Shown here piece after piece: positions 1 to 32,000 of a stretch of DNA of 32,000 bases. The notes under the pieces were generated by a model. The model was not told the origin of the DNA and made no database searches. It saw only the letters and a list, made by a program, of their open reading frames with translations. How positions within the stretch are numbered: the first letter of the stretch is position 1; every line of letters begins with the position of its first letter. The stretch is taken from NCBI GenBank assembly GCA_025839675.1, contig CP104013.1, positions 900,001-932,000 on the forward strand. The letters are read 5' to 3'. The stretch comes from Candidatus Lokiarchaeum ossiferum. Lineage in GTDB: Archaea; Asgardarchaeota; Lokiarchaeia; Sigyniarchaeales; Promethearchaeaceae. The translations under genes were made by a program, and so were the position numbers.

Positions 1-7
1 CGCTCCT

Positions 8-898
8 ATGATACCCTTCATAGATATTTTGAAAAGTAAAAATTTTCCTCAACCCATTTTGCCTATGCCTTGCAGGATAGATAAGGTTGTTAATGGAAGT
101 ACCTCTTTAACCATGCTACCAAAAAAACCAATCTCGATCGAATATGATTCCAAGATCATCACTTATGATTTTCATAAATTGTATTTATCTTTCTACCAAA
201 ATATCATCTATTACGCCAAAATCAAATACAAAGAAATGACTCAACGAGAACTCCCAATTTCATTAGCAAAAAAATGGTGGGTTCAGTCGAAACCTCTTAA
301 AGGTCAGATTAAGAATTATTCTCAAGATATAGATTTTCTTTTAACAAGCTACTTAAAGGCTTACATTAATTATTTACAATCTAATAACCAAGAAGAAGCC
401 TTATTGGAATATTGCAAAGAAATTATTGACTATTGTCAAAAAAAAATTGAAGAAAACTCAATAACCTTCAATTTTAAGGAAAAAGAAATTACAAAAAGAA
501 TGTATCGAACCAAAAAGAAGTACCATTTTCCAGATATTTGGGAGTTTGATGTTTTAAGTGAAGAAACACAAAAAACAACAAGAAAAGCTTTCATCCCAGT
601 GATGATTTACGATGATCTACTTGAAAGCTTTCTTTATAATAAAATGAATTTAGAAAAGAAAATGGGGAACCTTCAGGAAGAATATGGGGAAACCGAAGAA
701 AATGAAGATGAGATTGACGTGAATTCTATAGAATTTGTAGGTTTCAAAGAGTTAGAAGATATGAAAATTATAGTTCATATTCCAACGAATCAATACAAAG
801 AAAATGATGTTGATTTAAAAAATATTATTAATAAAATTGAGTTTAGCGATATCTTTATTGATGTAGAGGAAGAAGACGATGATTTCTTCAATATCTAA
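8..898 (+). CDS. hypothetical protein with acidic C-terminal tail; possibly 5'-truncated by the window edge
   Basis: The frame has no stop between position 2 and the ATG at 8, so the true start may lie upstream. Lys/Glu-rich with no motif I recognise. Ends in ...VEEEDDDFFNI. Confidence 0.45.
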   Translation: MIPFIDILKSKNFPQPILPMPCRIDKVVNGSTSLTMLPKKPISIEYDSKIITYDFHKLYLSFYQNIIYYAKIKYKEMTQRELPISLAKKWWVQSKPLKGQIKNYSQDIDFLLTSYLKAYINYLQSNNQEEALLEYCKEIIDYCQKKIEENSITFNFKEKEITKRMYRTKKKYHFPDIWEFDVLSEETQKTTRKAFIPVMIYDDLLESFLYNKMNLEKKMGNLQEEYGETEENEDEIDVNSIEFVGFKELEDMKIIVHIPTNQYKENDVDLKNIINKIEFSDIFIDVEEEDDDFFNI

Positions 899-1017
899 TT
901 TTTTATCTCCTTATTATATATAACATTTTTAATGGAAAATTCATTAGCATGCATAGTAGGAGAGTTTATTAAAATATAATTTTTGACGAACGATTTTAAA
1001 GTAGAAATGAGAAAAAA

Positions 1018-2979
1018 TTACAGATTTTGAATTTCCAAAATTTGTTTTTCGATTTTTTGTTTTAGTAATTCTAATCTTCCAACCTTCTGTTCATAATCTT
1101 CATCTGAAAGATCTCCAGTAATGTTTTCCATCTCAAGATCTAACATTTTGTTGTTTACATTCGCTAATTTAATTTTTAATTCAGTTACCATTTGTACAGA
1201 AGATTTAGTTTCCGTTGAAATTGACTCAGCTTTAACCGGAGGTGAAACATCGTGTTTATTAGAACTTTGGTCGAGATGTGGAATCGGGGGCGGAATAACA
1301 GCAGAAACAGATGCATTTGAAGAAGATGGTTCGTTTATGGGAGATAATATACTCGGACTTATACCCAAAGTAGCTTTTGAAAGCGGATTTTCTGGAGATT
1401 TGGGGGTTTCTTTTTTTGCTTGTAATTTGTTTAATAACATCCCCAATTGGTCCAGTTGTTGAGGGGGCTGAGATGCACCATCAGGAAGAACGGTTGATTT
1501 TGGTGCTGGAGGAACTTGTACAGAAGGCTTCGGAGGCACCTGAACGGGTGGTGCGGGAGGGACTTGCACGGAAGATGCTGGAGGAACTTGTACAGATGGC
1601 TTCGGAGGCACCTGAACGGGTGCTGCGGGAGGAACCTGCACGGAAGGTGCTGGAGGAACTTGTACAGATGGCTTCGGAGGCACCTGAACGGGTGCTGCGG
1701 GAGGAACCTGCACGGAAGGTGCTGGAGGAACTTGTACAGAAGGTTTCGGAGGCACCTGAACGGGTGCTGCGGGAGGAACCTGCACGGAAGGTGCTGGAGG
1801 AACTTGTACAGAAGGTTTCGGAGGCACCTGAACGGGTGCTGCGGGAGGAACCTGCACGGAAGGTGCTGGAGGAACTTGTACAGATGGCTTCGGAGCGTTT
1901 TGAATTGGTGTAGATGAAGAATCTTGGCTTGCAGGTGCCATTTGCTTTAGTATGGAGCGTATTTTCTGAGATTTTTCATTAAAATCTTGACTTACTCGAT
2001 CGTCCCCTAATTCCAAGCTCAAATCAGCAAGCGTTTCAAATAATTTTACAGCAGCAAGAAAGTCTCCCCCTTCAAGAGCTTGTTCAGCTTCTTTTAATTT
2101 TCTATCGCGCTCTAATAGAGGTTTTAATAATGGTGAAACTTCCCCAGACATTTCTAAAATGTCAGCAATAATTGTAATCATTTTATCGCGATTATCCGGA
2201 TCTGTAGCAATCATAGAATAAGCTTTGATATTCAAGTGTCTTTCAATATCTGCAATGGGAAGTGCATCTGGCAAATCTTGTTTGTTTCCAATTGCAGCTG
2301 CATGAGCATAAGGAGCTTCTTTTTTAATTAATTCAACAAAATATTTACTCTTTTCACAATTTTCCAGTGAAGAATCAGTGATCAATAACACTGCATCGGA
2401 ACCTTTAATGAAATTATTCCACAAGAAACTAAATTGTTCCTGTCCTGCAAAATCCCATAAATGGAAATGCAGTTTTCCAATTTTTATTGTTCCAATATCT
2501 CCTGTAATCGTAGGTACATGTTCAACAGGAATATCTTCAGCAGTGATCAAACGAGTGATGGTAGTTTTCCCAACTCCTGAAAAACCCACTAAAGAAATTT
2601 TCGGCCGAAGATTCTTATGAATTAATTCAATTGTGGGATCAAAAATCTCAAAAGTATCTTCATCGAGTTTTTCATCCATAATTGATCCAAACATATCCAT
2701 AAATTCTTTTCTGCACCGGGATAATTCTTTTTTCACGTTTGCAAATTTATCAGATAAATCAGAAACGAAGAAGAAAATTACGTTTTGTTCTGGAACGGAT
2801 AAATAATTAATACGATATTTAAAGAAATCATGAAATTGAGTGTTTTCGGTTGCAATCTTAAAAGCTTCAGAAGATATTTGTTTATAGGCTTGATTGAATC
2901 CCTCATCATCTAACCCTTTTCCAAAATCTCGTTTGTAAATAATTTCACTATCTTTTGTTATGTAAACTTGTCGTAGCAT
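1018..2979 (-). CDS. multidomain Ras-superfamily small GTPase: N-terminal longin/roadblock-like domain + G domain + helical region + 16 Pro-rich octads + C-terminal coiled coil
   Basis: ATG at 2979 with GTGAGG about 14 nt upstream. G1 GFSGVGKT, switch-I Thr in PTITGD, G3 WDFAGQE, G4 GNKQD (Rab/Ras-like). About 125 aa of alternating beta/alpha pattern precede the P-loop. Then (VQVPPxxx)x16 and a heptad-rich tail ending ...KQILEIQNL. No C-terminal Cys for prenylation. Confidence 0.85.
   Translation of the reverse strand: MLRQVYITKDSEIIYKRDFGKGLDDEGFNQAYKQISSEAFKIATENTQFHDFFKYRINYLSVPEQNVIFFFVSDLSDKFANVKKELSRCRKEFMDMFGSIMDEKLDEDTFEIFDPTIELIHKNLRPKISLVGFSGVGKTTITRLITAEDIPVEHVPTITGDIGTIKIGKLHFHLWDFAGQEQFSFLWNNFIKGSDAVLLITDSSLENCEKSKYFVELIKKEAPYAHAAAIGNKQDLPDALPIADIERHLNIKAYSMIATDPDNRDKMITIIADILEMSGEVSPLLKPLLERDRKLKEAEQALEGGDFLAAVKLFETLADLSLELGDDRVSQDFNEKSQKIRSILKQMAPASQDSSSTPIQNAPKPSVQVPPAPSVQVPPAAPVQVPPKPSVQVPPAPSVQVPPAAPVQVPPKPSVQVPPAPSVQVPPAAPVQVPPKPSVQVPPAPSVQVPPAAPVQVPPKPSVQVPPASSVQVPPAPPVQVPPKPSVQVPPAPKSTVLPDGASQPPQQLDQLGMLLNKLQAKKETPKSPENPLSKATLGISPSILSPINEPSSSNASVSAVIPPPIPHLDQSSNKHDVSPPVKAESISTETKSSVQMVTELKIKLANVNNKMLDLEMENITGDLSDEDYEQKVGRLELLKQKIEKQILEIQNL
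1502..1895. repeat. 72-bp tandem repeat, about 5.5 copies (24-bp sub-period), inside the GTPase CDS
   Basis: Units start at 1508, 1580, 1652, 1724, 1796 and 1868 (partial). Units 1580 and 1652 are identical, as are 1724 and 1796; the two pairs differ at 2 nt. One unit is 44/72 G+C by hand count, in an AT-rich window. On the minus strand it encodes PKPSVQVPPAPSVQVPPAAPVQVP. Confidence 0.95.
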
Positions 2980-3075
2980 GAATTTGATGCCTCACTCGGT
3001 ATACTGTTTCTTCCTAGTAACAATTAATATATAGTTAATATAAATGATTTTATCCCCTTAATAGTTTCAGAGCGA

Positions 3076-3591
3076 TTATTTTTTTGCGAGATTTTTGATT
3101 AAATGTTTGAAAATAGGAAAGCGATCTTCATTGATTTGATCTTGGTTTTCATGGGTTAATTCTAAGAATTCTTCATGCAAATCCAAATTCTCTATTTTAA
3201 ATGATATAGGATTATTTGTAGATCTATCCAATGTGGAACTAATCCGTGTTATACTGGGCATATATTGAGCTAAATCTACATCTTTTGATACATAACTCAT
3301 TAAATAAACGTGCTTTGCGAATGTTATTATGATATTGGCATCTTCCGATTCTAAAACTAAGCTACTAATGCTTTTCACCCCTAGTTCATCACCAACTTTA
3401 TCCCTTTGGAGAATTAGATCCCATAATCGAGGAGAAATTAATTTCCCTTTTTGAAATTTTTGAATTTTTGAAGCTAAAATAATACCGTATTTATTTATAA
3501 TGGCAGTATTGGTCCCTATCATATCAAAAATTTGCTGGACAACACTTTTCCAATTTATTTCTTCCGTTGTAGCCGATGTTTGCTGAGTCAT
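3076..3591 (-). CDS. Roadblock/LC7 (MglB-like) domain protein
   Basis: 171 aa, lying 96 bp upstream of the GTPase on the same strand. The pattern WKSVVQQIFDMIGTNTAIINKYGIILAS ... SLVLESEDANIIITFAKHVYLMSYVS matches the Roadblock alpha-beta-beta-alpha-beta-beta-beta layout by eye. A C-terminal ~50-aa extension follows. Confidence 0.5.
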   Translation of the reverse strand: MTQQTSATTEEINWKSVVQQIFDMIGTNTAIINKYGIILASKIQKFQKGKLISPRLWDLILQRDKVGDELGVKSISSLVLESEDANIIITFAKHVYLMSYVSKDVDLAQYMPSITRISSTLDRSTNNPISFKIENLDLHEEFLELTHENQDQINEDRFPIFKHLIKNLAKK

Positions 3592-3806
3592 TTTTTTTCT
3601 TGAATCGCTAATTTAATTATTTTAATAAGTAATATTTGGTTTCAGACCATATATATTTTTAACATGTTAATTTAATTATCCCTCAAAAGTCTAATGGGAA
3701 TGCTTTTTTACTTTTAAAAAACAATTAATTAATTAGAAAGAAAATCAAGAATATATTATAAAAAAAATTGCTTCATTACATATTAGCATGGATTTAGTGA
3801 CTAAAA

Positions 3807-5165
3807 ATGGGAGATAAAGATTTAGAAAACATTATTTCTTCTATTGGACAAGAAGAAATGGCAGTAGCTCAAAAACAAGCTCAAATAGATCGCCTTAAAC
3901 AGTTAATTATTAAGCAAAAAACAGAGATGGCGGAACAACAGAAATTGATTCAAGAATTGCAAGGACGAATAAATAATATGTATGATTTGCCTGCAGATAT
4001 CGAAGAATTAAAACGAATGGTTGGAGAGATGAGGGCTGAAAATAATCATAAAGATCAACAATTACAAATGGCTTATGGAACTATTGCTGAAAAGGATGCT
4101 GAATTAAAAACAACCAAAGTCCAGATAGAACCATTATCGCGCAATCTTGATACGTACATCGCACAAGTTGGAGAATTAAAAGCGAAATTAATTGAACAAA
4201 ATGGACTTATCAATATGAAGCAAAAAGAAATTGATGAACTCCAAATGGCCAACGAGGCTACAAACCAAAATTTAGAAAAAATGGAAATGGAATTTGCCCA
4301 ACGGGTACAAGCGAGATTGAAACAATTCATGGATACTGAAGATCAGTATCAAAGCCGAATTTCTAAAATGGAAGCAGAATTCGAAGAACGCACCAAGAAA
4401 ATGCAAGAACAATATAGTGTACAAGTTGATAAAGCTCAAGGATCAGTTCAAGACACGTATGAGCAATTAGCATCATTGAAAAGTGATTTAGCTCAAAAAG
4501 ATGTTAAGATCACTATTTTGAGTCGAGAGCTTCAGGAAGCGAATACTTCGATTGTCCAAGAAAAATCAACTAACGAAGCTTTACAGAAAGAAATTAATTC
4601 AATTAAAGATAATCTTCGAGAAAAAGATATCGTATCTGCAGATTTTAAGAGTAAAATCGAAGCGGAATTAAAAAACGAGTTATTTACCGCAAAATCAGAA
4701 TTTACTCGAAAAATTAATGAGCTTGAATCTCAATTATTAGATAAAAATCTTAAAATTCAGGAACTCACCCAAAACAGCCAAAGCGCAGATAAACGTGTGA
4801 TCGAAATCAAAGCCCATTTAGACGAATTAATGGCAAAAAACAATGAAATCTCAACAAAATACCAAGAAATGTTGGAAAAATCTGAAAATCAAGATAAAAC
4901 AAACGCTGATTTAATCGCATTTAAGAAGAAAAATGAAGGAATTGCAAAAAATATGGAAGGATTAATGCAATTATTCGAAGAAGAACCTCTATTCCGGACT
5001 TATTTATTAGTAAGAGATGTTGGTGCAATGGATCCGGGTTTATTAAAGAATGCCTTAGGTGTTCCAAGTATTACGGTGCAAAAATATATTGAGAAGTTTA
5101 TGAAAGTGGATCTTTTTGAAAAGGTGGGTGAAAAGATTACTCTTAAACATAAACTTGCTAATTAG
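3807..5165 (+). CDS. long coiled-coil protein with C-terminal winged-helix (wHTH-like) domain
   Basis: 452 aa. About 380 aa are Gln/Glu/Lys-rich heptad-like sequence with no Pro or Gly breaks. The C-terminus LFRTYLLVRDVGAMDPGLLKNALGVPSITVQKYIEKFMKVDLFEKVGEKITLK reads as H1-H2-H3-wing. It is divergent from the Roadblock gene across a 215-bp AT-rich spacer. Confidence 0.7.
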   Translation: MGDKDLENIISSIGQEEMAVAQKQAQIDRLKQLIIKQKTEMAEQQKLIQELQGRINNMYDLPADIEELKRMVGEMRAENNHKDQQLQMAYGTIAEKDAELKTTKVQIEPLSRNLDTYIAQVGELKAKLIEQNGLINMKQKEIDELQMANEATNQNLEKMEMEFAQRVQARLKQFMDTEDQYQSRISKMEAEFEERTKKMQEQYSVQVDKAQGSVQDTYEQLASLKSDLAQKDVKITILSRELQEANTSIVQEKSTNEALQKEINSIKDNLREKDIVSADFKSKIEAELKNELFTAKSEFTRKINELESQLLDKNLKIQELTQNSQSADKRVIEIKAHLDELMAKNNEISTKYQEMLEKSENQDKTNADLIAFKKKNEGIAKNMEGLMQLFEEEPLFRTYLLVRDVGAMDPGLLKNALGVPSITVQKYIEKFMKVDLFEKVGEKITLKHKLAN

Positions 5166-5169
5166 GGAA

Positions 5170-5211
5170 TTTTTTTTTTATTAATTTGAGTTTTTTTGTA
5201 AACTTTTTTTT
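5170..5211 (+). terminator. oligo-T termination tracts after the coiled-coil gene
   Basis: T10 (5170-5179), T7 (5191-5197) and T8 (5204-5211) lie directly after the stop at 5165. Archaeal RNA polymerase terminates at oligo-T. Confidence 0.45.
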
Positions 5212-5370
5212 CGAGAATCAATCTTTTTCCAATTTAACTCTTTATCATGATCATATCAAGTTTTTCATGATATTTGAACCAATTATTTACAAAATCTTAA
5301 AAGTTAGTAGAGCTGAGTTATCATTATAGAATTATTGAATCGCAATATACTAAGTGGAGTAAAAAAAAAA

Positions 5371-5748
5371 ATGCCTCAAGGAATTTTAGTATTACGCTGG
5401 GATAATGAAATAGGACCAGTTTTAATCGCAAGCTACCCTGAAAACTTAAAGGTTACCAACAATCTTTTAACTCAAGTTTATTCGGCACACAGATATTCAT
5501 CTTTAACACCGGGTTTCAGTTCCCTGACATTAAAAAATAATAAAGTTGTTTCGTTCTTTTCCGGCTTGGGGGAAAAATATGTCGAAGTAGAAAACTATGT
5601 TGTTGCCTTATTATTACGTCGAGATGAAAGTGTGGCAAAATATAGAGGCATTTTGAATAAAATTGCAGCGAATATTTTAGGAAACATTGAAAACAACAAA
5701 TATAAAAAATTGATTCCAAAACTATATCAAGATCTATCCCGTGTATAG
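5371..5748 (+). CDS. small longin/roadblock-like protein (125 aa)
   Basis: I prefer the ATG at 5371 (GGAG about 12 nt upstream) over the TTG at 5335 used in the ORF track. MPQGILVLRWDNEIGPVLIASYP ... VVSFFSG ... YVVALLLRRDE ... YRGILNKIAANIL gives a beta-beta-alpha-beta-beta-beta-alpha pattern like the N-domains of the two GTPases. Confidence 0.45.
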   Translation: MPQGILVLRWDNEIGPVLIASYPENLKVTNNLLTQVYSAHRYSSLTPGFSSLTLKNNKVVSFFSGLGEKYVEVENYVVALLLRRDESVAKYRGILNKIAANILGNIENNKYKKLIPKLYQDLSRV

Positions 5749-6072
5749 ATTTGTTTTACTGAAAATAATCTCGATCCATTTTTTCCAATTTCTTAAAAAT
5801 CATTCAAGTTGAATAGGAGCTTTTGAATCTACTTTAACATCATAAAATGCAATTCCCTTCACATAATATTGTTTTTTTTTGATCTAAATTGATCCAATTT
5901 TGAAGAAAAATTAAGAAATCTTTAGAATTAATCTTCCAACTTTTAAGATTTTCGGTATATGTATATCTAAAAATATCTTAGTTAGAGATAAACTGCTAAA
6001 ATTGAGAGTGATTGTCATTTCCGAAATGATTACTAAATTTTTTTTATAGTGCATGATTATCATATTTTATAT

Positions 6073-7617
6073 ATGACACGTAAAACGTTGAAAAAACTAG
6101 TACCTTTGATAATTCTATTTATAGTAATATATTCCATAAATTTTGGACCTATTAAAGAACAAAGATCCCGTAATAATACATCAATTGAACAGCCATCACC
6201 TTCAGAAATGGTTGGAACAATCCTTAATCCGCAATATTTTTGGATAGACCATCCTTTCGAAATTTCCTTTCGGATTGGGAATGAATATTTATTAAATTTT
6301 ACACCTTATTTCGCAGGAGAAACCCCCCTAAGATGGGAAATCCACCACCAATTAAATGGAAGTCGAATATTAAATGGAACCTTCTCAAATGCAACATTAA
6401 TAAGTCAAAATATCGCACCTAACTTTACGATTGATGGATTTTATTACATTAATTTGTGTTTTTATACTACAAATCACTTGTTCAACTCTTCGATCTCCGT
6501 AGATGTGCAAGAACGTCCTTCTGGACAGTATTTTTATACCAATCCACATGAAGTTGAAAATCAAATTCTCATAAATCAACCTTCTCAAATGGAATGGATT
6601 CCATATTTTGCAGGATATTCTGCTCAAGGTTGGGAACTTTTTGCAGGACAAATGGTTGAAGGAAATGACCCACAGCATCAATTAATTTACAGCGGTGATT
6701 ATTATGATGGGGTGCCGTTTGTGTTAGATATTGGAAATATTTTTGACACTCCTGATAATTATGAACTTATATTAATTTTTGATACAGGGGAAGATCAGGT
6801 ATTTTCATACTATTTCTATTACGAAGTTTTAGCAGAAGAATATTCCACTTACTTTGAAATAACTCATAATTCAAACATTCAGTTTAACTTAGGACAAATT
6901 CAGATTTTAGAGTACACACCTCATTTTTCGAACTATACTCCCTGGAGATATGAATTCTCTTATATTGATACTCATTCGGTCCTCGATATGGGAAGCTATG
7001 TAAATGCTGGATTTATTCAATATAATATTTCTCAGTGGTTTGAAAATCCTGGAAATTATACATTTAAAATGACTTTCTTGACCAAAGAGCTGAGATCCTT
7101 CACTGCAAACACAACGGTTGAGATATTTGAACAGTTAGAAGAAGATTCCACCCCTCCAGAGTGGAATGATCCAATAAACAATATTACAATCTTTGTAGGA
7201 ACTCCAATTAATATTAATTTAAATTTCAGTGATTCTGGGGGTATTGCGAGCATAAGTACCAATGATTCAAGCCATATTTCAATAAATGAAACTGGTTTTA
7301 TTCGCAATAGTTCAACTTGGAATGTTGGATCATTTGATATTAACATCTCAATCGAAGATTACAGTGGCAACATTCTAATAATCACCATTTCAGTATTCGT
7401 TCTCTCAACAAATGTAACTGAAACAACTTCTACATCAACAACAACTACTACTGAAACGACAGAAGAACCAACAAATTCGACCAGTAGTAAATCAGAGGGG
7501 AATGAATCTTCAAGTTTCTCGAATATTCCCGGATTTAAATCCCAAATCCTTGGTTTATCTAGTCTATTCATTCTTTTTAAGATATACAGAAAAAACAAAA
7601 AAGATAAATTGCATTAA
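6073..7617 (+). CDS. cell-surface glycoprotein with signal/anchor N-terminus, three internal ~110-aa repeats, Ig/cadherin-like domain, Thr-rich linker and PGF-CTERM-like tail
   Basis: I prefer the ATG at 6073 (MTRKTLKKLVPLIILFIVIY) over the GTG at 6049. The recurring motif is TPYFAGETPLRWE / IPYFAGYSAQGWE / TPHFSNYTPWRYE. I counted about 21 N-x-S/T sequons by eye. The linker is TETTSTSTTTTTETTEEPTNSTSS. The tail is PGFKSQILGLSSLFILFKIYRKNKK. Confidence 0.75.
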   Translation: MTRKTLKKLVPLIILFIVIYSINFGPIKEQRSRNNTSIEQPSPSEMVGTILNPQYFWIDHPFEISFRIGNEYLLNFTPYFAGETPLRWEIHHQLNGSRILNGTFSNATLISQNIAPNFTIDGFYYINLCFYTTNHLFNSSISVDVQERPSGQYFYTNPHEVENQILINQPSQMEWIPYFAGYSAQGWELFAGQMVEGNDPQHQLIYSGDYYDGVPFVLDIGNIFDTPDNYELILIFDTGEDQVFSYYFYYEVLAEEYSTYFEITHNSNIQFNLGQIQILEYTPHFSNYTPWRYEFSYIDTHSVLDMGSYVNAGFIQYNISQWFENPGNYTFKMTFLTKELRSFTANTTVEIFEQLEEDSTPPEWNDPINNITIFVGTPININLNFSDSGGIASISTNDSSHISINETGFIRNSSTWNVGSFDINISIEDYSGNILIITISVFVLSTNVTETTSTSTTTTTETTEEPTNSTSSKSEGNESSSFSNIPGFKSQILGLSSLFILFKIYRKNKKDKLH

Positions 7618-7690
7618 GGAAGTTTTACTACTTTTTTTTACTTTTGCTTTTTACAGCATGAGAATTTATATTTCCACTTTGGAAGGATGA

Positions 7691-8305
7691 CTACATTGTT
7701 TGATATTTCATCCCTTTCTCAAAGGCTTTCAAATTGACTTCATGATATTTTGAGGGAATATTCAATTTGATAGATTCCTTAAGATGATCTTCAGAAAATG
7801 GCATGTTGGAATTTCTTGCGAGAGCACCTAATAAAATGACATTCATTGATTGACTTAATCCCAATTCAGTACTATCTTTAAAGGCATCTACAAGAACAAC
7901 ATTTTTTGTCCAATTTTTCAACTCTTGAGTTAATTCTGAGATGGAAGGAGATTTGACTTTTCCATTTGATATCCTCACAGTTAAAGGTTGAAAAATAGTC
8001 GAATTGACAACGACAACTCCATCCTTCTTTAACCGTGGTAGGGATCTTACGGATTCCAATGCTTCCAAAGCAATAAGTACGTCTGCTTCCCCATCGGAAC
8101 AAATGGGTGATTCTGTAGGATCAAAACCAATTGCTAAATCAGACACAACAACCCCCCCTCGTTGAGCTAAGCCATGAGTTTCCATTGTCATCACGGTGAG
8201 TCCAGCTAATTGAGCAGCCCGTGCAATTATTCGTGAGGTCGCCCCAATGCCTTGACCCCCCATACCAGTAATGTGTACTTTTAATTGTTTATTCATATCT
8301 CTCAC
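7691..8305 (-). CDS. iorB: indolepyruvate:ferredoxin oxidoreductase, beta subunit
   Basis: About 200 aa of the pyruvate/ketoisovalerate oxidoreductase gamma-type domain (ITGMGGQGIGATS...HGLAQRGG). The start lies 1 nt after the iorA stop. The two-subunit alpha+beta layout is typical of IOR. Confidence 0.8.
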   Translation of the reverse strand: MRDMNKQLKVHITGMGGQGIGATSRIIARAAQLAGLTVMTMETHGLAQRGGVVVSDLAIGFDPTESPICSDGEADVLIALEALESVRSLPRLKKDGVVVVNSTIFQPLTVRISNGKVKSPSISELTQELKNWTKNVVLVDAFKDSTELGLSQSMNVILLGALARNSNMPFSEDHLKESIKLNIPSKYHEVNLKAFEKGMKYQTM

Positions 8306-8306
8306 C

Positions 8307-10241
8307 TTAAATTCGAGTAAAATCCTCCATTTGTTTTATCGGTTTCTCTTTCATCGGACAAGTTTGAACACAGCACCCACATCCAATGCATAATGAAGTA
8401 TTTATTTCTGCTTGACCATTAATTTCTTCTATAGCTGGACAGGCAAATTCAAGCAAGCATTTCTTTATATTTCTACAAATATCATGATCGATATAGTATG
8501 GATTTGCTAAAGTCCCCGCTTTTCTCTCGGCCGTGCTCCTCATTAAGGCACAAGGTTCTTCTTGAATAACCACCGCAAGAGTCTTTTCAGTTTTAGCAAA
8601 ATTAAAAGCATCAACAAGGGCATTTTCAAGCAACTCCTCATTATAAGCCGGCACTCGCTTAATAAATTTCACCCCCCATGCAGATAAAGTATCATCCATA
8701 CTAATGGTTTTTGCATCAGCATATTTATGAGATAACTTCGCTCCCCGTGACTTTTTCCCAGTGTTTGGATTTGGTTGATGCCCAGTCATCGCAGTAATTC
8801 CATTATCCATGATCATCAACACTTGCATGTGCTTATTGAATATTGTATTCACAATCCCAGGCATACCTGCGTGGAAGAAGGTTGAATCACCGAGGAACGA
8901 CATAATTGGAACATCTTTAAGTGCTAAAGACATCCCAGATGCAGAGGGCACTCCAGAGCCCATACTATAAAGTACTTTTCCTTGTTCATAGGGGGGGAGA
9001 TAACCTAAAGTATAGCATCCAATATCAGCCATAGAATATCCCTTCAGTTTTTTCATTATTTTAGTCGCGACATGAAATGATGTTCGATGTCCGCACCCTG
9101 GGCATAGCTGAGGAGGTCTTTTAGGAACATCCAAAGTTGGCGTATATATTTGGGAAGGATTATCTATGCCTAGAATATCGGCCAGCATTTGAACCAAACG
9201 ACTGGGGGAATATTCTGAAATCATTAGATCTATAAAATTCTTTTCTTTCATTTTGCCAATAATTTCCACATTGGATATTTGATTGTCAAAAAGAGCAATT
9301 TTTATAGCCGATTCGAAAATTGGATCTAATTCTTCAAGTATCTTGATTTTTTTATACTTTTTTATGAAGGCAAGTATTTTTTCAATCGGCAAAGGGTAAA
9401 CAATCCCAATTTTTAGAATTGCAACACTTACACCTAACAGTCGAAGAGCGCTTTTAAGAGCAGCATAAGCATGACCACTGGTAATAATTCCAATTTGAGG
9501 AGATTCATCCCCATAGATTTCTTCAGTTAAAAGTTCTCCAGAGTTTGCCAAAGTTTTCCATTTTTCTAAATTTTCTAATGCTTTTCTTCTTAGAGGAGCT
9601 AAAGTAGCAGGCAATGGAATATAGCCACCTTCAAGATTTGGATCAAATTTTCTTGGGATTTCACTTACATGTTTGGGTCCAAACTTTACTACACCAGTCT
9701 GATGACAAATTCGAGTCGTAGAACGGATTACAACAGGCATTCTCCATTCTTGAGAATATTTCATGGCAAAACAGAAGAAATCTTTTGCTTCTTGCGCATT
9801 AGAGGGTTCCAACATAGGAATTTTTCCCAACTTTGCATAGTGACGATTGTCTTGTTCATTTTGAGATGAATGGGGACCTGGATCATCCCCTAAAATTATC
9901 ACCAATCCTCCCGGTAAAGTATATTTACTTAATTGAACAAAAGAATCGGATGCAACATTCAATCCCACACTTTTCATGAACATGCACGATGGGGCTCCGC
10001 CAATTGAAGCCGTTGCAGCTATTTCTAAAGCGACTTTCTCATTTGTCGAAAATTCAAAATAAATATCACTTTCATCTTGTATTTGTGATAATCGAACCCC
10101 CATTTCACTTGTAGGAGATCCAGGATATGCTGTTGCCACTTTAACACCCGCTTCAATCATTCCCCGAACAAAAGCATCATTTCCTAATAGAATTTCTTGA
10201 TGGGGGGCATCCTTCAGAATTGAGAATTTATAATCAACCAT
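8307..10241 (-). CDS. iorA: indolepyruvate:ferredoxin oxidoreductase, alpha subunit (TPP- and 4Fe-4S-binding)
   Basis: 644 aa. TPP motif GDSTFFHAGMPGIVN...MDNGITAMTGHQ. C-terminal ferredoxin-like Cys motifs (CRNIKKC...CPAI, CIGCGCCVQTCP). SD-like TGAGGTCGA lies about 12 nt upstream. Confidence 0.85.
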   Translation of the reverse strand: MVDYKFSILKDAPHQEILLGNDAFVRGMIEAGVKVATAYPGSPTSEMGVRLSQIQDESDIYFEFSTNEKVALEIAATASIGGAPSCMFMKSVGLNVASDSFVQLSKYTLPGGLVIILGDDPGPHSSQNEQDNRHYAKLGKIPMLEPSNAQEAKDFFCFAMKYSQEWRMPVVIRSTTRICHQTGVVKFGPKHVSEIPRKFDPNLEGGYIPLPATLAPLRRKALENLEKWKTLANSGELLTEEIYGDESPQIGIITSGHAYAALKSALRLLGVSVAILKIGIVYPLPIEKILAFIKKYKKIKILEELDPIFESAIKIALFDNQISNVEIIGKMKEKNFIDLMISEYSPSRLVQMLADILGIDNPSQIYTPTLDVPKRPPQLCPGCGHRTSFHVATKIMKKLKGYSMADIGCYTLGYLPPYEQGKVLYSMGSGVPSASGMSLALKDVPIMSFLGDSTFFHAGMPGIVNTIFNKHMQVLMIMDNGITAMTGHQPNPNTGKKSRGAKLSHKYADAKTISMDDTLSAWGVKFIKRVPAYNEELLENALVDAFNFAKTEKTLAVVIQEEPCALMRSTAERKAGTLANPYYIDHDICRNIKKCLLEFACPAIEEINGQAEINTSLCIGCGCCVQTCPMKEKPIKQMEDFTRI

Positions 10242-10512
10242 TTTTATTTATCGACCTCATTTTTGTCCACCTTAGATTTAGTTGATAGGGAGTCTATTTA
10301 AAAATTTAGCTTAAATTTTAATTGTGAAGTTAAAAAAAACCCTATAAAACGTGAGAATTAAGTGATACATGCCTAATTTTTGATTAAACATAAATATGAA
10401 AAAAATATGTTGAAATGACTAATTAAATTCCGTGCCACACAATTGACTGTGAAATCTATCCCCCTTTAAAGTGAAATAAAAACCCAATCATCGATCTGCG
10501 AATTTTCTATCT

Positions 10513-11046
10513 TTACTCAACTTGTTTTGAAAATTCTTGATTCGATGGAGATTTGAAAGAAAATTTCCGATAAATAGCAGGAGTATGTTTTTGATAAATA
10601 TATATTAAATTGCACCATCCTACTCCAATGAAACCAATCAAATATGGCCAATTCAATTTATTATCTTTAGTTAAGGAAAACACATTTAATGCCAATCCAA
10701 AACTATTGATTCCTAAATTCAGGAACAAAATGAGGAGATAAGTGAAATGATTTCGGTAAGGATCCTCCTTCCTGTATTTTTGGTGAAATTTTTTAAATAA
10801 ATAACCGTGGCTTAACAGCAGAATTCCTATACTAAGGCCAATTGAAATATATACAAGTAAATTCATATTTGCATAGACCCACACTTCATTTCTGTTTTCT
10901 TGAGGTGGTTCTTGGGAAAAGGTCCAATTTAAAATAAAGAGTATCAAGAGATACACGGCGGTTGTGAGAAATGTGGTAATGATAATCAAGAAATTCGCAG
11001 CTTGATTATATGGTTCTTCTATATTATTGCTATCAAATTGGTTCAA
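10513..11046 (-). CDS. hypothetical integral membrane protein (about 4 TM)
   Basis: Four long hydrophobic segments. The ORF needs a TTG start at 11046 because there is no early ATG. No motif recognised. Confidence 0.4.
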   Translation of the reverse strand: MNQFDSNNIEEPYNQAANFLIIITTFLTTAVYLLILFILNWTFSQEPPQENRNEVWVYANMNLLVYISIGLSIGILLLSHGYLFKKFHQKYRKEDPYRNHFTYLLILFLNLGINSFGLALNVFSLTKDNKLNWPYLIGFIGVGWCNLIYIYQKHTPAIYRKFSFKSPSNQEFSKQVE

Positions 11047-11421
11047 TTTATTTTACCCTTGTCATTTTAAGTATTGCTTCAAATTTTAAATTTCTTCAAT
11101 TTATTTTGTTGTTATATCCTTCTTTAGGAAAAATCCAAGAGTTTAAATCCAAAATAAAAAAACTCAACTTTTTCTCTTTAATTATTTCTAAAATAAAATA
11201 ACCTATCTTCCAAAATCTCGACCCTTGTTTCCTATATATTATTTCTTCCTCGACAAAAATATCGTATATTTTCGGTTCGACTCTTCACAGTTTGCACCAC
11301 TTTAGAGGTTCGGTTAAAAACTTTACTTCTTATCCGAAAGTTTTTTATGGTTTCTCTCACTACTGATCATAATCTTCTTCACTTTGTGTTGGTGGAGTCG
11401 AGGATGCAATGGTTCAACACA

Positions 11422-11560
11422 TCCGAGATAGCCAAGCCTGGTCAATTTTGGTGTACTGGTAAATTCCTATATTAGATTATGGGTCAGACCTAAGACTATC
11501 GGCGCTGGACTTAAGATCCAGTTTCATAGGAATACGTGCGTTCGAAGCGCACTCTCGGAA
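11422..11560 (+). tRNA. tRNA-Leu(UAA), class II, with a ~55-nt insertion (putative intron, ~11446-11500) in the D-loop
   Basis: Acceptor TCCGAGA/TCTCGGA plus discriminator A. D-arm GCC-AAGCCTGGTCAA[insert]GGC. Anticodon stem CTGGA/TCCAG with loop CTTAAGA. Variable arm TTTCATAGGAATAC. T-arm GTGCG-TTCGAAG-CGCAC. Confidence 0.7.
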
Positions 11561-11753
11561 CTATCTTTTTCTTCTATTTAATGACGATAAGCGACTTTTG
11601 GGATACATATTCAAATTTCATTTAGTAAGGATGTGTACATTATATTGACATTAATAAATAAACTTGAGAAAGTCGACTGAATCTACCATTAGAAACAAAA
11701 AAATTGGTAAAGTTTAGCAATGAGTTCTTTGCTAAAAAGGGAATGAAAAAAAG

Positions 11754-13154
11754 TTAATTGAGAATAAATTTGCTCAACTTTTCAGATAAAGTTAAAAATA
11801 AACTCCCCGCAACCCTCTCTTCTTTAGCGACTAATTCTTTTCGGGAAGCGGAACATAATTTCAATAATTCAGAAACACCATCCATAAGAGAAAGATCAAT
11901 AAAGGTTTTATGAGGTCGGAGAATCCGATCAGGATTTTGAAGGCTCACCACTATTTTTGGGGCAATTTCATCAATCACAGCATGCAATTGAGCATCTTTT
12001 CGATCGGGTTCAAAACTTTTATCCAGAATAGAATGCATTTTTTGCAAAACATCTTCGAGAAATTGTTTCATGGTATGATTTGGAGGGAAATTAATTTTGT
12101 CTGCCACTCGGCGTTCGGTAAATTTCATGATTTCTTCCCAAATGTGAGTGTATCGCCGCACTTGATTATAAACAACCTTATTGATTTCGGTGGAAACATG
12201 ACCATGAAATTCTTTATCGGGTTTATCCATATAGTCATTAGAAGCTTGCATTATTGCAGTATTATCTAAAAACTCAAGAGTCGTGCGACCAATAGGCCCA
12301 TTTGGATGACATATAGCAGGTAAAATGACAGCCCCTGTTTTTTTATGAAGAGAAATAAAACTTTGAGGAGTGTGAATTAGATAAGGTAGCTTACCATGGA
12401 GACAAGGGGTTCGAAGCTGGGAAGAAGAGGCATAATCATGGTAAACAACAATGGAATGATTATTTTTCAAATCTCGGGTTAAATGGGGAGCAAGGAAGGA
12501 AAAAGATGTGCTCCCATAAATATAGAAATTATCGTACCGTTCTCGATTGTTGTATTCATACATGGGAATATTCTTGATGCTCCCGATAGTTGACACTTTA
12601 TAATGATTAGGATGGCAAACTAATCCGAAATTTGCATGAAAAAATTGACCCACATGCGGGGTAGTAATAATAACCCCTTTTCCTTGAGCAATCGCAGCTT
12701 CAAAACGCTCAAAATGTTTTAAGGATATATTTTTTCTTCCATTCCTGTGAACGATTAAGGGAAAATTGAAGAAAATATCCATCATTAAGGAACCCATATA
12801 TTTGGAACTTGCATCACATAATTTTCGGATTGATTTTTCAGAATAATTTGGATGAAGTGCTCGAAGACCCGCTTTTGTTCTTCTTTTTACTTTTCTTGAA
12901 GTACCTAAGATAAAATGACCAATAAAATGACCTATGCTATTAAAAAAGTGCAAGGGAGTATAGAGAAACATGCGATAGATCCCTTTCGTGATGTAAAATC
13001 TTAAAAATGAATAAGCAGGACCAAGTGAATCGCCCCAACTTTGTCCCTCTTTTTTGTCCCTTATCCCTTTTACTTTTTCCTTTTTAGTTTTAGCCTTAAA
13101 TTCAGTGCGAGTATGATTAATTTGTTTCGGGATGAAAATTTTTACTCCAACCAT
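11754..13154 (-). CDS. LpxL/HtrB/MsbB-family (lipid A biosynthesis-type, PF03279-like) acyltransferase homolog with N-terminal TM and ~110-aa C-terminal extension
   Basis: Compared by eye with my recollection of E. coli LpxL. RRTKAGLRALHPNYSE resembles RRAKIVHRNLELCFPEMSE. GKGVIITTPHVGQFF resembles KRGILLVGIHFLTLE. VVYHDYASSSQLRTPCLHGK...TGAVILPAICHP resembles WYAPDHDYGPRSSVFVPLF...SGACLVPFVP. The His is conserved but the +5 acidic residue is Phe. Confidence 0.55.
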   Translation of the reverse strand: MVGVKIFIPKQINHTRTEFKAKTKKEKVKGIRDKKEGQSWGDSLGPAYSFLRFYITKGIYRMFLYTPLHFFNSIGHFIGHFILGTSRKVKRRTKAGLRALHPNYSEKSIRKLCDASSKYMGSLMMDIFFNFPLIVHRNGRKNISLKHFERFEAAIAQGKGVIITTPHVGQFFHANFGLVCHPNHYKVSTIGSIKNIPMYEYNNRERYDNFYIYGSTSFSFLAPHLTRDLKNNHSIVVYHDYASSSQLRTPCLHGKLPYLIHTPQSFISLHKKTGAVILPAICHPNGPIGRTTLEFLDNTAIMQASNDYMDKPDKEFHGHVSTEINKVVYNQVRRYTHIWEEIMKFTERRVADKINFPPNHTMKQFLEDVLQKMHSILDKSFEPDRKDAQLHAVIDEIAPKIVVSLQNPDRILRPHKTFIDLSLMDGVSELLKLCSASRKELVAKEERVAGSLFLTLSEKLSKFILN

Positions 13155-13544
13155 TTTTCAAAACTGGTACATTTTTGATTAAATTTATATTTTTTTGCTC
13201 AAAATGGAGGTTTCAGATTACCGATTTTTGGTATTTAATTGAAAAAGGGAAGAGAAAAATTCAAGAGAAGCCCTATATCAAATGAGATATTTTGAATTTA
13301 AAAATTGGAGGATTCACATCAAAAGGATGATTTATCCGTTTTTTCTTTAAAATAATTGTTCCTAAGATAATACTTTGAATCACAGCAACAAAAAATACAC
13401 TGTAAGTCAAACGGATTAAATCGTTTGGAAAATTTAATTTGCAAAAGACTCATTTGAAAGCATAAAAAATGTAGTCTGTGAAATTAAAAAAGGTTCCCCA
13501 TTAAAGAGTTCGATTATTTAAGGGAAATCTTTTATTGATGGAAA

Positions 13545-13973
13545 TCATTGAAAAATATCTTGAAACAACACTTGCACATTTGGTCGTGTATCAGAGTCAT
13601 GCAAAAATATGGAAATGTCCCCTTTAAAATCGGAATACAAAGTTTCCAACTCATGACCCCATCTAGCTTCAAACCGTACACCAAAGTTTTTAAGAGCATC
13701 CATCACAGGGCGCGTAGGACTCACTCCAATAACTAAAACTTCTAAAGAGTACTTCCCAGCCCGCATGATCAAATATTTATTTGAAATTTGGGCATGCCCA
13801 ATTTGTCCTTCTTTTTGGGGAATGATAATTTGCTTTCGAGCAATGGTTTGGCGGATTTCTTCGACAAGATTTGCATCAAATTCAAGATTTGGGGCGGATT
13901 GAAGAAAAATCACATGGAAATTTTCATTATGAAACACCAATAAATATTCATAGGACTGACTTAGGGGCACCAT
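13545..13973 (-). CDS. hypothetical small protein, possible longin/roadblock-like fold
   Basis: 142 aa with an ATG start. EYLLVFHNENFHVIFLQS ... LVEEIRQTIA ... YLIMRAGKYSLEVLVIGVS ... VMDALKNFGVRFEARW gives a beta-beta-alpha-beta-beta-beta-alpha pattern. Confidence 0.4.
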   Translation of the reverse strand: MVPLSQSYEYLLVFHNENFHVIFLQSAPNLEFDANLVEEIRQTIARKQIIIPQKEGQIGHAQISNKYLIMRAGKYSLEVLVIGVSPTRPVMDALKNFGVRFEARWGHELETLYSDFKGDISIFLHDSDTRPNVQVLFQDIFQ

Positions 13974-14104
13974 TGATCAGTTAAAATATGAATTGCTACC
14001 TTAAATTTTTTAGGGCTCTCAAAAGACTTGAAAGGAAAATTTGAAAGAATGAATGAATAGAAAAAAGGAGAAAAACCTAGAAAACAAGATATTGTATAGG
14101 ATTG

Positions 14105-15046
14105 TTAGCTATAGCGCATCATGGTATCAATACTTTTAACCGCTTTTTCGGCGATTTCTGCTGGAACTCGCACTTCAAATTGAGATTCTTGGGGGGTCCC
14201 GATAGATTCTAAAACGAGAAGGATTTTCTCAAGAGTGATTTTCTTCATATTTCGGCAAACAGCATCCGATGAAAGAGGAAATAGTTTTTTAGAAGGATAT
14301 TTATCTTGTAGATGATCACTAAGACCAATTTCAGTCCCCAAAATGAATCCTGCAGGAATATCATGAGTTTCCACATACTGAATCATTCCAGAAGTCGAAC
14401 CAACATAATCGGCTTGTCTTAGGACTTCAATGGGAGATTCAGGATGGCAAAGTAAATGAGCCCCTGGATGAGCGGCTCGGGCTTCATGAACATGATCAAT
14501 AGAAAATTGATTATGAACCAAACAATTCCCATTGGGAGGAACGGGAATGACATTCAATCCTGATTCTTGCTTCACCCATGCAGCGAGGTTTTTATCTGGT
14601 CCAAATAAGATATTGTCGGTTTTCCAATCTTTGGCCACATTTTTAACAATGGTCAATGCATTGGATGAGGTGCAACATACATCCGCAGCAGCCTTAGTTT
14701 GGGCCGTAGTATTGACATAAACGATTAATGGTGCTTTAGGATATTGGCTTTTATACTCTAAAATTACAGAAGGATTAATAAAGTTAGAAAGAGGACAACC
14801 TGCCCTTAACTCCGGAGAAAGAACGACTTTATCTTGATTAAGAATTGAGGCTGTTTCTGCCATGAACTTAACAGCAGCAAACAGGATATAGGGAGTATTA
14901 ATCTCATTTTTCGCAACTTTGGCTAGACCCAAAGAATCGCCCATAACATCGGCTATTTTTTGAACTTCCAAAGGTTGATAATAGTGAGCCAGTATGGTGA
15001 CCCCTTTTTCGGTTTTAAGACGGCGAATTTTATCACTCAAGGACAT
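14105..15046 (-). CDS. nadA: quinolinate synthase
   Basis: 313 aa with ILAHYYQ, GDSLGLA, KFMAETASIL and conserved Cys residues in positions typical of NadA. Confidence 0.85.
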   Translation of the reverse strand: MSLSDKIRRLKTEKGVTILAHYYQPLEVQKIADVMGDSLGLAKVAKNEINTPYILFAAVKFMAETASILNQDKVVLSPELRAGCPLSNFINPSVILEYKSQYPKAPLIVYVNTTAQTKAAADVCCTSSNALTIVKNVAKDWKTDNILFGPDKNLAAWVKQESGLNVIPVPPNGNCLVHNQFSIDHVHEARAAHPGAHLLCHPESPIEVLRQADYVGSTSGMIQYVETHDIPAGFILGTEIGLSDHLQDKYPSKKLFPLSSDAVCRNMKKITLEKILLVLESIGTPQESQFEVRVPAEIAEKAVKSIDTMMRYS

Positions 15047-15224
15047 TATACTTGGATTAATGCCACAATGAATAATAAGTTAATTTGAATCTTTAAGAAG
15101 GAAAACCACTATATCAAATATAACAACTCCAAATTTTTTAGAAGAAAATTTGTAATATATGTGATTAATTAATGCACAACCTTTAAAAGAATGGAGATCT
15201 TTAGTAACCCAGAGGAAACGAAAC

Positions 15225-16172
15225 ATGACCCTAACATGTGACTTAAGTAAAGATAATTGCTTCCAAGTTTTGATTGTTGGAGGTGGTCCTGCCGCAGTAT
15301 CGGCCGCGATTTACTGTCATCGATTTGATTTGAAAACTATAATGATTGGTCAAGAATATGGAGGAGCAATCGCACGGACATATCTACTTGAAAATTACCC
15401 CGGATTTCCCGAAACTTCGGGTTATGATCTTATGGAATCATTTCAAAAGCATTACGAACACTTCAAAATCCCCTTTGTCTACGAAACAGTATCTAAAATT
15501 GAAAAAGATAATATTGATGAATTTACAGTGACGGTGTCAGGGGGAGAACAATATCACGCTTGCTCAGTGATAATTGCTACAGGCACAAAACATCGAAAGA
15601 TGAATGTCCCGGGAGAAGATGAATTTCATGGAAGGGGAGTATCCTATTGTGGAACTTGTGATGGTCCATTTTTCCGTGACAAGGATATTATCGTCGTTGG
15701 AGGCTCGGATAGTGCAGCGGTAGAAGCCCTCTTTCTGTCTAGATTTGGACGAAAGGTGAATATTGTGTATCGAAGGGATAAAATCAGATCAGAACCCATC
15801 AATACTGCTCGATGTCATGCAGATGAAAAAATTGAGATAATTAATAATACGATCATCACTAAAATAAATGGTACCGATAAAGTGGAATCGGTTGAATTTC
15901 AAGACGGAACCATTTTTCCAACCGATGCGGTTTTTATTGAAATTGGAGCAATTCCTCAAAGCGATCTTGCAAAAGAGTTAGGTGCAAAACTTAATGATCG
16001 GGGTGAGATTATTGTAGATAAATACGCCCAGACCAATATTTCAGGATTATTTGCAGCGGGAGATGTCACAGATATTCGGGAAAAGCAAGTAATTACTGCT
16101 TGTGGACAAGCTGTTACTGCATCCTATTCTGTTCGCGATTATCTTGACGAAAAAGGTTGCACTGACGAATAA
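15225..16172 (+). CDS. trxB: thioredoxin-disulfide reductase
   Basis: FAD motif VGGGPAA, redox-active CGTCDG, second dinucleotide motif VGGSDSAAVEA, and C-terminal GLFAAGDV. SD-like AGAGGAAA lies upstream. Confidence 0.85.
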   Translation: MTLTCDLSKDNCFQVLIVGGGPAAVSAAIYCHRFDLKTIMIGQEYGGAIARTYLLENYPGFPETSGYDLMESFQKHYEHFKIPFVYETVSKIEKDNIDEFTVTVSGGEQYHACSVIIATGTKHRKMNVPGEDEFHGRGVSYCGTCDGPFFRDKDIIVVGGSDSAAVEALFLSRFGRKVNIVYRRDKIRSEPINTARCHADEKIEIINNTIITKINGTDKVESVEFQDGTIFPTDAVFIEIGAIPQSDLAKELGAKLNDRGEIIVDKYAQTNISGLFAAGDVTDIREKQVITACGQAVTASYSVRDYLDEKGCTDE

Positions 16173-16392
16173 TTCGATTCAGGATCCATTTGAGATCGCA
16201 ATTTTTTTTATTAAGTTCTTCTATACGAAAGCTTTTAGAAACTTCATGAAGGCTTTTTGCAAAATATAATTATAAATAAGAATCTTGTTCTATGAGCCAT
16301 AGGGCTAATTTTAAGAAGAATAAGAAATATCTTCAGGCAATCTAATATAAAAAATATAAAATAAAATCAAGTTTTGGTGGTTTCACGTAAAA

Positions 16393-17274
16393 ATGGTTTT
16401 TAAGAAGATTCATAATAAAAAACACCTATTCATTCTCGGAATACTTGTGTATTTTTCAATCTTGAGCACTTTTAAAATTGGAAACTCAATTCCACCTTTA
16501 GAAACTGATTTAGAGTTTTCTGCAGGTGGGGGAGATTATATCATTTATTATTATGAAAATGGATTAGAAACATCCTACGAGACCTTTGAAACTGGGTATC
16601 GTAAAATTTTATTCACAGAAATCCAAAACTCGACGGAAAAAGTCGTATTTTCGATTTCAGAATTTACGAATTCATCCACAATTGAGAATTGTTTAGGGGA
16701 TCAACTGGAGAATTGGACTTTAACTCAGACTTACAAAAAAACCGTGGATAAATCAAGTACCTCCATTTATAATTTAAAATATTTGATGCCGAAAGATATT
16801 ACGGTTTTACATCATCTTCTCCAGAATGATACTTTTGAACAAAGCCAATTTGGACAAGAACGGGCAGAATATTTTTCCGACAATCGATTTATCGAAACTA
16901 ACACGTTGTCTATTACTGGTACGAATTACACAGCCCAAATTGCTTGGAAAGTTGAATTCGCAAAAAATGAATACTCAATCATTTCCATCACTCGCCGATA
17001 TGAATTAGAGGTAAATGTTGAAATGGAATATAATCGAGCAAATTTATTGAAGGAATATTCCGCAATGTGGTCAGAGCAAACAATTGAAGATACAGGCGCC
17101 CGAAAACCAGTAATTCATACCGAACGACTCATACTATATACAACCTCGATTATCGAACCCCCTGAACCACGAAAAGGGATTACAGGATTTCCAACTTTAA
17201 TATTCATAGGAATTTTTATCGGAACCGCCCATATCCTACAAACCTCCCATCGAAAATGCTTATTGAAAAAATAA
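16393..17274 (+). CDS. secreted/anchored hypothetical protein with signal-like N-terminus and TGF + TM + basic C-terminus
   Basis: N-terminus KKHLFILGILVYFSILSTF. Several N-x-S/T sequons. C-terminus GITGFPTLIFIGIFIGTAHILQTSHRKCLLKK. Confidence 0.55.
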   Translation: MVFKKIHNKKHLFILGILVYFSILSTFKIGNSIPPLETDLEFSAGGGDYIIYYYENGLETSYETFETGYRKILFTEIQNSTEKVVFSISEFTNSSTIENCLGDQLENWTLTQTYKKTVDKSSTSIYNLKYLMPKDITVLHHLLQNDTFEQSQFGQERAEYFSDNRFIETNTLSITGTNYTAQIAWKVEFAKNEYSIISITRRYELEVNVEMEYNRANLLKEYSAMWSEQTIEDTGARKPVIHTERLILYTTSIIEPPEPRKGITGFPTLIFIGIFIGTAHILQTSHRKCLLKK

Positions 17275-17280
17275 AATATC

Positions 17281-17517
17281 TTAGCTGAAAAAATTATAAT
17301 CTGGATGGTATCGAGGGATTATTGACTTCTTCTTCAATTGCAAACTATTTTGATGAATTTTATCGACCAAGGCATCTATTATAAGATAAAATAAAATGAT
17401 ACCGCACAGAATGGCAAATTGAGGAATAAATACAAATCCGATAACAACACCAAGGGTTGCAAATATGAACAATTCAAATCCATGTAGTTTCAAACAAATC
17501 CTCCCCAAACACTTCAT
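17281..17517 (-). CDS. small hypothetical membrane protein (2 TM)
   Basis: 78 aa with an ATG start and two hydrophobic spans (FIFATLGVVIGFVFI, AILCGIILFYLII). Confidence 0.35.
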   Translation of the reverse strand: MKCLGRICLKLHGFELFIFATLGVVIGFVFIPQFAILCGIILFYLIIDALVDKIHQNSLQLKKKSIIPRYHPDYNFFS

Positions 17518-17994
17518 AGAGTTGAAATATTTAAAGATGTTGATTTATTTTTTCCAAGTTTTGAATTTTATAAAGGATACACTCAAAATATTGATAGATG
17601 ATGGTCTTTAGGAATGGAATAACCAATTTTCTGGAATTTTTTGTTCTTTCCAAGAACTTTGGCGTATTTTTTGAAGTTCAAATTAAAGAACTACCACATT
17701 TTATCAATGTTTTCTATGTATAATATACAAAAATGGATCTTTTCTCGCCAATTATCATCCAATTTAATTGGTTTTTAAAAACTAAGAAATATATTGTAGC
17801 GATTAAAAAAAAGATGACTTTTTGTAATAACATTTTAAAAATCCCTTCATTTTCAAATTTTTTCGGAAAAAAAAGCCTTATTATAGATTCTACATAAACA
17901 AGTACATAGTTGGCGACTTAGTCTATTTTTTTAAAAAAATGTGATAGAATTGCCAATTAAAATTCGATTTATTTTGTAGAAAAAGGTTGTAAAA

Positions 17995-20154
17995 ATGTTT
18001 GTTAATGTATGGTCTTTATGGCTTGTGTTACTTTCTGCTATCGTTTCACTTGTAGTAGCATTTCTTTTAAAAAAGAAAGTTAGCACAGCTGATCCAGGTA
18101 ATGAAGAAATGGTTAAGGTTCAAGGGTATATTCGAGATGGTGCTAACGCTTTTGTAAGGCGTCAGTATAAAACCTTAGCAATTTTCGTTGGTGGATTAGC
18201 GATTGTAGTCGGAATTATATACTATATTTATCCTATCGAAACTGAAGGTACAAATGTTAAGTGGTGGGTAATGGTATTATCGTTCATTGTAGGATCCTCT
18301 GCTTCAGCTTGGGCTGGGTGGTTAGGAATGAAAGTTGGTGTTGATGCTAATGCCAAAACTGCTCAAGCAGCGACCAAAGGATTAACTCCCGCCTTCGATG
18401 TTTCCTTCTTTGGAGGGGCAGTTATGGGTCTTATTGTCACTTCTGCTGCATTAGGTGGAGTTTGGTTACTTTATTATATTATTGGAGAACCGATAGTAAT
18501 TTTAGGATTTTCCTTCGGAGCTTCAACCATTGCACTTTTTGCTAAAGCCGGTGGTGGTATCTTTACCAAAACCGCCGATGTTGCCGCCGATTTAGTCGGT
18601 AAAATCGAATATTCCTTACCGGAAGATGATCCCCGCAATCCTGCCGCCGTGGCAGATAATGTTGGGGACAACGTTGGAGATATCGCCGGAATGGGTGCAG
18701 ATCTCTTTGATTCATATGTGGCTTCCATAATTGGAGCGATGTTGTTAGGTTATAGCGTATCTTATACAGGTCTTTTTGATTTAGCTAACGCAGATATTTT
18801 AGCATCTTTTCCTTTAGTTATTAGCGCAGCAGGACTATTTGCATCCATCGTAGGCATTTATGTAATCTCTAAAATGAAGAAAACTAGCCCTGGAAAGGCA
18901 CTTAATAGTGGCACATATCTTGCAGCAGCATTATTCATAGGCATTGGAGCATTATTTACTTTCCTCCTTACCACATCTAGCGGAATCGATACAAGTGGAA
19001 GTGGACGATTTGAAAATATGTCAGATAAATTATGGTTAAATTATGGAGCCGCAGCTTTTGGAGTTATCGCAGGAATTATTATTGGATTAACCACCGACTA
19101 TTATACCGATGATTCCAAACATCCTACCCAAGCCGTAGCCGAATCTTCCCAACAAGGCCATGCCTTGAATATCTTAACCGGATTTTCCTATGGGTTAATG
19201 AGTGTCGCACCTCCAACACTTGGAATTGTGGTCGTAATGGGAATTTCATATGCATTAGATGGAGTTATTGGTGTTGCTAGCGCATCCACAGGTATGCTTG
19301 CAATTGTAGGAACGATCGTTGCAAATGATGCTTATGGTCCTATTGTAGACAATGCCCGTGGTATTGCCGAACAAGGTGGGCTTGAAGAAGATGTTATTGC
19401 CTTGTGTGATAAATTGGATTCCGCGGGAAATACCGCAAAAGCAGTTACCAAAGGATTTTCCATTGGGGCCGCTGCTTTAACCGTATTAGCCTTATTATAT
19501 TCTTTCATGGAAGAGGCAAAACTTCTTTTAGTAGATACTGATTTTGTGACAGGACTCGATGTTCTTTCTGTTGATGTTATGATTGGACTTTTATTAGGAG
19601 TTATGATTCCGTGTATCTATTCGGCCGTTTTAATCTTTGCAGTGGATAAGAATGCCCAAGTTATGGTCAAAGAAATTCGACGCCAATTTGAAGAACATCC
19701 AGGTATTTTGGAAGGTACCGAAGCAGCCGATTTTGAAAAATGTATCGATATTGCAACTGTAGGTTCCCTAAAAGCATTGGTTGTTCCTTCATTATTATCA
19801 GTTGTTGCACCAATTGTTGTAGGAGTTTTATTCGGAGTACGTGCTTTAGGAGCTTTCTTGGCAGGAACTATCCTCATCGGATTCATCTTTGGATTACTCT
19901 TATCCAACGCAGGTGGAACATGGGACAATGCCAAGAAATACATTGAAGATGGTAACTTAGGTGGTAAAGGCACATTGGCTCACGCCGCTGCCGTGACCGG
20001 AGATACTGTCGGAGATCCGTTCAAGGATACCGCCGGACCGGCAATTAATACCTTAATTTGTGTGATGTCCCTTACCGCTAGTATGTTCCTTCGATTATTT
20101 GTGGGTATAAACAGTGGAGAAGGCTTAATTCAATTAGGTACATTAATAGCATAA
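17995..20154 (+). CDS. hppA: membrane-bound proton-translocating pyrophosphatase, K+-independent-type signature (copy 1)
   Basis: 719 aa with multiple TM spans. Hallmarks are GGGIFTKTADVAADLVGKIE, DNVGDNVGDIAGMGADLF and VTGDTVGDPFKDTAGP. GNTAKAVTKG carries the Lys and Thr that mark K+-independent enzymes. Confidence 0.9.
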   Translation: MFVNVWSLWLVLLSAIVSLVVAFLLKKKVSTADPGNEEMVKVQGYIRDGANAFVRRQYKTLAIFVGGLAIVVGIIYYIYPIETEGTNVKWWVMVLSFIVGSSASAWAGWLGMKVGVDANAKTAQAATKGLTPAFDVSFFGGAVMGLIVTSAALGGVWLLYYIIGEPIVILGFSFGASTIALFAKAGGGIFTKTADVAADLVGKIEYSLPEDDPRNPAAVADNVGDNVGDIAGMGADLFDSYVASIIGAMLLGYSVSYTGLFDLANADILASFPLVISAAGLFASIVGIYVISKMKKTSPGKALNSGTYLAAALFIGIGALFTFLLTTSSGIDTSGSGRFENMSDKLWLNYGAAAFGVIAGIIIGLTTDYYTDDSKHPTQAVAESSQQGHALNILTGFSYGLMSVAPPTLGIVVVMGISYALDGVIGVASASTGMLAIVGTIVANDAYGPIVDNARGIAEQGGLEEDVIALCDKLDSAGNTAKAVTKGFSIGAAALTVLALLYSFMEEAKLLLVDTDFVTGLDVLSVDVMIGLLLGVMIPCIYSAVLIFAVDKNAQVMVKEIRRQFEEHPGILEGTEAADFEKCIDIATVGSLKALVVPSLLSVVAPIVVGVLFGVRALGAFLAGTILIGFIFGLLLSNAGGTWDNAKKYIEDGNLGGKGTLAHAAAVTGDTVGDPFKDTAGPAINTLICVMSLTASMFLRLFVGINSGEGLIQLGTLIA
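18535..18713. repeat. 179-bp tract 100% identical to the reverse complement of 24515-24693 (hppA copy 2)
   Basis: Checked base by base. The flanking positions 18534 and 18714 differ between the copies. Confidence 0.9.
19079..19184. repeat. 106-bp tract 100% identical to the reverse complement of 24071-24176
   Basis: Checked base by base. The flanking positions differ between the copies. Confidence 0.9.
19900..20042. repeat. 143-bp tract 100% identical to the reverse complement of 23219-23361
   Basis: Checked base by base. A further ~50 bp upstream differs at only 2 silent sites. Confidence 0.9.
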
Positions 20155-20175
20155 TAAAAAATTCATTTCTTTTGA

Positions 20176-20195
20176 TTTTTTTTGTCTTTTTTTTT
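20176..20195 (+). terminator. oligo-T tracts after hppA copy 1
   Basis: T8 (20176-20183) and T9 (20187-20195) lie about 20-40 nt after the stop at 20154. Confidence 0.45.
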
Positions 20196-20322
20196 ACAAT
20201 TTTTAAAAATCCAATTCAAATAATGGAAGTTTTTCAATATAATGAACATTGATTAATTAGAAATCAAAAGACTTGTATTTCTAAAAGAATTTACATTTTT
20301 GAATCTGTATCAAAACTCAAAG

Positions 20323-20331
20323 AAAAAAAAA
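20323..20331 (-). terminator. oligo-T tract (minus strand) directly after the AOR stop
   Basis: A9 on the plus strand equals T9 on the minus strand, and it abuts the TAA at 20332-20334. Confidence 0.45.
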
Positions 20332-22125
20332 TTATTTCCAATGGTGCAAAGAATAATATTTATCAACCATTTGATCAATATCAACTGTAGAATTCTTGGT
20401 CGGGCCTCGAGGTAAAGTTTCCTTAATAAAACGTTCAGGCAGGGTGTCATCCTTACGACTCAATCCAAACTTAGTATTAAGAGTATGTTGCAAATCTACG
20501 GATTTAGTCATAATTTCTTCAAGATGTTGAGGAGTATATTTAATTCCAGTACAAAAATTCAATAATTTTGAAGTAGTCTCAAACGTCAACACATCCATAC
20601 ATAACCCAATATTTTTACACATTGTCAAAGAATCTGTTAAAAGAGCGATTTTTTCAGAATAATAGACCAATGCTGCTTTTCCTTCTTCTGAAAGTCTATG
20701 AGCTGCTTCAATTGTCCCAAATCGTTTCAAAGATTCGTCTTCACGATTGGTTAATTCAAAAAATGGTTCTGCCCGTAAATGATCCCCACCACGTGATGCA
20801 ATAGCATAAGTAAGTCCATAAGCTTTGATACCCCGTGGATCGCCGTTGATGATATCCAACCCTTTTACTTGTAAAACTAATTTTTGCGCTTCTTCTGAAA
20901 ATTGTTTTGAGAATTTGTAAGCTCCCATTGCAAGTTTATCTCCAATTCCTTTCCGAAAAGTGATAAGCTCGATAATATTACGAACGCTATCAATATCTCC
21001 CCAGTCGAGAGTTATATCATCAATGTCACTAGGTAGAATTAATTTCTTTTCTTGACATTCCATAATCCAAGCAATAACTTCAGAAGTGGAAACAGAATCT
21101 AAACCCATTTGATTTAGGTAAGTATTCATTTCTAAAGCAAATGCAAGATTATTATTTCCAATCTTTGAAGTAAAGCTACATAGCGTTTCATATTCTGGAC
21201 CTTCTGCTTCAAATTCATTACACACATAATATCGCGAGCAATGTAAGTTACAATTAAAACAAGCCTTATTTTTTACTTTATATTTCTGTGCTAGTTTTTC
21301 TCCCGATATTTCATCCAGATAATCACAAATCCCATCTTGAAAATGCTTTGTTGGTAAAATTCCTACCCCATTCAAGTCACTCATCAGCATGGTAGTACCC
21401 AGATTATACCTTTTTTGATACTCTCCATGATTTCGAATTAACTTCTTCATTGATTTCACTTCATCATAAAATGCAAGCGAATCAGCATAATCTAAAATAC
21501 CGCTGCCTTTTACTGCAATAGCCTTAATATTTTTTGATCCCATCACAGCACCCATCCCTGTTCGGCCATTCACCCGATTTCCACTAGAAACAATTGTTGA
21601 ATAAAGGACTTGATTTTCTCCAGCAGGTCCAATGGCTGCAACTTGAATTGAATAATCTTTTTGAGATTTTCTAATTGAATAGGTAGTATCCACAATAGTA
21701 TGATGTTTTAATTCAGGGCACTCGATAAATTCAACACCCTTATTAGAAATATTAAGATAAAGAAGAGCAGAACTCTTCCCGGTTATTATGATTTGATCAA
21801 AACCAGTCAATTTCATTTCCGCTCCAAACTGGCCTCCTGCTGCAGAATCACCGAGAATCCCAGTCATCGGAGATTTTGCAGTTACAATTACATAACTTGA
21901 GGATGGAAGAATTGAACCCGTTAAAGGTCCAACTCCAAATATCAATAGATTTTCGGGTGACAAAGGATCACAATCAGGATCTAATTCTTCAAACAAGCGT
22001 TTGGTATTAGCCGCTCTTCCACCAATCACATCTCGAATCCATTTTTTATCAAGTTCTTCAATTTTAAATCTCCGTTCAGTCAAATTAATTCGTAAAATCT
22101 TTCCACCATATCCAAATTTAAGCAT
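20332..22125 (-). CDS. aor: aldehyde:ferredoxin oxidoreductase family (tungstopterin-type)
   Basis: 597 aa. The N-terminus FGYGGKILRINLTERRFKIEEL is typical of AOR. 4Fe-4S ligands CFNCNLHC plus a downstream Cys (CKNIGLCMD), and GGDHLRA. Confidence 0.85.
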   Translation of the reverse strand: MLKFGYGGKILRINLTERRFKIEELDKKWIRDVIGGRAANTKRLFEELDPDCDPLSPENLLIFGVGPLTGSILPSSSYVIVTAKSPMTGILGDSAAGGQFGAEMKLTGFDQIIITGKSSALLYLNISNKGVEFIECPELKHHTIVDTTYSIRKSQKDYSIQVAAIGPAGENQVLYSTIVSSGNRVNGRTGMGAVMGSKNIKAIAVKGSGILDYADSLAFYDEVKSMKKLIRNHGEYQKRYNLGTTMLMSDLNGVGILPTKHFQDGICDYLDEISGEKLAQKYKVKNKACFNCNLHCSRYYVCNEFEAEGPEYETLCSFTSKIGNNNLAFALEMNTYLNQMGLDSVSTSEVIAWIMECQEKKLILPSDIDDITLDWGDIDSVRNIIELITFRKGIGDKLAMGAYKFSKQFSEEAQKLVLQVKGLDIINGDPRGIKAYGLTYAIASRGGDHLRAEPFFELTNREDESLKRFGTIEAAHRLSEEGKAALVYYSEKIALLTDSLTMCKNIGLCMDVLTFETTSKLLNFCTGIKYTPQHLEEIMTKSVDLQHTLNTKFGLSRKDDTLPERFIKETLPRGPTKNSTVDIDQMVDKYYSLHHWK

Positions 22126-22639
22126 GTTTTTCCCCCCATTTCTTTCTTATCTCATTTCCTTTGGTGGCTATATATAGAAAACGTCTTTCAGAAACATTCA
22201 TTCCTTTTGAATTCTCTTTAAAATTTGATAAACTTACCGTTTCGATACAATTTGGTGCAAATTGAATGGCTTGTTCAGTACAAACATCTACACATTGTGG
22301 ATTACCACCACATAAATCACAAACATAATAAATTCTTTCAAAAACTTCTATTGCACCGATAGGACAGCTTTTTTCGCAGGCCCCACATCGAGTGCAAATT
22401 GTTGGACTTATGATAATTTGACCCATTGATCCAACCGTGAGTGCATTGAATGCACAGGATTTGATACAGAATCGTTCTTGGCATTGTTGACATACGATTG
22501 GTCCATCAATCCCAGTGGAATATGAGCTCATAATTTTAATTCGGCTAAGATTTCTGCTGCTTTTTCCTGAGCGTAAAAAAGCACATGTAGTTTCACATTG
22601 TCGGCAACCTGTACATTTACTAAGATCAATTTTTATCAT
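22118..22639 (-). CDS. poly-ferredoxin-like 4Fe-4S protein (four Cys clusters), likely AOR electron-transfer subunit
   Basis: Cys motifs are CTGCRQCETTC, CQQCQERFCIKSC, CTRCGACEKSCP and CDLCGGNPQCVDVC. The stop overlaps the AOR start by 8 nt (ATGCTTAA). Confidence 0.75.
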   Translation of the reverse strand: MIKIDLSKCTGCRQCETTCAFLRSGKSSRNLSRIKIMSSYSTGIDGPIVCQQCQERFCIKSCAFNALTVGSMGQIIISPTICTRCGACEKSCPIGAIEVFERIYYVCDLCGGNPQCVDVCTEQAIQFAPNCIETVSLSNFKENSKGMNVSERRFLYIATKGNEIRKKWGEKHA

Positions 22640-22656
22640 CTTAACACCTTCAAATT

Positions 22657-22932
22657 TTAAATTTCTTCTACTTCAATCCGATATTGAACTAATCCATCAG
22701 GATCAGGGCAAGAAAACTGTTGAGTTTTTTTTACCCAATGTTTGTCATCAAGTTTATCTTTTATAGCTAAAATTGGAAATACAGGCATCATACTTTGTAA
22801 TGCCCACAAGCAAATATGTTTCCCATCGGGAACAATAATCTTTGAATCAATAACATGAAAATAATCACCAATTAACATTGGTAAATTACAATATCCATGA
22901 ATTTTTTCGACTGTTACTTTTATCGTAGTCAT
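22657..22932 (-). CDS. small Cys-containing protein, TIGR04076-like (assigned from memory)
   Basis: 91 aa. The pattern IKVTVEKIHGYCNLPMLIGDYF...HICLWALQSMMPVFPIL...FSCPDPDGLVQYRIE resembles that family as I remember it. It is the first gene of the AOR operon. Confidence 0.4.
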   Translation of the reverse strand: MTTIKVTVEKIHGYCNLPMLIGDYFHVIDSKIIVPDGKHICLWALQSMMPVFPILAIKDKLDDKHWVKKTQQFSCPDPDGLVQYRIEVEEI

Positions 22933-23121
22933 AGGAATTCATTTTTATGATTTTTAGAAATATAGATAATGTACTTCAATATTTTATTCTATAAAAACAT
23001 AAAAATTGGGATATTCTCAAGAGGACTAAAAAATCGTTTATCACAGTATTGATTATAAAAAAGTAGAATTGAAAGAATAAAAAAAAAGTGTGGATAATCC
23101 ACTAAGATATTCGAGTTAATT

Positions 23122-25230
23122 TTATAATTGAATTAACCCGGCACCGCCTCCAACAGCAACAAATAATGGTAAGAATATACTTGCTGTTAAAGACATTACA
23201 CAAATTAAGGTATTGATGGCCGGTCCGGCGGTATCCTTGAACGGATCTCCGACAGTATCTCCGGTCACGGCAGCGGCGTGAGCCAATGTGCCTTTACCAC
23301 CTAAGTTACCATCTTCAATGTATTTCTTGGCATTGTCCCATGTTCCACCTGCGTTGGATAAAAGTAATCCAAAGATGAAACCGATGAGGATAGTTCCTGC
23401 CAAGAAAGCTCCTAAGGAACGAATTCCGAAAATAATTCCAACAACAATAGGTGCTCCAACAGATAATAAGGATGGCACAATTAATGCTTTAAGGGAGCCT
23501 TTGGTTGCAATATCGATACATCGTTCAAAATCGGCTGCTTCGGTGCCTTCCAAAATACCAGGATGTTCTTCAAATTGGGTTCGAATCTCTTTGACCATAA
23601 CTTGGGCATTCTTATCCACTGCAAAGATCAAGACTGCGGAGTAGACACATGGAACCATAACTCCAAGGAGTGCTCCAATCATTACATCAACATCTAACAA
23701 ATTCAATTCCATTACAATATCAACGGTAGCTTCTTCAGCTTCGACCATGAAAGAGTAAAGGAGTGCGAGTACTGTAAGTGCAGCAGCGCCAATGGAAAAT
23801 CCTTTGGTAATTGCTTTTGCGGTATTTCCGGCTGAATCTAATTTATCACAGAGGGCGATAACATCTTCTTCCAAGCCACCTTGTTCTGCAATACCTCGAG
23901 CATTGTCCACAATTGGACCATAAGCATCATTAGACACGATTGTTCCAACAATAGCAAGCATTCCAACGGAAGCACTGGCAACTCCCCAAACACCATCTAA
24001 GGTGAAGGAAATAGCCATAGCAACGACAATTCCAAGGGTTGGAGGGGCGACGCTCAATAAACCGTAAGAGAATCCGGTTAAGATATTCAAGGCATGGCCT
24101 TGTTGGGAAGATTCGGCTACGGCTTGGGTAGGATGTTTGGAATCATCGGTATAATAGTCGGTGGTTAATCCAATAACTAATCCAGCAACAACACCAATTG
24201 AAGCAGAACCCCAATTTAGCCATAAACGATTTTTCATTTCATCAGTAATTCCAGGAGTTGTGAAGGTTAATAGGGTAAACATAAGTGCAATTACTATGAA
24301 TAAACCAGTAGCAATCCATGTACCAGAATTAAGCGCTTTTCCAGGACTTTCTTTTTGCATCTTTGAAATTATGATAATTCCAATGATAGAAGCAAATAAT
24401 CCAGCGGCACTAATAATAATTGGATAAGTAGTAAACACTTGAGCATCAACAATTTCCATATTTCGGAAAACGGAGTAAGCTAATAACATAGCGGCAATTA
24501 AAGAAGCAACGTAAGAATCAAAGAGATCTGCACCCATTCCGGCGATATCTCCAACGTTGTCCCCAACATTATCTGCCACGGCGGCAGGATTGCGGGGATC
24601 ATCTTCCGGTAAGGAATATTCGATTTTACCGACTAAATCGGCGGCAACATCGGCGGTTTTGGTAAAGATACCACCACCGGCTTTAGCAAAAAGAGCAATG
24701 GTTGAAGCTCCGAAGGAAAATCCTAAAATAATCAAAGGATCTTCAGCAAAGAAATATAATATGAATACTCCACCTAATGCAGAAGCGGAACAAATTAATC
24801 CCATAACTGCTCCTCCAAAGAAGGAAACATCAAAGGCAGGAGTTAATCCTTTGGTCGCTGCTTGAGCGGTTTTAGCGTTAGCATCGACACCAACTTTCAT
24901 TCCTAACCATCCAGCCCATCCAGAAGCAAAGGAACCCAGGAGATATGAAAGAACCATTAAACTCCAGTGGAAATCAAGTGAACCAGATACACCGTAAAGA
25001 ATACCAAGTGCAATTGCCAACCCTAATACAAATACTGCAAGGGTAGTATATTGGCGCTTGATAAAGGCTCCAGCTCCATCTCGAATATATCCTTGAACCT
25101 TAACCATTTCTTCGTTTCCAGCATCTGCGGTATCCACTTTTTTTTTAAGCAAGAATGCCGCGACAAAAGCGGCAATTGCTGCGACGAGGACCAACCAAAT
25201 GGTCCAGACACCTGTTACTGCAAAGATCAT
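23122..25230 (-). CDS. hppA: membrane-bound proton-translocating pyrophosphatase, K+-independent-type signature (copy 2)
   Basis: 702 aa, roughly four-fifths identical to copy 1 by eye, with the same hallmark motifs. GNTAKAITKG. Convergent with copy 1. Confidence 0.9.
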   Translation of the reverse strand: MIFAVTGVWTIWLVLVAAIAAFVAAFLLKKKVDTADAGNEEMVKVQGYIRDGAGAFIKRQYTTLAVFVLGLAIALGILYGVSGSLDFHWSLMVLSYLLGSFASGWAGWLGMKVGVDANAKTAQAATKGLTPAFDVSFFGGAVMGLICSASALGGVFILYFFAEDPLIILGFSFGASTIALFAKAGGGIFTKTADVAADLVGKIEYSLPEDDPRNPAAVADNVGDNVGDIAGMGADLFDSYVASLIAAMLLAYSVFRNMEIVDAQVFTTYPIIISAAGLFASIIGIIIISKMQKESPGKALNSGTWIATGLFIVIALMFTLLTFTTPGITDEMKNRLWLNWGSASIGVVAGLVIGLTTDYYTDDSKHPTQAVAESSQQGHALNILTGFSYGLLSVAPPTLGIVVAMAISFTLDGVWGVASASVGMLAIVGTIVSNDAYGPIVDNARGIAEQGGLEEDVIALCDKLDSAGNTAKAITKGFSIGAAALTVLALLYSFMVEAEEATVDIVMELNLLDVDVMIGALLGVMVPCVYSAVLIFAVDKNAQVMVKEIRTQFEEHPGILEGTEAADFERCIDIATKGSLKALIVPSLLSVGAPIVVGIIFGIRSLGAFLAGTILIGFIFGLLLSNAGGTWDNAKKYIEDGNLGGKGTLAHAAAVTGDTVGDPFKDTAGPAINTLICVMSLTASIFLPLFVAVGGGAGLIQL

Positions 25231-25672
25231 TTTTATTTACACCATTTCAAATCGTTATTTCAAACAATTTGGTAATGTTCACAATAAAATCCACAAAAGT
25301 AAGGTTTTAATTTTTCAAACCAAACATTTCAACAGATTTTTTGTGGTTAGTGTAGGATCATGGTCGATTGTTTTAAAGCTTTATTTTTATTTGACTGAAA
25401 AAATTAAAAAATGATGATATATTTATGGTTACAAACCACCAATTTGCTCAGAAGACTGTTTTCGAATACTTTTAGCTCTAAAAAAGCTCGATTAACTGAT
25501 CAAAAGCTTCTAAAAGAAAAACGATTTTTATTTTCCGCAAAAAATGTTTCATTTTCCATATTTCAATGATCAAAACAAAATATTATTTTAGAAAAATAGT
25601 CCACAATAGCAACAAAATGAAAAAAAGATAAATTTCTTATGAGTTTTTTCGTTGTATAATATTGAAATCTAT

Positions 25673-25894
25673 ATGGATTCGGTAAAATGTTATAATTGCA
25701 AAAAAGTGACGAATCTGATATGTCACAAATGCCAAAAACCAATATGTTCAAAACATTCCTACACAACTCATCACCATTTATATTGCGCAACATGTTTTTT
25801 AAGAGAACGCAAAGTAGGTATGGCGAAATCTTGGGGAATGCTTGCAGTTTTGATTGCGATCGGCATTGTAATAGTAATTATTGCAAAAGGATAA
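25673..25894 (+). CDS. small zinc-finger protein with C-terminal TM helix (tail-anchored)
   Basis: I prefer the ATG at 25673 over the TTG at 25652. Ligand pattern CYNC-x7-CHKC-x4-CSKH-x9-CATC (8 ligands). TM span WGMLAVLIAIGIVIVIIA. Confidence 0.5.
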   Translation: MDSVKCYNCKKVTNLICHKCQKPICSKHSYTTHHHLYCATCFLRERKVGMAKSWGMLAVLIAIGIVIVIIAKG

Positions 25895-25913
25895 AAGAGT
25901 TAAAATTTTTTTT

Positions 25914-26516
25914 TTATTTCTGAATGATTGAGGATAGCTGCATAATTGAAGTTTTTATTAAATCCTTACACAAAACTTGAATTTTTTTCTTAGAGTAGAT
26001 TTCAGCCAAATAATAAATAAAAATCAGATTATATAATAATGAAATACTTTTATCAACCTTGGAATCGATTCGATTAATTTCATTCAATATTTCTTTTGTA
26101 GGAGTTTTCCCTGCCTTCTCTTTATAAAATTCTTGGATCCAATTCCATCCACGAGTTTCAAAAATTTTTTGTCTTAATTGTTCTAAGGTTTTTGTAATCA
26201 CCAAATAATAAATCATAACATCATCGCTATCAGTATCTTCCATCCCTCGAATATTTAACTCCATATTTTCTTGCAGAGTGGATAAATCCACATGAAATTT
26301 TTCTTCAAGGGAGTTCAAATAACCCGCAATATCATGATCATAAATGTGGGAAAAAAATTTATCGAGGTCTGAAATGAAGAAGTGTAACAAGTGTTCTAAT
26401 CCTTCTACTTTGATATAATTATTCACATTAGTTCCCATTAAGAGATCATCACCTTGTCCCCTAACAACTAGTGCATAAACACCTAATTGCAACATTTCAT
26501 TTTGAATTTCAGCCAT
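25914..26516 (-). CDS. hypothetical protein
   Basis: I prefer the ATG at 26516 (MAEIQNE...), which has GAGGAAG 5 nt upstream, over the TTG at 26528. No motif recognised. Confidence 0.45.
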   Translation of the reverse strand: MAEIQNEMLQLGVYALVVRGQGDDLLMGTNVNNYIKVEGLEHLLHFFISDLDKFFSHIYDHDIAGYLNSLEEKFHVDLSTLQENMELNIRGMEDTDSDDVMIYYLVITKTLEQLRQKIFETRGWNWIQEFYKEKAGKTPTKEILNEINRIDSKVDKSISLLYNLIFIYYLAEIYSKKKIQVLCKDLIKTSIMQLSSIIQK

Positions 26517-26895
26517 TTTCTTCCTCAAAAATTTTGAATACTCTCACTCGATGTGATAGTTATACATGGATCTTATCGTCTAAATAAATTTTAAGATTTG
26601 GCAAACAAAAAATAAATGTATTTAATTTTAGAACGAAATTTGACTTTTAATTGAAGTTACTGCAAATTGCTGGAAACATCAGAAAAGATAACCAAAACGA
26701 AGTTAAAATATTCATTTCAGTTTTTCATTGAATGAAAAGCGGATTAAAAGCATAAAATTCCATAAATATGGATTTGAAGAAAGATTCCCAAGGATTCTTC
26801 AGCAGAATCAAAAAATTAGAGCAAGATTAAGAAAGAATCACATCAGAAAAAAGTTTTATTGTTAATGGGAAAGTGATCCCATTTAAAAATGCTGT

Positions 26896-28128
26896 ATGAA
26901 TCTAGTTGGTAAGCAAATGATTACCTTAGAAACACTGCTTGAAGAACAAAAAGCGGTTTTAGTTCTTAGTAATGGAAAAATTTTTCATGGAATCGGTTTT
27001 GGAGCCACAACTAAAGCAATTGGTGAATTAGTATTTACAACCTTCACTGCAGCAGGTTACAATTGTGCATTGACAGACCCAAGTAACCATGGGCAACTTT
27101 ATACTCTAACCTACCCTCTTGTTGGAAATTATGGCGTTCCTCCATGGGAAAAGGATCAAACGGGGATAGAAAAGTGGTTTGAAAGTGATTCTATTAAGTG
27201 CTCCGGGTTTATCGTCCATGAAGCATGTAAAAATCCTTCTCATTATGAATCGACAAAGAATTTAGATATGTTTTTGAAAGAACACCATATTCCTGGAATT
27301 GAACGCATAGATACTCGTGAATTAACGAAAATCCTCAGGAAGGAAGGAGTTCAGTTAGGGTTGCTTCAAGTATTTGCCAAAGATGAACTCATACCCTCCG
27401 ATACAGAGTTGTTGCAAGAAGTTAAAAATGCTCTAGATCCAAATCAACGCCATTTGGTCGCTGAAATTTCTAGAGAAAAAGTTCAAGAGTTAAGAATAGC
27501 CGAAGAAAGAAGTATTGGAACAGTAATTGTAATTGATTGTGGAGTAAAGAATAACATTTTACGTGAATTAAATAAACGAAACTTAGATGTAGTAATCGTT
27601 CCCTACAATACTTCTTATGAAGAAATAATGAAATATGATCCAGATGGAATCTTAATCAGTAATGGTCCTGGAGATCCTAAAAAGTGCATTGAAACGATTG
27701 AAGTAGCTAAAAACATCATAAATAACAATATCCCATGCATGGGAATATGTTTAGGAAATCAAATTATAGGGTTAGCTGCCGGGGGAGATACTTATAAAAT
27801 GAAGTTTGGACATCGAGGCGGAAATAAACCAGTTATTGATTTACGTACAGGAAAGGGATTTATTACAAGTCAAAATCATGGCTATGCACTAAAAATCACC
27901 ACCTTGCTTAAATCGGGATTTAAACCCCTTTTTACGAATGCTGATGATGGAACTAATGAAGGAATTTATCATCCAGAAAAACCGATCTTTGCGGTCCAAT
28001 TCCACCCAGAAGCATACCCTGGTCCCGAAGATACAACCTATTTATTTGACGATTTTCTTCAAAACATCGCTTTTCGCGCTTTTACACATCCACGAGATAA
28101 AAATCAATCTATTGAGGAGGAGATTTAA
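26896..28128 (+). CDS. carA: carbamoyl-phosphate synthase small (glutaminase) subunit
   Basis: GATase class I triad context GICLGNQ and VQFHPEA. N-terminal CPSase small-chain domain (LVLSNGKIFHGIGFGA). Confidence 0.9.
   Translation: MNLVGKQMITLETLLEEQKAVLVLSNGKIFHGIGFGATTKAIGELVFTTFTAAGYNCALTDPSNHGQLYTLTYPLVGNYGVPPWEKDQTGIEKWFESDSIKCSGFIVHEACKNPSHYESTKNLDMFLKEHHIPGIERIDTRELTKILRKEGVQLGLLQVFAKDELIPSDTELLQEVKNALDPNQRHLVAEISREKVQELRIAEERSIGTVIVIDCGVKNNILRELNKRNLDVVIVPYNTSYEEIMKYDPDGILISNGPGDPKKCIETIEVAKNIINNNIPCMGICLGNQIIGLAAGGDTYKMKFGHRGGNKPVIDLRTGKGFITSQNHGYALKITTLLKSGFKPLFTNADDGTNEGIYHPEKPIFAVQFHPEAYPGPEDTTYLFDDFLQNIAFRAFTHPRDKNQSIEEEI
28114..28122 (+). promoter_or_regulatory. Shine-Dalgarno site for carB inside the carA 3' end; TAATG stop/start overlap
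   Basis: GAGGAGGAG lies 5 nt upstream of the ATG at 28128. The carA TAA (26126-28128 read as 28126-28128) shares its last A with the carB ATG. Confidence 0.6.
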
Positions 28129-31100
28129 TGCCATTAGACCTCTCCATAAAAAAATCTTTAGTTTTAGGATCTGGAGCAATTCGTATTGGTCAAGCAGGAG
28201 AATTTGACTATTCAGGATCTCAAGTATTAAAAGCCCTCAAAGAAGAAGGCATTTATACAATATTAATCAACCCAAATATTGCAACTATTCAGACTGATCC
28301 AAATCTCTCTGATCAAGTCTATTTATTGCCAGTCACTGCAGAATTTGTTGAAGACATTATTAAAAAAGAACACCCTGATAGCATTTTATTATCTTTTGGA
28401 GGTCAAACAGCCTTAAATGTAGGAGTAGAACTGTATAAAAAAGGGATTTTAAAAAAATATGGAATTCGAGTTTTAGGAACACCGATTGAATCAATACAAA
28501 ATACAGAGGATCGTGAATTATTCCGTAAAATAATGATGGAATGCGACGTGGAGATCTGCAAGTCCGCTACTGCAACGAATAAAGAAGAAGCAGAAAAAAT
28601 AGTCCTTGATATTGGATATCCAGTAATGATTCGGGTGGCCTACACATTAGGTGGAGCAGGATCAGGAATTGCCCACAATAAAGAACAGTTTGATGCCTTA
28701 GTTGATAAAGCACTTGCTCAATCAGTAATTTCACAAATACTTGTGGAAGAATATGTAGGTGGGTGGAAAGAAATCGAATATGAAGTTATGCGCGACAAAG
28801 AAGATAATACAATCACAGTATGTAATATGGAAAACTTTGATCCTTGCGGTATTCATACAGGTGAATCGATAGTAGTTGCCCCAAGCCAAACTCTCACCAA
28901 TGAAGAATATCAAATGCTTCGATCGGCATCAATTCGCGCAATTCGACATATTGGTATTATTGGAGAATGTAATATTCAATATGCACTCCACCCAACATCT
29001 AAAAAATATATTGCAATTGAAGTCAATGCACGTTTGTCTCGCAGTTCTGCTTTAGCGAGTAAAGCAACAGGCTATCCTTTAGCATACATTGCAGCGAAAC
29101 TAGCTTTAGGTTATACCCTACTTGAATTGAAAAACAAGGTAACAAATATTACAACAGCTTGTTTTGAACCTGCTCTGGATTATGTCGCATTAAAAATGCC
29201 TCGATGGAATTTAGAAAAATTTCAACGCGTTTCTCGTAGAATTGGAACACAAATGAAAAGTGTTGGGGAGGTGATGGGGATAGGAAGAACATTTGAAGAA
29301 GCCTATCAAAAATCCATCCGTATGCTTGATATTGGTATGAGAGGGGCGGTTGGAAATGATCTTGAAAAAGAATGGAGTGAATTAAGCAGAGATGCATTAG
29401 AACATGAATTAAATTCACCCACAGACATTCGATATTTATTGATTCCTGTTGCCTTGAGAAAGGGTTTATCTGTGGATGAAATTTATGCTTTAACCAAAAT
29501 TGATAAATGGTTTCTTCATAAAATTGAACATATCCTGCAAATAGAAAAAATGATGCAAAATATGCCTTTAGATACCGAAAATCATATAAAAAGCATGGTC
29601 ATTGCTTATGCAAAACGATATGGGTTTTCTGATGGGCAAATCTGTCGTTATTTTGATCAAGAATCCTATGAAATTCGTAAATTTCGGCATAAAGCGGGGA
29701 TTCAACCCGTTGTTAAGCAAATTGACACTTTAGCAGCAGAATGGCCAGCAAACACAAATTATTTGTACATGACGTATGGAGGAACTACTGATGATTTGGA
29801 TTATTCCAATGCGGAACAAAACAACCTAAACATCAATGGTAAGAAGAAGGTCATAGTTTTGGGTTCTGGAGTTTATCGGATTGGATCTTCAGTCGAATTT
29901 GACTGGGGCTGTGTAAACATGGCTTGGGCACTTCGAGAACTTGATGTAGATGAAGTGATAATGATTAACTATAACCCAGAAACAGTTAGTACCGATTATG
30001 ATGTGAGTGATAAACTGTATTTTGAAGAATTAAGTCCTGAGCGCGTCTTAGACATTTGCCATAAAGAATATGCCCAAGGATTGATTGTGAGTGTAGGAGG
30101 ACAAATTGGGAATAATCTAGCTCAAGAATTTACCAAATATAAGAAAGCTTTCGATGCAACAGGAATAAAAATTTTGGGAACCTTAGGAAAAGATATTGAT
30201 AAAGCTGAAAATCGCATGAAATTTGGAAAAATAATGGATTCTTTAGGAATTATTCAACCCCGCTGGGCTCAGCTCTTAGAAATGGAAGATGCCTTAATGT
30301 TTGCCAAAAATGTTGAATATCCTGTTTTAGTGCGACCATCATATGTACTCTCTGGAGCAGCCATGCGAGTGGCCACGCGAGAATCAGAACTGAGAGAATA
30401 TTTAGAACTTGCAGCAGTAGTTTCCAAAGAAAATCCAGTAGTAATAACCAAATTTTTTACTGATGCACGAGAAATTGAATGTGATGGAGTTGCGGATGGA
30501 GAGAATGTGTTCATTGCTGGAGTAGTTGAACATATTGAAAATGCAGGTGTACATAGTGGAGACGCCACTATGAGTCTTCCCGCACCATCACTGCCGTATA
30601 AAATGTGGGAAAAAATTCAGCATGAGACACGCAGAATTGCATTAGCTATGGGAGTGCAAGGTCCATTCAACATCCAATATTTAGTAAGAGATAAAAAAAT
30701 CTATGTAATTGAAATGAATCTCCGTAGCTCCCGATCCATGCCATATGTAAGTAAAACAATAGGCATGAATCTAATTAAGTTAGCCGCCGAAGTCATCATG
30801 GGAGGCAAAATACCCAAACGGTTAATAAAACATTCAATTCCCCCATATGTTTGTATAAAAACCCCTCAATTTTCTTTTATGCGCTTAGAAGGAGCAGATC
30901 CAATCTTAGGAGTTGAAATGATGTCGACCGGAGAAGTAGCATGCATTGGTGAAGATTTTCCTGATGCTTTAATTAAAAGTATGATGGCCGCAGAATTCAA
31001 AGTACCACTTGAATGTGGTAATATTTTGATTACAGTTGCCGGGATGGAGTTAAAACAAGCGATTACACCTTTTGCATTACGCTTGGAAGAGTTAGGTTTT

Positions 31101-31487
31101 AAAATTTTTGCAACCCCCCACACTGCGGATGTATTCATGGATCAAGGTATTAACGTGGGCATCCTCAATAAAGTAAGTCAAGAAGAAATCAAACCAAATA
31201 TAGTGGATTATATTCTAAAACGCGATTTGGCTTTAGTCATCAATATTCCCCTTGCATCAAACAAAATTCACAGCAATCAGATTTTAGAAGATGAATATCT
31301 TATCCGTAGAAAAGCAATTGAATTCAATATTCCGGTGATAACCAACATCCAGCTTGTCGAAGCATTGGTTGAAGCGATTGAGAATTTGCATGATGCAGGC
31401 ATAACCAGCATAGAAAAATACCATGAAAAAGTATTGATAAAATCTCTTTCTGATTACCATCAATATCTTCGTGAAATATACTGGTAA
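28128..31487 (+). CDS. carB: carbamoyl-phosphate synthase large subunit
   Basis: 1119 aa. Duplicated ATP-grasp halves (VLGSGAIRIGQAGEFDYSG and VLGSGVYRIGSSVEFDWG) and a C-terminal MGS-like domain. Confidence 0.95.
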   Translation: MPLDLSIKKSLVLGSGAIRIGQAGEFDYSGSQVLKALKEEGIYTILINPNIATIQTDPNLSDQVYLLPVTAEFVEDIIKKEHPDSILLSFGGQTALNVGVELYKKGILKKYGIRVLGTPIESIQNTEDRELFRKIMMECDVEICKSATATNKEEAEKIVLDIGYPVMIRVAYTLGGAGSGIAHNKEQFDALVDKALAQSVISQILVEEYVGGWKEIEYEVMRDKEDNTITVCNMENFDPCGIHTGESIVVAPSQTLTNEEYQMLRSASIRAIRHIGIIGECNIQYALHPTSKKYIAIEVNARLSRSSALASKATGYPLAYIAAKLALGYTLLELKNKVTNITTACFEPALDYVALKMPRWNLEKFQRVSRRIGTQMKSVGEVMGIGRTFEEAYQKSIRMLDIGMRGAVGNDLEKEWSELSRDALEHELNSPTDIRYLLIPVALRKGLSVDEIYALTKIDKWFLHKIEHILQIEKMMQNMPLDTENHIKSMVIAYAKRYGFSDGQICRYFDQESYEIRKFRHKAGIQPVVKQIDTLAAEWPANTNYLYMTYGGTTDDLDYSNAEQNNLNINGKKKVIVLGSGVYRIGSSVEFDWGCVNMAWALRELDVDEVIMINYNPETVSTDYDVSDKLYFEELSPERVLDICHKEYAQGLIVSVGGQIGNNLAQEFTKYKKAFDATGIKILGTLGKDIDKAENRMKFGKIMDSLGIIQPRWAQLLEMEDALMFAKNVEYPVLVRPSYVLSGAAMRVATRESELREYLELAAVVSKENPVVITKFFTDAREIECDGVADGENVFIAGVVEHIENAGVHSGDATMSLPAPSLPYKMWEKIQHETRRIALAMGVQGPFNIQYLVRDKKIYVIEMNLRSSRSMPYVSKTIGMNLIKLAAEVIMGGKIPKRLIKHSIPPYVCIKTPQFSFMRLEGADPILGVEMMSTGEVACIGEDFPDALIKSMMAAEFKVPLECGNILITVAGMELKQAITPFALRLEELGFKIFATPHTADVFMDQGINVGILNKVSQEEIKPNIVDYILKRDLALVINIPLASNKIHSNQILEDEYLIRRKAIEFNIPVITNIQLVEALVEAIENLHDAGITSIEKYHEKVLIKSLSDYHQYLREIYW

Positions 31488-31496
31488 TTTTTTTTT
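31488..31496 (+). terminator. oligo-T tract directly after the carB stop
   Basis: T9 abuts the TAA at 31485-31487. Confidence 0.45.
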
Positions 31497-31549
31497 ACAT
31501 TCAATGATTTATTTAGGTTCATAATAACTTATTTGTTTGATTGCATTTG

Positions 31550-32000
31550 TTGAAAAACGTAACCATCATTGGAGAGAAAAAATCTGTTTATTCCAAGGAT
31601 ATAGCATTCTCTTTTATAACTCCAGATTTTCTCTCAAATTTCATGATTAACATAAATGAAGAAATGACAGCCCGGAAGTATTTCAATCAAGAAACCGTTT
31701 TAGATTTACTTTCAGTTAAGATCATCTGCTATAAAATTTTGGAACCTTTTCCTTTATTCTTTGCCTTAACGTACGATGATTCTATTGTCCCAGAGAAATT
31801 TTATCCAACATTACATTCTGTGATAGAAAAGACCTTGGATTTCTTAAAAGATAAGAAACCCGAAATTTTACAAAAAGAACCAACAGTTTTTAAAAAGCCC
31901 TTTGAGAAACTTGTCGATTTTGCTATGGAAAATAGACCCCCAAAGATATCAATATTGGGATACAATGGTGTTGGCAAAACATCGATCTGTAATTACATTG
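31550..32000 (+). CDS. second longin-like + small GTPase protein, 3'-truncated by the window edge
   Basis: My own translation in the frame opened after the TGA at 31538-31540. Only TTG starts (31541, 31547, 31550) precede (M)KNVTIIGEKKSVYSKDIAF... The frame runs to PPKISILGYNGVGKTSICNYI (P-loop) at the edge. The layout parallels the GTPase at 1018-2979. Confidence 0.55.
   Translation, partial: MKNVTIIGEKKSVYSKDIAFSFITPDFLSNFMININEEMTARKYFNQETVLDLLSVKIICYKILEPFPLFFALTYDDSIVPEKFYPTLHSVIEKTLDFLKDKKPEILQKEPTVFKKPFEKLVDFAMENRPPKISILGYNGVGKTSICNYI

Follow-up and report, generated by a model that had tools for sequence, protein, structure and literature searches.

The four-gene divergent locus that we analysed in Candidatus Lokiarchaeum ossiferum is made up of two independently conserved gene pairs and is not one ancestral unit, as the pairs are conserved separately and lie apart in most Lokiarchaeia. 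The locus is contained in a window of 32,000 nucleotides, i.e., the whole stretch of DNA that was analysed, to which all coordinates refer. The first pair is an operon, in which a gene for a divergent Roadblock protein is followed by that of a multidomain Arf-like GTPase; back to back with it, the second pair encodes a long coiled-coil protein with a C-terminal winged-helix-like domain and a highly conserved 125-aa longin (the mini-longin). We propose that the Roadblock protein and the longin domain of the GTPase set the state of this enzyme, and that the mini-longin is a GTPase regulator with the neighbouring GTPase as its likely client, a reading to which we give an even chance.

The four open reading frames lie at 1018-2979 (minus strand, 653 aa), 3076-3591 (minus, 171 aa), 3807-5165 (plus, 452 aa), and 5335-5748 (plus, 137 aa). 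Together with the motifs GFSGVGKT, WDFAGQE, and GNKQD, a Pro-rich array, and an AT-rich divergent spacer of 215 bp (3592..3806), they are present as described in the initial annotation of this DNA. The last frame opens with TTG, but translation almost certainly starts at the ATG at 5371, for a protein of 125 aa: all homologues begin with MPxG, the publicly annotated protein has this length, and a GGAG precedes the ATG by 12 nt. The four-gene observation is well beyond chance, as orthologues of each protein are conserved and the same gene order is found in many genomes. It is confirmed, and its interpretation as a self-contained module of regulator, switch, and effector is partly supported. A 296-aa frame of unknown family (8..898, plus strand), convergent with the GTPase gene, is a possible conserved neighbour whose membership of the system is not established. 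Homologues with 42-43% identity flank the 3' end of the GTPase gene in L001 and L005/6; in L015 the homologue lies roughly 1.5 kb past this end, and the L003, L009, and L012 loci have none.

The Roadblock protein and the multidomain GTPase

The GTPase, NEF87_000729 (1018..2979, minus strand), has the database name 'ADP-ribosylation factor-like protein'. It contains a longin domain, a G domain, a TPR-like hairpin, a Pro-rich spacer, and a C-terminal coiled coil, in this order, and the architecture is kept in 12 orthologues. The G domain (aa 123-296; 2092..2613, minus), which carries GFSGVGKT, WDFAGQE, and NKQD, is 75-90% identical between orthologues. Residues 123-253 pass the Pfam thresholds for Arf (66.4 bits, cutoff 22.3), Roc, and Ras, and the best solved relatives are Arf1 and Arl8 (Arf1 E 1e-14); the domain, first described as Rab/Ras-like, should therefore be called Arf-family-like.

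The N-terminal domain (aa 1-100; 2680..2979, minus) adopts a beta-beta-alpha-beta-beta-beta-alpha topology in an AF2 model built on four sequences, with a mean pLDDT of 67 and blocks of 71-87 across aa 1-80. Its best Foldseek match is the VAMP7 longin (2vx8_A, E 1.2e-4, TMq 0.63); AP2 sigma is also among the top matches at about 1e-4, and SRX (1nrj_A, E 4.4e-3, rank 30) and MglB appear as well. With moderate confidence, the domain is predicted to be a longin closest to those of VAMP7 and the sigma-adaptins, in keeping with the longin-like fold first assigned to it.

Downstream of the G domain, a conserved block (aa 297-365; 1885..2091, minus) with weak TPR matches and one weak MIT match may form a helical hairpin, a single TPR-like or MIT-like unit. 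The Pro-rich spacer (1502..1895, minus) is a tandem repeat of 5.5 copies of a 72-bp unit (96% identity) and encodes five 24-aa PKPSVQVPPAPSVQVPPAAPVQVP units. Both the unit and the length of the spacer vary by genus, and in the distant L101 orthologue it is acidic; this segment is fast-evolving and hypervariable. The C-terminal helical or coiled-coil segment (aa 596-653; 1021..1194, minus), which includes LDLEMENITGDLSDEDYEQK, is kept in all long orthologues, L101 among them, and has a weak match to the Pfam CdvA coiled coil (E 0.15). As noted in the initial annotation, there is no prenylation Cys: the sequence ends in EIQNL. An N-terminal Gly and an N-terminal amphipathic helix are likewise absent from the GTPase, and its longin domain would stand in place of the membrane-binding N-terminal helix of Arf.

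The Roadblock assignment of NEF87_000730 (171 aa; 3076..3591, minus) also stands, with the qualification that the protein is divergent and that Pfam Robl_LC7 does not match it. Its core spans about aa 14-125 and is followed by an extension ending in a conserved basic tail, RFPIFKHLIKNLAKK. When the family profile was compared with 177,635 solved-structure sequences, the best match was a Roadblock protein of MK-D1 (7yh1, E 0.0036), which remained the best with a broader alignment (E 0.0012). A second MK-D1 Roadblock, 9jue, ranked second (E 0.014), and fourth with the broader alignment (E 0.11). The UniRef name is Roadblock/LAMTOR2.

A Roadblock homologue lies immediately upstream of the GTPase gene on the same strand in 36 of the 44 GTPase-anchored metagenome loci, an adjacency that holds down to 27-35% Roadblock identity, and the same order is seen in all Roadblock-anchored loci. 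The two genes are separated by 96 bp in the window and by 12-155 bp in 33 other loci; the gap of 336 bp in L094 lies beside an apparently broken GTPase reading frame. By analogy with MglB-MglA and with Ragulator/longin platforms, on which this proposal is modelled, the Roadblock protein, probably as a dimer, may form with the GTPase's own longin a platform that sets its nucleotide state.

The coiled-coil/winged-helix protein and the mini-longin

NEF87_000731 (452 aa; 3807..5165, plus strand) had been described as an uninterrupted coiled coil ending in a winged helix. The coiled coil is indeed long, but it contains two prolines (P62 and P109). The C-terminal domain (about aa 392-452; 4980-5162, plus) has consistent matches to winged helix-turn-helix profiles (MntR E 0.03, TrmB, HTH_24, and ArsR-like), but all of them are sub-threshold, and Pfam and NCBIfam return only coiled-coil noise for the whole protein. 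In NCBI and UniRef it is named 'Chromosome partition protein Smc'. We rejected this identity: the protein has neither an ATPase head nor a hinge, and scores about 36 bits against NCBIfam SMC models with cut-offs of 567-729, so the name is a coiled-coil artefact.

The name and the best C-terminal matches, all to DNA-binding regulators, could nevertheless be taken to mean that the protein is a DNA-binding or chromosome scaffold and that the cluster acts in chromosome or division organisation or in transcription, the GTPase being a polarity or positioning switch and unconnected with membrane biology. Bacteria do possess such a polarity module in MglA/MglB, a Ras-like GTPase with a Roadblock GAP. 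However, apart from the missing head and hinge and the sub-threshold matches, winged helices also serve as protein-binding modules, as in ESCRT-II and PCI proteins, and the G domain is Arf-like, not MglA-like; we consider this explanation quite improbable. In the reading that we prefer, the protein would be a scaffold that carries the mini-longin, and a role as tether or effector, as first suggested, may be envisaged.

The mini-longin, NEF87_000732 (5371..5748, plus strand), yields an AF2 model with a pLDDT of 89.2 and a pTM of 0.84, which bears out the longin fold first proposed for it. Its Foldseek list is led by the GATOR1 NPRL2/NPRL3 longins (4e-4, TMq up to 0.71), the SEA complex, FLCN-FNIP2, and Lst4, and the protein is predicted with high confidence to be a longin closest to those of NPRL2/NPRL3 and FLCN. 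It is 64-96% identical among Lokiarchaeia. The turn between beta1 and beta2 contains the motif W10-D11-N12-E13-I14-G15-P16 (5398..5418, plus), in which W, D, N, G, and P are invariant, and by sequence comparison the spacing equals that of W33-D34-N-I-L-G38-P39 in human C9orf72. The GP motif has been reported in FLCN, NPRL2, SMCR8, C9orf72, and one class of Asgard longins, and to be absent from FNIP2, NPRL3, and non-GAP longins such as those of TRAPP, adaptin, and DENND (PMC12290439). In hhalign, the broad mini-longin family is colinear with C9orf72 over 78 columns, at an E of 0.0064 and a probability of 6%. The pattern of this protein had also been said to resemble the GTPase N-domain. Both are longins in topology in their models, but no sequence or profile similarity between them was detectable, and the two belong to separate longin subtypes.

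We take the arginine finger of NPRL2 to correspond to the beta4-beta5 loop of the mini-longin, where no Arg or Lys is conserved; the mini-longin alone therefore cannot be a complete GAP. The lack of this residue would also suit a GEF-type platform of the Mon1-Ccz1, Fuzzy-Inturned, or TRAPP-like kind that activates the GTPase, with the Roadblock protein providing an opposing GAP-like activity as in MglB. The UniRef name 'FUZ/MON1/HPS1 first Longin domain-containing protein', which refers to GEF-type longins, and the presence of DENND1A (rank 27) and Fuzzy-Inturned (rank 46) among the Foldseek matches point in this direction, as does the statement in PMC10933270 that longin platforms are mostly GEFs. 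However, the best fold matches are all to GAP-complex longins, and the GP motif is reported to be specific to such longins; a GEF platform thus seems unlikely. We favour a longin-type regulator of a small GTPase, and, given the missing arginine, the mini-longin would most likely be a subunit of a GAP complex of the C9orf72 kind.

Conservation and juxtaposition of the two pairs

In the second pair, a coiled-coil/winged-helix homologue adjoins the mini-longin in 75 of 80 loci from Lokiarchaeial GTDB species. Moreover, P0153 (429 aa), which is encoded on two independent contigs, joins a mini-type longin and the coiled-coil/winged-helix protein in one natural fusion (BLASTP 2e-14). T-runs 3' of the coiled-coil gene suggest that the mini-longin may be transcribed separately.

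Each pair is thus widely conserved, but the four-gene cluster proposed as one unit is confined to a single lineage. Of the 80 species loci, only 7 have the GTPase and Roadblock genes beside the mini-longin; of the 44 GTPase-anchored loci, only 4 have the coiled-coil and/or mini-longin genes beside the GTPase. In the remainder (73 and 40 loci, respectively), more than 8-10 kb separates the pairs. Only in the Lokiarchaeum/Promethearchaeum/Harpocratesius lineage are the pairs juxtaposed, and there the genes occur in three orders (the window, L001, L003, L005, L009, L010, L012 from MK-D1, L013, L014, and L015; further, L019, L020, L090, L091, L094, L096, L098, and L099).

As the pairs are far apart in most Lokiarchaeia, their juxtaposition could be an inherited accident: the Roadblock and longin-GTPase genes would be autonomous, and the second pair would serve another GTPase or process. 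Several observations fit. The three gene orders can be related by single local inversions of one block; in MK-D1 two extra ORFs sit between the coiled-coil and mini-longin genes; in L003 the coiled-coil gene lies beside the GTPase pair with the mini-longin elsewhere on the contig; and a check of 149 family representatives found no fusion of a mini-type longin to a G domain. However, in at least three named genera the adjacency has outlasted divergence of the proteins to 44-56% identity, with different flanking genes. Furthermore, a protein of about 350 aa with a 'WD-G longin' and a winged helix adjoins the GTPase family in L003, L026, L124, L125, and L136, an independent second association involving a related member of the longin superfamily. 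We regard mere neighbourhood as a serious possibility that falls somewhat short of even. In our preferred reading, the neighbouring longin-Arf GTPase would most likely be the client of the mini-longin in the lineage in which the pairs adjoin.

Comparison with known systems

Longin-GTPase fusions, Asgard Roadblock-GTPase operons, and NPRL2-like or GP-motif Asgard longins have already been published. In the literature searched, the pairings of a Roadblock gene with a longin-Arf-GTPase gene and of a coiled-coil/winged-helix gene with a mini-longin gene were not found. Of the 74 small GTPases of the MK-D1 genome, 26 have Roadblock or longin domains (PMC10933270; PMC11914678; 10.1101/2020.10.19.343400). 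Tran et al. (2024, PMC10933270) state that, as a rule, the GTPase genes of MK-D1 do not share operons with genes for Roadblock or longin proteins. As far as these accounts go (Tran 2024, PMC10933270; Zhu 2025, PMC11914678; Liu, 10.1101/2020.10.19.343400), the present GTPase, whose MK-D1 orthologue is L012, resembles the fused Asgard enzymes in having an N-terminal longin on an Arf/Rag-like G domain in a Lokiarchaeon, and goes beyond them in its TPR-like hairpin, hypervariable Pro-rich spacer, C-terminal coiled coil, and tight Roadblock operon.

An Asgard operon of a LAMTOR1-like Roadblock protein, a Rab-like GTPase, and a DENN-domain protein, described by Liu et al. (10.1101/2020.10.19.343400), was read there as a FLCN/Ragulator-like module. 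Both systems have a conserved operon of Roadblock-superfamily and small-GTPase genes with a longin/DENN-type regulator nearby. In the present locus, however, the Arf-like GTPase carries a longin itself, a DENN domain is lacking, and the free longin is a stand-alone 125-aa protein whose partner is a coiled-coil/winged-helix protein. The system occurs throughout the Lokiarchaeia, whereas that operon occurs across most Asgard archaea.

Among known systems, the eukaryotic longin GAP complexes, i.e., GATOR1 (NPRL2/NPRL3), FLCN-FNIP, and C9orf72-SMCR8-WDR41, give the mini-longin its best fold matches. It also has the GP motif in the beta1-beta2 turn and a WD motif with the spacing of C9orf72; no sequence-level homology to the eukaryotic GAP-complex longins was found. 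Those complexes have Rag or Arf GTPases as clients, and the GTPase next to the mini-longin is Arf/Rag-like. In contrast to them, the mini-longin chain has no DENN or other C-terminal domain and no Arg at the presumed finger position.

As in MglA/MglB, Roadblock and small-GTPase genes share an operon, and MglB is among the fold matches of the N-domain; unlike that system, the G domain is Arf-like and not MglA-like, the Roadblock protein is extended at its C-terminus by 45 aa that include a basic tail, and the GTPase is a 653-aa multidomain protein. The pairing of a longin with an Arf-family G domain recalls SRX of SR-alpha bound to the Arf-like SR-beta, whereas here both are in one chain that has neither an SRP-type NG domain nor a transmembrane anchor, and the neighbourhood shows no SRP context. 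Each part of the locus is therefore of a kind already known, and together they offer, in a cultured Asgard archaeon, a concrete pairing of a GTPase with candidate regulators for experiments.

Two conserved gene pairs

The locus is made up of two gene pairs. On the minus strand, a 171-aa Roadblock-like protein (3076-3591, NEF87_000730) precedes a 653-aa longin-Arf-like GTPase (1018-2979, NEF87_000729), and on the plus strand a 452-aa coiled-coil protein (3807-5165, NEF87_000731) precedes a 125-aa mini-longin (5371-5748, NEF87_000732). The open reading frames, the G motifs, the 215-bp spacer and the repeat array in the window sequence are all as the initial annotation gave them. Public records hold all four proteins as NEF87_000729-000732, and the 171-aa product matches NEF87_000730 of Candidatus Lokiarchaeum ossiferum with 100% identity. 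The start of the fourth gene is most likely the ATG at 5371, giving 125 aa, rather than the TTG at 5335.

Surveys of homologous loci anchored on the mini-longin, the GTPase and the Roadblock gene gave adjacencies from which we conclude that the two pairs are conserved independently of each other. The coiled-coil/winged-helix and mini-longin pair is conserved in nearly all sampled Lokiarchaeial species: in the mini-longin-anchored survey (one genome for each GTDB species; of 127 loci found, 80 were kept), the coiled-coil/winged-helix homologue lies directly beside the mini-longin in 75 loci, and the five that lack this neighbor comprise at most three real cases and two contig ends. Roadblock and longin-GTPase genes are also present in only 7 of the 80, all in a clade with a mini-longin at least 76% identical to that of the window. 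The operon in which Roadblock is followed by the longin-Arf GTPase is likewise conserved. Among the 44 metagenome loci recovered with the GTPase N-domain as query, the gene directly upstream, on the same strand, is a Roadblock homologue in 36, with a measured gap of 12-155 bp in 33 of these and of 336 bp in L094, beside an apparently broken GTPase reading frame; the adjacency holds down to 27-35% Roadblock identity. Coiled-coil and/or mini-longin genes occur near the GTPase in only four of the 44. In the Roadblock-anchored loci (L001, L003, L005, L090 and L091), the GTPase gene is always downstream and the coiled-coil gene always divergent.

The initial annotation had treated the four genes as one divergent unit. 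The pairs are joined only in the lineage of Lokiarchaeum, Promethearchaeum (P. syntrophicum MK-D1) and Harpocratesius; their juxtaposition is lineage-restricted. Three gene orders were seen: mini-longin and coiled-coil genes reading away from Roadblock and GTPase; Roadblock, GTPase, coiled-coil and mini-longin genes all in one direction; and the first arrangement with the mini-longin gene turned to converge on the coiled-coil gene. These orders interconvert by single inversions, and their flanking genes differ. The main rival explanation is that the two pairs are functionally unrelated neighbors, and we give it about a third of the weight. A search for proteins in which a mini-type longin is fused to a G domain returned none among 149 family representatives. 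Within the second pair, P0153 (429 aa, present on two independent contigs) unites a mini-type longin and the coiled-coil/winged-helix protein naturally in one chain, and because of this fusion the two proteins probably form a physical complex. In MK-D1, an insertion of two open reading frames (420 and 343 aa) separates the coiled-coil gene from the mini-longin gene (7536-9829 of locus L012).

Transcription features of the locus, as read from its sequence, offer hints, none of them decisive. The 96-bp gap between the Roadblock and GTPase genes holds no T-run and corresponds to 12-60 bp in most other genomes; the missing T-run and the short gaps are consistent with an operon, although such a reading is not decisive. 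T-runs lie 3' of the coiled-coil gene, the mini-longin gene has its own GGAG and ATG, and many TATA-like strings occur in the AT-rich 215-bp spacer.

The remaining window consists of housekeeping genes, including an indolepyruvate/pyruvate:ferredoxin oxidoreductase-like pair, NadA, a thioredoxin-reductase-like gene and carbamoyl-phosphate synthase. Two full-length H+-pyrophosphatase paralogues (17995-20154 on the plus and 23122-25230 on the minus strand; Pfam H_PPase, E about 1e-222 each) are encoded on opposite strands with 3 kb between them, a stretch that contains an aldehyde:ferredoxin oxidoreductase and a ferredoxin gene. A 522-aa open reading frame (6049-7617, plus strand) combines a hydrophobic segment at the N-terminus with numerous N-x-S/T sites and a linker rich in Thr and Ser. 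Its C-terminus, '...NIPGFKSQILGLSSLFILFKIYRKNKKDKLH', consists of PGF, a transmembrane segment and a basic tail and looks like a PGF-CTERM/archaeosortase-type sorting signal; no NCBIfam or Pfam model, the PGF-CTERM model included, matched the protein. The syntenic loci L001 and L005 lack this gene and the oxidoreductase genes at 7691-10241; the distance there from NadA to the mini-longin is about 1 kb at most and includes one or two small open reading frames. Finally, a 296-aa open reading frame without a family match (8-898, plus strand) has homologues of 42-43% identity (L001 8565-9605, L005 10536-11363 and L015 4615-5250), which in several genera stand close to, or directly at, the 3' end of the GTPase gene and in others are missing. 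This frame may represent a fifth gene of the association, or may merely reflect retained synteny.

The Roadblock and longin-Arf-like GTPase pair

The G1-G5 motifs of the GTPase are complete (GFSGVGKT, WDFAGQE, NKQD), and Pfam Arf, Roc and Ras as well as TIGR00231 score above threshold at aa 123-269, Arf (PF00025) reaching 66.4 bits against a cutoff of 22.3. The protein had been described as Rab/Ras-like; however, as the nearest solved relatives of its G domain are Arf1 and Arl8 (E 1e-14), it is better regarded as Arf-family-like. It may also have a Rag-like affinity, since Gtr1_RagA scores 19.8 bits, just under the cutoff of 22. Whereas Rag GTPases carry a G domain followed by a C-terminal Roadblock, the additional domain here is a longin, and N-terminal; the family alignment contains no Roadblock-like domain C-terminal to the G domain. 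Nor was a membrane-binding N-terminal amphipathic helix, with or without Gly2 myristoylation, found in the GTPase, the N-terminus of which (MLRQVYIT...) forms beta1 of the predicted longin domain. Longin N-termini on Asgard Arfs, and longin-GTPase fusions in Lokiarchaeia, are already on record (PMC10933270; PMC11914678; 10.1101/2020.10.19.343400).

A search with the N-domain only gave just three partial proteins, and its AF2 model, built from four sequences only, is therefore shallow. Nevertheless, the elements of the model (mean pLDDT 67; 71-87 in blocks over aa 1-80) come in longin order, and its best fold matches are the longins of VAMP7 and SYBL1 together with AP2 sigma (E about 1e-4, TMq 0.63), followed at lower rank by SRX, TRAPP, LAMTOR and MglB; topology and top matches thus agree with the longin assignment proposed initially. 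An alignment of 13 orthologues and paralogues revealed a fixed domain order: the ~100-aa N-domain leads through a linker helix to the G domain, after which come a helical hairpin that is conserved, a low-complexity spacer that is hypervariable and, at the C-terminus, a helical segment that is again conserved. The G domain is 75-90% identical across orthologues. The hairpin gives generic TPR-like matches and one weak MIT match; the latter was too little to identify it as an MIT domain, and we retain the label TPR-like hairpin. The spacer, which joins the hairpin to the C-terminal coil, is encoded in L. ossiferum by near-identical 72-bp DNA repeats (1502-1895) and is Pro-rich, and its repeat units elsewhere are PAPKTSVTPP in Harpocratesius and PPKPPVQAP in Promethearchaeum; in L101 the spacer is an acidic, Glu-rich stretch. 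Such fast evolution among the orthologues of L001, L012, L015 and L101 suggests that the length or flexibility of the spacer alone is under selection.

The Roadblock/LC7-like character assigned to the 171-aa protein appears to hold in divergent form. Pfam Robl_LC7 does not recognize the protein itself and matches one of 22 family members (E 0.24), and the weak Pfam match seen most often in the family is to the CodY GAF-like domain. The family profile, however, has as its top match among 177,635 solved-structure sequences the MK-D1 Roadblock 7yh1 (E 0.0036, or 0.0012 with a broader alignment), and a second MK-D1 Roadblock, 9jue, follows with E 0.014 (0.11 with the broader alignment). The alignments are colinear over 66-92 residues, a profile alignment spanning aa 29-121, and the UniRef name is Roadblock/LAMTOR2 domain-containing. 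On these profile matches we accept the protein as a divergent Roadblock. It is also extended by 45 aa at the C-terminus, and this extension ends in a basic tail that is conserved, R-x-P-I-F-K-x-L-I-x-x-x-x-K-K. A membrane-anchoring amphipathic helix in this tail is unconvincing, a bare possibility at best, with a hydrophobic moment of just 0.38 and a net charge of +5.

The coiled-coil protein and the WD/GP longin

The coiled-coil protein is rich in E, K, Q and L, has two prolines in its 393 residues of coiled coil, shows heptad periodicity in 270 of 360 windows, and is coiled coil throughout apart from a C-terminal domain of ~60 aa. Its database name, "Smc", is a coiled-coil artefact: NCBIfam SMC models, with cut-offs of 729 and 567 bits, give it just 36, and the protein lacks the ABC ATPase head halves and the hinge of an SMC and has no ATPase Pfam domain. 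The coiled coil of the initial annotation is upheld, while the putative terminal winged helix has only matches that are mutually consistent yet sub-threshold, including the MntR winged HTH (E 0.03) for the last ~60 residues and, for single family members, TrmB (0.004) and HTH_24 (0.01).

The longin nature of the mini-longin is well borne out by an AF2 model with pLDDT 89.2, pTM 0.84 and canonical topology (strands E and helices H: E4-11, E15-22, H30-41, E48-53, E57-63, E76-83, H89-104, H111-122). The best solved-structure matches are the NPRL2 and NPRL3 longins of GATOR1 (E 4e-4, TMq up to 0.71), and the next are AP5 sigma, DENND10, the yeast SEA complex, FLCN-FNIP2 and Lst4. Neither Pfam, run for 31 members, nor profile searches of solved structures with narrow and broad alignments detected sequence homology to known longins; the tie to these proteins runs through fold and motif alone. 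The proposed resemblance between the mini-longin and the GTPase N-domain is likewise limited to the fold, because BLASTP and hhalign found no direct similarity among the mini-longin, the N-domain and the Roadblock protein.

Conservation of the mini-longin is unusually high, with 64-70% identity across the class and 84-96% between genera in which the Roadblock, coiled-coil and GTPase proteins are 44-56% identical. The residues invariant in 31 orthologues include W10, D11, N12, G15 and P16 at the beta1-beta2 turn. A GP motif at this same turn has been described in FLCN, NPRL2, SMCR8 and C9orf72 and in one Asgard longin class, but is absent from FNIP2, NPRL3 and non-GAP longins; W33-D34 and G38-P39 of C9orf72 are reported to be essential or conserved, and the catalytic arginine finger is said to adjoin the motif in space (Traffic 2025; PMC12290439). 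The mini-longin thus possesses the GP motif of GAP-type longins (G15-P16), and the invariant W10-D11 stand five residues before it, with a spacing equal to that of C9orf72 (R-W-D-N-E-I-G-P, as compared with Y-W-D-N-I-L-G-P in PDB 6lt0_C). In hhalign comparisons with C9orf72, the narrow mini-longin profile aligned the motif alone, and a broad family profile gave 78 colinear columns over beta1-beta5 with E 0.0064 at a probability of only 6%. The arginine finger of NPRL2 type would fall in the beta4-beta5 loop, presumably aa 64-75 of the mini-longin. No Arg or Lys is conserved there in the 31 orthologues (consensus SGxGExxIxVENY), and the invariant R83-R84 stand at the far end of beta5. On that placement, the lack of a conserved Arg makes the mini-longin resemble the non-catalytic, WD-bearing C9orf72 subunit.

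A full-database profile search yielded 272 cluster representatives of the mini-longin superfamily, with architectures that include ~350-390-aa proteins of longin plus winged-helix domains, di-longins with a C-terminal coil, and giant proteins. The wider superfamily keeps the W and the G, and W[DEN]xxxG[PA], with P or A after the Gly, occurs in only 21 of 78 members. Three proteins of 285-385 aa (P0152, P0154 and P0156) have two tandem WD-G-type longins and then a C-terminal coiled coil ending ...IRKYVSY. Relatives of ~350-370 aa carry at the N-terminus a WD-G longin that shares 22-26% identity with the mini-longin, and after it ArsR-like winged-helix domains. These relatives (L003 8894-9940; L026 15861-16964; L124 3833-4897; L125 6603-7667) adjoin the longin-GTPase family in L003, L026, L124, L125 and L136, and in L124 and L125 stand in place of the Roadblock gene. 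Liu et al. (10.1101/2020.10.19.343400) note that NPRL2-like longins are abundant in Asgard archaea, and the ~350-aa relatives may correspond to what those authors describe as 'NPRL2-like longin + C-terminal domain'. An NPRL2 identity was rejected, the profile matching solely ArsR-type winged helices. Separately, six contigs (L029, L031, L037, L044, L040 and L071) deposited as Odin-, Hod-, Thor- or Hermodarchaeota, or even as Nanopelagicaceae or Acidobacteriota bins, have a mini-longin 65-68% identical to that of the window and a typical Lokiarchaeial coiled-coil neighbor, and are probably mislabelled or mis-binned.

A candidate link between the pairs and known longin machines

Asgard genomes carry dozens of small GTPases, Roadblock proteins and longins, and according to Tran et al. 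2024 regulators cannot be matched to GTPases from genome layout and MK-D1 is generally without such Roadblock/longin-GTPase operons (PMC10933270). This locus gives two pairings conserved over the sampled Lokiarchaeial loci, plus a candidate link between them. Roadblock/longin and GTPase modules in Asgard archaea (PMC10933270; PMC11914678; 10.1101/2020.10.19.343400), NPRL2-like longins and a Roadblock-Rab-DENN operon (10.1101/2020.10.19.343400) and GP-motif longins (PMC12290439) have been published. In the literature searched, we found neither the Roadblock and longin-Arf operon, nor the extended GTPase architecture, nor the coiled-coil/winged-helix and WD/GP-longin pair, nor the juxtaposition of both pairs in the two cultured Lokiarchaeia.

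Within the first pair, Roadblock and the cis-longin would regulate the G domain, as MglB, Ragulator or SRX do. The mini-longin would be a GAP-complex-type regulator of a small GTPase, and its client may be the neighboring one. Going further, all four proteins might form a single archaeal complex in which the WD/GP longin pairs with the N-terminal longin of the GTPase, or with the Roadblock dimer, on the coiled-coil/winged-helix scaffold and switches the Arf/Rag-like GTPase; we consider this unlikely. As L. ossiferum and MK-D1 are both cultured and have all four genes, direct biochemical and cell-biological tests are feasible. The question of which GTPases partner the GP-motif, GAP-like Asgard longins, posed in PMC12290439, thereby becomes testable in cultured organisms, and the four-protein complex, if real, would identify such a client. 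A true link between the pairs would bear on the origin of eukaryotic Arf/Rag regulation by longin and Roadblock platforms. GAP-type longins have a DENN or NPRL2 C-terminal domain in the same chain, whereas the 125-aa mini-longin has nothing past the longin. If the four proteins do act as one complex, they would represent, in compact prokaryotic form, a precursor of GATOR1, FLCN-FNIP and C9orf72-SMCR8, the longin GAP machines of the eukaryotic lysosome, combined with a Ragulator-like Roadblock platform.

Follow-up and report, generated by a model that had tools for sequence, protein, structure and literature searches.

Concerted evolution and probable tether role of a proline-rich octad array in an Arf-like GTPase of Candidatus Lokiarchaeum ossiferum

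Introduction

Bacteria, eukaryotes and archaeal Borg elements all provide well-known examples of in-frame proline-rich tandem repeats that serve as disordered, rapidly evolving linkers, and an array of this kind is therefore unsurprising by itself. For example, TonB with its (EP)n(KP)n segment and the Pro-rich repeats of streptococcal surface proteins are built from short periodic units that form extended, polyproline-II (PPII)-like spacers, and Pro-rich envelope spacers are often length-polymorphic between strains via in-frame gain or loss of units. The question raised by the locus described here is what a near-perfect array does, and how it is maintained, inside a small GTPase of the Asgard archaeon Candidatus Lokiarchaeum ossiferum.

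Fusions of GTPase domains with a longin or RB domain have been described in Ca. Prometheoarchaeum syntrophicum MK-D1 (Tran et al. 2024, PMC10933270). A text search of that paper indicated that a Pro-rich linker, repeats and a C-terminal hairpin are not discussed there, and the papers searched contained no account of the Pro-rich tether or of the GTPase/Roadblock operon considered here. In this study, the array was analyzed at the DNA and protein level in a window of 32,000 nt (the whole stretch of DNA analyzed, from contig CP104013.1, to which all positions refer), in a second L. ossiferum genome, and in orthologues from other Asgard archaea.

Results

A 72-nt tandem array with a 24-nt sub-period

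The repeat and the gene that contains it are as follows.

1502..1895, minus strand: tandem array of 5.5 copies of a 72-nt unit (TRF, repeat search, in-frame octad list, unit comparison).
1018..2979, minus strand: gene for a multidomain Arf-like small GTPase of 653 aa and 71.5 kDa that contains the array (ORF; Pfam Arf/Roc/Ras).

The array is far beyond chance. TRF gave it a score of 725, with 96% matches and 0% indels, against 58 for the next best repeat across the window, and the 5.5 copies of a 72-bp unit that the original prediction had placed at 1502-1895 were thereby recovered. The repeat search also returned a 24-nt sub-period, i.e., three 24-nt sub-units per 72-nt unit. In coding order, unit 1 is identical to unit 4 and unit 2 to unit 3, the two types differing by 2 synonymous nt; unit 5 carries 4 nt differences, 2 of them non-synonymous, and the sixth copy is one octad alone. 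The earlier description of identical neighbouring units (1580/1652 and 1724/1796), with 2 nt between the pairs, is correct in its own phase. The in-frame reading passes through the array without a stop codon or indels, and both unit lengths (72 nt and 24 nt) are divisible by three.

Exactly 16 octads ending in VQVPP are encoded at window positions 1890-1507 (aa 364-491), in the pattern KPSVQVPP / APSVQVPP / AAPVQVPP, in agreement with the 16 VQVPPxxx octads predicted inside the GTPase. As a repeat formula, the octad peptide can be written as (KPSVQVPPAPSVQVPPAAPVQVPP).

The G+C content of the array units is 59.7-61.1%, close to the 61% counted earlier for one unit, compared with 34.9% in the window. 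The surplus is found in codon positions 1 and 2 (GC1/2/3 = 0.86/0.58/0.34), and the high G+C follows from the Pro, Ala, Val and Gln codons, that is, from amino-acid composition alone. A foreign source of the GC-rich segment was ruled out by the GC3 of 0.34 and the excess at codon positions 1 and 2.

A conserved head and a C-terminal hairpin joined by a disordered linker

The encoded protein is divided into the following parts, all on the minus strand.

2680..2979, minus strand: N-terminal domain, aa 1-100, with predicted longin-like beta-beta-alpha-beta-beta-beta-alpha topology (AF2, pLDDT >90).
2158..2613, minus strand: G domain, aa 123-274, with GFSGVGKT (G1), WDFAGQ (G3) and NKQD (G4) (Pfam, Foldseek, translation).
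1939..2124, minus strand: three conserved helices, aa 286-347, forming the end of the conserved N module (AF2).
1222..1938, minus strand: disordered linker rich in Pro, Val, Ser, Ala and Gln, aa 348-586, 28% Pro, of which the array is the first, 131-residue part (AF2, composition).
1420..1449, minus strand: short conserved amphipathic helix, aa 511-520 (LDQLGMLLNKL), within the linker (AF2, pLDDT 65).
1021..1221, minus strand: conserved C-terminal helical hairpin, aa 587-653 (AF2, H587-621 and H626-652, pLDDT >90).

The 653-aa protein has 674 homologues at E<=1e-5, and the best 120 of these 674 are all below 1e-140. For the N-terminal domain, the longin topology is predicted from the AF2 model (DSSP: E2-9, E12-18, H25-39, E47-52, E55-62, E67-74, H79-100). 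Among 19 orthologue N-termini, only single members match Pfam Longin (E 0.048) or SRP-alpha_N (E 0.02), neither significantly, and a PDB profile search with orthologue N-terminal domains returned nothing meaningful. The G domain is recognized by Pfam Arf (PF00025) over aa 123-253 with 66.4 bits (cut-off 22.3; E 2.8e-18), and its GFSGVGKT, WDFAGQ and NKQD motifs are invariant in 54 orthologues. The top 50 Foldseek matches of the G domain in the PDB are nearly all Arf1, Arl1, Arf6, Arf2 and the Asgard GerdArfR1, the exceptions being two Rac1 chimeras (E about 1e-8, TM to target 0.6-0.75); the switch regions (aa 146-162) have low AF2 confidence. An N-terminal amphipathic (myristoylated) helix directly before the G domain is absent from the model, which instead places the 100-residue beta/alpha domain and a helix (aa 107-123) there. 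Because this canonical helix is lacking, the protein is referred to as Arf-like and not as a canonical Arf. In the three-helix segment that follows the G domain, the columns L324, G325, D326, D327 and F333 are invariant.

The linker (aa 348-586) has pLDDT values of 34-56 and no secondary structure in the AF2 model (54-sequence alignment), compared with >90 for the flanking modules, and the array, with pLDDT 40-50, is thus predicted to be disordered and without structure. Its 131 residues are 37% Pro and 24% Val, with no Gly, no acidic residues and no charge other than 7 Lys, in line with the Pro-rich segment of ~130 residues that had been predicted. About 95 more non-repetitive, P/S-rich residues separate the array from the C-terminal helices; they include the small helix at aa 511-520, whose LDQLGMLLNKL motif is kept in close orthologues. 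The original placement of the array, with the G/helical module on one side and the C-terminal helical module on the other, therefore stands, these ~95 residues intervening on the C-terminal side, and the proposed C-terminal "coiled coil" corresponds to a helical hairpin (aa 587-653) in the AF2 model. This hairpin is family-specific: it had 34 matches in 1.84e9 representatives, each located at the very C-terminal end and preceded by a Pro-rich stretch. A protein search with the 131-aa repeat alone gave 0 of 8000 candidates at E<=0.001, a search that the HMMER composition correction most likely blunts. An amphipathic PPII register, in which the 24-residue unit would correspond to 8 PPII turns, was dropped, as inspection by hand revealed no clean hydrophobic face.

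Neighbouring genes

Two genes next to the GTPase gene were considered.

3076..3591, minus strand: Roadblock/LC7 (MglB-like) protein of 171 aa, 96 nt upstream of the GTPase and on the same strand (AF2, Foldseek).
3807..5165, plus strand: coiled-coil protein of 452 aa, a divergently transcribed, conserved neighbour.

The 171-aa protein is modelled with pLDDT 84-90 over aa 11-120, and Foldseek matched it to Roadblock3 of MK-D1 (9jue, E 1.5e-6) and to MglB (1j3w, 6hjm, 3t12), with E-values of 1.5e-6 to 1e-5 for 9jue, 1j3w and 6hjm. Pfam Robl_LC7 gave no above-threshold match to this protein, and its profile reached PDB Roadblock chains at E 0.0036-0.013. A Roadblock-like gene adjoins the GTPase gene in MK-D1 and in 6 other loci, and the 171-aa protein is likely the operon partner of the GTPase. 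According to PMC10933270, GTPases of MK-D1 are generally found outside operons with RB genes, whereas the family described here has a conserved RB-like gene directly upstream. The 452-aa coiled-coil protein is 49% identical to the MK-D1 neighbour (E 3e-90), and a gene of 378-452 aa occupies the same position in divergent orientation in five loci (L001-L004 and L006; homology tested for MK-D1 alone).

Concerted evolution between two L. ossiferum genomes

A second, independent complete genome of Ca. L. ossiferum (CP163304.1), about 0.9% apart from the first, encodes a protein of the same 653 aa with the same 16 octads. Since both genomes carry these octads, the array is not an assembly artefact; the concern voiced earlier that the assembly might have collapsed or expanded it is answered by the equal length in two closed genomes, and sequencing of the B35 genome included Nanopore reads (PMC9834061). 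The equal copy number therefore predates the strain split at the GTPase locus, and the "very recent stepwise duplication" proposed originally is unneeded for two genomes that are ~0.9% apart and share all 16 octads.

The array DNA has nevertheless changed. Of 21 nt differences between the two genomes in the GTPase gene, 18 lie within the 394-nt array, equivalent to a divergence of 4.6% in the array, compared with 0.19% over the remainder of the gene and 0.8% beyond it (Fisher p = 5e-9 for the array vs all other aligned sequence). Only 8 unit columns vary, and the same change is found again in several units of a single genome. Units are closer to each other within a genome (distance 1.3-2.8) than orthologous units are between genomes (3.4), which bears out the concerted evolution suggested by the original prediction. 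The 18 array differences lead to 2 amino acid changes in the GTPase frame (16 of 18 are synonymous) vs 13-18 in the other open frames, and 6 of the 8 variable unit columns are synonymous (p = 0.011). Among the three sub-octads, which differ from each other by 6-10 nt and are called old, the VQVPP core carries 6 substitutions, all synonymous (p = 6e-4).

Mostly synonymous changes that recur within a genome are the mark of concerted evolution, with the peptide under purifying selection. Both the reading frame and the octad peptide are maintained by this selection, and the array DNA evolves by unequal recombination or gene conversion between the 24/72-nt units, which keeps units alike within a genome and gives rise to whole-unit gains and losses across the family. 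The locus thus offers a clean case of concerted evolution between two cultured-strain genomes.

A hypervariable Pro-rich linker across Asgard archaea

The 112 orthologues measured come from Loki-, Thor-, Hermod- and Hod-archaeal sources. All of them have the conserved N module and the C-terminal helical hairpin, together with a Pro-rich linker, which varies from 27 to 377 aa (median 235; median Pro content 22%) and in many cases contains unrelated repeat units. These repeats are often lineage-specific, and the units of most orthologues differ from the octads, e.g., PPGPPKP, PEEVAPET and APKPAIPKPPAIKKT. Both the length of the linker and its number of repeats thus vary in the family.

Differences in length by whole units occur between close relatives. 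Loci L002 and L003, 99.9-100% identical over 10 kb, differ by 96 nt (4 octads), L035 and L036, which come from different samples and are 98-99.5% identical, differ by 168 nt (7 x 24 nt), and whole-unit indels are found in other near-identical orthologue protein pairs as well; short-read assembly collapse may account for part of the copy-number variation seen in metagenomic contigs. The length polymorphism predicted earlier therefore applies across the family and to near-identical relatives, but not to the two available L. ossiferum genomes, both of which have 16 octads.

Seven of the nearest orthologues, among them the Promethearchaeum clade, contain octads of the type P-[SP]-[VI]-Q with a period of 8-9 at numbers far higher than in shuffled sequences, and the higher-order unit differs from one of these orthologues to the next. 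In the MK-D1 orthologue (P0005), the N module is 76% identical to that of L. ossiferum (BLASTP, 58% of the query), the architecture is the same, and an octad array of a separate type, PxPPVQQP, is present. A DNA pattern for two adjacent VQVPP octads was matched 7 times among 185,579 species genomes and 21 times among JGI metagenomes; the source genome was absent from these matches, presumably through masking. None of these encodes the GTPase or sits in an Asgard context, and most are high-GC chance matches, out-of-frame or unrelated repeats, so that in these two collections no further strains or other client proteins with two adjacent VQVPP octads were found.

Discussion

The array marks a conserved Asgard GTPase family consisting of a head, a long Pro-rich tether and a conserved C-terminal hairpin, which is accompanied by an MglB/Roadblock-like gene and, in the Lokiarchaeial branch, also by a coiled-coil gene. 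The linker joins the conserved head (N-terminal domain, Arf-like G domain and three helices) to the conserved C-terminal hairpin, and the array is a species-specific, recently homogenised part of this hypervariable, disordered Pro-rich linker that probably acts as a tether or spacer. Judging from its composition (37% Pro, 24% Val, neither Gly nor acidic residues), the 131-residue chain would be expanded, PPII-rich and semi-stiff, with an estimated rms span of roughly 6-13 nm and a contour of about 40 nm. The tether may set the reach of the GTPase head, and of the Roadblock partner acting on the head, as counted from the site where the C-terminal hairpin and the small helix of the linker are anchored. 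Composition and approximate length would then outweigh the exact sequence. No precise ruler length is conserved, as the linker ranges about ten-fold in the family.

The putative spacer role is suggested by composition and by the likeness to the FtsZ C-terminal linker and TonB. FtsZ combines a GTPase core, a variable disordered linker and a short conserved C-terminal module for anchoring or partner binding (PMC9586301), which resembles the conserved ends of the GTPase family described here. The L. ossiferum protein is, however, Arf-like and not tubulin-like, no polymerisation is known for it, and the Asgard linker is much richer in Pro and often consists of near-perfect tandem repeats. Compared with TonB and streptococcal proteins, which are periplasmic or at the surface, the protein described here is a cytoplasmic signalling GTPase in which neither a signal peptide nor a transmembrane segment was noticed, and its array is uncharged save for the Lys residues and lacks the alternating charge of TonB. 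The aaTRs of Borgs in Methanoperedens are likewise near-perfect in-ORF repeats with units divisible by three (PMC9879509); they are enriched in Pro and other disorder-promoting residues, give rise to disordered regions, and are fast-evolving and lineage-specific (PMC9879509). Unlike these, the L. ossiferum array is chromosomal, belongs to a conserved cellular gene family in which a disordered linker pre-exists in all orthologues and is not generated de novo by the repeat, and has two levels, with old 24-nt sub-units inside a young 72-nt unit.

The synonymous-only conservation of VQVPP and the recurrent P-[SP]-[VI]-Q core hint at a sequence-specific constraint that a pure spacer would not need. 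The rival reading is a multivalent docking array, in which the octad core P-[SP]-V-Q-V-P-P would be a short linear motif for a Pro-recognition module (a profilin, a domain of SH3-like or another fold, the longin-like domain of the GTPase protein itself, or its Roadblock partner), and 16 copies would concentrate this partner beside the GTPase as a formin FH1 domain does. Such docking is a minority reading, though a serious one: the peptide is kept while synonymous sites diverge, the P-[SP]-[VI]-Q octads are far more numerous than in shuffled sequences in the 7 orthologues named above, three profilin-like proteins are encoded by L. ossiferum (PMC9834061), and Roadblock, longin and profilin have a common core fold (PMC10933270). 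The original idea of ligands for profilin, SH3, WW or EVH1 modules is weakened. No more than 2 Pro follow each other in the array (the single PPP of the protein lies at aa 563), and the linker contains [RK]xxPxxP once and PxxPx[RK], PPxY, FPPPP and PPPPP not at all, i.e., essentially no SH3 consensus. Across the 112 linkers, canonical motifs are no more frequent than expected from shuffled sequences, the exceptions being PxxPx[RK] (191 vs 153 expected) and PPPPP (39 vs 17 expected, in 16 linkers, none of them in the L. ossiferum protein). Loki profilin-1 and -2 and Odin profilin were reported not to interact with polyproline (PMC8410842). Most orthologues have quite different repeat units, and the VQVPP octad pair is found in no other Asgard locus scanned and hence in no other clients as a shared motif. 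The Arf GTPase co-immunoprecipitated with Lokiactin (bioRxiv 10.1101/2025.11.30.690169) is a different protein (GNAMCCOK_04696, 38.1 kDa vs 71.5 kDa), and no 71.46-kDa entry is present among the listed rows of the table from that study. What is left of the predicted docking array, once canonical ligands are removed, is an unspecified, clade-restricted candidate motif with the P-[SP]-V-Q core. In its most specific form, the octads would be a clade-specific multivalent ligand for a profilin-fold module, an FH1-like recruiting arm whose copy number tunes valency, which is a speculative and improbable reading. The core P-[SP]-V-Q-x-P-P, present in Lokiarchaeum and Promethearchaeum, could be bound by the longin-like domain of the same protein, by a dimer of the co-transcribed Roadblock protein or by one of the Loki profilins. 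As in formin FH1, the array is disordered, Pro-rich, repetitive, variable in copy number and located beside a conserved functional module. In contrast, FH1 tracks are runs of consecutive Pro, the array never exceeds PP, and an FH2-like domain is absent. If true, such an arm would represent a prokaryotic precursor of Pro-rich adaptor logic linking small-GTPase signalling to cytoskeleton or membrane remodelling.

A neutral origin, in which replication slippage or unequal recombination would have left an array with no function of its own in a tolerant linker, and homogenisation would be the only cause of peptide uniformity, is also improbable. In this family the linker is extremely labile in both sequence and length, and homogenisation was demonstrated, but homogenisation leaves unexplained the synonymous-only changes of VQVPP in the old sub-octads and the 16 of 18 synonymous inter-genome differences, and a neutral origin is at odds with a Pro-rich linker retained by every orthologue. 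Consecutive prolines are eIF5A/EF-P-dependent pause sites, and the 16 VPP[AK] motifs could in principle pace translation: 16 Pro-Pro dipeptides would slow ribosomes in an aIF5A-dependent manner, separating the folding of head and tail or tying expression to aIF5A. This is very unlikely, as the array lacks PPP and PPG, the strongest stallers, the orthologue repeat units differ greatly in Pro spacing, and there is no link of the GTPase family to translational control. An assembly artefact, or a true gene in one of the plus-strand ORFs (1377..1913 or 1516..1917), is effectively refuted. Tandem repeats are readily mis-assembled, one orthologue (P0021) has a frameshift inside its repeat, and two plus-strand frames are open across the array. 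Against this stand the same length in two independent closed genomes and a minus-strand frame that, in 112 orthologues, reads straight through into the conserved N and C modules, and both plus-strand ORFs were ruled out by the substitution pattern given above.

Octad arrays are present in both cultured Lokiarchaeia, and peptide-binding and localisation experiments are therefore feasible.

Structure and composition of the array

The tandem array is the single outstanding repeat of the 32-kb window (all other repeats score <=58 in Tandem Repeats Finder), and a repeat search of the window revealed an underlying 24-nt register.

Features of the locus (window coordinates)
1018..2979 (-), GTPase gene, ORF of 653 aa, containing the array
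1502-1895, within the minus-strand gene, tandem array (Tandem Repeats Finder: period 72, 5.5 copies, 96% matches, 0 indels, score 725)
1890-1507 (-), aa 364-491, exactly 16 octads ending in VQVPP, in frame of ORF 1018..2979
1420-1449 (-), aa 511-520, short amphipathic mid-linker helix LDQLGMLLNKL
1377..1913 (+), ORF over the array, 178 aa
1516..1917 (+), ORF over the array, 133 aa
3076-3591 (-), 171-aa Roadblock/MglB-like gene (by predicted fold), 96 nt upstream of the GTPase on the same strand
3807-5165 (+), 452-aa coiled-coil gene with a small globular C-terminal part, divergent from the Roadblock-GTPase pair

The octads follow the order KPSVQVPP, APSVQVPP and AAPVQVPP. Read in the coding direction, unit 1 equals unit 4 and unit 2 equals unit 3; the two unit types differ at two positions, both synonymous (AAG/AAA and CCA/CCT), unit 5 carries four changes, two of them non-synonymous, and the sixth copy consists of one octad. 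The original prediction had described adjacent units as identical and the two pairs as unlike at 2 nt, which the unit comparison confirmed in the phase used there, and the computed composition agreed with its unit G+C of 61%. GC1/GC2/GC3 values are 0.86/0.58/0.34 for the array vs 0.48/0.33/0.23 elsewhere in the gene, an excess that is due to Pro, Ala, Val and Gln codons and needs no special origin. The 131-residue array segment contains 37% Pro and 24% Val, and neither Gly nor acidic residues.

Concerted evolution and selection on the peptide

The L. ossiferum B35 genome is closed and was assembled with Nanopore reads (PMC9834061). The concern that the array might be mis-assembled was dispelled by a second L. 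ossiferum genome (99.1% identity across 9 kb), in which the protein is equal in length and has the same 16 octads. Between the two genomes, 18 of the 21 nucleotide differences in the GTPase gene fall inside the 394-nt array; divergence is 4.6% within the array, 0.19% across the remainder of the gene and 0.8% beyond it (Fisher p = 5e-9, array vs all other aligned sequence). Variation is confined to eight columns of the 72-nt unit, the same substitution recurs across several units of one genome, and mean unit distances are 1.3-2.8 nt within a genome vs 3.4 nt between orthologous units. Judged from these sequences, the pattern is characteristic of gene conversion or unequal exchange after strain separation with copy number unchanged, and the expansion is older than the split of the two strains. 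Where very recent stepwise duplication or concerted evolution had been proposed, the unit distances thus favor the latter, and very recent duplication is not required.

The 18 array differences alter 2 amino acids in the GTPase frame and 13-18 in the other open frames, and 6 of the 8 variable unit columns are synonymous (p = 0.011). Although they differ from one another by 6-10 nt, the three old sub-octads all encode VQVPP, using three different codon sets, all six substitutions in this core being synonymous (6/6, p = 6e-4). The substitution pattern indicates that selection targets the octad peptide of the GTPase frame; it rules out the plus-strand ORFs as genes, with no selection acting on them, and they owe their length solely to the absence of stop codons from the repeat unit in their frames.

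Predicted architecture of the GTPase

Pfam profiles detect an Arf/Roc/Ras G domain at aa 123-253 (Arf E 2.8e-18). The 90%-identity protein cluster has two members, one being WP_371805038.1 ('ADP-ribosylation factor-like protein', Candidatus Lokiarchaeum ossiferum, CP163304.1, 6,274,825 bp). The 'Arf' of L. ossiferum that co-precipitates with Lokiactin is a different, 38.1-kDa protein.

Segments of the AlphaFold2 model, built with 54 orthologues
aa 1-100, N-terminal domain, beta-beta-alpha-beta-beta-beta-alpha, confident
aa 107-123, helix ahead of the G domain
aa 128-274, G domain as modeled
aa 286-347, three helices after the G domain
aa 348-586, linker, structureless (pLDDT 34-56) except for the short helix 511-520
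aa 587-652, C-terminal helical hairpin, confident

Foldseek matched the G domain to Arf1, Arl1, Arf6 and the Asgard GerdArfR1. The N-terminal domain is assigned as a putative longin based on its predicted topology and on the longin-GTPase fusions described in Ca. Prometheoarchaeum syntrophicum MK-D1 (PMC10933270); sequence profiles gave no confirmation of this identity. The LDQLGMLLNKL helix is conserved in close orthologues, in a linker that is otherwise variable. Distant clades carry a conserved island, GLNLNPEDFMVKxRPK...VPKDAKNKLKTSPF, in its place, and both are candidate docking helices or motifs, e.g., for a Roadblock dimer.

Linker variation across the family

At E<=1e-5, 674 homologous proteins were retrieved; the best 120 of them, all below E 1e-140, bear source names from Promethearchaeota/Lokiarchaeia, Thor-, Hermod- and Hodarchaeota, and Harpocratesius. 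For 112 of these 120, both the 345-residue N module and the C-terminal module could be aligned, and the linkers between them span 27-377 aa (median 235) with a median Pro content of 22%. Many linkers have tandem units of their own, e.g., PxPPVQQP in MK-D1, PRPSVQAP/PKPSVEAP in the orthologue P0002, and elsewhere PPAPSIVA, VTPPPAPKTS, PPGPPKPxA, QQPTI, PEEVAPEx and a 22-mer, APKPAIPKPPAIKKT.... The N and C modules of the orthologues P0011 and P0014 are the same, and their contigs, 99.9-100% identical over 10 kb, differ by 96 nt or 4 octads; loci L035 and L036, from different samples and 98-99.5% identical, differ by one 168-nt (7 x 24) indel, and further near-identical pairs also differ by whole units. 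These ranges and indels bear out, at family level, the length variation that had been anticipated, and some of the whole-unit differences may be short-read collapses. The predicted protein of the orthologue P0021 changes frame inside its octad array (…LCRLFKHHLCRLFKHH…), owing either to a real frameshift allele or to an error of sequencing or assembly within the repeat. The C-terminal module gave 34 matches among 1.84 billion representatives; it is specific to this GTPase family and terminal in every case, and many database 'proteins' that match it are fragments beginning within the linker.

Tether or docking array

Between its two conserved modules, the linker was found to be disordered, Pro-rich, length-variable and in frame, and to be maintained by inter-unit recombination and selection on the peptide. 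From its composition, the 131-residue segment would form an expanded, PPII-rich chain; worm-like-chain estimates put its rms span at 6-13 nm and its contour length at about 41 nm. Such a chain may serve as a tether, determining the distance over which the GTPase head, with its Roadblock regulator, can operate from whatever the C-terminal hairpin and mid-linker helix bind. That the array is part of a disordered Pro-rich tether between head and hairpin is the reading we favor, with some reservation. In function, it is most analogous to the C-terminal linker of FtsZ, which carries a conserved terminal peptide (PMC9586301); in evolution, to the Pro-rich in-frame repeats of Borg elements (PMC9879509). 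Neutral slippage, to be set beside the synonymous bias of the substitutions, appears improbable, and the remaining explanations even more so.

That the octads form a docking array is rather unlikely, albeit the foremost rival. Seven of the nearest orthologues (L. ossiferum, P0004, the Promethearchaeum clade and P0019) are strongly enriched, relative to shuffled sequences, in a P-[SP]-[VI]-Q core that has a period of 8-9. The young higher-order unit is different in each of them; it measures 72 nt in L. ossiferum, 72 nt (86%) in MK-D1 and 48 nt (95%) in P0002. Lineages without the core are interleaved in a rough tree, which hints at a sequence-specific constraint in one clade rather than a family-wide rule. 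[quoted passage not shown] The spacer idea of the original prediction is retained along with family-level length variation, and its idea of docking to profilin, SH3, WW or EVH1 modules is not. A DNA pattern scan of genome and metagenome collections found two adjacent VQVPP octads at no other Asgard locus. It also matched a different 24-nt tandem array in three AT-rich JGI metagenome contigs without the GTPase (L018, L030, L016; GC about 0.38), where the matched frame translates to PLV[LSP]VQVP, stop codons lying close by.

A Roadblock-GTPase gene pair

The 171-aa upstream protein has no Pfam matches. Its AlphaFold2 model shows a Roadblock/MglB fold with extra C-terminal helices, matching 9jue, 1j3w and 6hjm (Foldseek E 1.5e-6 to 1e-5), and in a profile search PDB Roadblock chains were reached at E 0.0036. 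The gene adjoins the GTPase in MK-D1 and six other loci, with gaps of 6-103 nt across the family, the gap of just 6 nt occurring in a distant clade (27% identity, E 6e-24). The two genes apparently form an operon, and the pair is an exception to the general statement of Tran et al. that GTPases of MK-D1 lie outside operons with Roadblock genes (PMC10933270). The divergently transcribed coiled-coil protein, with weak Pfam matches to coiled-coil families only, has a 49% identical counterpart in MK-D1; likewise divergent genes of 378-452 aa hold the same position in loci L002-L004 and L006, homology having been compared for the MK-D1 gene only. The array is worth recording chiefly as a way into this conserved Roadblock and tethered Arf-like GTPase module of Asgard archaea.

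Other features of the window

ARAGORN located a 97-nt tRNA-Ala(GGC) gene at 11465-11561 (+), which probably contains an intron; no Rfam match reached the gathering threshold. Two full-length H+-translocating pyrophosphatase paralogues, at 17995-20154 (+) and 23122-25230 (-), flank genes for an aldehyde:ferredoxin oxidoreductase (20332-22125) and a 4Fe-4S ferredoxin (22118-22639). A 466-aa ORF at 11754-13154 (-) has a match (E 4e-7) to bacterial lipid A biosynthesis acyltransferases of the LPLAT family, which is unexpected for an archaeon.

Follow-up and report, generated by a model that had tools for sequence, protein, structure and literature searches.

The two membrane pyrophosphatase genes that face each other in the genome of Ca. 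Lokiarchaeum ossiferum strain B-35, a cultured Asgard archaeon, have very probably been shaped by interlocus gene conversion between inverted paralogs, in the form of homologous recombination that is non-reciprocal, recurs and affects short patches. Both genes lie within the 32,000-nucleotide stretch of DNA analyzed here (the window), in which hppA-A (719 aa) occupies 17995..20154 on the plus strand and hppA-B (702 aa) occupies 23122..25230 on the minus strand. Their products are identical to UYP44458.1 and UYP44462.1, respectively, and each covers positions 1-644/645 of the PF03030 (H_PPase) profile with an E-value of about 1e-222 (E = 1e-222 for hppA-A). The region between them holds a three-gene cassette on the minus strand (20332..22932), co-directional with and downstream of hppA-B, which encodes a 91-aa TIGR04076 protein (22657-22932, minus strand), a 4Fe-4S protein (ferredoxin; 22118-22639, minus strand) and an aldehyde:ferredoxin oxidoreductase (AOR; 20332-22125, minus strand). 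Open reading frames and profile matches hence agree with the original prediction, made from the sequence alone, of a convergent hppA pair around a minus-strand AOR operon. The gene order TIGR04076-4Fe-4S-AOR is complete in about 50 of 72 metagenome loci, with the remaining loci ending at contig ends, and an hppA gene adjoins the AOR cassette in none of the 72. Overall, hppA-A and hppA-B share 80% protein identity and 79% DNA identity. Their homology ends with the coding region, as neither the upstream nor the downstream flanks are related.

Three perfectly identical tracts had been predicted within this pair, and exact reverse-complement comparison recovered all of them, with a mismatch at each flank. 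Tract 1 (179 bp) extends over 18535..18713 in the A arm and matches the reverse complement of 24515..24693 in the B arm; tract 2 (106 bp) pairs 19079..19184 with the reverse complement of 24071..24176, and tract 3 (143 bp) pairs 19900..20042 with the reverse complement of 23219..23361. The inverted arms are separated by 5.8, 4.9 and 3.2 kb for tracts 1, 2 and 3, respectively. A minor perfect run of 41 bp (19633..19673, reverse complement of 23588..23628) falls in a region that is also converted in strain B36. Tract 1 spans the invariant motif region GGGIFTK...DNVGDNVGDIAGMGADLF. The length of the identical runs was evaluated by permutation, shuffling the labels "same codon" and "synonymous change" over the 536 degenerate codons that specify identical residues while keeping amino-acid differences fixed. 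For the B-35 pair, 20,000 shuffles gave a longest run of 31 codons and a repeat with 10,000 gave 32, compared to observed runs of 59, 47 and 34 codons; for the B36 pair, the same procedure yielded a shuffled maximum of 39 codons against observed runs of 52, 46 and 35. Outside the B-35 tracts, synonymous changes are present in 41% of identical-residue codons, and at this background rate the probability of 138 consecutive unchanged codons is ~8e-33. In agreement with this, the sliding-window synonymous divergence between A and B falls to 0 in the tracts only. By the permutation, a mosaic test of the GENECONV type, the identical tracts are significantly longer than background divergence allows in both B-35 and B36.

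Since the tracts fall on the most conserved protein segments (mean family conservation of 0.96, 0.77 and 0.90 for tracts 1, 2 and 3, versus 0.65 elsewhere), their identity could conceivably reflect purifying selection at the nucleotide level, exerted through codon usage, mRNA structure or an embedded element and involving no exchange. The synonymous divergence (dS), computed on tract codons with the Nei-Gojobori method, and the site patterns across four sequences (the A and B copies of B-35 and B36) bear directly on this alternative. Between the A and B copies of B-35, dS is 0 in the tracts, with 0 of ~100 synonymous sites differing, and 1.20 outside them. The interstrain dS is lower within tracts (about 0.5; 0.51 between the A copies and 0.47 between the B copies of B-35 and B36) than outside (about 0.9), as nucleotide constraint would have it, and a measure of additional synonymous constraint or codon bias may act on these segments, albeit far too weakly to produce 0 differences in 100 sites. 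The interstrain comparison of these codons, however, reveals differences at 35-37 of 100 synonymous sites, and the codons have reached synonymous saturation with respect to the relative L082 (dS = 1.66). Furthermore, all 33 informative sites in the B-35 tracts group the paralogs within a genome, with 0 sites grouping orthologs and 0 crossed sites, whereas beyond the tracts of both strains 159 sites group orthologs, 32 group paralogs and 19 are crossed (Fisher p = 1e-21). The perfect A/B runs of B36 (158, 138, 71, 44, 64 and 107+80 bp) overlap the B-35 tract regions, but their ends differ and the tract sequences are lineage-specific, which points to independent conversion events in the two lineages. 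Strain B36, as a related genome, hence does not share the B-35 identity: within a genome the two copies vary together, and between genomes they differ. The four-sequence test refutes nucleotide constraint without exchange, as the tract codons are not synonymously invariant across orthologs, and we regard the probability of this explanation as negligible. The dS values, site patterns, permutation results and B36 comparison combine to strongly support mosaic gene conversion between the paralogs, as first proposed, and the accompanying claim that the copies are actively exchanging sequence is borne out in the form of very recent exchange.

An assembly or polishing artefact, in which one paralog was corrected with reads of the other, would also generate identical tracts. 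Both genomes are hybrid assemblies of enrichment cultures from one laboratory, and the B-copy tract arms rest on these two finished assemblies, with the edges of tract 3 additionally covered by Logan contigs. These short-read contigs, however, derive from two separate runs and match the window at 100%. One of them (L083) traverses the A copy of tract 3 with unique sequence on either side, and a unitig (L084) breaks off at exactly 30 nt (k-1) into each of the two tract-3 copies, as expected of a true exact repeat. The tracts are moreover bordered by regions of 20-50% divergence with unique read mapping, and the B-35 and B36 assemblies present unlike tract boundaries together with consistent co-variation of the copies, making an artefactual origin extremely improbable.

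Gene conversion between the copies is likely to have been non-reciprocal, with the donor sequence kept and the recipient overwritten, since reciprocal exchange alone would be unable to homogenize the two genes. Its description as recurrent rests on two module alleles, the A/B pair being carried by two genomes. The process would succeed, or be tolerated, solely where the protein is most conserved. In these segments nucleotide identity would be sufficient for strand invasion and conversion would leave the protein unchanged, so that they could be re-homogenized repeatedly, while the N-terminus, loops and C-terminus would be free to diverge and retain copy-specific residues. The recombination involved may be of the RadA type, and heteroduplex rejection or selection presumably sets its limits.

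Comparison of B-35 and B36 also revealed a 7.1-kb divergence island (18191..25336) that is ~82% identical between the two strains, against about 99% in its flanks. Coding sequences of the hppA genes and the AOR cassette within the island are 81-84% identical, with the exception of a patch at 20421-21000 in the AOR interior, where identity reaches ~98% over 20480-20960; in the spacers it drops to 51-61%. The left edge of the island is a sharp single breakpoint at 18190/18191, located 196 nt into hppA-A. This pattern suggests the import of a divergent module allele, and we infer that the whole module allele was swapped between lineages by homologous recombination, giving rise to the island. The island roughly matches the repeat-bounded module, and recombination can itself be mutagenic, which would fit a locally accelerated mutation or diversification of the module instead of an allele import. 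Nonetheless, the divergence is mainly synonymous (dN of 0.08-0.14 versus dS of about 0.9), which, together with the low identity of the spacers, is the pattern left by a long separate history under purifying selection, and the sharp left breakpoint and the ~98% identical AOR patch are typical of recombination mosaics. Local acceleration is thus very unlikely, and allele import remains our preferred reading of the island.

The origin of the two copies was assessed using related loci. According to its gene map, the relative L082 harbors a single hppA gene of the A type, and a blastn comparison with the window indicates that L082 lacks the segment 20194..25619, which carries the AOR cassette together with hppA-B and the sequence upstream of that gene. 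Two outgroup loci (L157, L159) also present a single hppA gene, in the B-like orientation relative to p204/carA, and the protein encoded at L157 shares 77% identity with B versus 73% with A. A neighbor-joining tree resolves the sequences as ((L082,(A,A)),(B,B)), with A as the ortholog of the single L082 copy. These gene orders and sequence relationships point to copy B as occupying the ancestral position and orientation and to copy A as a derived inverted duplicate; the L082 lineage would then have lost copy B and the AOR cassette.

The same perfect inverted repeats, 106-179 bp in length, led to the original prediction that the AOR segment is potentially invertible and that both of its orientations may coexist. 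Crossovers within the tracts would flip a segment of 3.2-5.8 kb and generate chimeric pumps. The cassette, which follows the B promoter in the present arrangement, would end up downstream of the A promoter instead, and judging by the coordinates it would once more follow an hppA gene and share its direction of transcription. There is precedent for such an event in Salmonella, where almost half of the tuf conversions selected at nt 1126 were accompanied by inversion between the tuf genes (PMC5485169), and by analogy with that system an inversion of the AOR segment may be mechanistically feasible. The available genomes nevertheless speak against it. The strains are collinear and the module has the same orientation in B-35 and B36 despite a module dS of about 0.9; the A-type 5' (N-terminal) and 3' (C-terminal) parts are linked in B-35, B36 and L082, implying no net crossover in three lineages; no contiguous swapped block is present, the 19 crossed sites being scattered third positions; and the short-read contig across tract 3 (L083) has the reference junctions. 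A second orientation of the AOR segment was absent from the B-35 assembly, the B36 assembly and contig L083, and no recombinase, integrase or invertase domain was detected by Pfam and NCBIfam searches in the scanned ORFs of the window, which were 100 aa or longer. The prediction of an invertible segment with coexisting orientations is therefore not supported by collinearity, linkage or site patterns, and the persistence of both orientations at detectable frequency is improbable. Still more doubtful is a wider scenario in which the inverted pair acts as a flip switch operated by homologous recombination, with the inversion polymorphic in L. ossiferum populations and suppressed recombination between orientations allowing the 7.1-kb island to diverge. 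Were it true, flips would hand the AOR cassette from one hppA promoter to the other, and with this module an Asgard archaeon would possess a haplotype block resembling a supergene.

The biochemical class of the two enzymes can be approached through diagnostic residues. For K+-independent enzymes, the rule reportedly established by Belogurov & Lahti calls for Lys and Thr, respectively, at the A/K and G/T sites of GNTT(A/K)A(I)(G/T)KG. Both copies display this K+-independent Lys/Thr signature (GNTAKAVTKG in A, GNTAKAITKG in B), whereas the K+-dependent enzymes 4AV3 and 4A01 contain GNTTAAIGKG, with Ala and Gly at the corresponding positions. The combination of a full-length PF03030 match with Lys/Thr is shared with K+-independent membrane pyrophosphatases such as that of Pyrobaculum aerophilum (PDB 8B37). 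In the products of hppA-A and hppA-B, the TM6 gate residue that corresponds to Glu246 in the Thermotoga enzyme is Asp (DLFDSY), and Ala stands where the mung-bean enzyme has Glu301. Database names conflict, with "sodium-translocating" (NCBI) on the one hand and "K+-insensitive proton pump" on the other; on sequence grounds, the H+-PPase label initially given to both genes is plausible.

Concerted evolution of inverted paralogs is textbook knowledge, and the hppA pair is a clean new example of this known process; what is new here is the B-35/B36 divergence island and the distinction between a putatively ancestral B and a derived A copy. L. ossiferum is among the very few cultured Asgard archaea, and we know of no experimental work on recombination in this group. 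The tracts, of ~100-180 bp, provide sequence evidence for active intrachromosomal homologous recombination in such an organism, and the island suggests that B-35 and B36 have exchanged divergent alleles at the kilobase scale. Caution is accordingly advisable when membrane pyrophosphatases of Lokiarchaeia are placed in phylogenies or assigned as orthologs, because conversion draws paralogs together and masks the age of the duplication.

The closest bacterial parallel is the concerted evolution of tufA/tufB in Salmonella and other bacteria (Abdulkarim & Hughes; Hughes 2000; PMC5485169; PMC6053082). Like the hppA genes, the tuf genes are inversely oriented paralogs on one chromosome with short continuous conversion tracts, dependent on RecA-family proteins for tuf and presumably for hppA as well, and are potential substrates for inversion. 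The tuf copies, however, are ~99% identical over their full length and lie 762 kb apart, whereas the hppA copies are 79% identical overall and 3-6 kb apart, with conversion confined to three to six conserved islands and the paralogs remaining distinct elsewhere. Furthermore, the host of the hppA pair is an Asgard archaeon, with RadA rather than RecA, and inversion has been shown experimentally for tuf but not observed for the hppA pair. Among archaea, long-lasting gene conversion has been described for mtrA and methylamine methyltransferase paralogs of methanogens (PMC4632066; PMC6053082), and the archaeal list of the latter, a prokaryote-wide survey of concerted evolution, contains methanogen genes only, with no pyrophosphatase. 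As in the hppA pair, those cases involve paralogs from membrane or enzyme complexes of energy metabolism, with partial mosaics, in which similarity within a genome exceeds orthology in several lineages; unlike the hppA pair, they are all euryarchaeal, concern other genes and are mostly arranged in tandem or direct orientation. A further archaeal arrangement, reportedly described by Bäumer et al. in 2002, is that of mvp1/mvp2 in Methanosarcina mazei, adjacent and oppositely oriented membrane pyrophosphatase genes that are said to be divergently transcribed, ~50% similar and members of two subfamilies, with no reported conversion. Both pairs are therefore archaeal, adjacent and opposite in orientation, but the hppA genes are convergent, belong to one subfamily, are 80% identical and carry conversion tracts.

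Two full-length PF03030 membrane pyrophosphatase genes, hppA-A (17995-20154, plus strand, 719 aa) and hppA-B (23122-25230, minus strand, 702 aa), converge on a minus-strand cassette of three genes, so that hppA-B lies upstream of the cassette and is co-directional with it; hppA-A points at the cassette 3' end. Within the cassette, a 91-aa TIGR04076-family protein (22657-22932) precedes a 4Fe-4S protein (22118-22639) and then an aldehyde:ferredoxin oxidoreductase (AOR; 20332-22125). The two pyrophosphatases are exact matches to UYP44458.1 and UYP44462.1 of Ca. Lokiarchaeum ossiferum B-35 (chromosome 6,035,313 bp) and share 80% protein identity (79% at the DNA level), with homology confined to the coding sequence and unrelated 5' and 3' flanks. 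Scans for sigma-70 promoters and intrinsic terminators returned background levels only, such models not being applicable to an archaeon.

At the two sites occupied by Ala and Gly in the K+-dependent enzymes 4AV3 and 4A01 (GNTTAAIGKG), hppA-A and hppA-B have Lys and Thr (GNTAKA(V/I)TKG), a signature that we take to denote the K+-independent subfamily by the published rule. Characterised K+-independent membrane pyrophosphatases pump H+. By this rule, hppA-A and hppA-B are assigned to the K+-independent subfamily on sequence and may pump H+; database names disagree. The DLFDS motif is present in both copies (18697-18711 and 24517-24531), and DLFDSY is common to all retrieved Lokiarchaeial homologs except P0030, P0031 and P0042 (DLLDSY). 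In both copies, Asp occupies the TM6 position that aligns with Glu246, the ion-gate residue of the Thermotoga Na+-PPase, and Ala aligns with Glu301 of the mung-bean H+-PPase, an unusual gate configuration.

The three perfect inverted repeats shared by the two genes, tract 1 (18535-18713/24515-24693, 179 bp), tract 2 (19079-19184/24071-24176, 106 bp) and tract 3 (19900-20042/23219-23361, 143 bp), were recovered exactly as in the original prediction, with a mismatch at every boundary, and an additional perfect run of 41 bp was found at 19633-19673. Beyond the tracts, 41% of identical-residue degenerate codons show a synonymous change. When the states 'same codon' and 'synonymous change' were shuffled among identical-residue degenerate codons, keeping amino-acid differences in place, the longest shuffled run spanned 31-32 codons (10,000-20,000 trials), versus observed runs of 59, 47 and 34 codons. 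The sliding-window comparison originally proposed as a check on conversion (20-codon window) bore it out: synonymous divergence fell to exactly 0 within the tracts, against 0.4-1.0 for most of the gene. A small number of segments with values in between (0.17-0.32; e.g. 18331-18390, 19405-19464 and 19645-19764) look like older, partly decayed conversion events.

The same architecture was identified in only one other genome, that of strain B36 (CP163304, locus L081), which has a genome-wide ANI of 97.2% to B-35 (bioRxiv 10.64898/2026.02.13.705702). The flanks of the locus (7995-17994 and 26529-30114) are 99.1% identical between the strains and enclose an island of divergence (18191-25336, compared with L081 ~10197-17400) in which identity is 83.0% for hppA-A from 18191, 81.3% for hppA-B, ~81-84% for most of the cassette and 51-61% for the two spacers. 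On the left the island begins abruptly at 18190/18191, 196 nt into hppA-A; on the right its edge, near 25336, is less well defined and decays to 26200. Differences within the island are mostly synonymous. The most economical reading is that the module spanned by the island was replaced in one strain by homologous recombination with a divergent relative of the same architecture. A patch of ~98% identity within AOR (20480-20960), embedded in the ~82% island, suggests a second, smaller recombination event.

Codon alignment of the A and B genes of both strains yielded site patterns that differ markedly between the tracts and the rest of the gene. Inside the B-35 tracts, 33 sites group the two paralogs of one genome, none groups orthologs and none is crossed, a crossed site being one that pairs the A gene of either strain with the other strain's B gene; in sequence that belongs to no tract in B-35 or B36 the corresponding counts are 32, 159 and 19 (Fisher's exact test for paralog- versus ortholog-grouping sites inside and outside the tracts, p = 1e-21). 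Across the ~100 synonymous sites of the tract codons, the B-35 paralogs have a dS of 0, but the same codons show a dS of 0.51 (A vs A) and 0.47 (B vs B) between strains and of 1.66 to L082, a single-hppA relative; these codons are therefore synonymously changeable, and the two copies change together. Nucleotide-level constraint as the cause of tract identity is accordingly excluded, since the same codons diverge between strains and the copies co-vary within a genome. B36 has its own perfect A/B runs (158, 138, 71, 44, 64 and 107+80 bp), which cover the three tract regions of B-35 plus two more, have different end points and are as significant as the B-35 runs by permutation. On the basis of site patterns, dS and the B36 runs, the gene conversion originally proposed amounts to concerted evolution that has recurred in both module lineages. 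The upper 95% bound on paralog synonymous difference in the tracts (~0.03, versus 0.6 uncorrected elsewhere) implies that the last conversion events were very recent.

An alternative source of tract identity, an artefact of assembly, is unlikely given the evidence of Logan short-read contigs and the co-variation of the copies in two separate assemblies. Contigs from two independent runs match the window at 100%. Short-read assemblies of this kind break at any repeat of at least 31 nt, and contig L084 (20013-23248) stops exactly 30 nt (k-1) inside both copies of tract 3, the behaviour of a de Bruijn graph at a true exact repeat. A second contig, L083 (19633-22947; run SRR32148623), includes tract 3 of copy A and extends beyond it into unique sequence at either end, crossing the 143-bp exact repeat without a break. 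One of its ends lies at the 41-bp shared run and the other 15 nt upstream of the TIGR04076 gene start codon; these ends could reflect low copy-B coverage in that run or a transcript-like end.

Conversion between hppA-A and hppA-B is thus strongly supported. The tracts coincide with the best-conserved segments of the pyrophosphatase: in a comparison with 29 other Lokiarchaeial homologs, mean conservation is 0.96, 0.77 and 0.90 in tracts 1, 2 and 3, versus 0.65 elsewhere. The ends of tract 1 are synonymous mismatches inside identical-residue blocks, which marks them as edges of DNA exchange rather than of protein constraint; other tract ends lie nearer to amino-acid differences. Conserved segments may stay similar enough in nucleotide sequence for heteroduplex to be initiated and tolerated, and conversion within them would leave the protein unchanged and would therefore be neutral. 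Tracts heading into diverged regions might be aborted or selected against, and each conversion would restore the identity that permits the next. The N-terminus, loops and C-terminus, noted from the outset as the variable parts that may carry a functional difference, do remain distinct and copy-specific.

Perfect inverted repeats also supply a substrate for inversion, and in Salmonella inversion accompanies nearly half of the tuf conversions recovered by selection at a single site, nt 1126 (PMC5485169). The suggestion that the AOR segment is invertible found no support: a single orientation was found in everything testable. B-35 and B36 are collinear despite a module dS of ~0.9, A-type N- and C-termini are still linked in B-35, B36 and L082, and L083 shows the reference junctions across tract 3. 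In the four-sequence alignment we found no swapped A/B block of the kind that two inversions with non-matching crossover points would leave; the 19 crossed sites are third positions dispersed among orthology sites and were taken as homoplasy. The neighbouring ORFs that were scanned yielded no recombinase gene. Inversion of the AOR segment is therefore unsupported, and rare inversion may occur within a culture.

The more distant MAG contig L082 encodes a single A-type hppA, in A orientation, between the same neighbours, and lacks the sequence equivalent to 20194-25619, i.e. the cassette and hppA-B with its upstream region. Two outgroup Lokiarchaeial contigs, L157 and L159, carry a single hppA that, with the p204 and carA homologs as reference, is oriented like copy B, and the L157 protein is 77% identical to B and ~72-73% to A. 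L157 is a 52.8 kb Logan contig of SRR22273277, a run also yielding B-35 contigs, and represents a second, more distant Lokiarchaeon; an ABC/FtsX transporter lies between its hppA and the carA side. The neighbour-joining tree has the topology ((L082,(A,A)),(B,B)). We infer an original B gene from which A arose by inverted duplication, probably followed by joint loss of B and the cassette in the lineage of L082. A metagenome scan using the cassette-specific 91-aa protein as query returned 72 loci, ~50 of which contain the complete cassette with unchanged gene order, the remaining loci being truncated by contig ends. An hppA adjoined the cassette in none of the 72, which indicates that the bracketing of the cassette by an hppA pair is specific to this lineage; the closest locus (L085, 86%) has a non-hppA gene upstream, and no third allele of the architecture was present among them. 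Among the matches listed in a search of genome contigs with hppA-A, which reflect universal PPase motifs, none was closer than 54% identity, and an exact hppA-A look-up in the contig index gave no match. The TIGR04076-family protein seems to be a constant but uncharacterised partner of this type of AOR, either a third subunit or an accessory protein.

Elsewhere in the window, a 653-aa protein (1018-2979, minus strand) contains a small-GTPase domain of the Arf/Roc/Ras type, a eukaryote-like feature characteristic of Asgard archaea, and lies within a stretch of raised G+C content (0.45 vs ~0.32 around it). A predicted tRNA-Ala(GGC) (11465-11561, plus strand) measures 97 nt, exceeding standard tRNA length, and thus probably contains an intron.

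A literature search for Lokiarchaeum and pyrophosphatase returned no paper linking both, and a prokaryote-wide survey of gene conversion includes no pyrophosphatase, every archaeal gene in it coming from a methanogen (Euryarchaeota) (PMC6053082). In archaea, precedents come from methanogens, namely mtrA and the methylamine methyltransferases (PMC4632066, PMC6053082). The closest analogue of the hppA pair is the concerted evolution of the inverted tufA and tufB genes, and the pair is an unusually clean further case of this well-known process.
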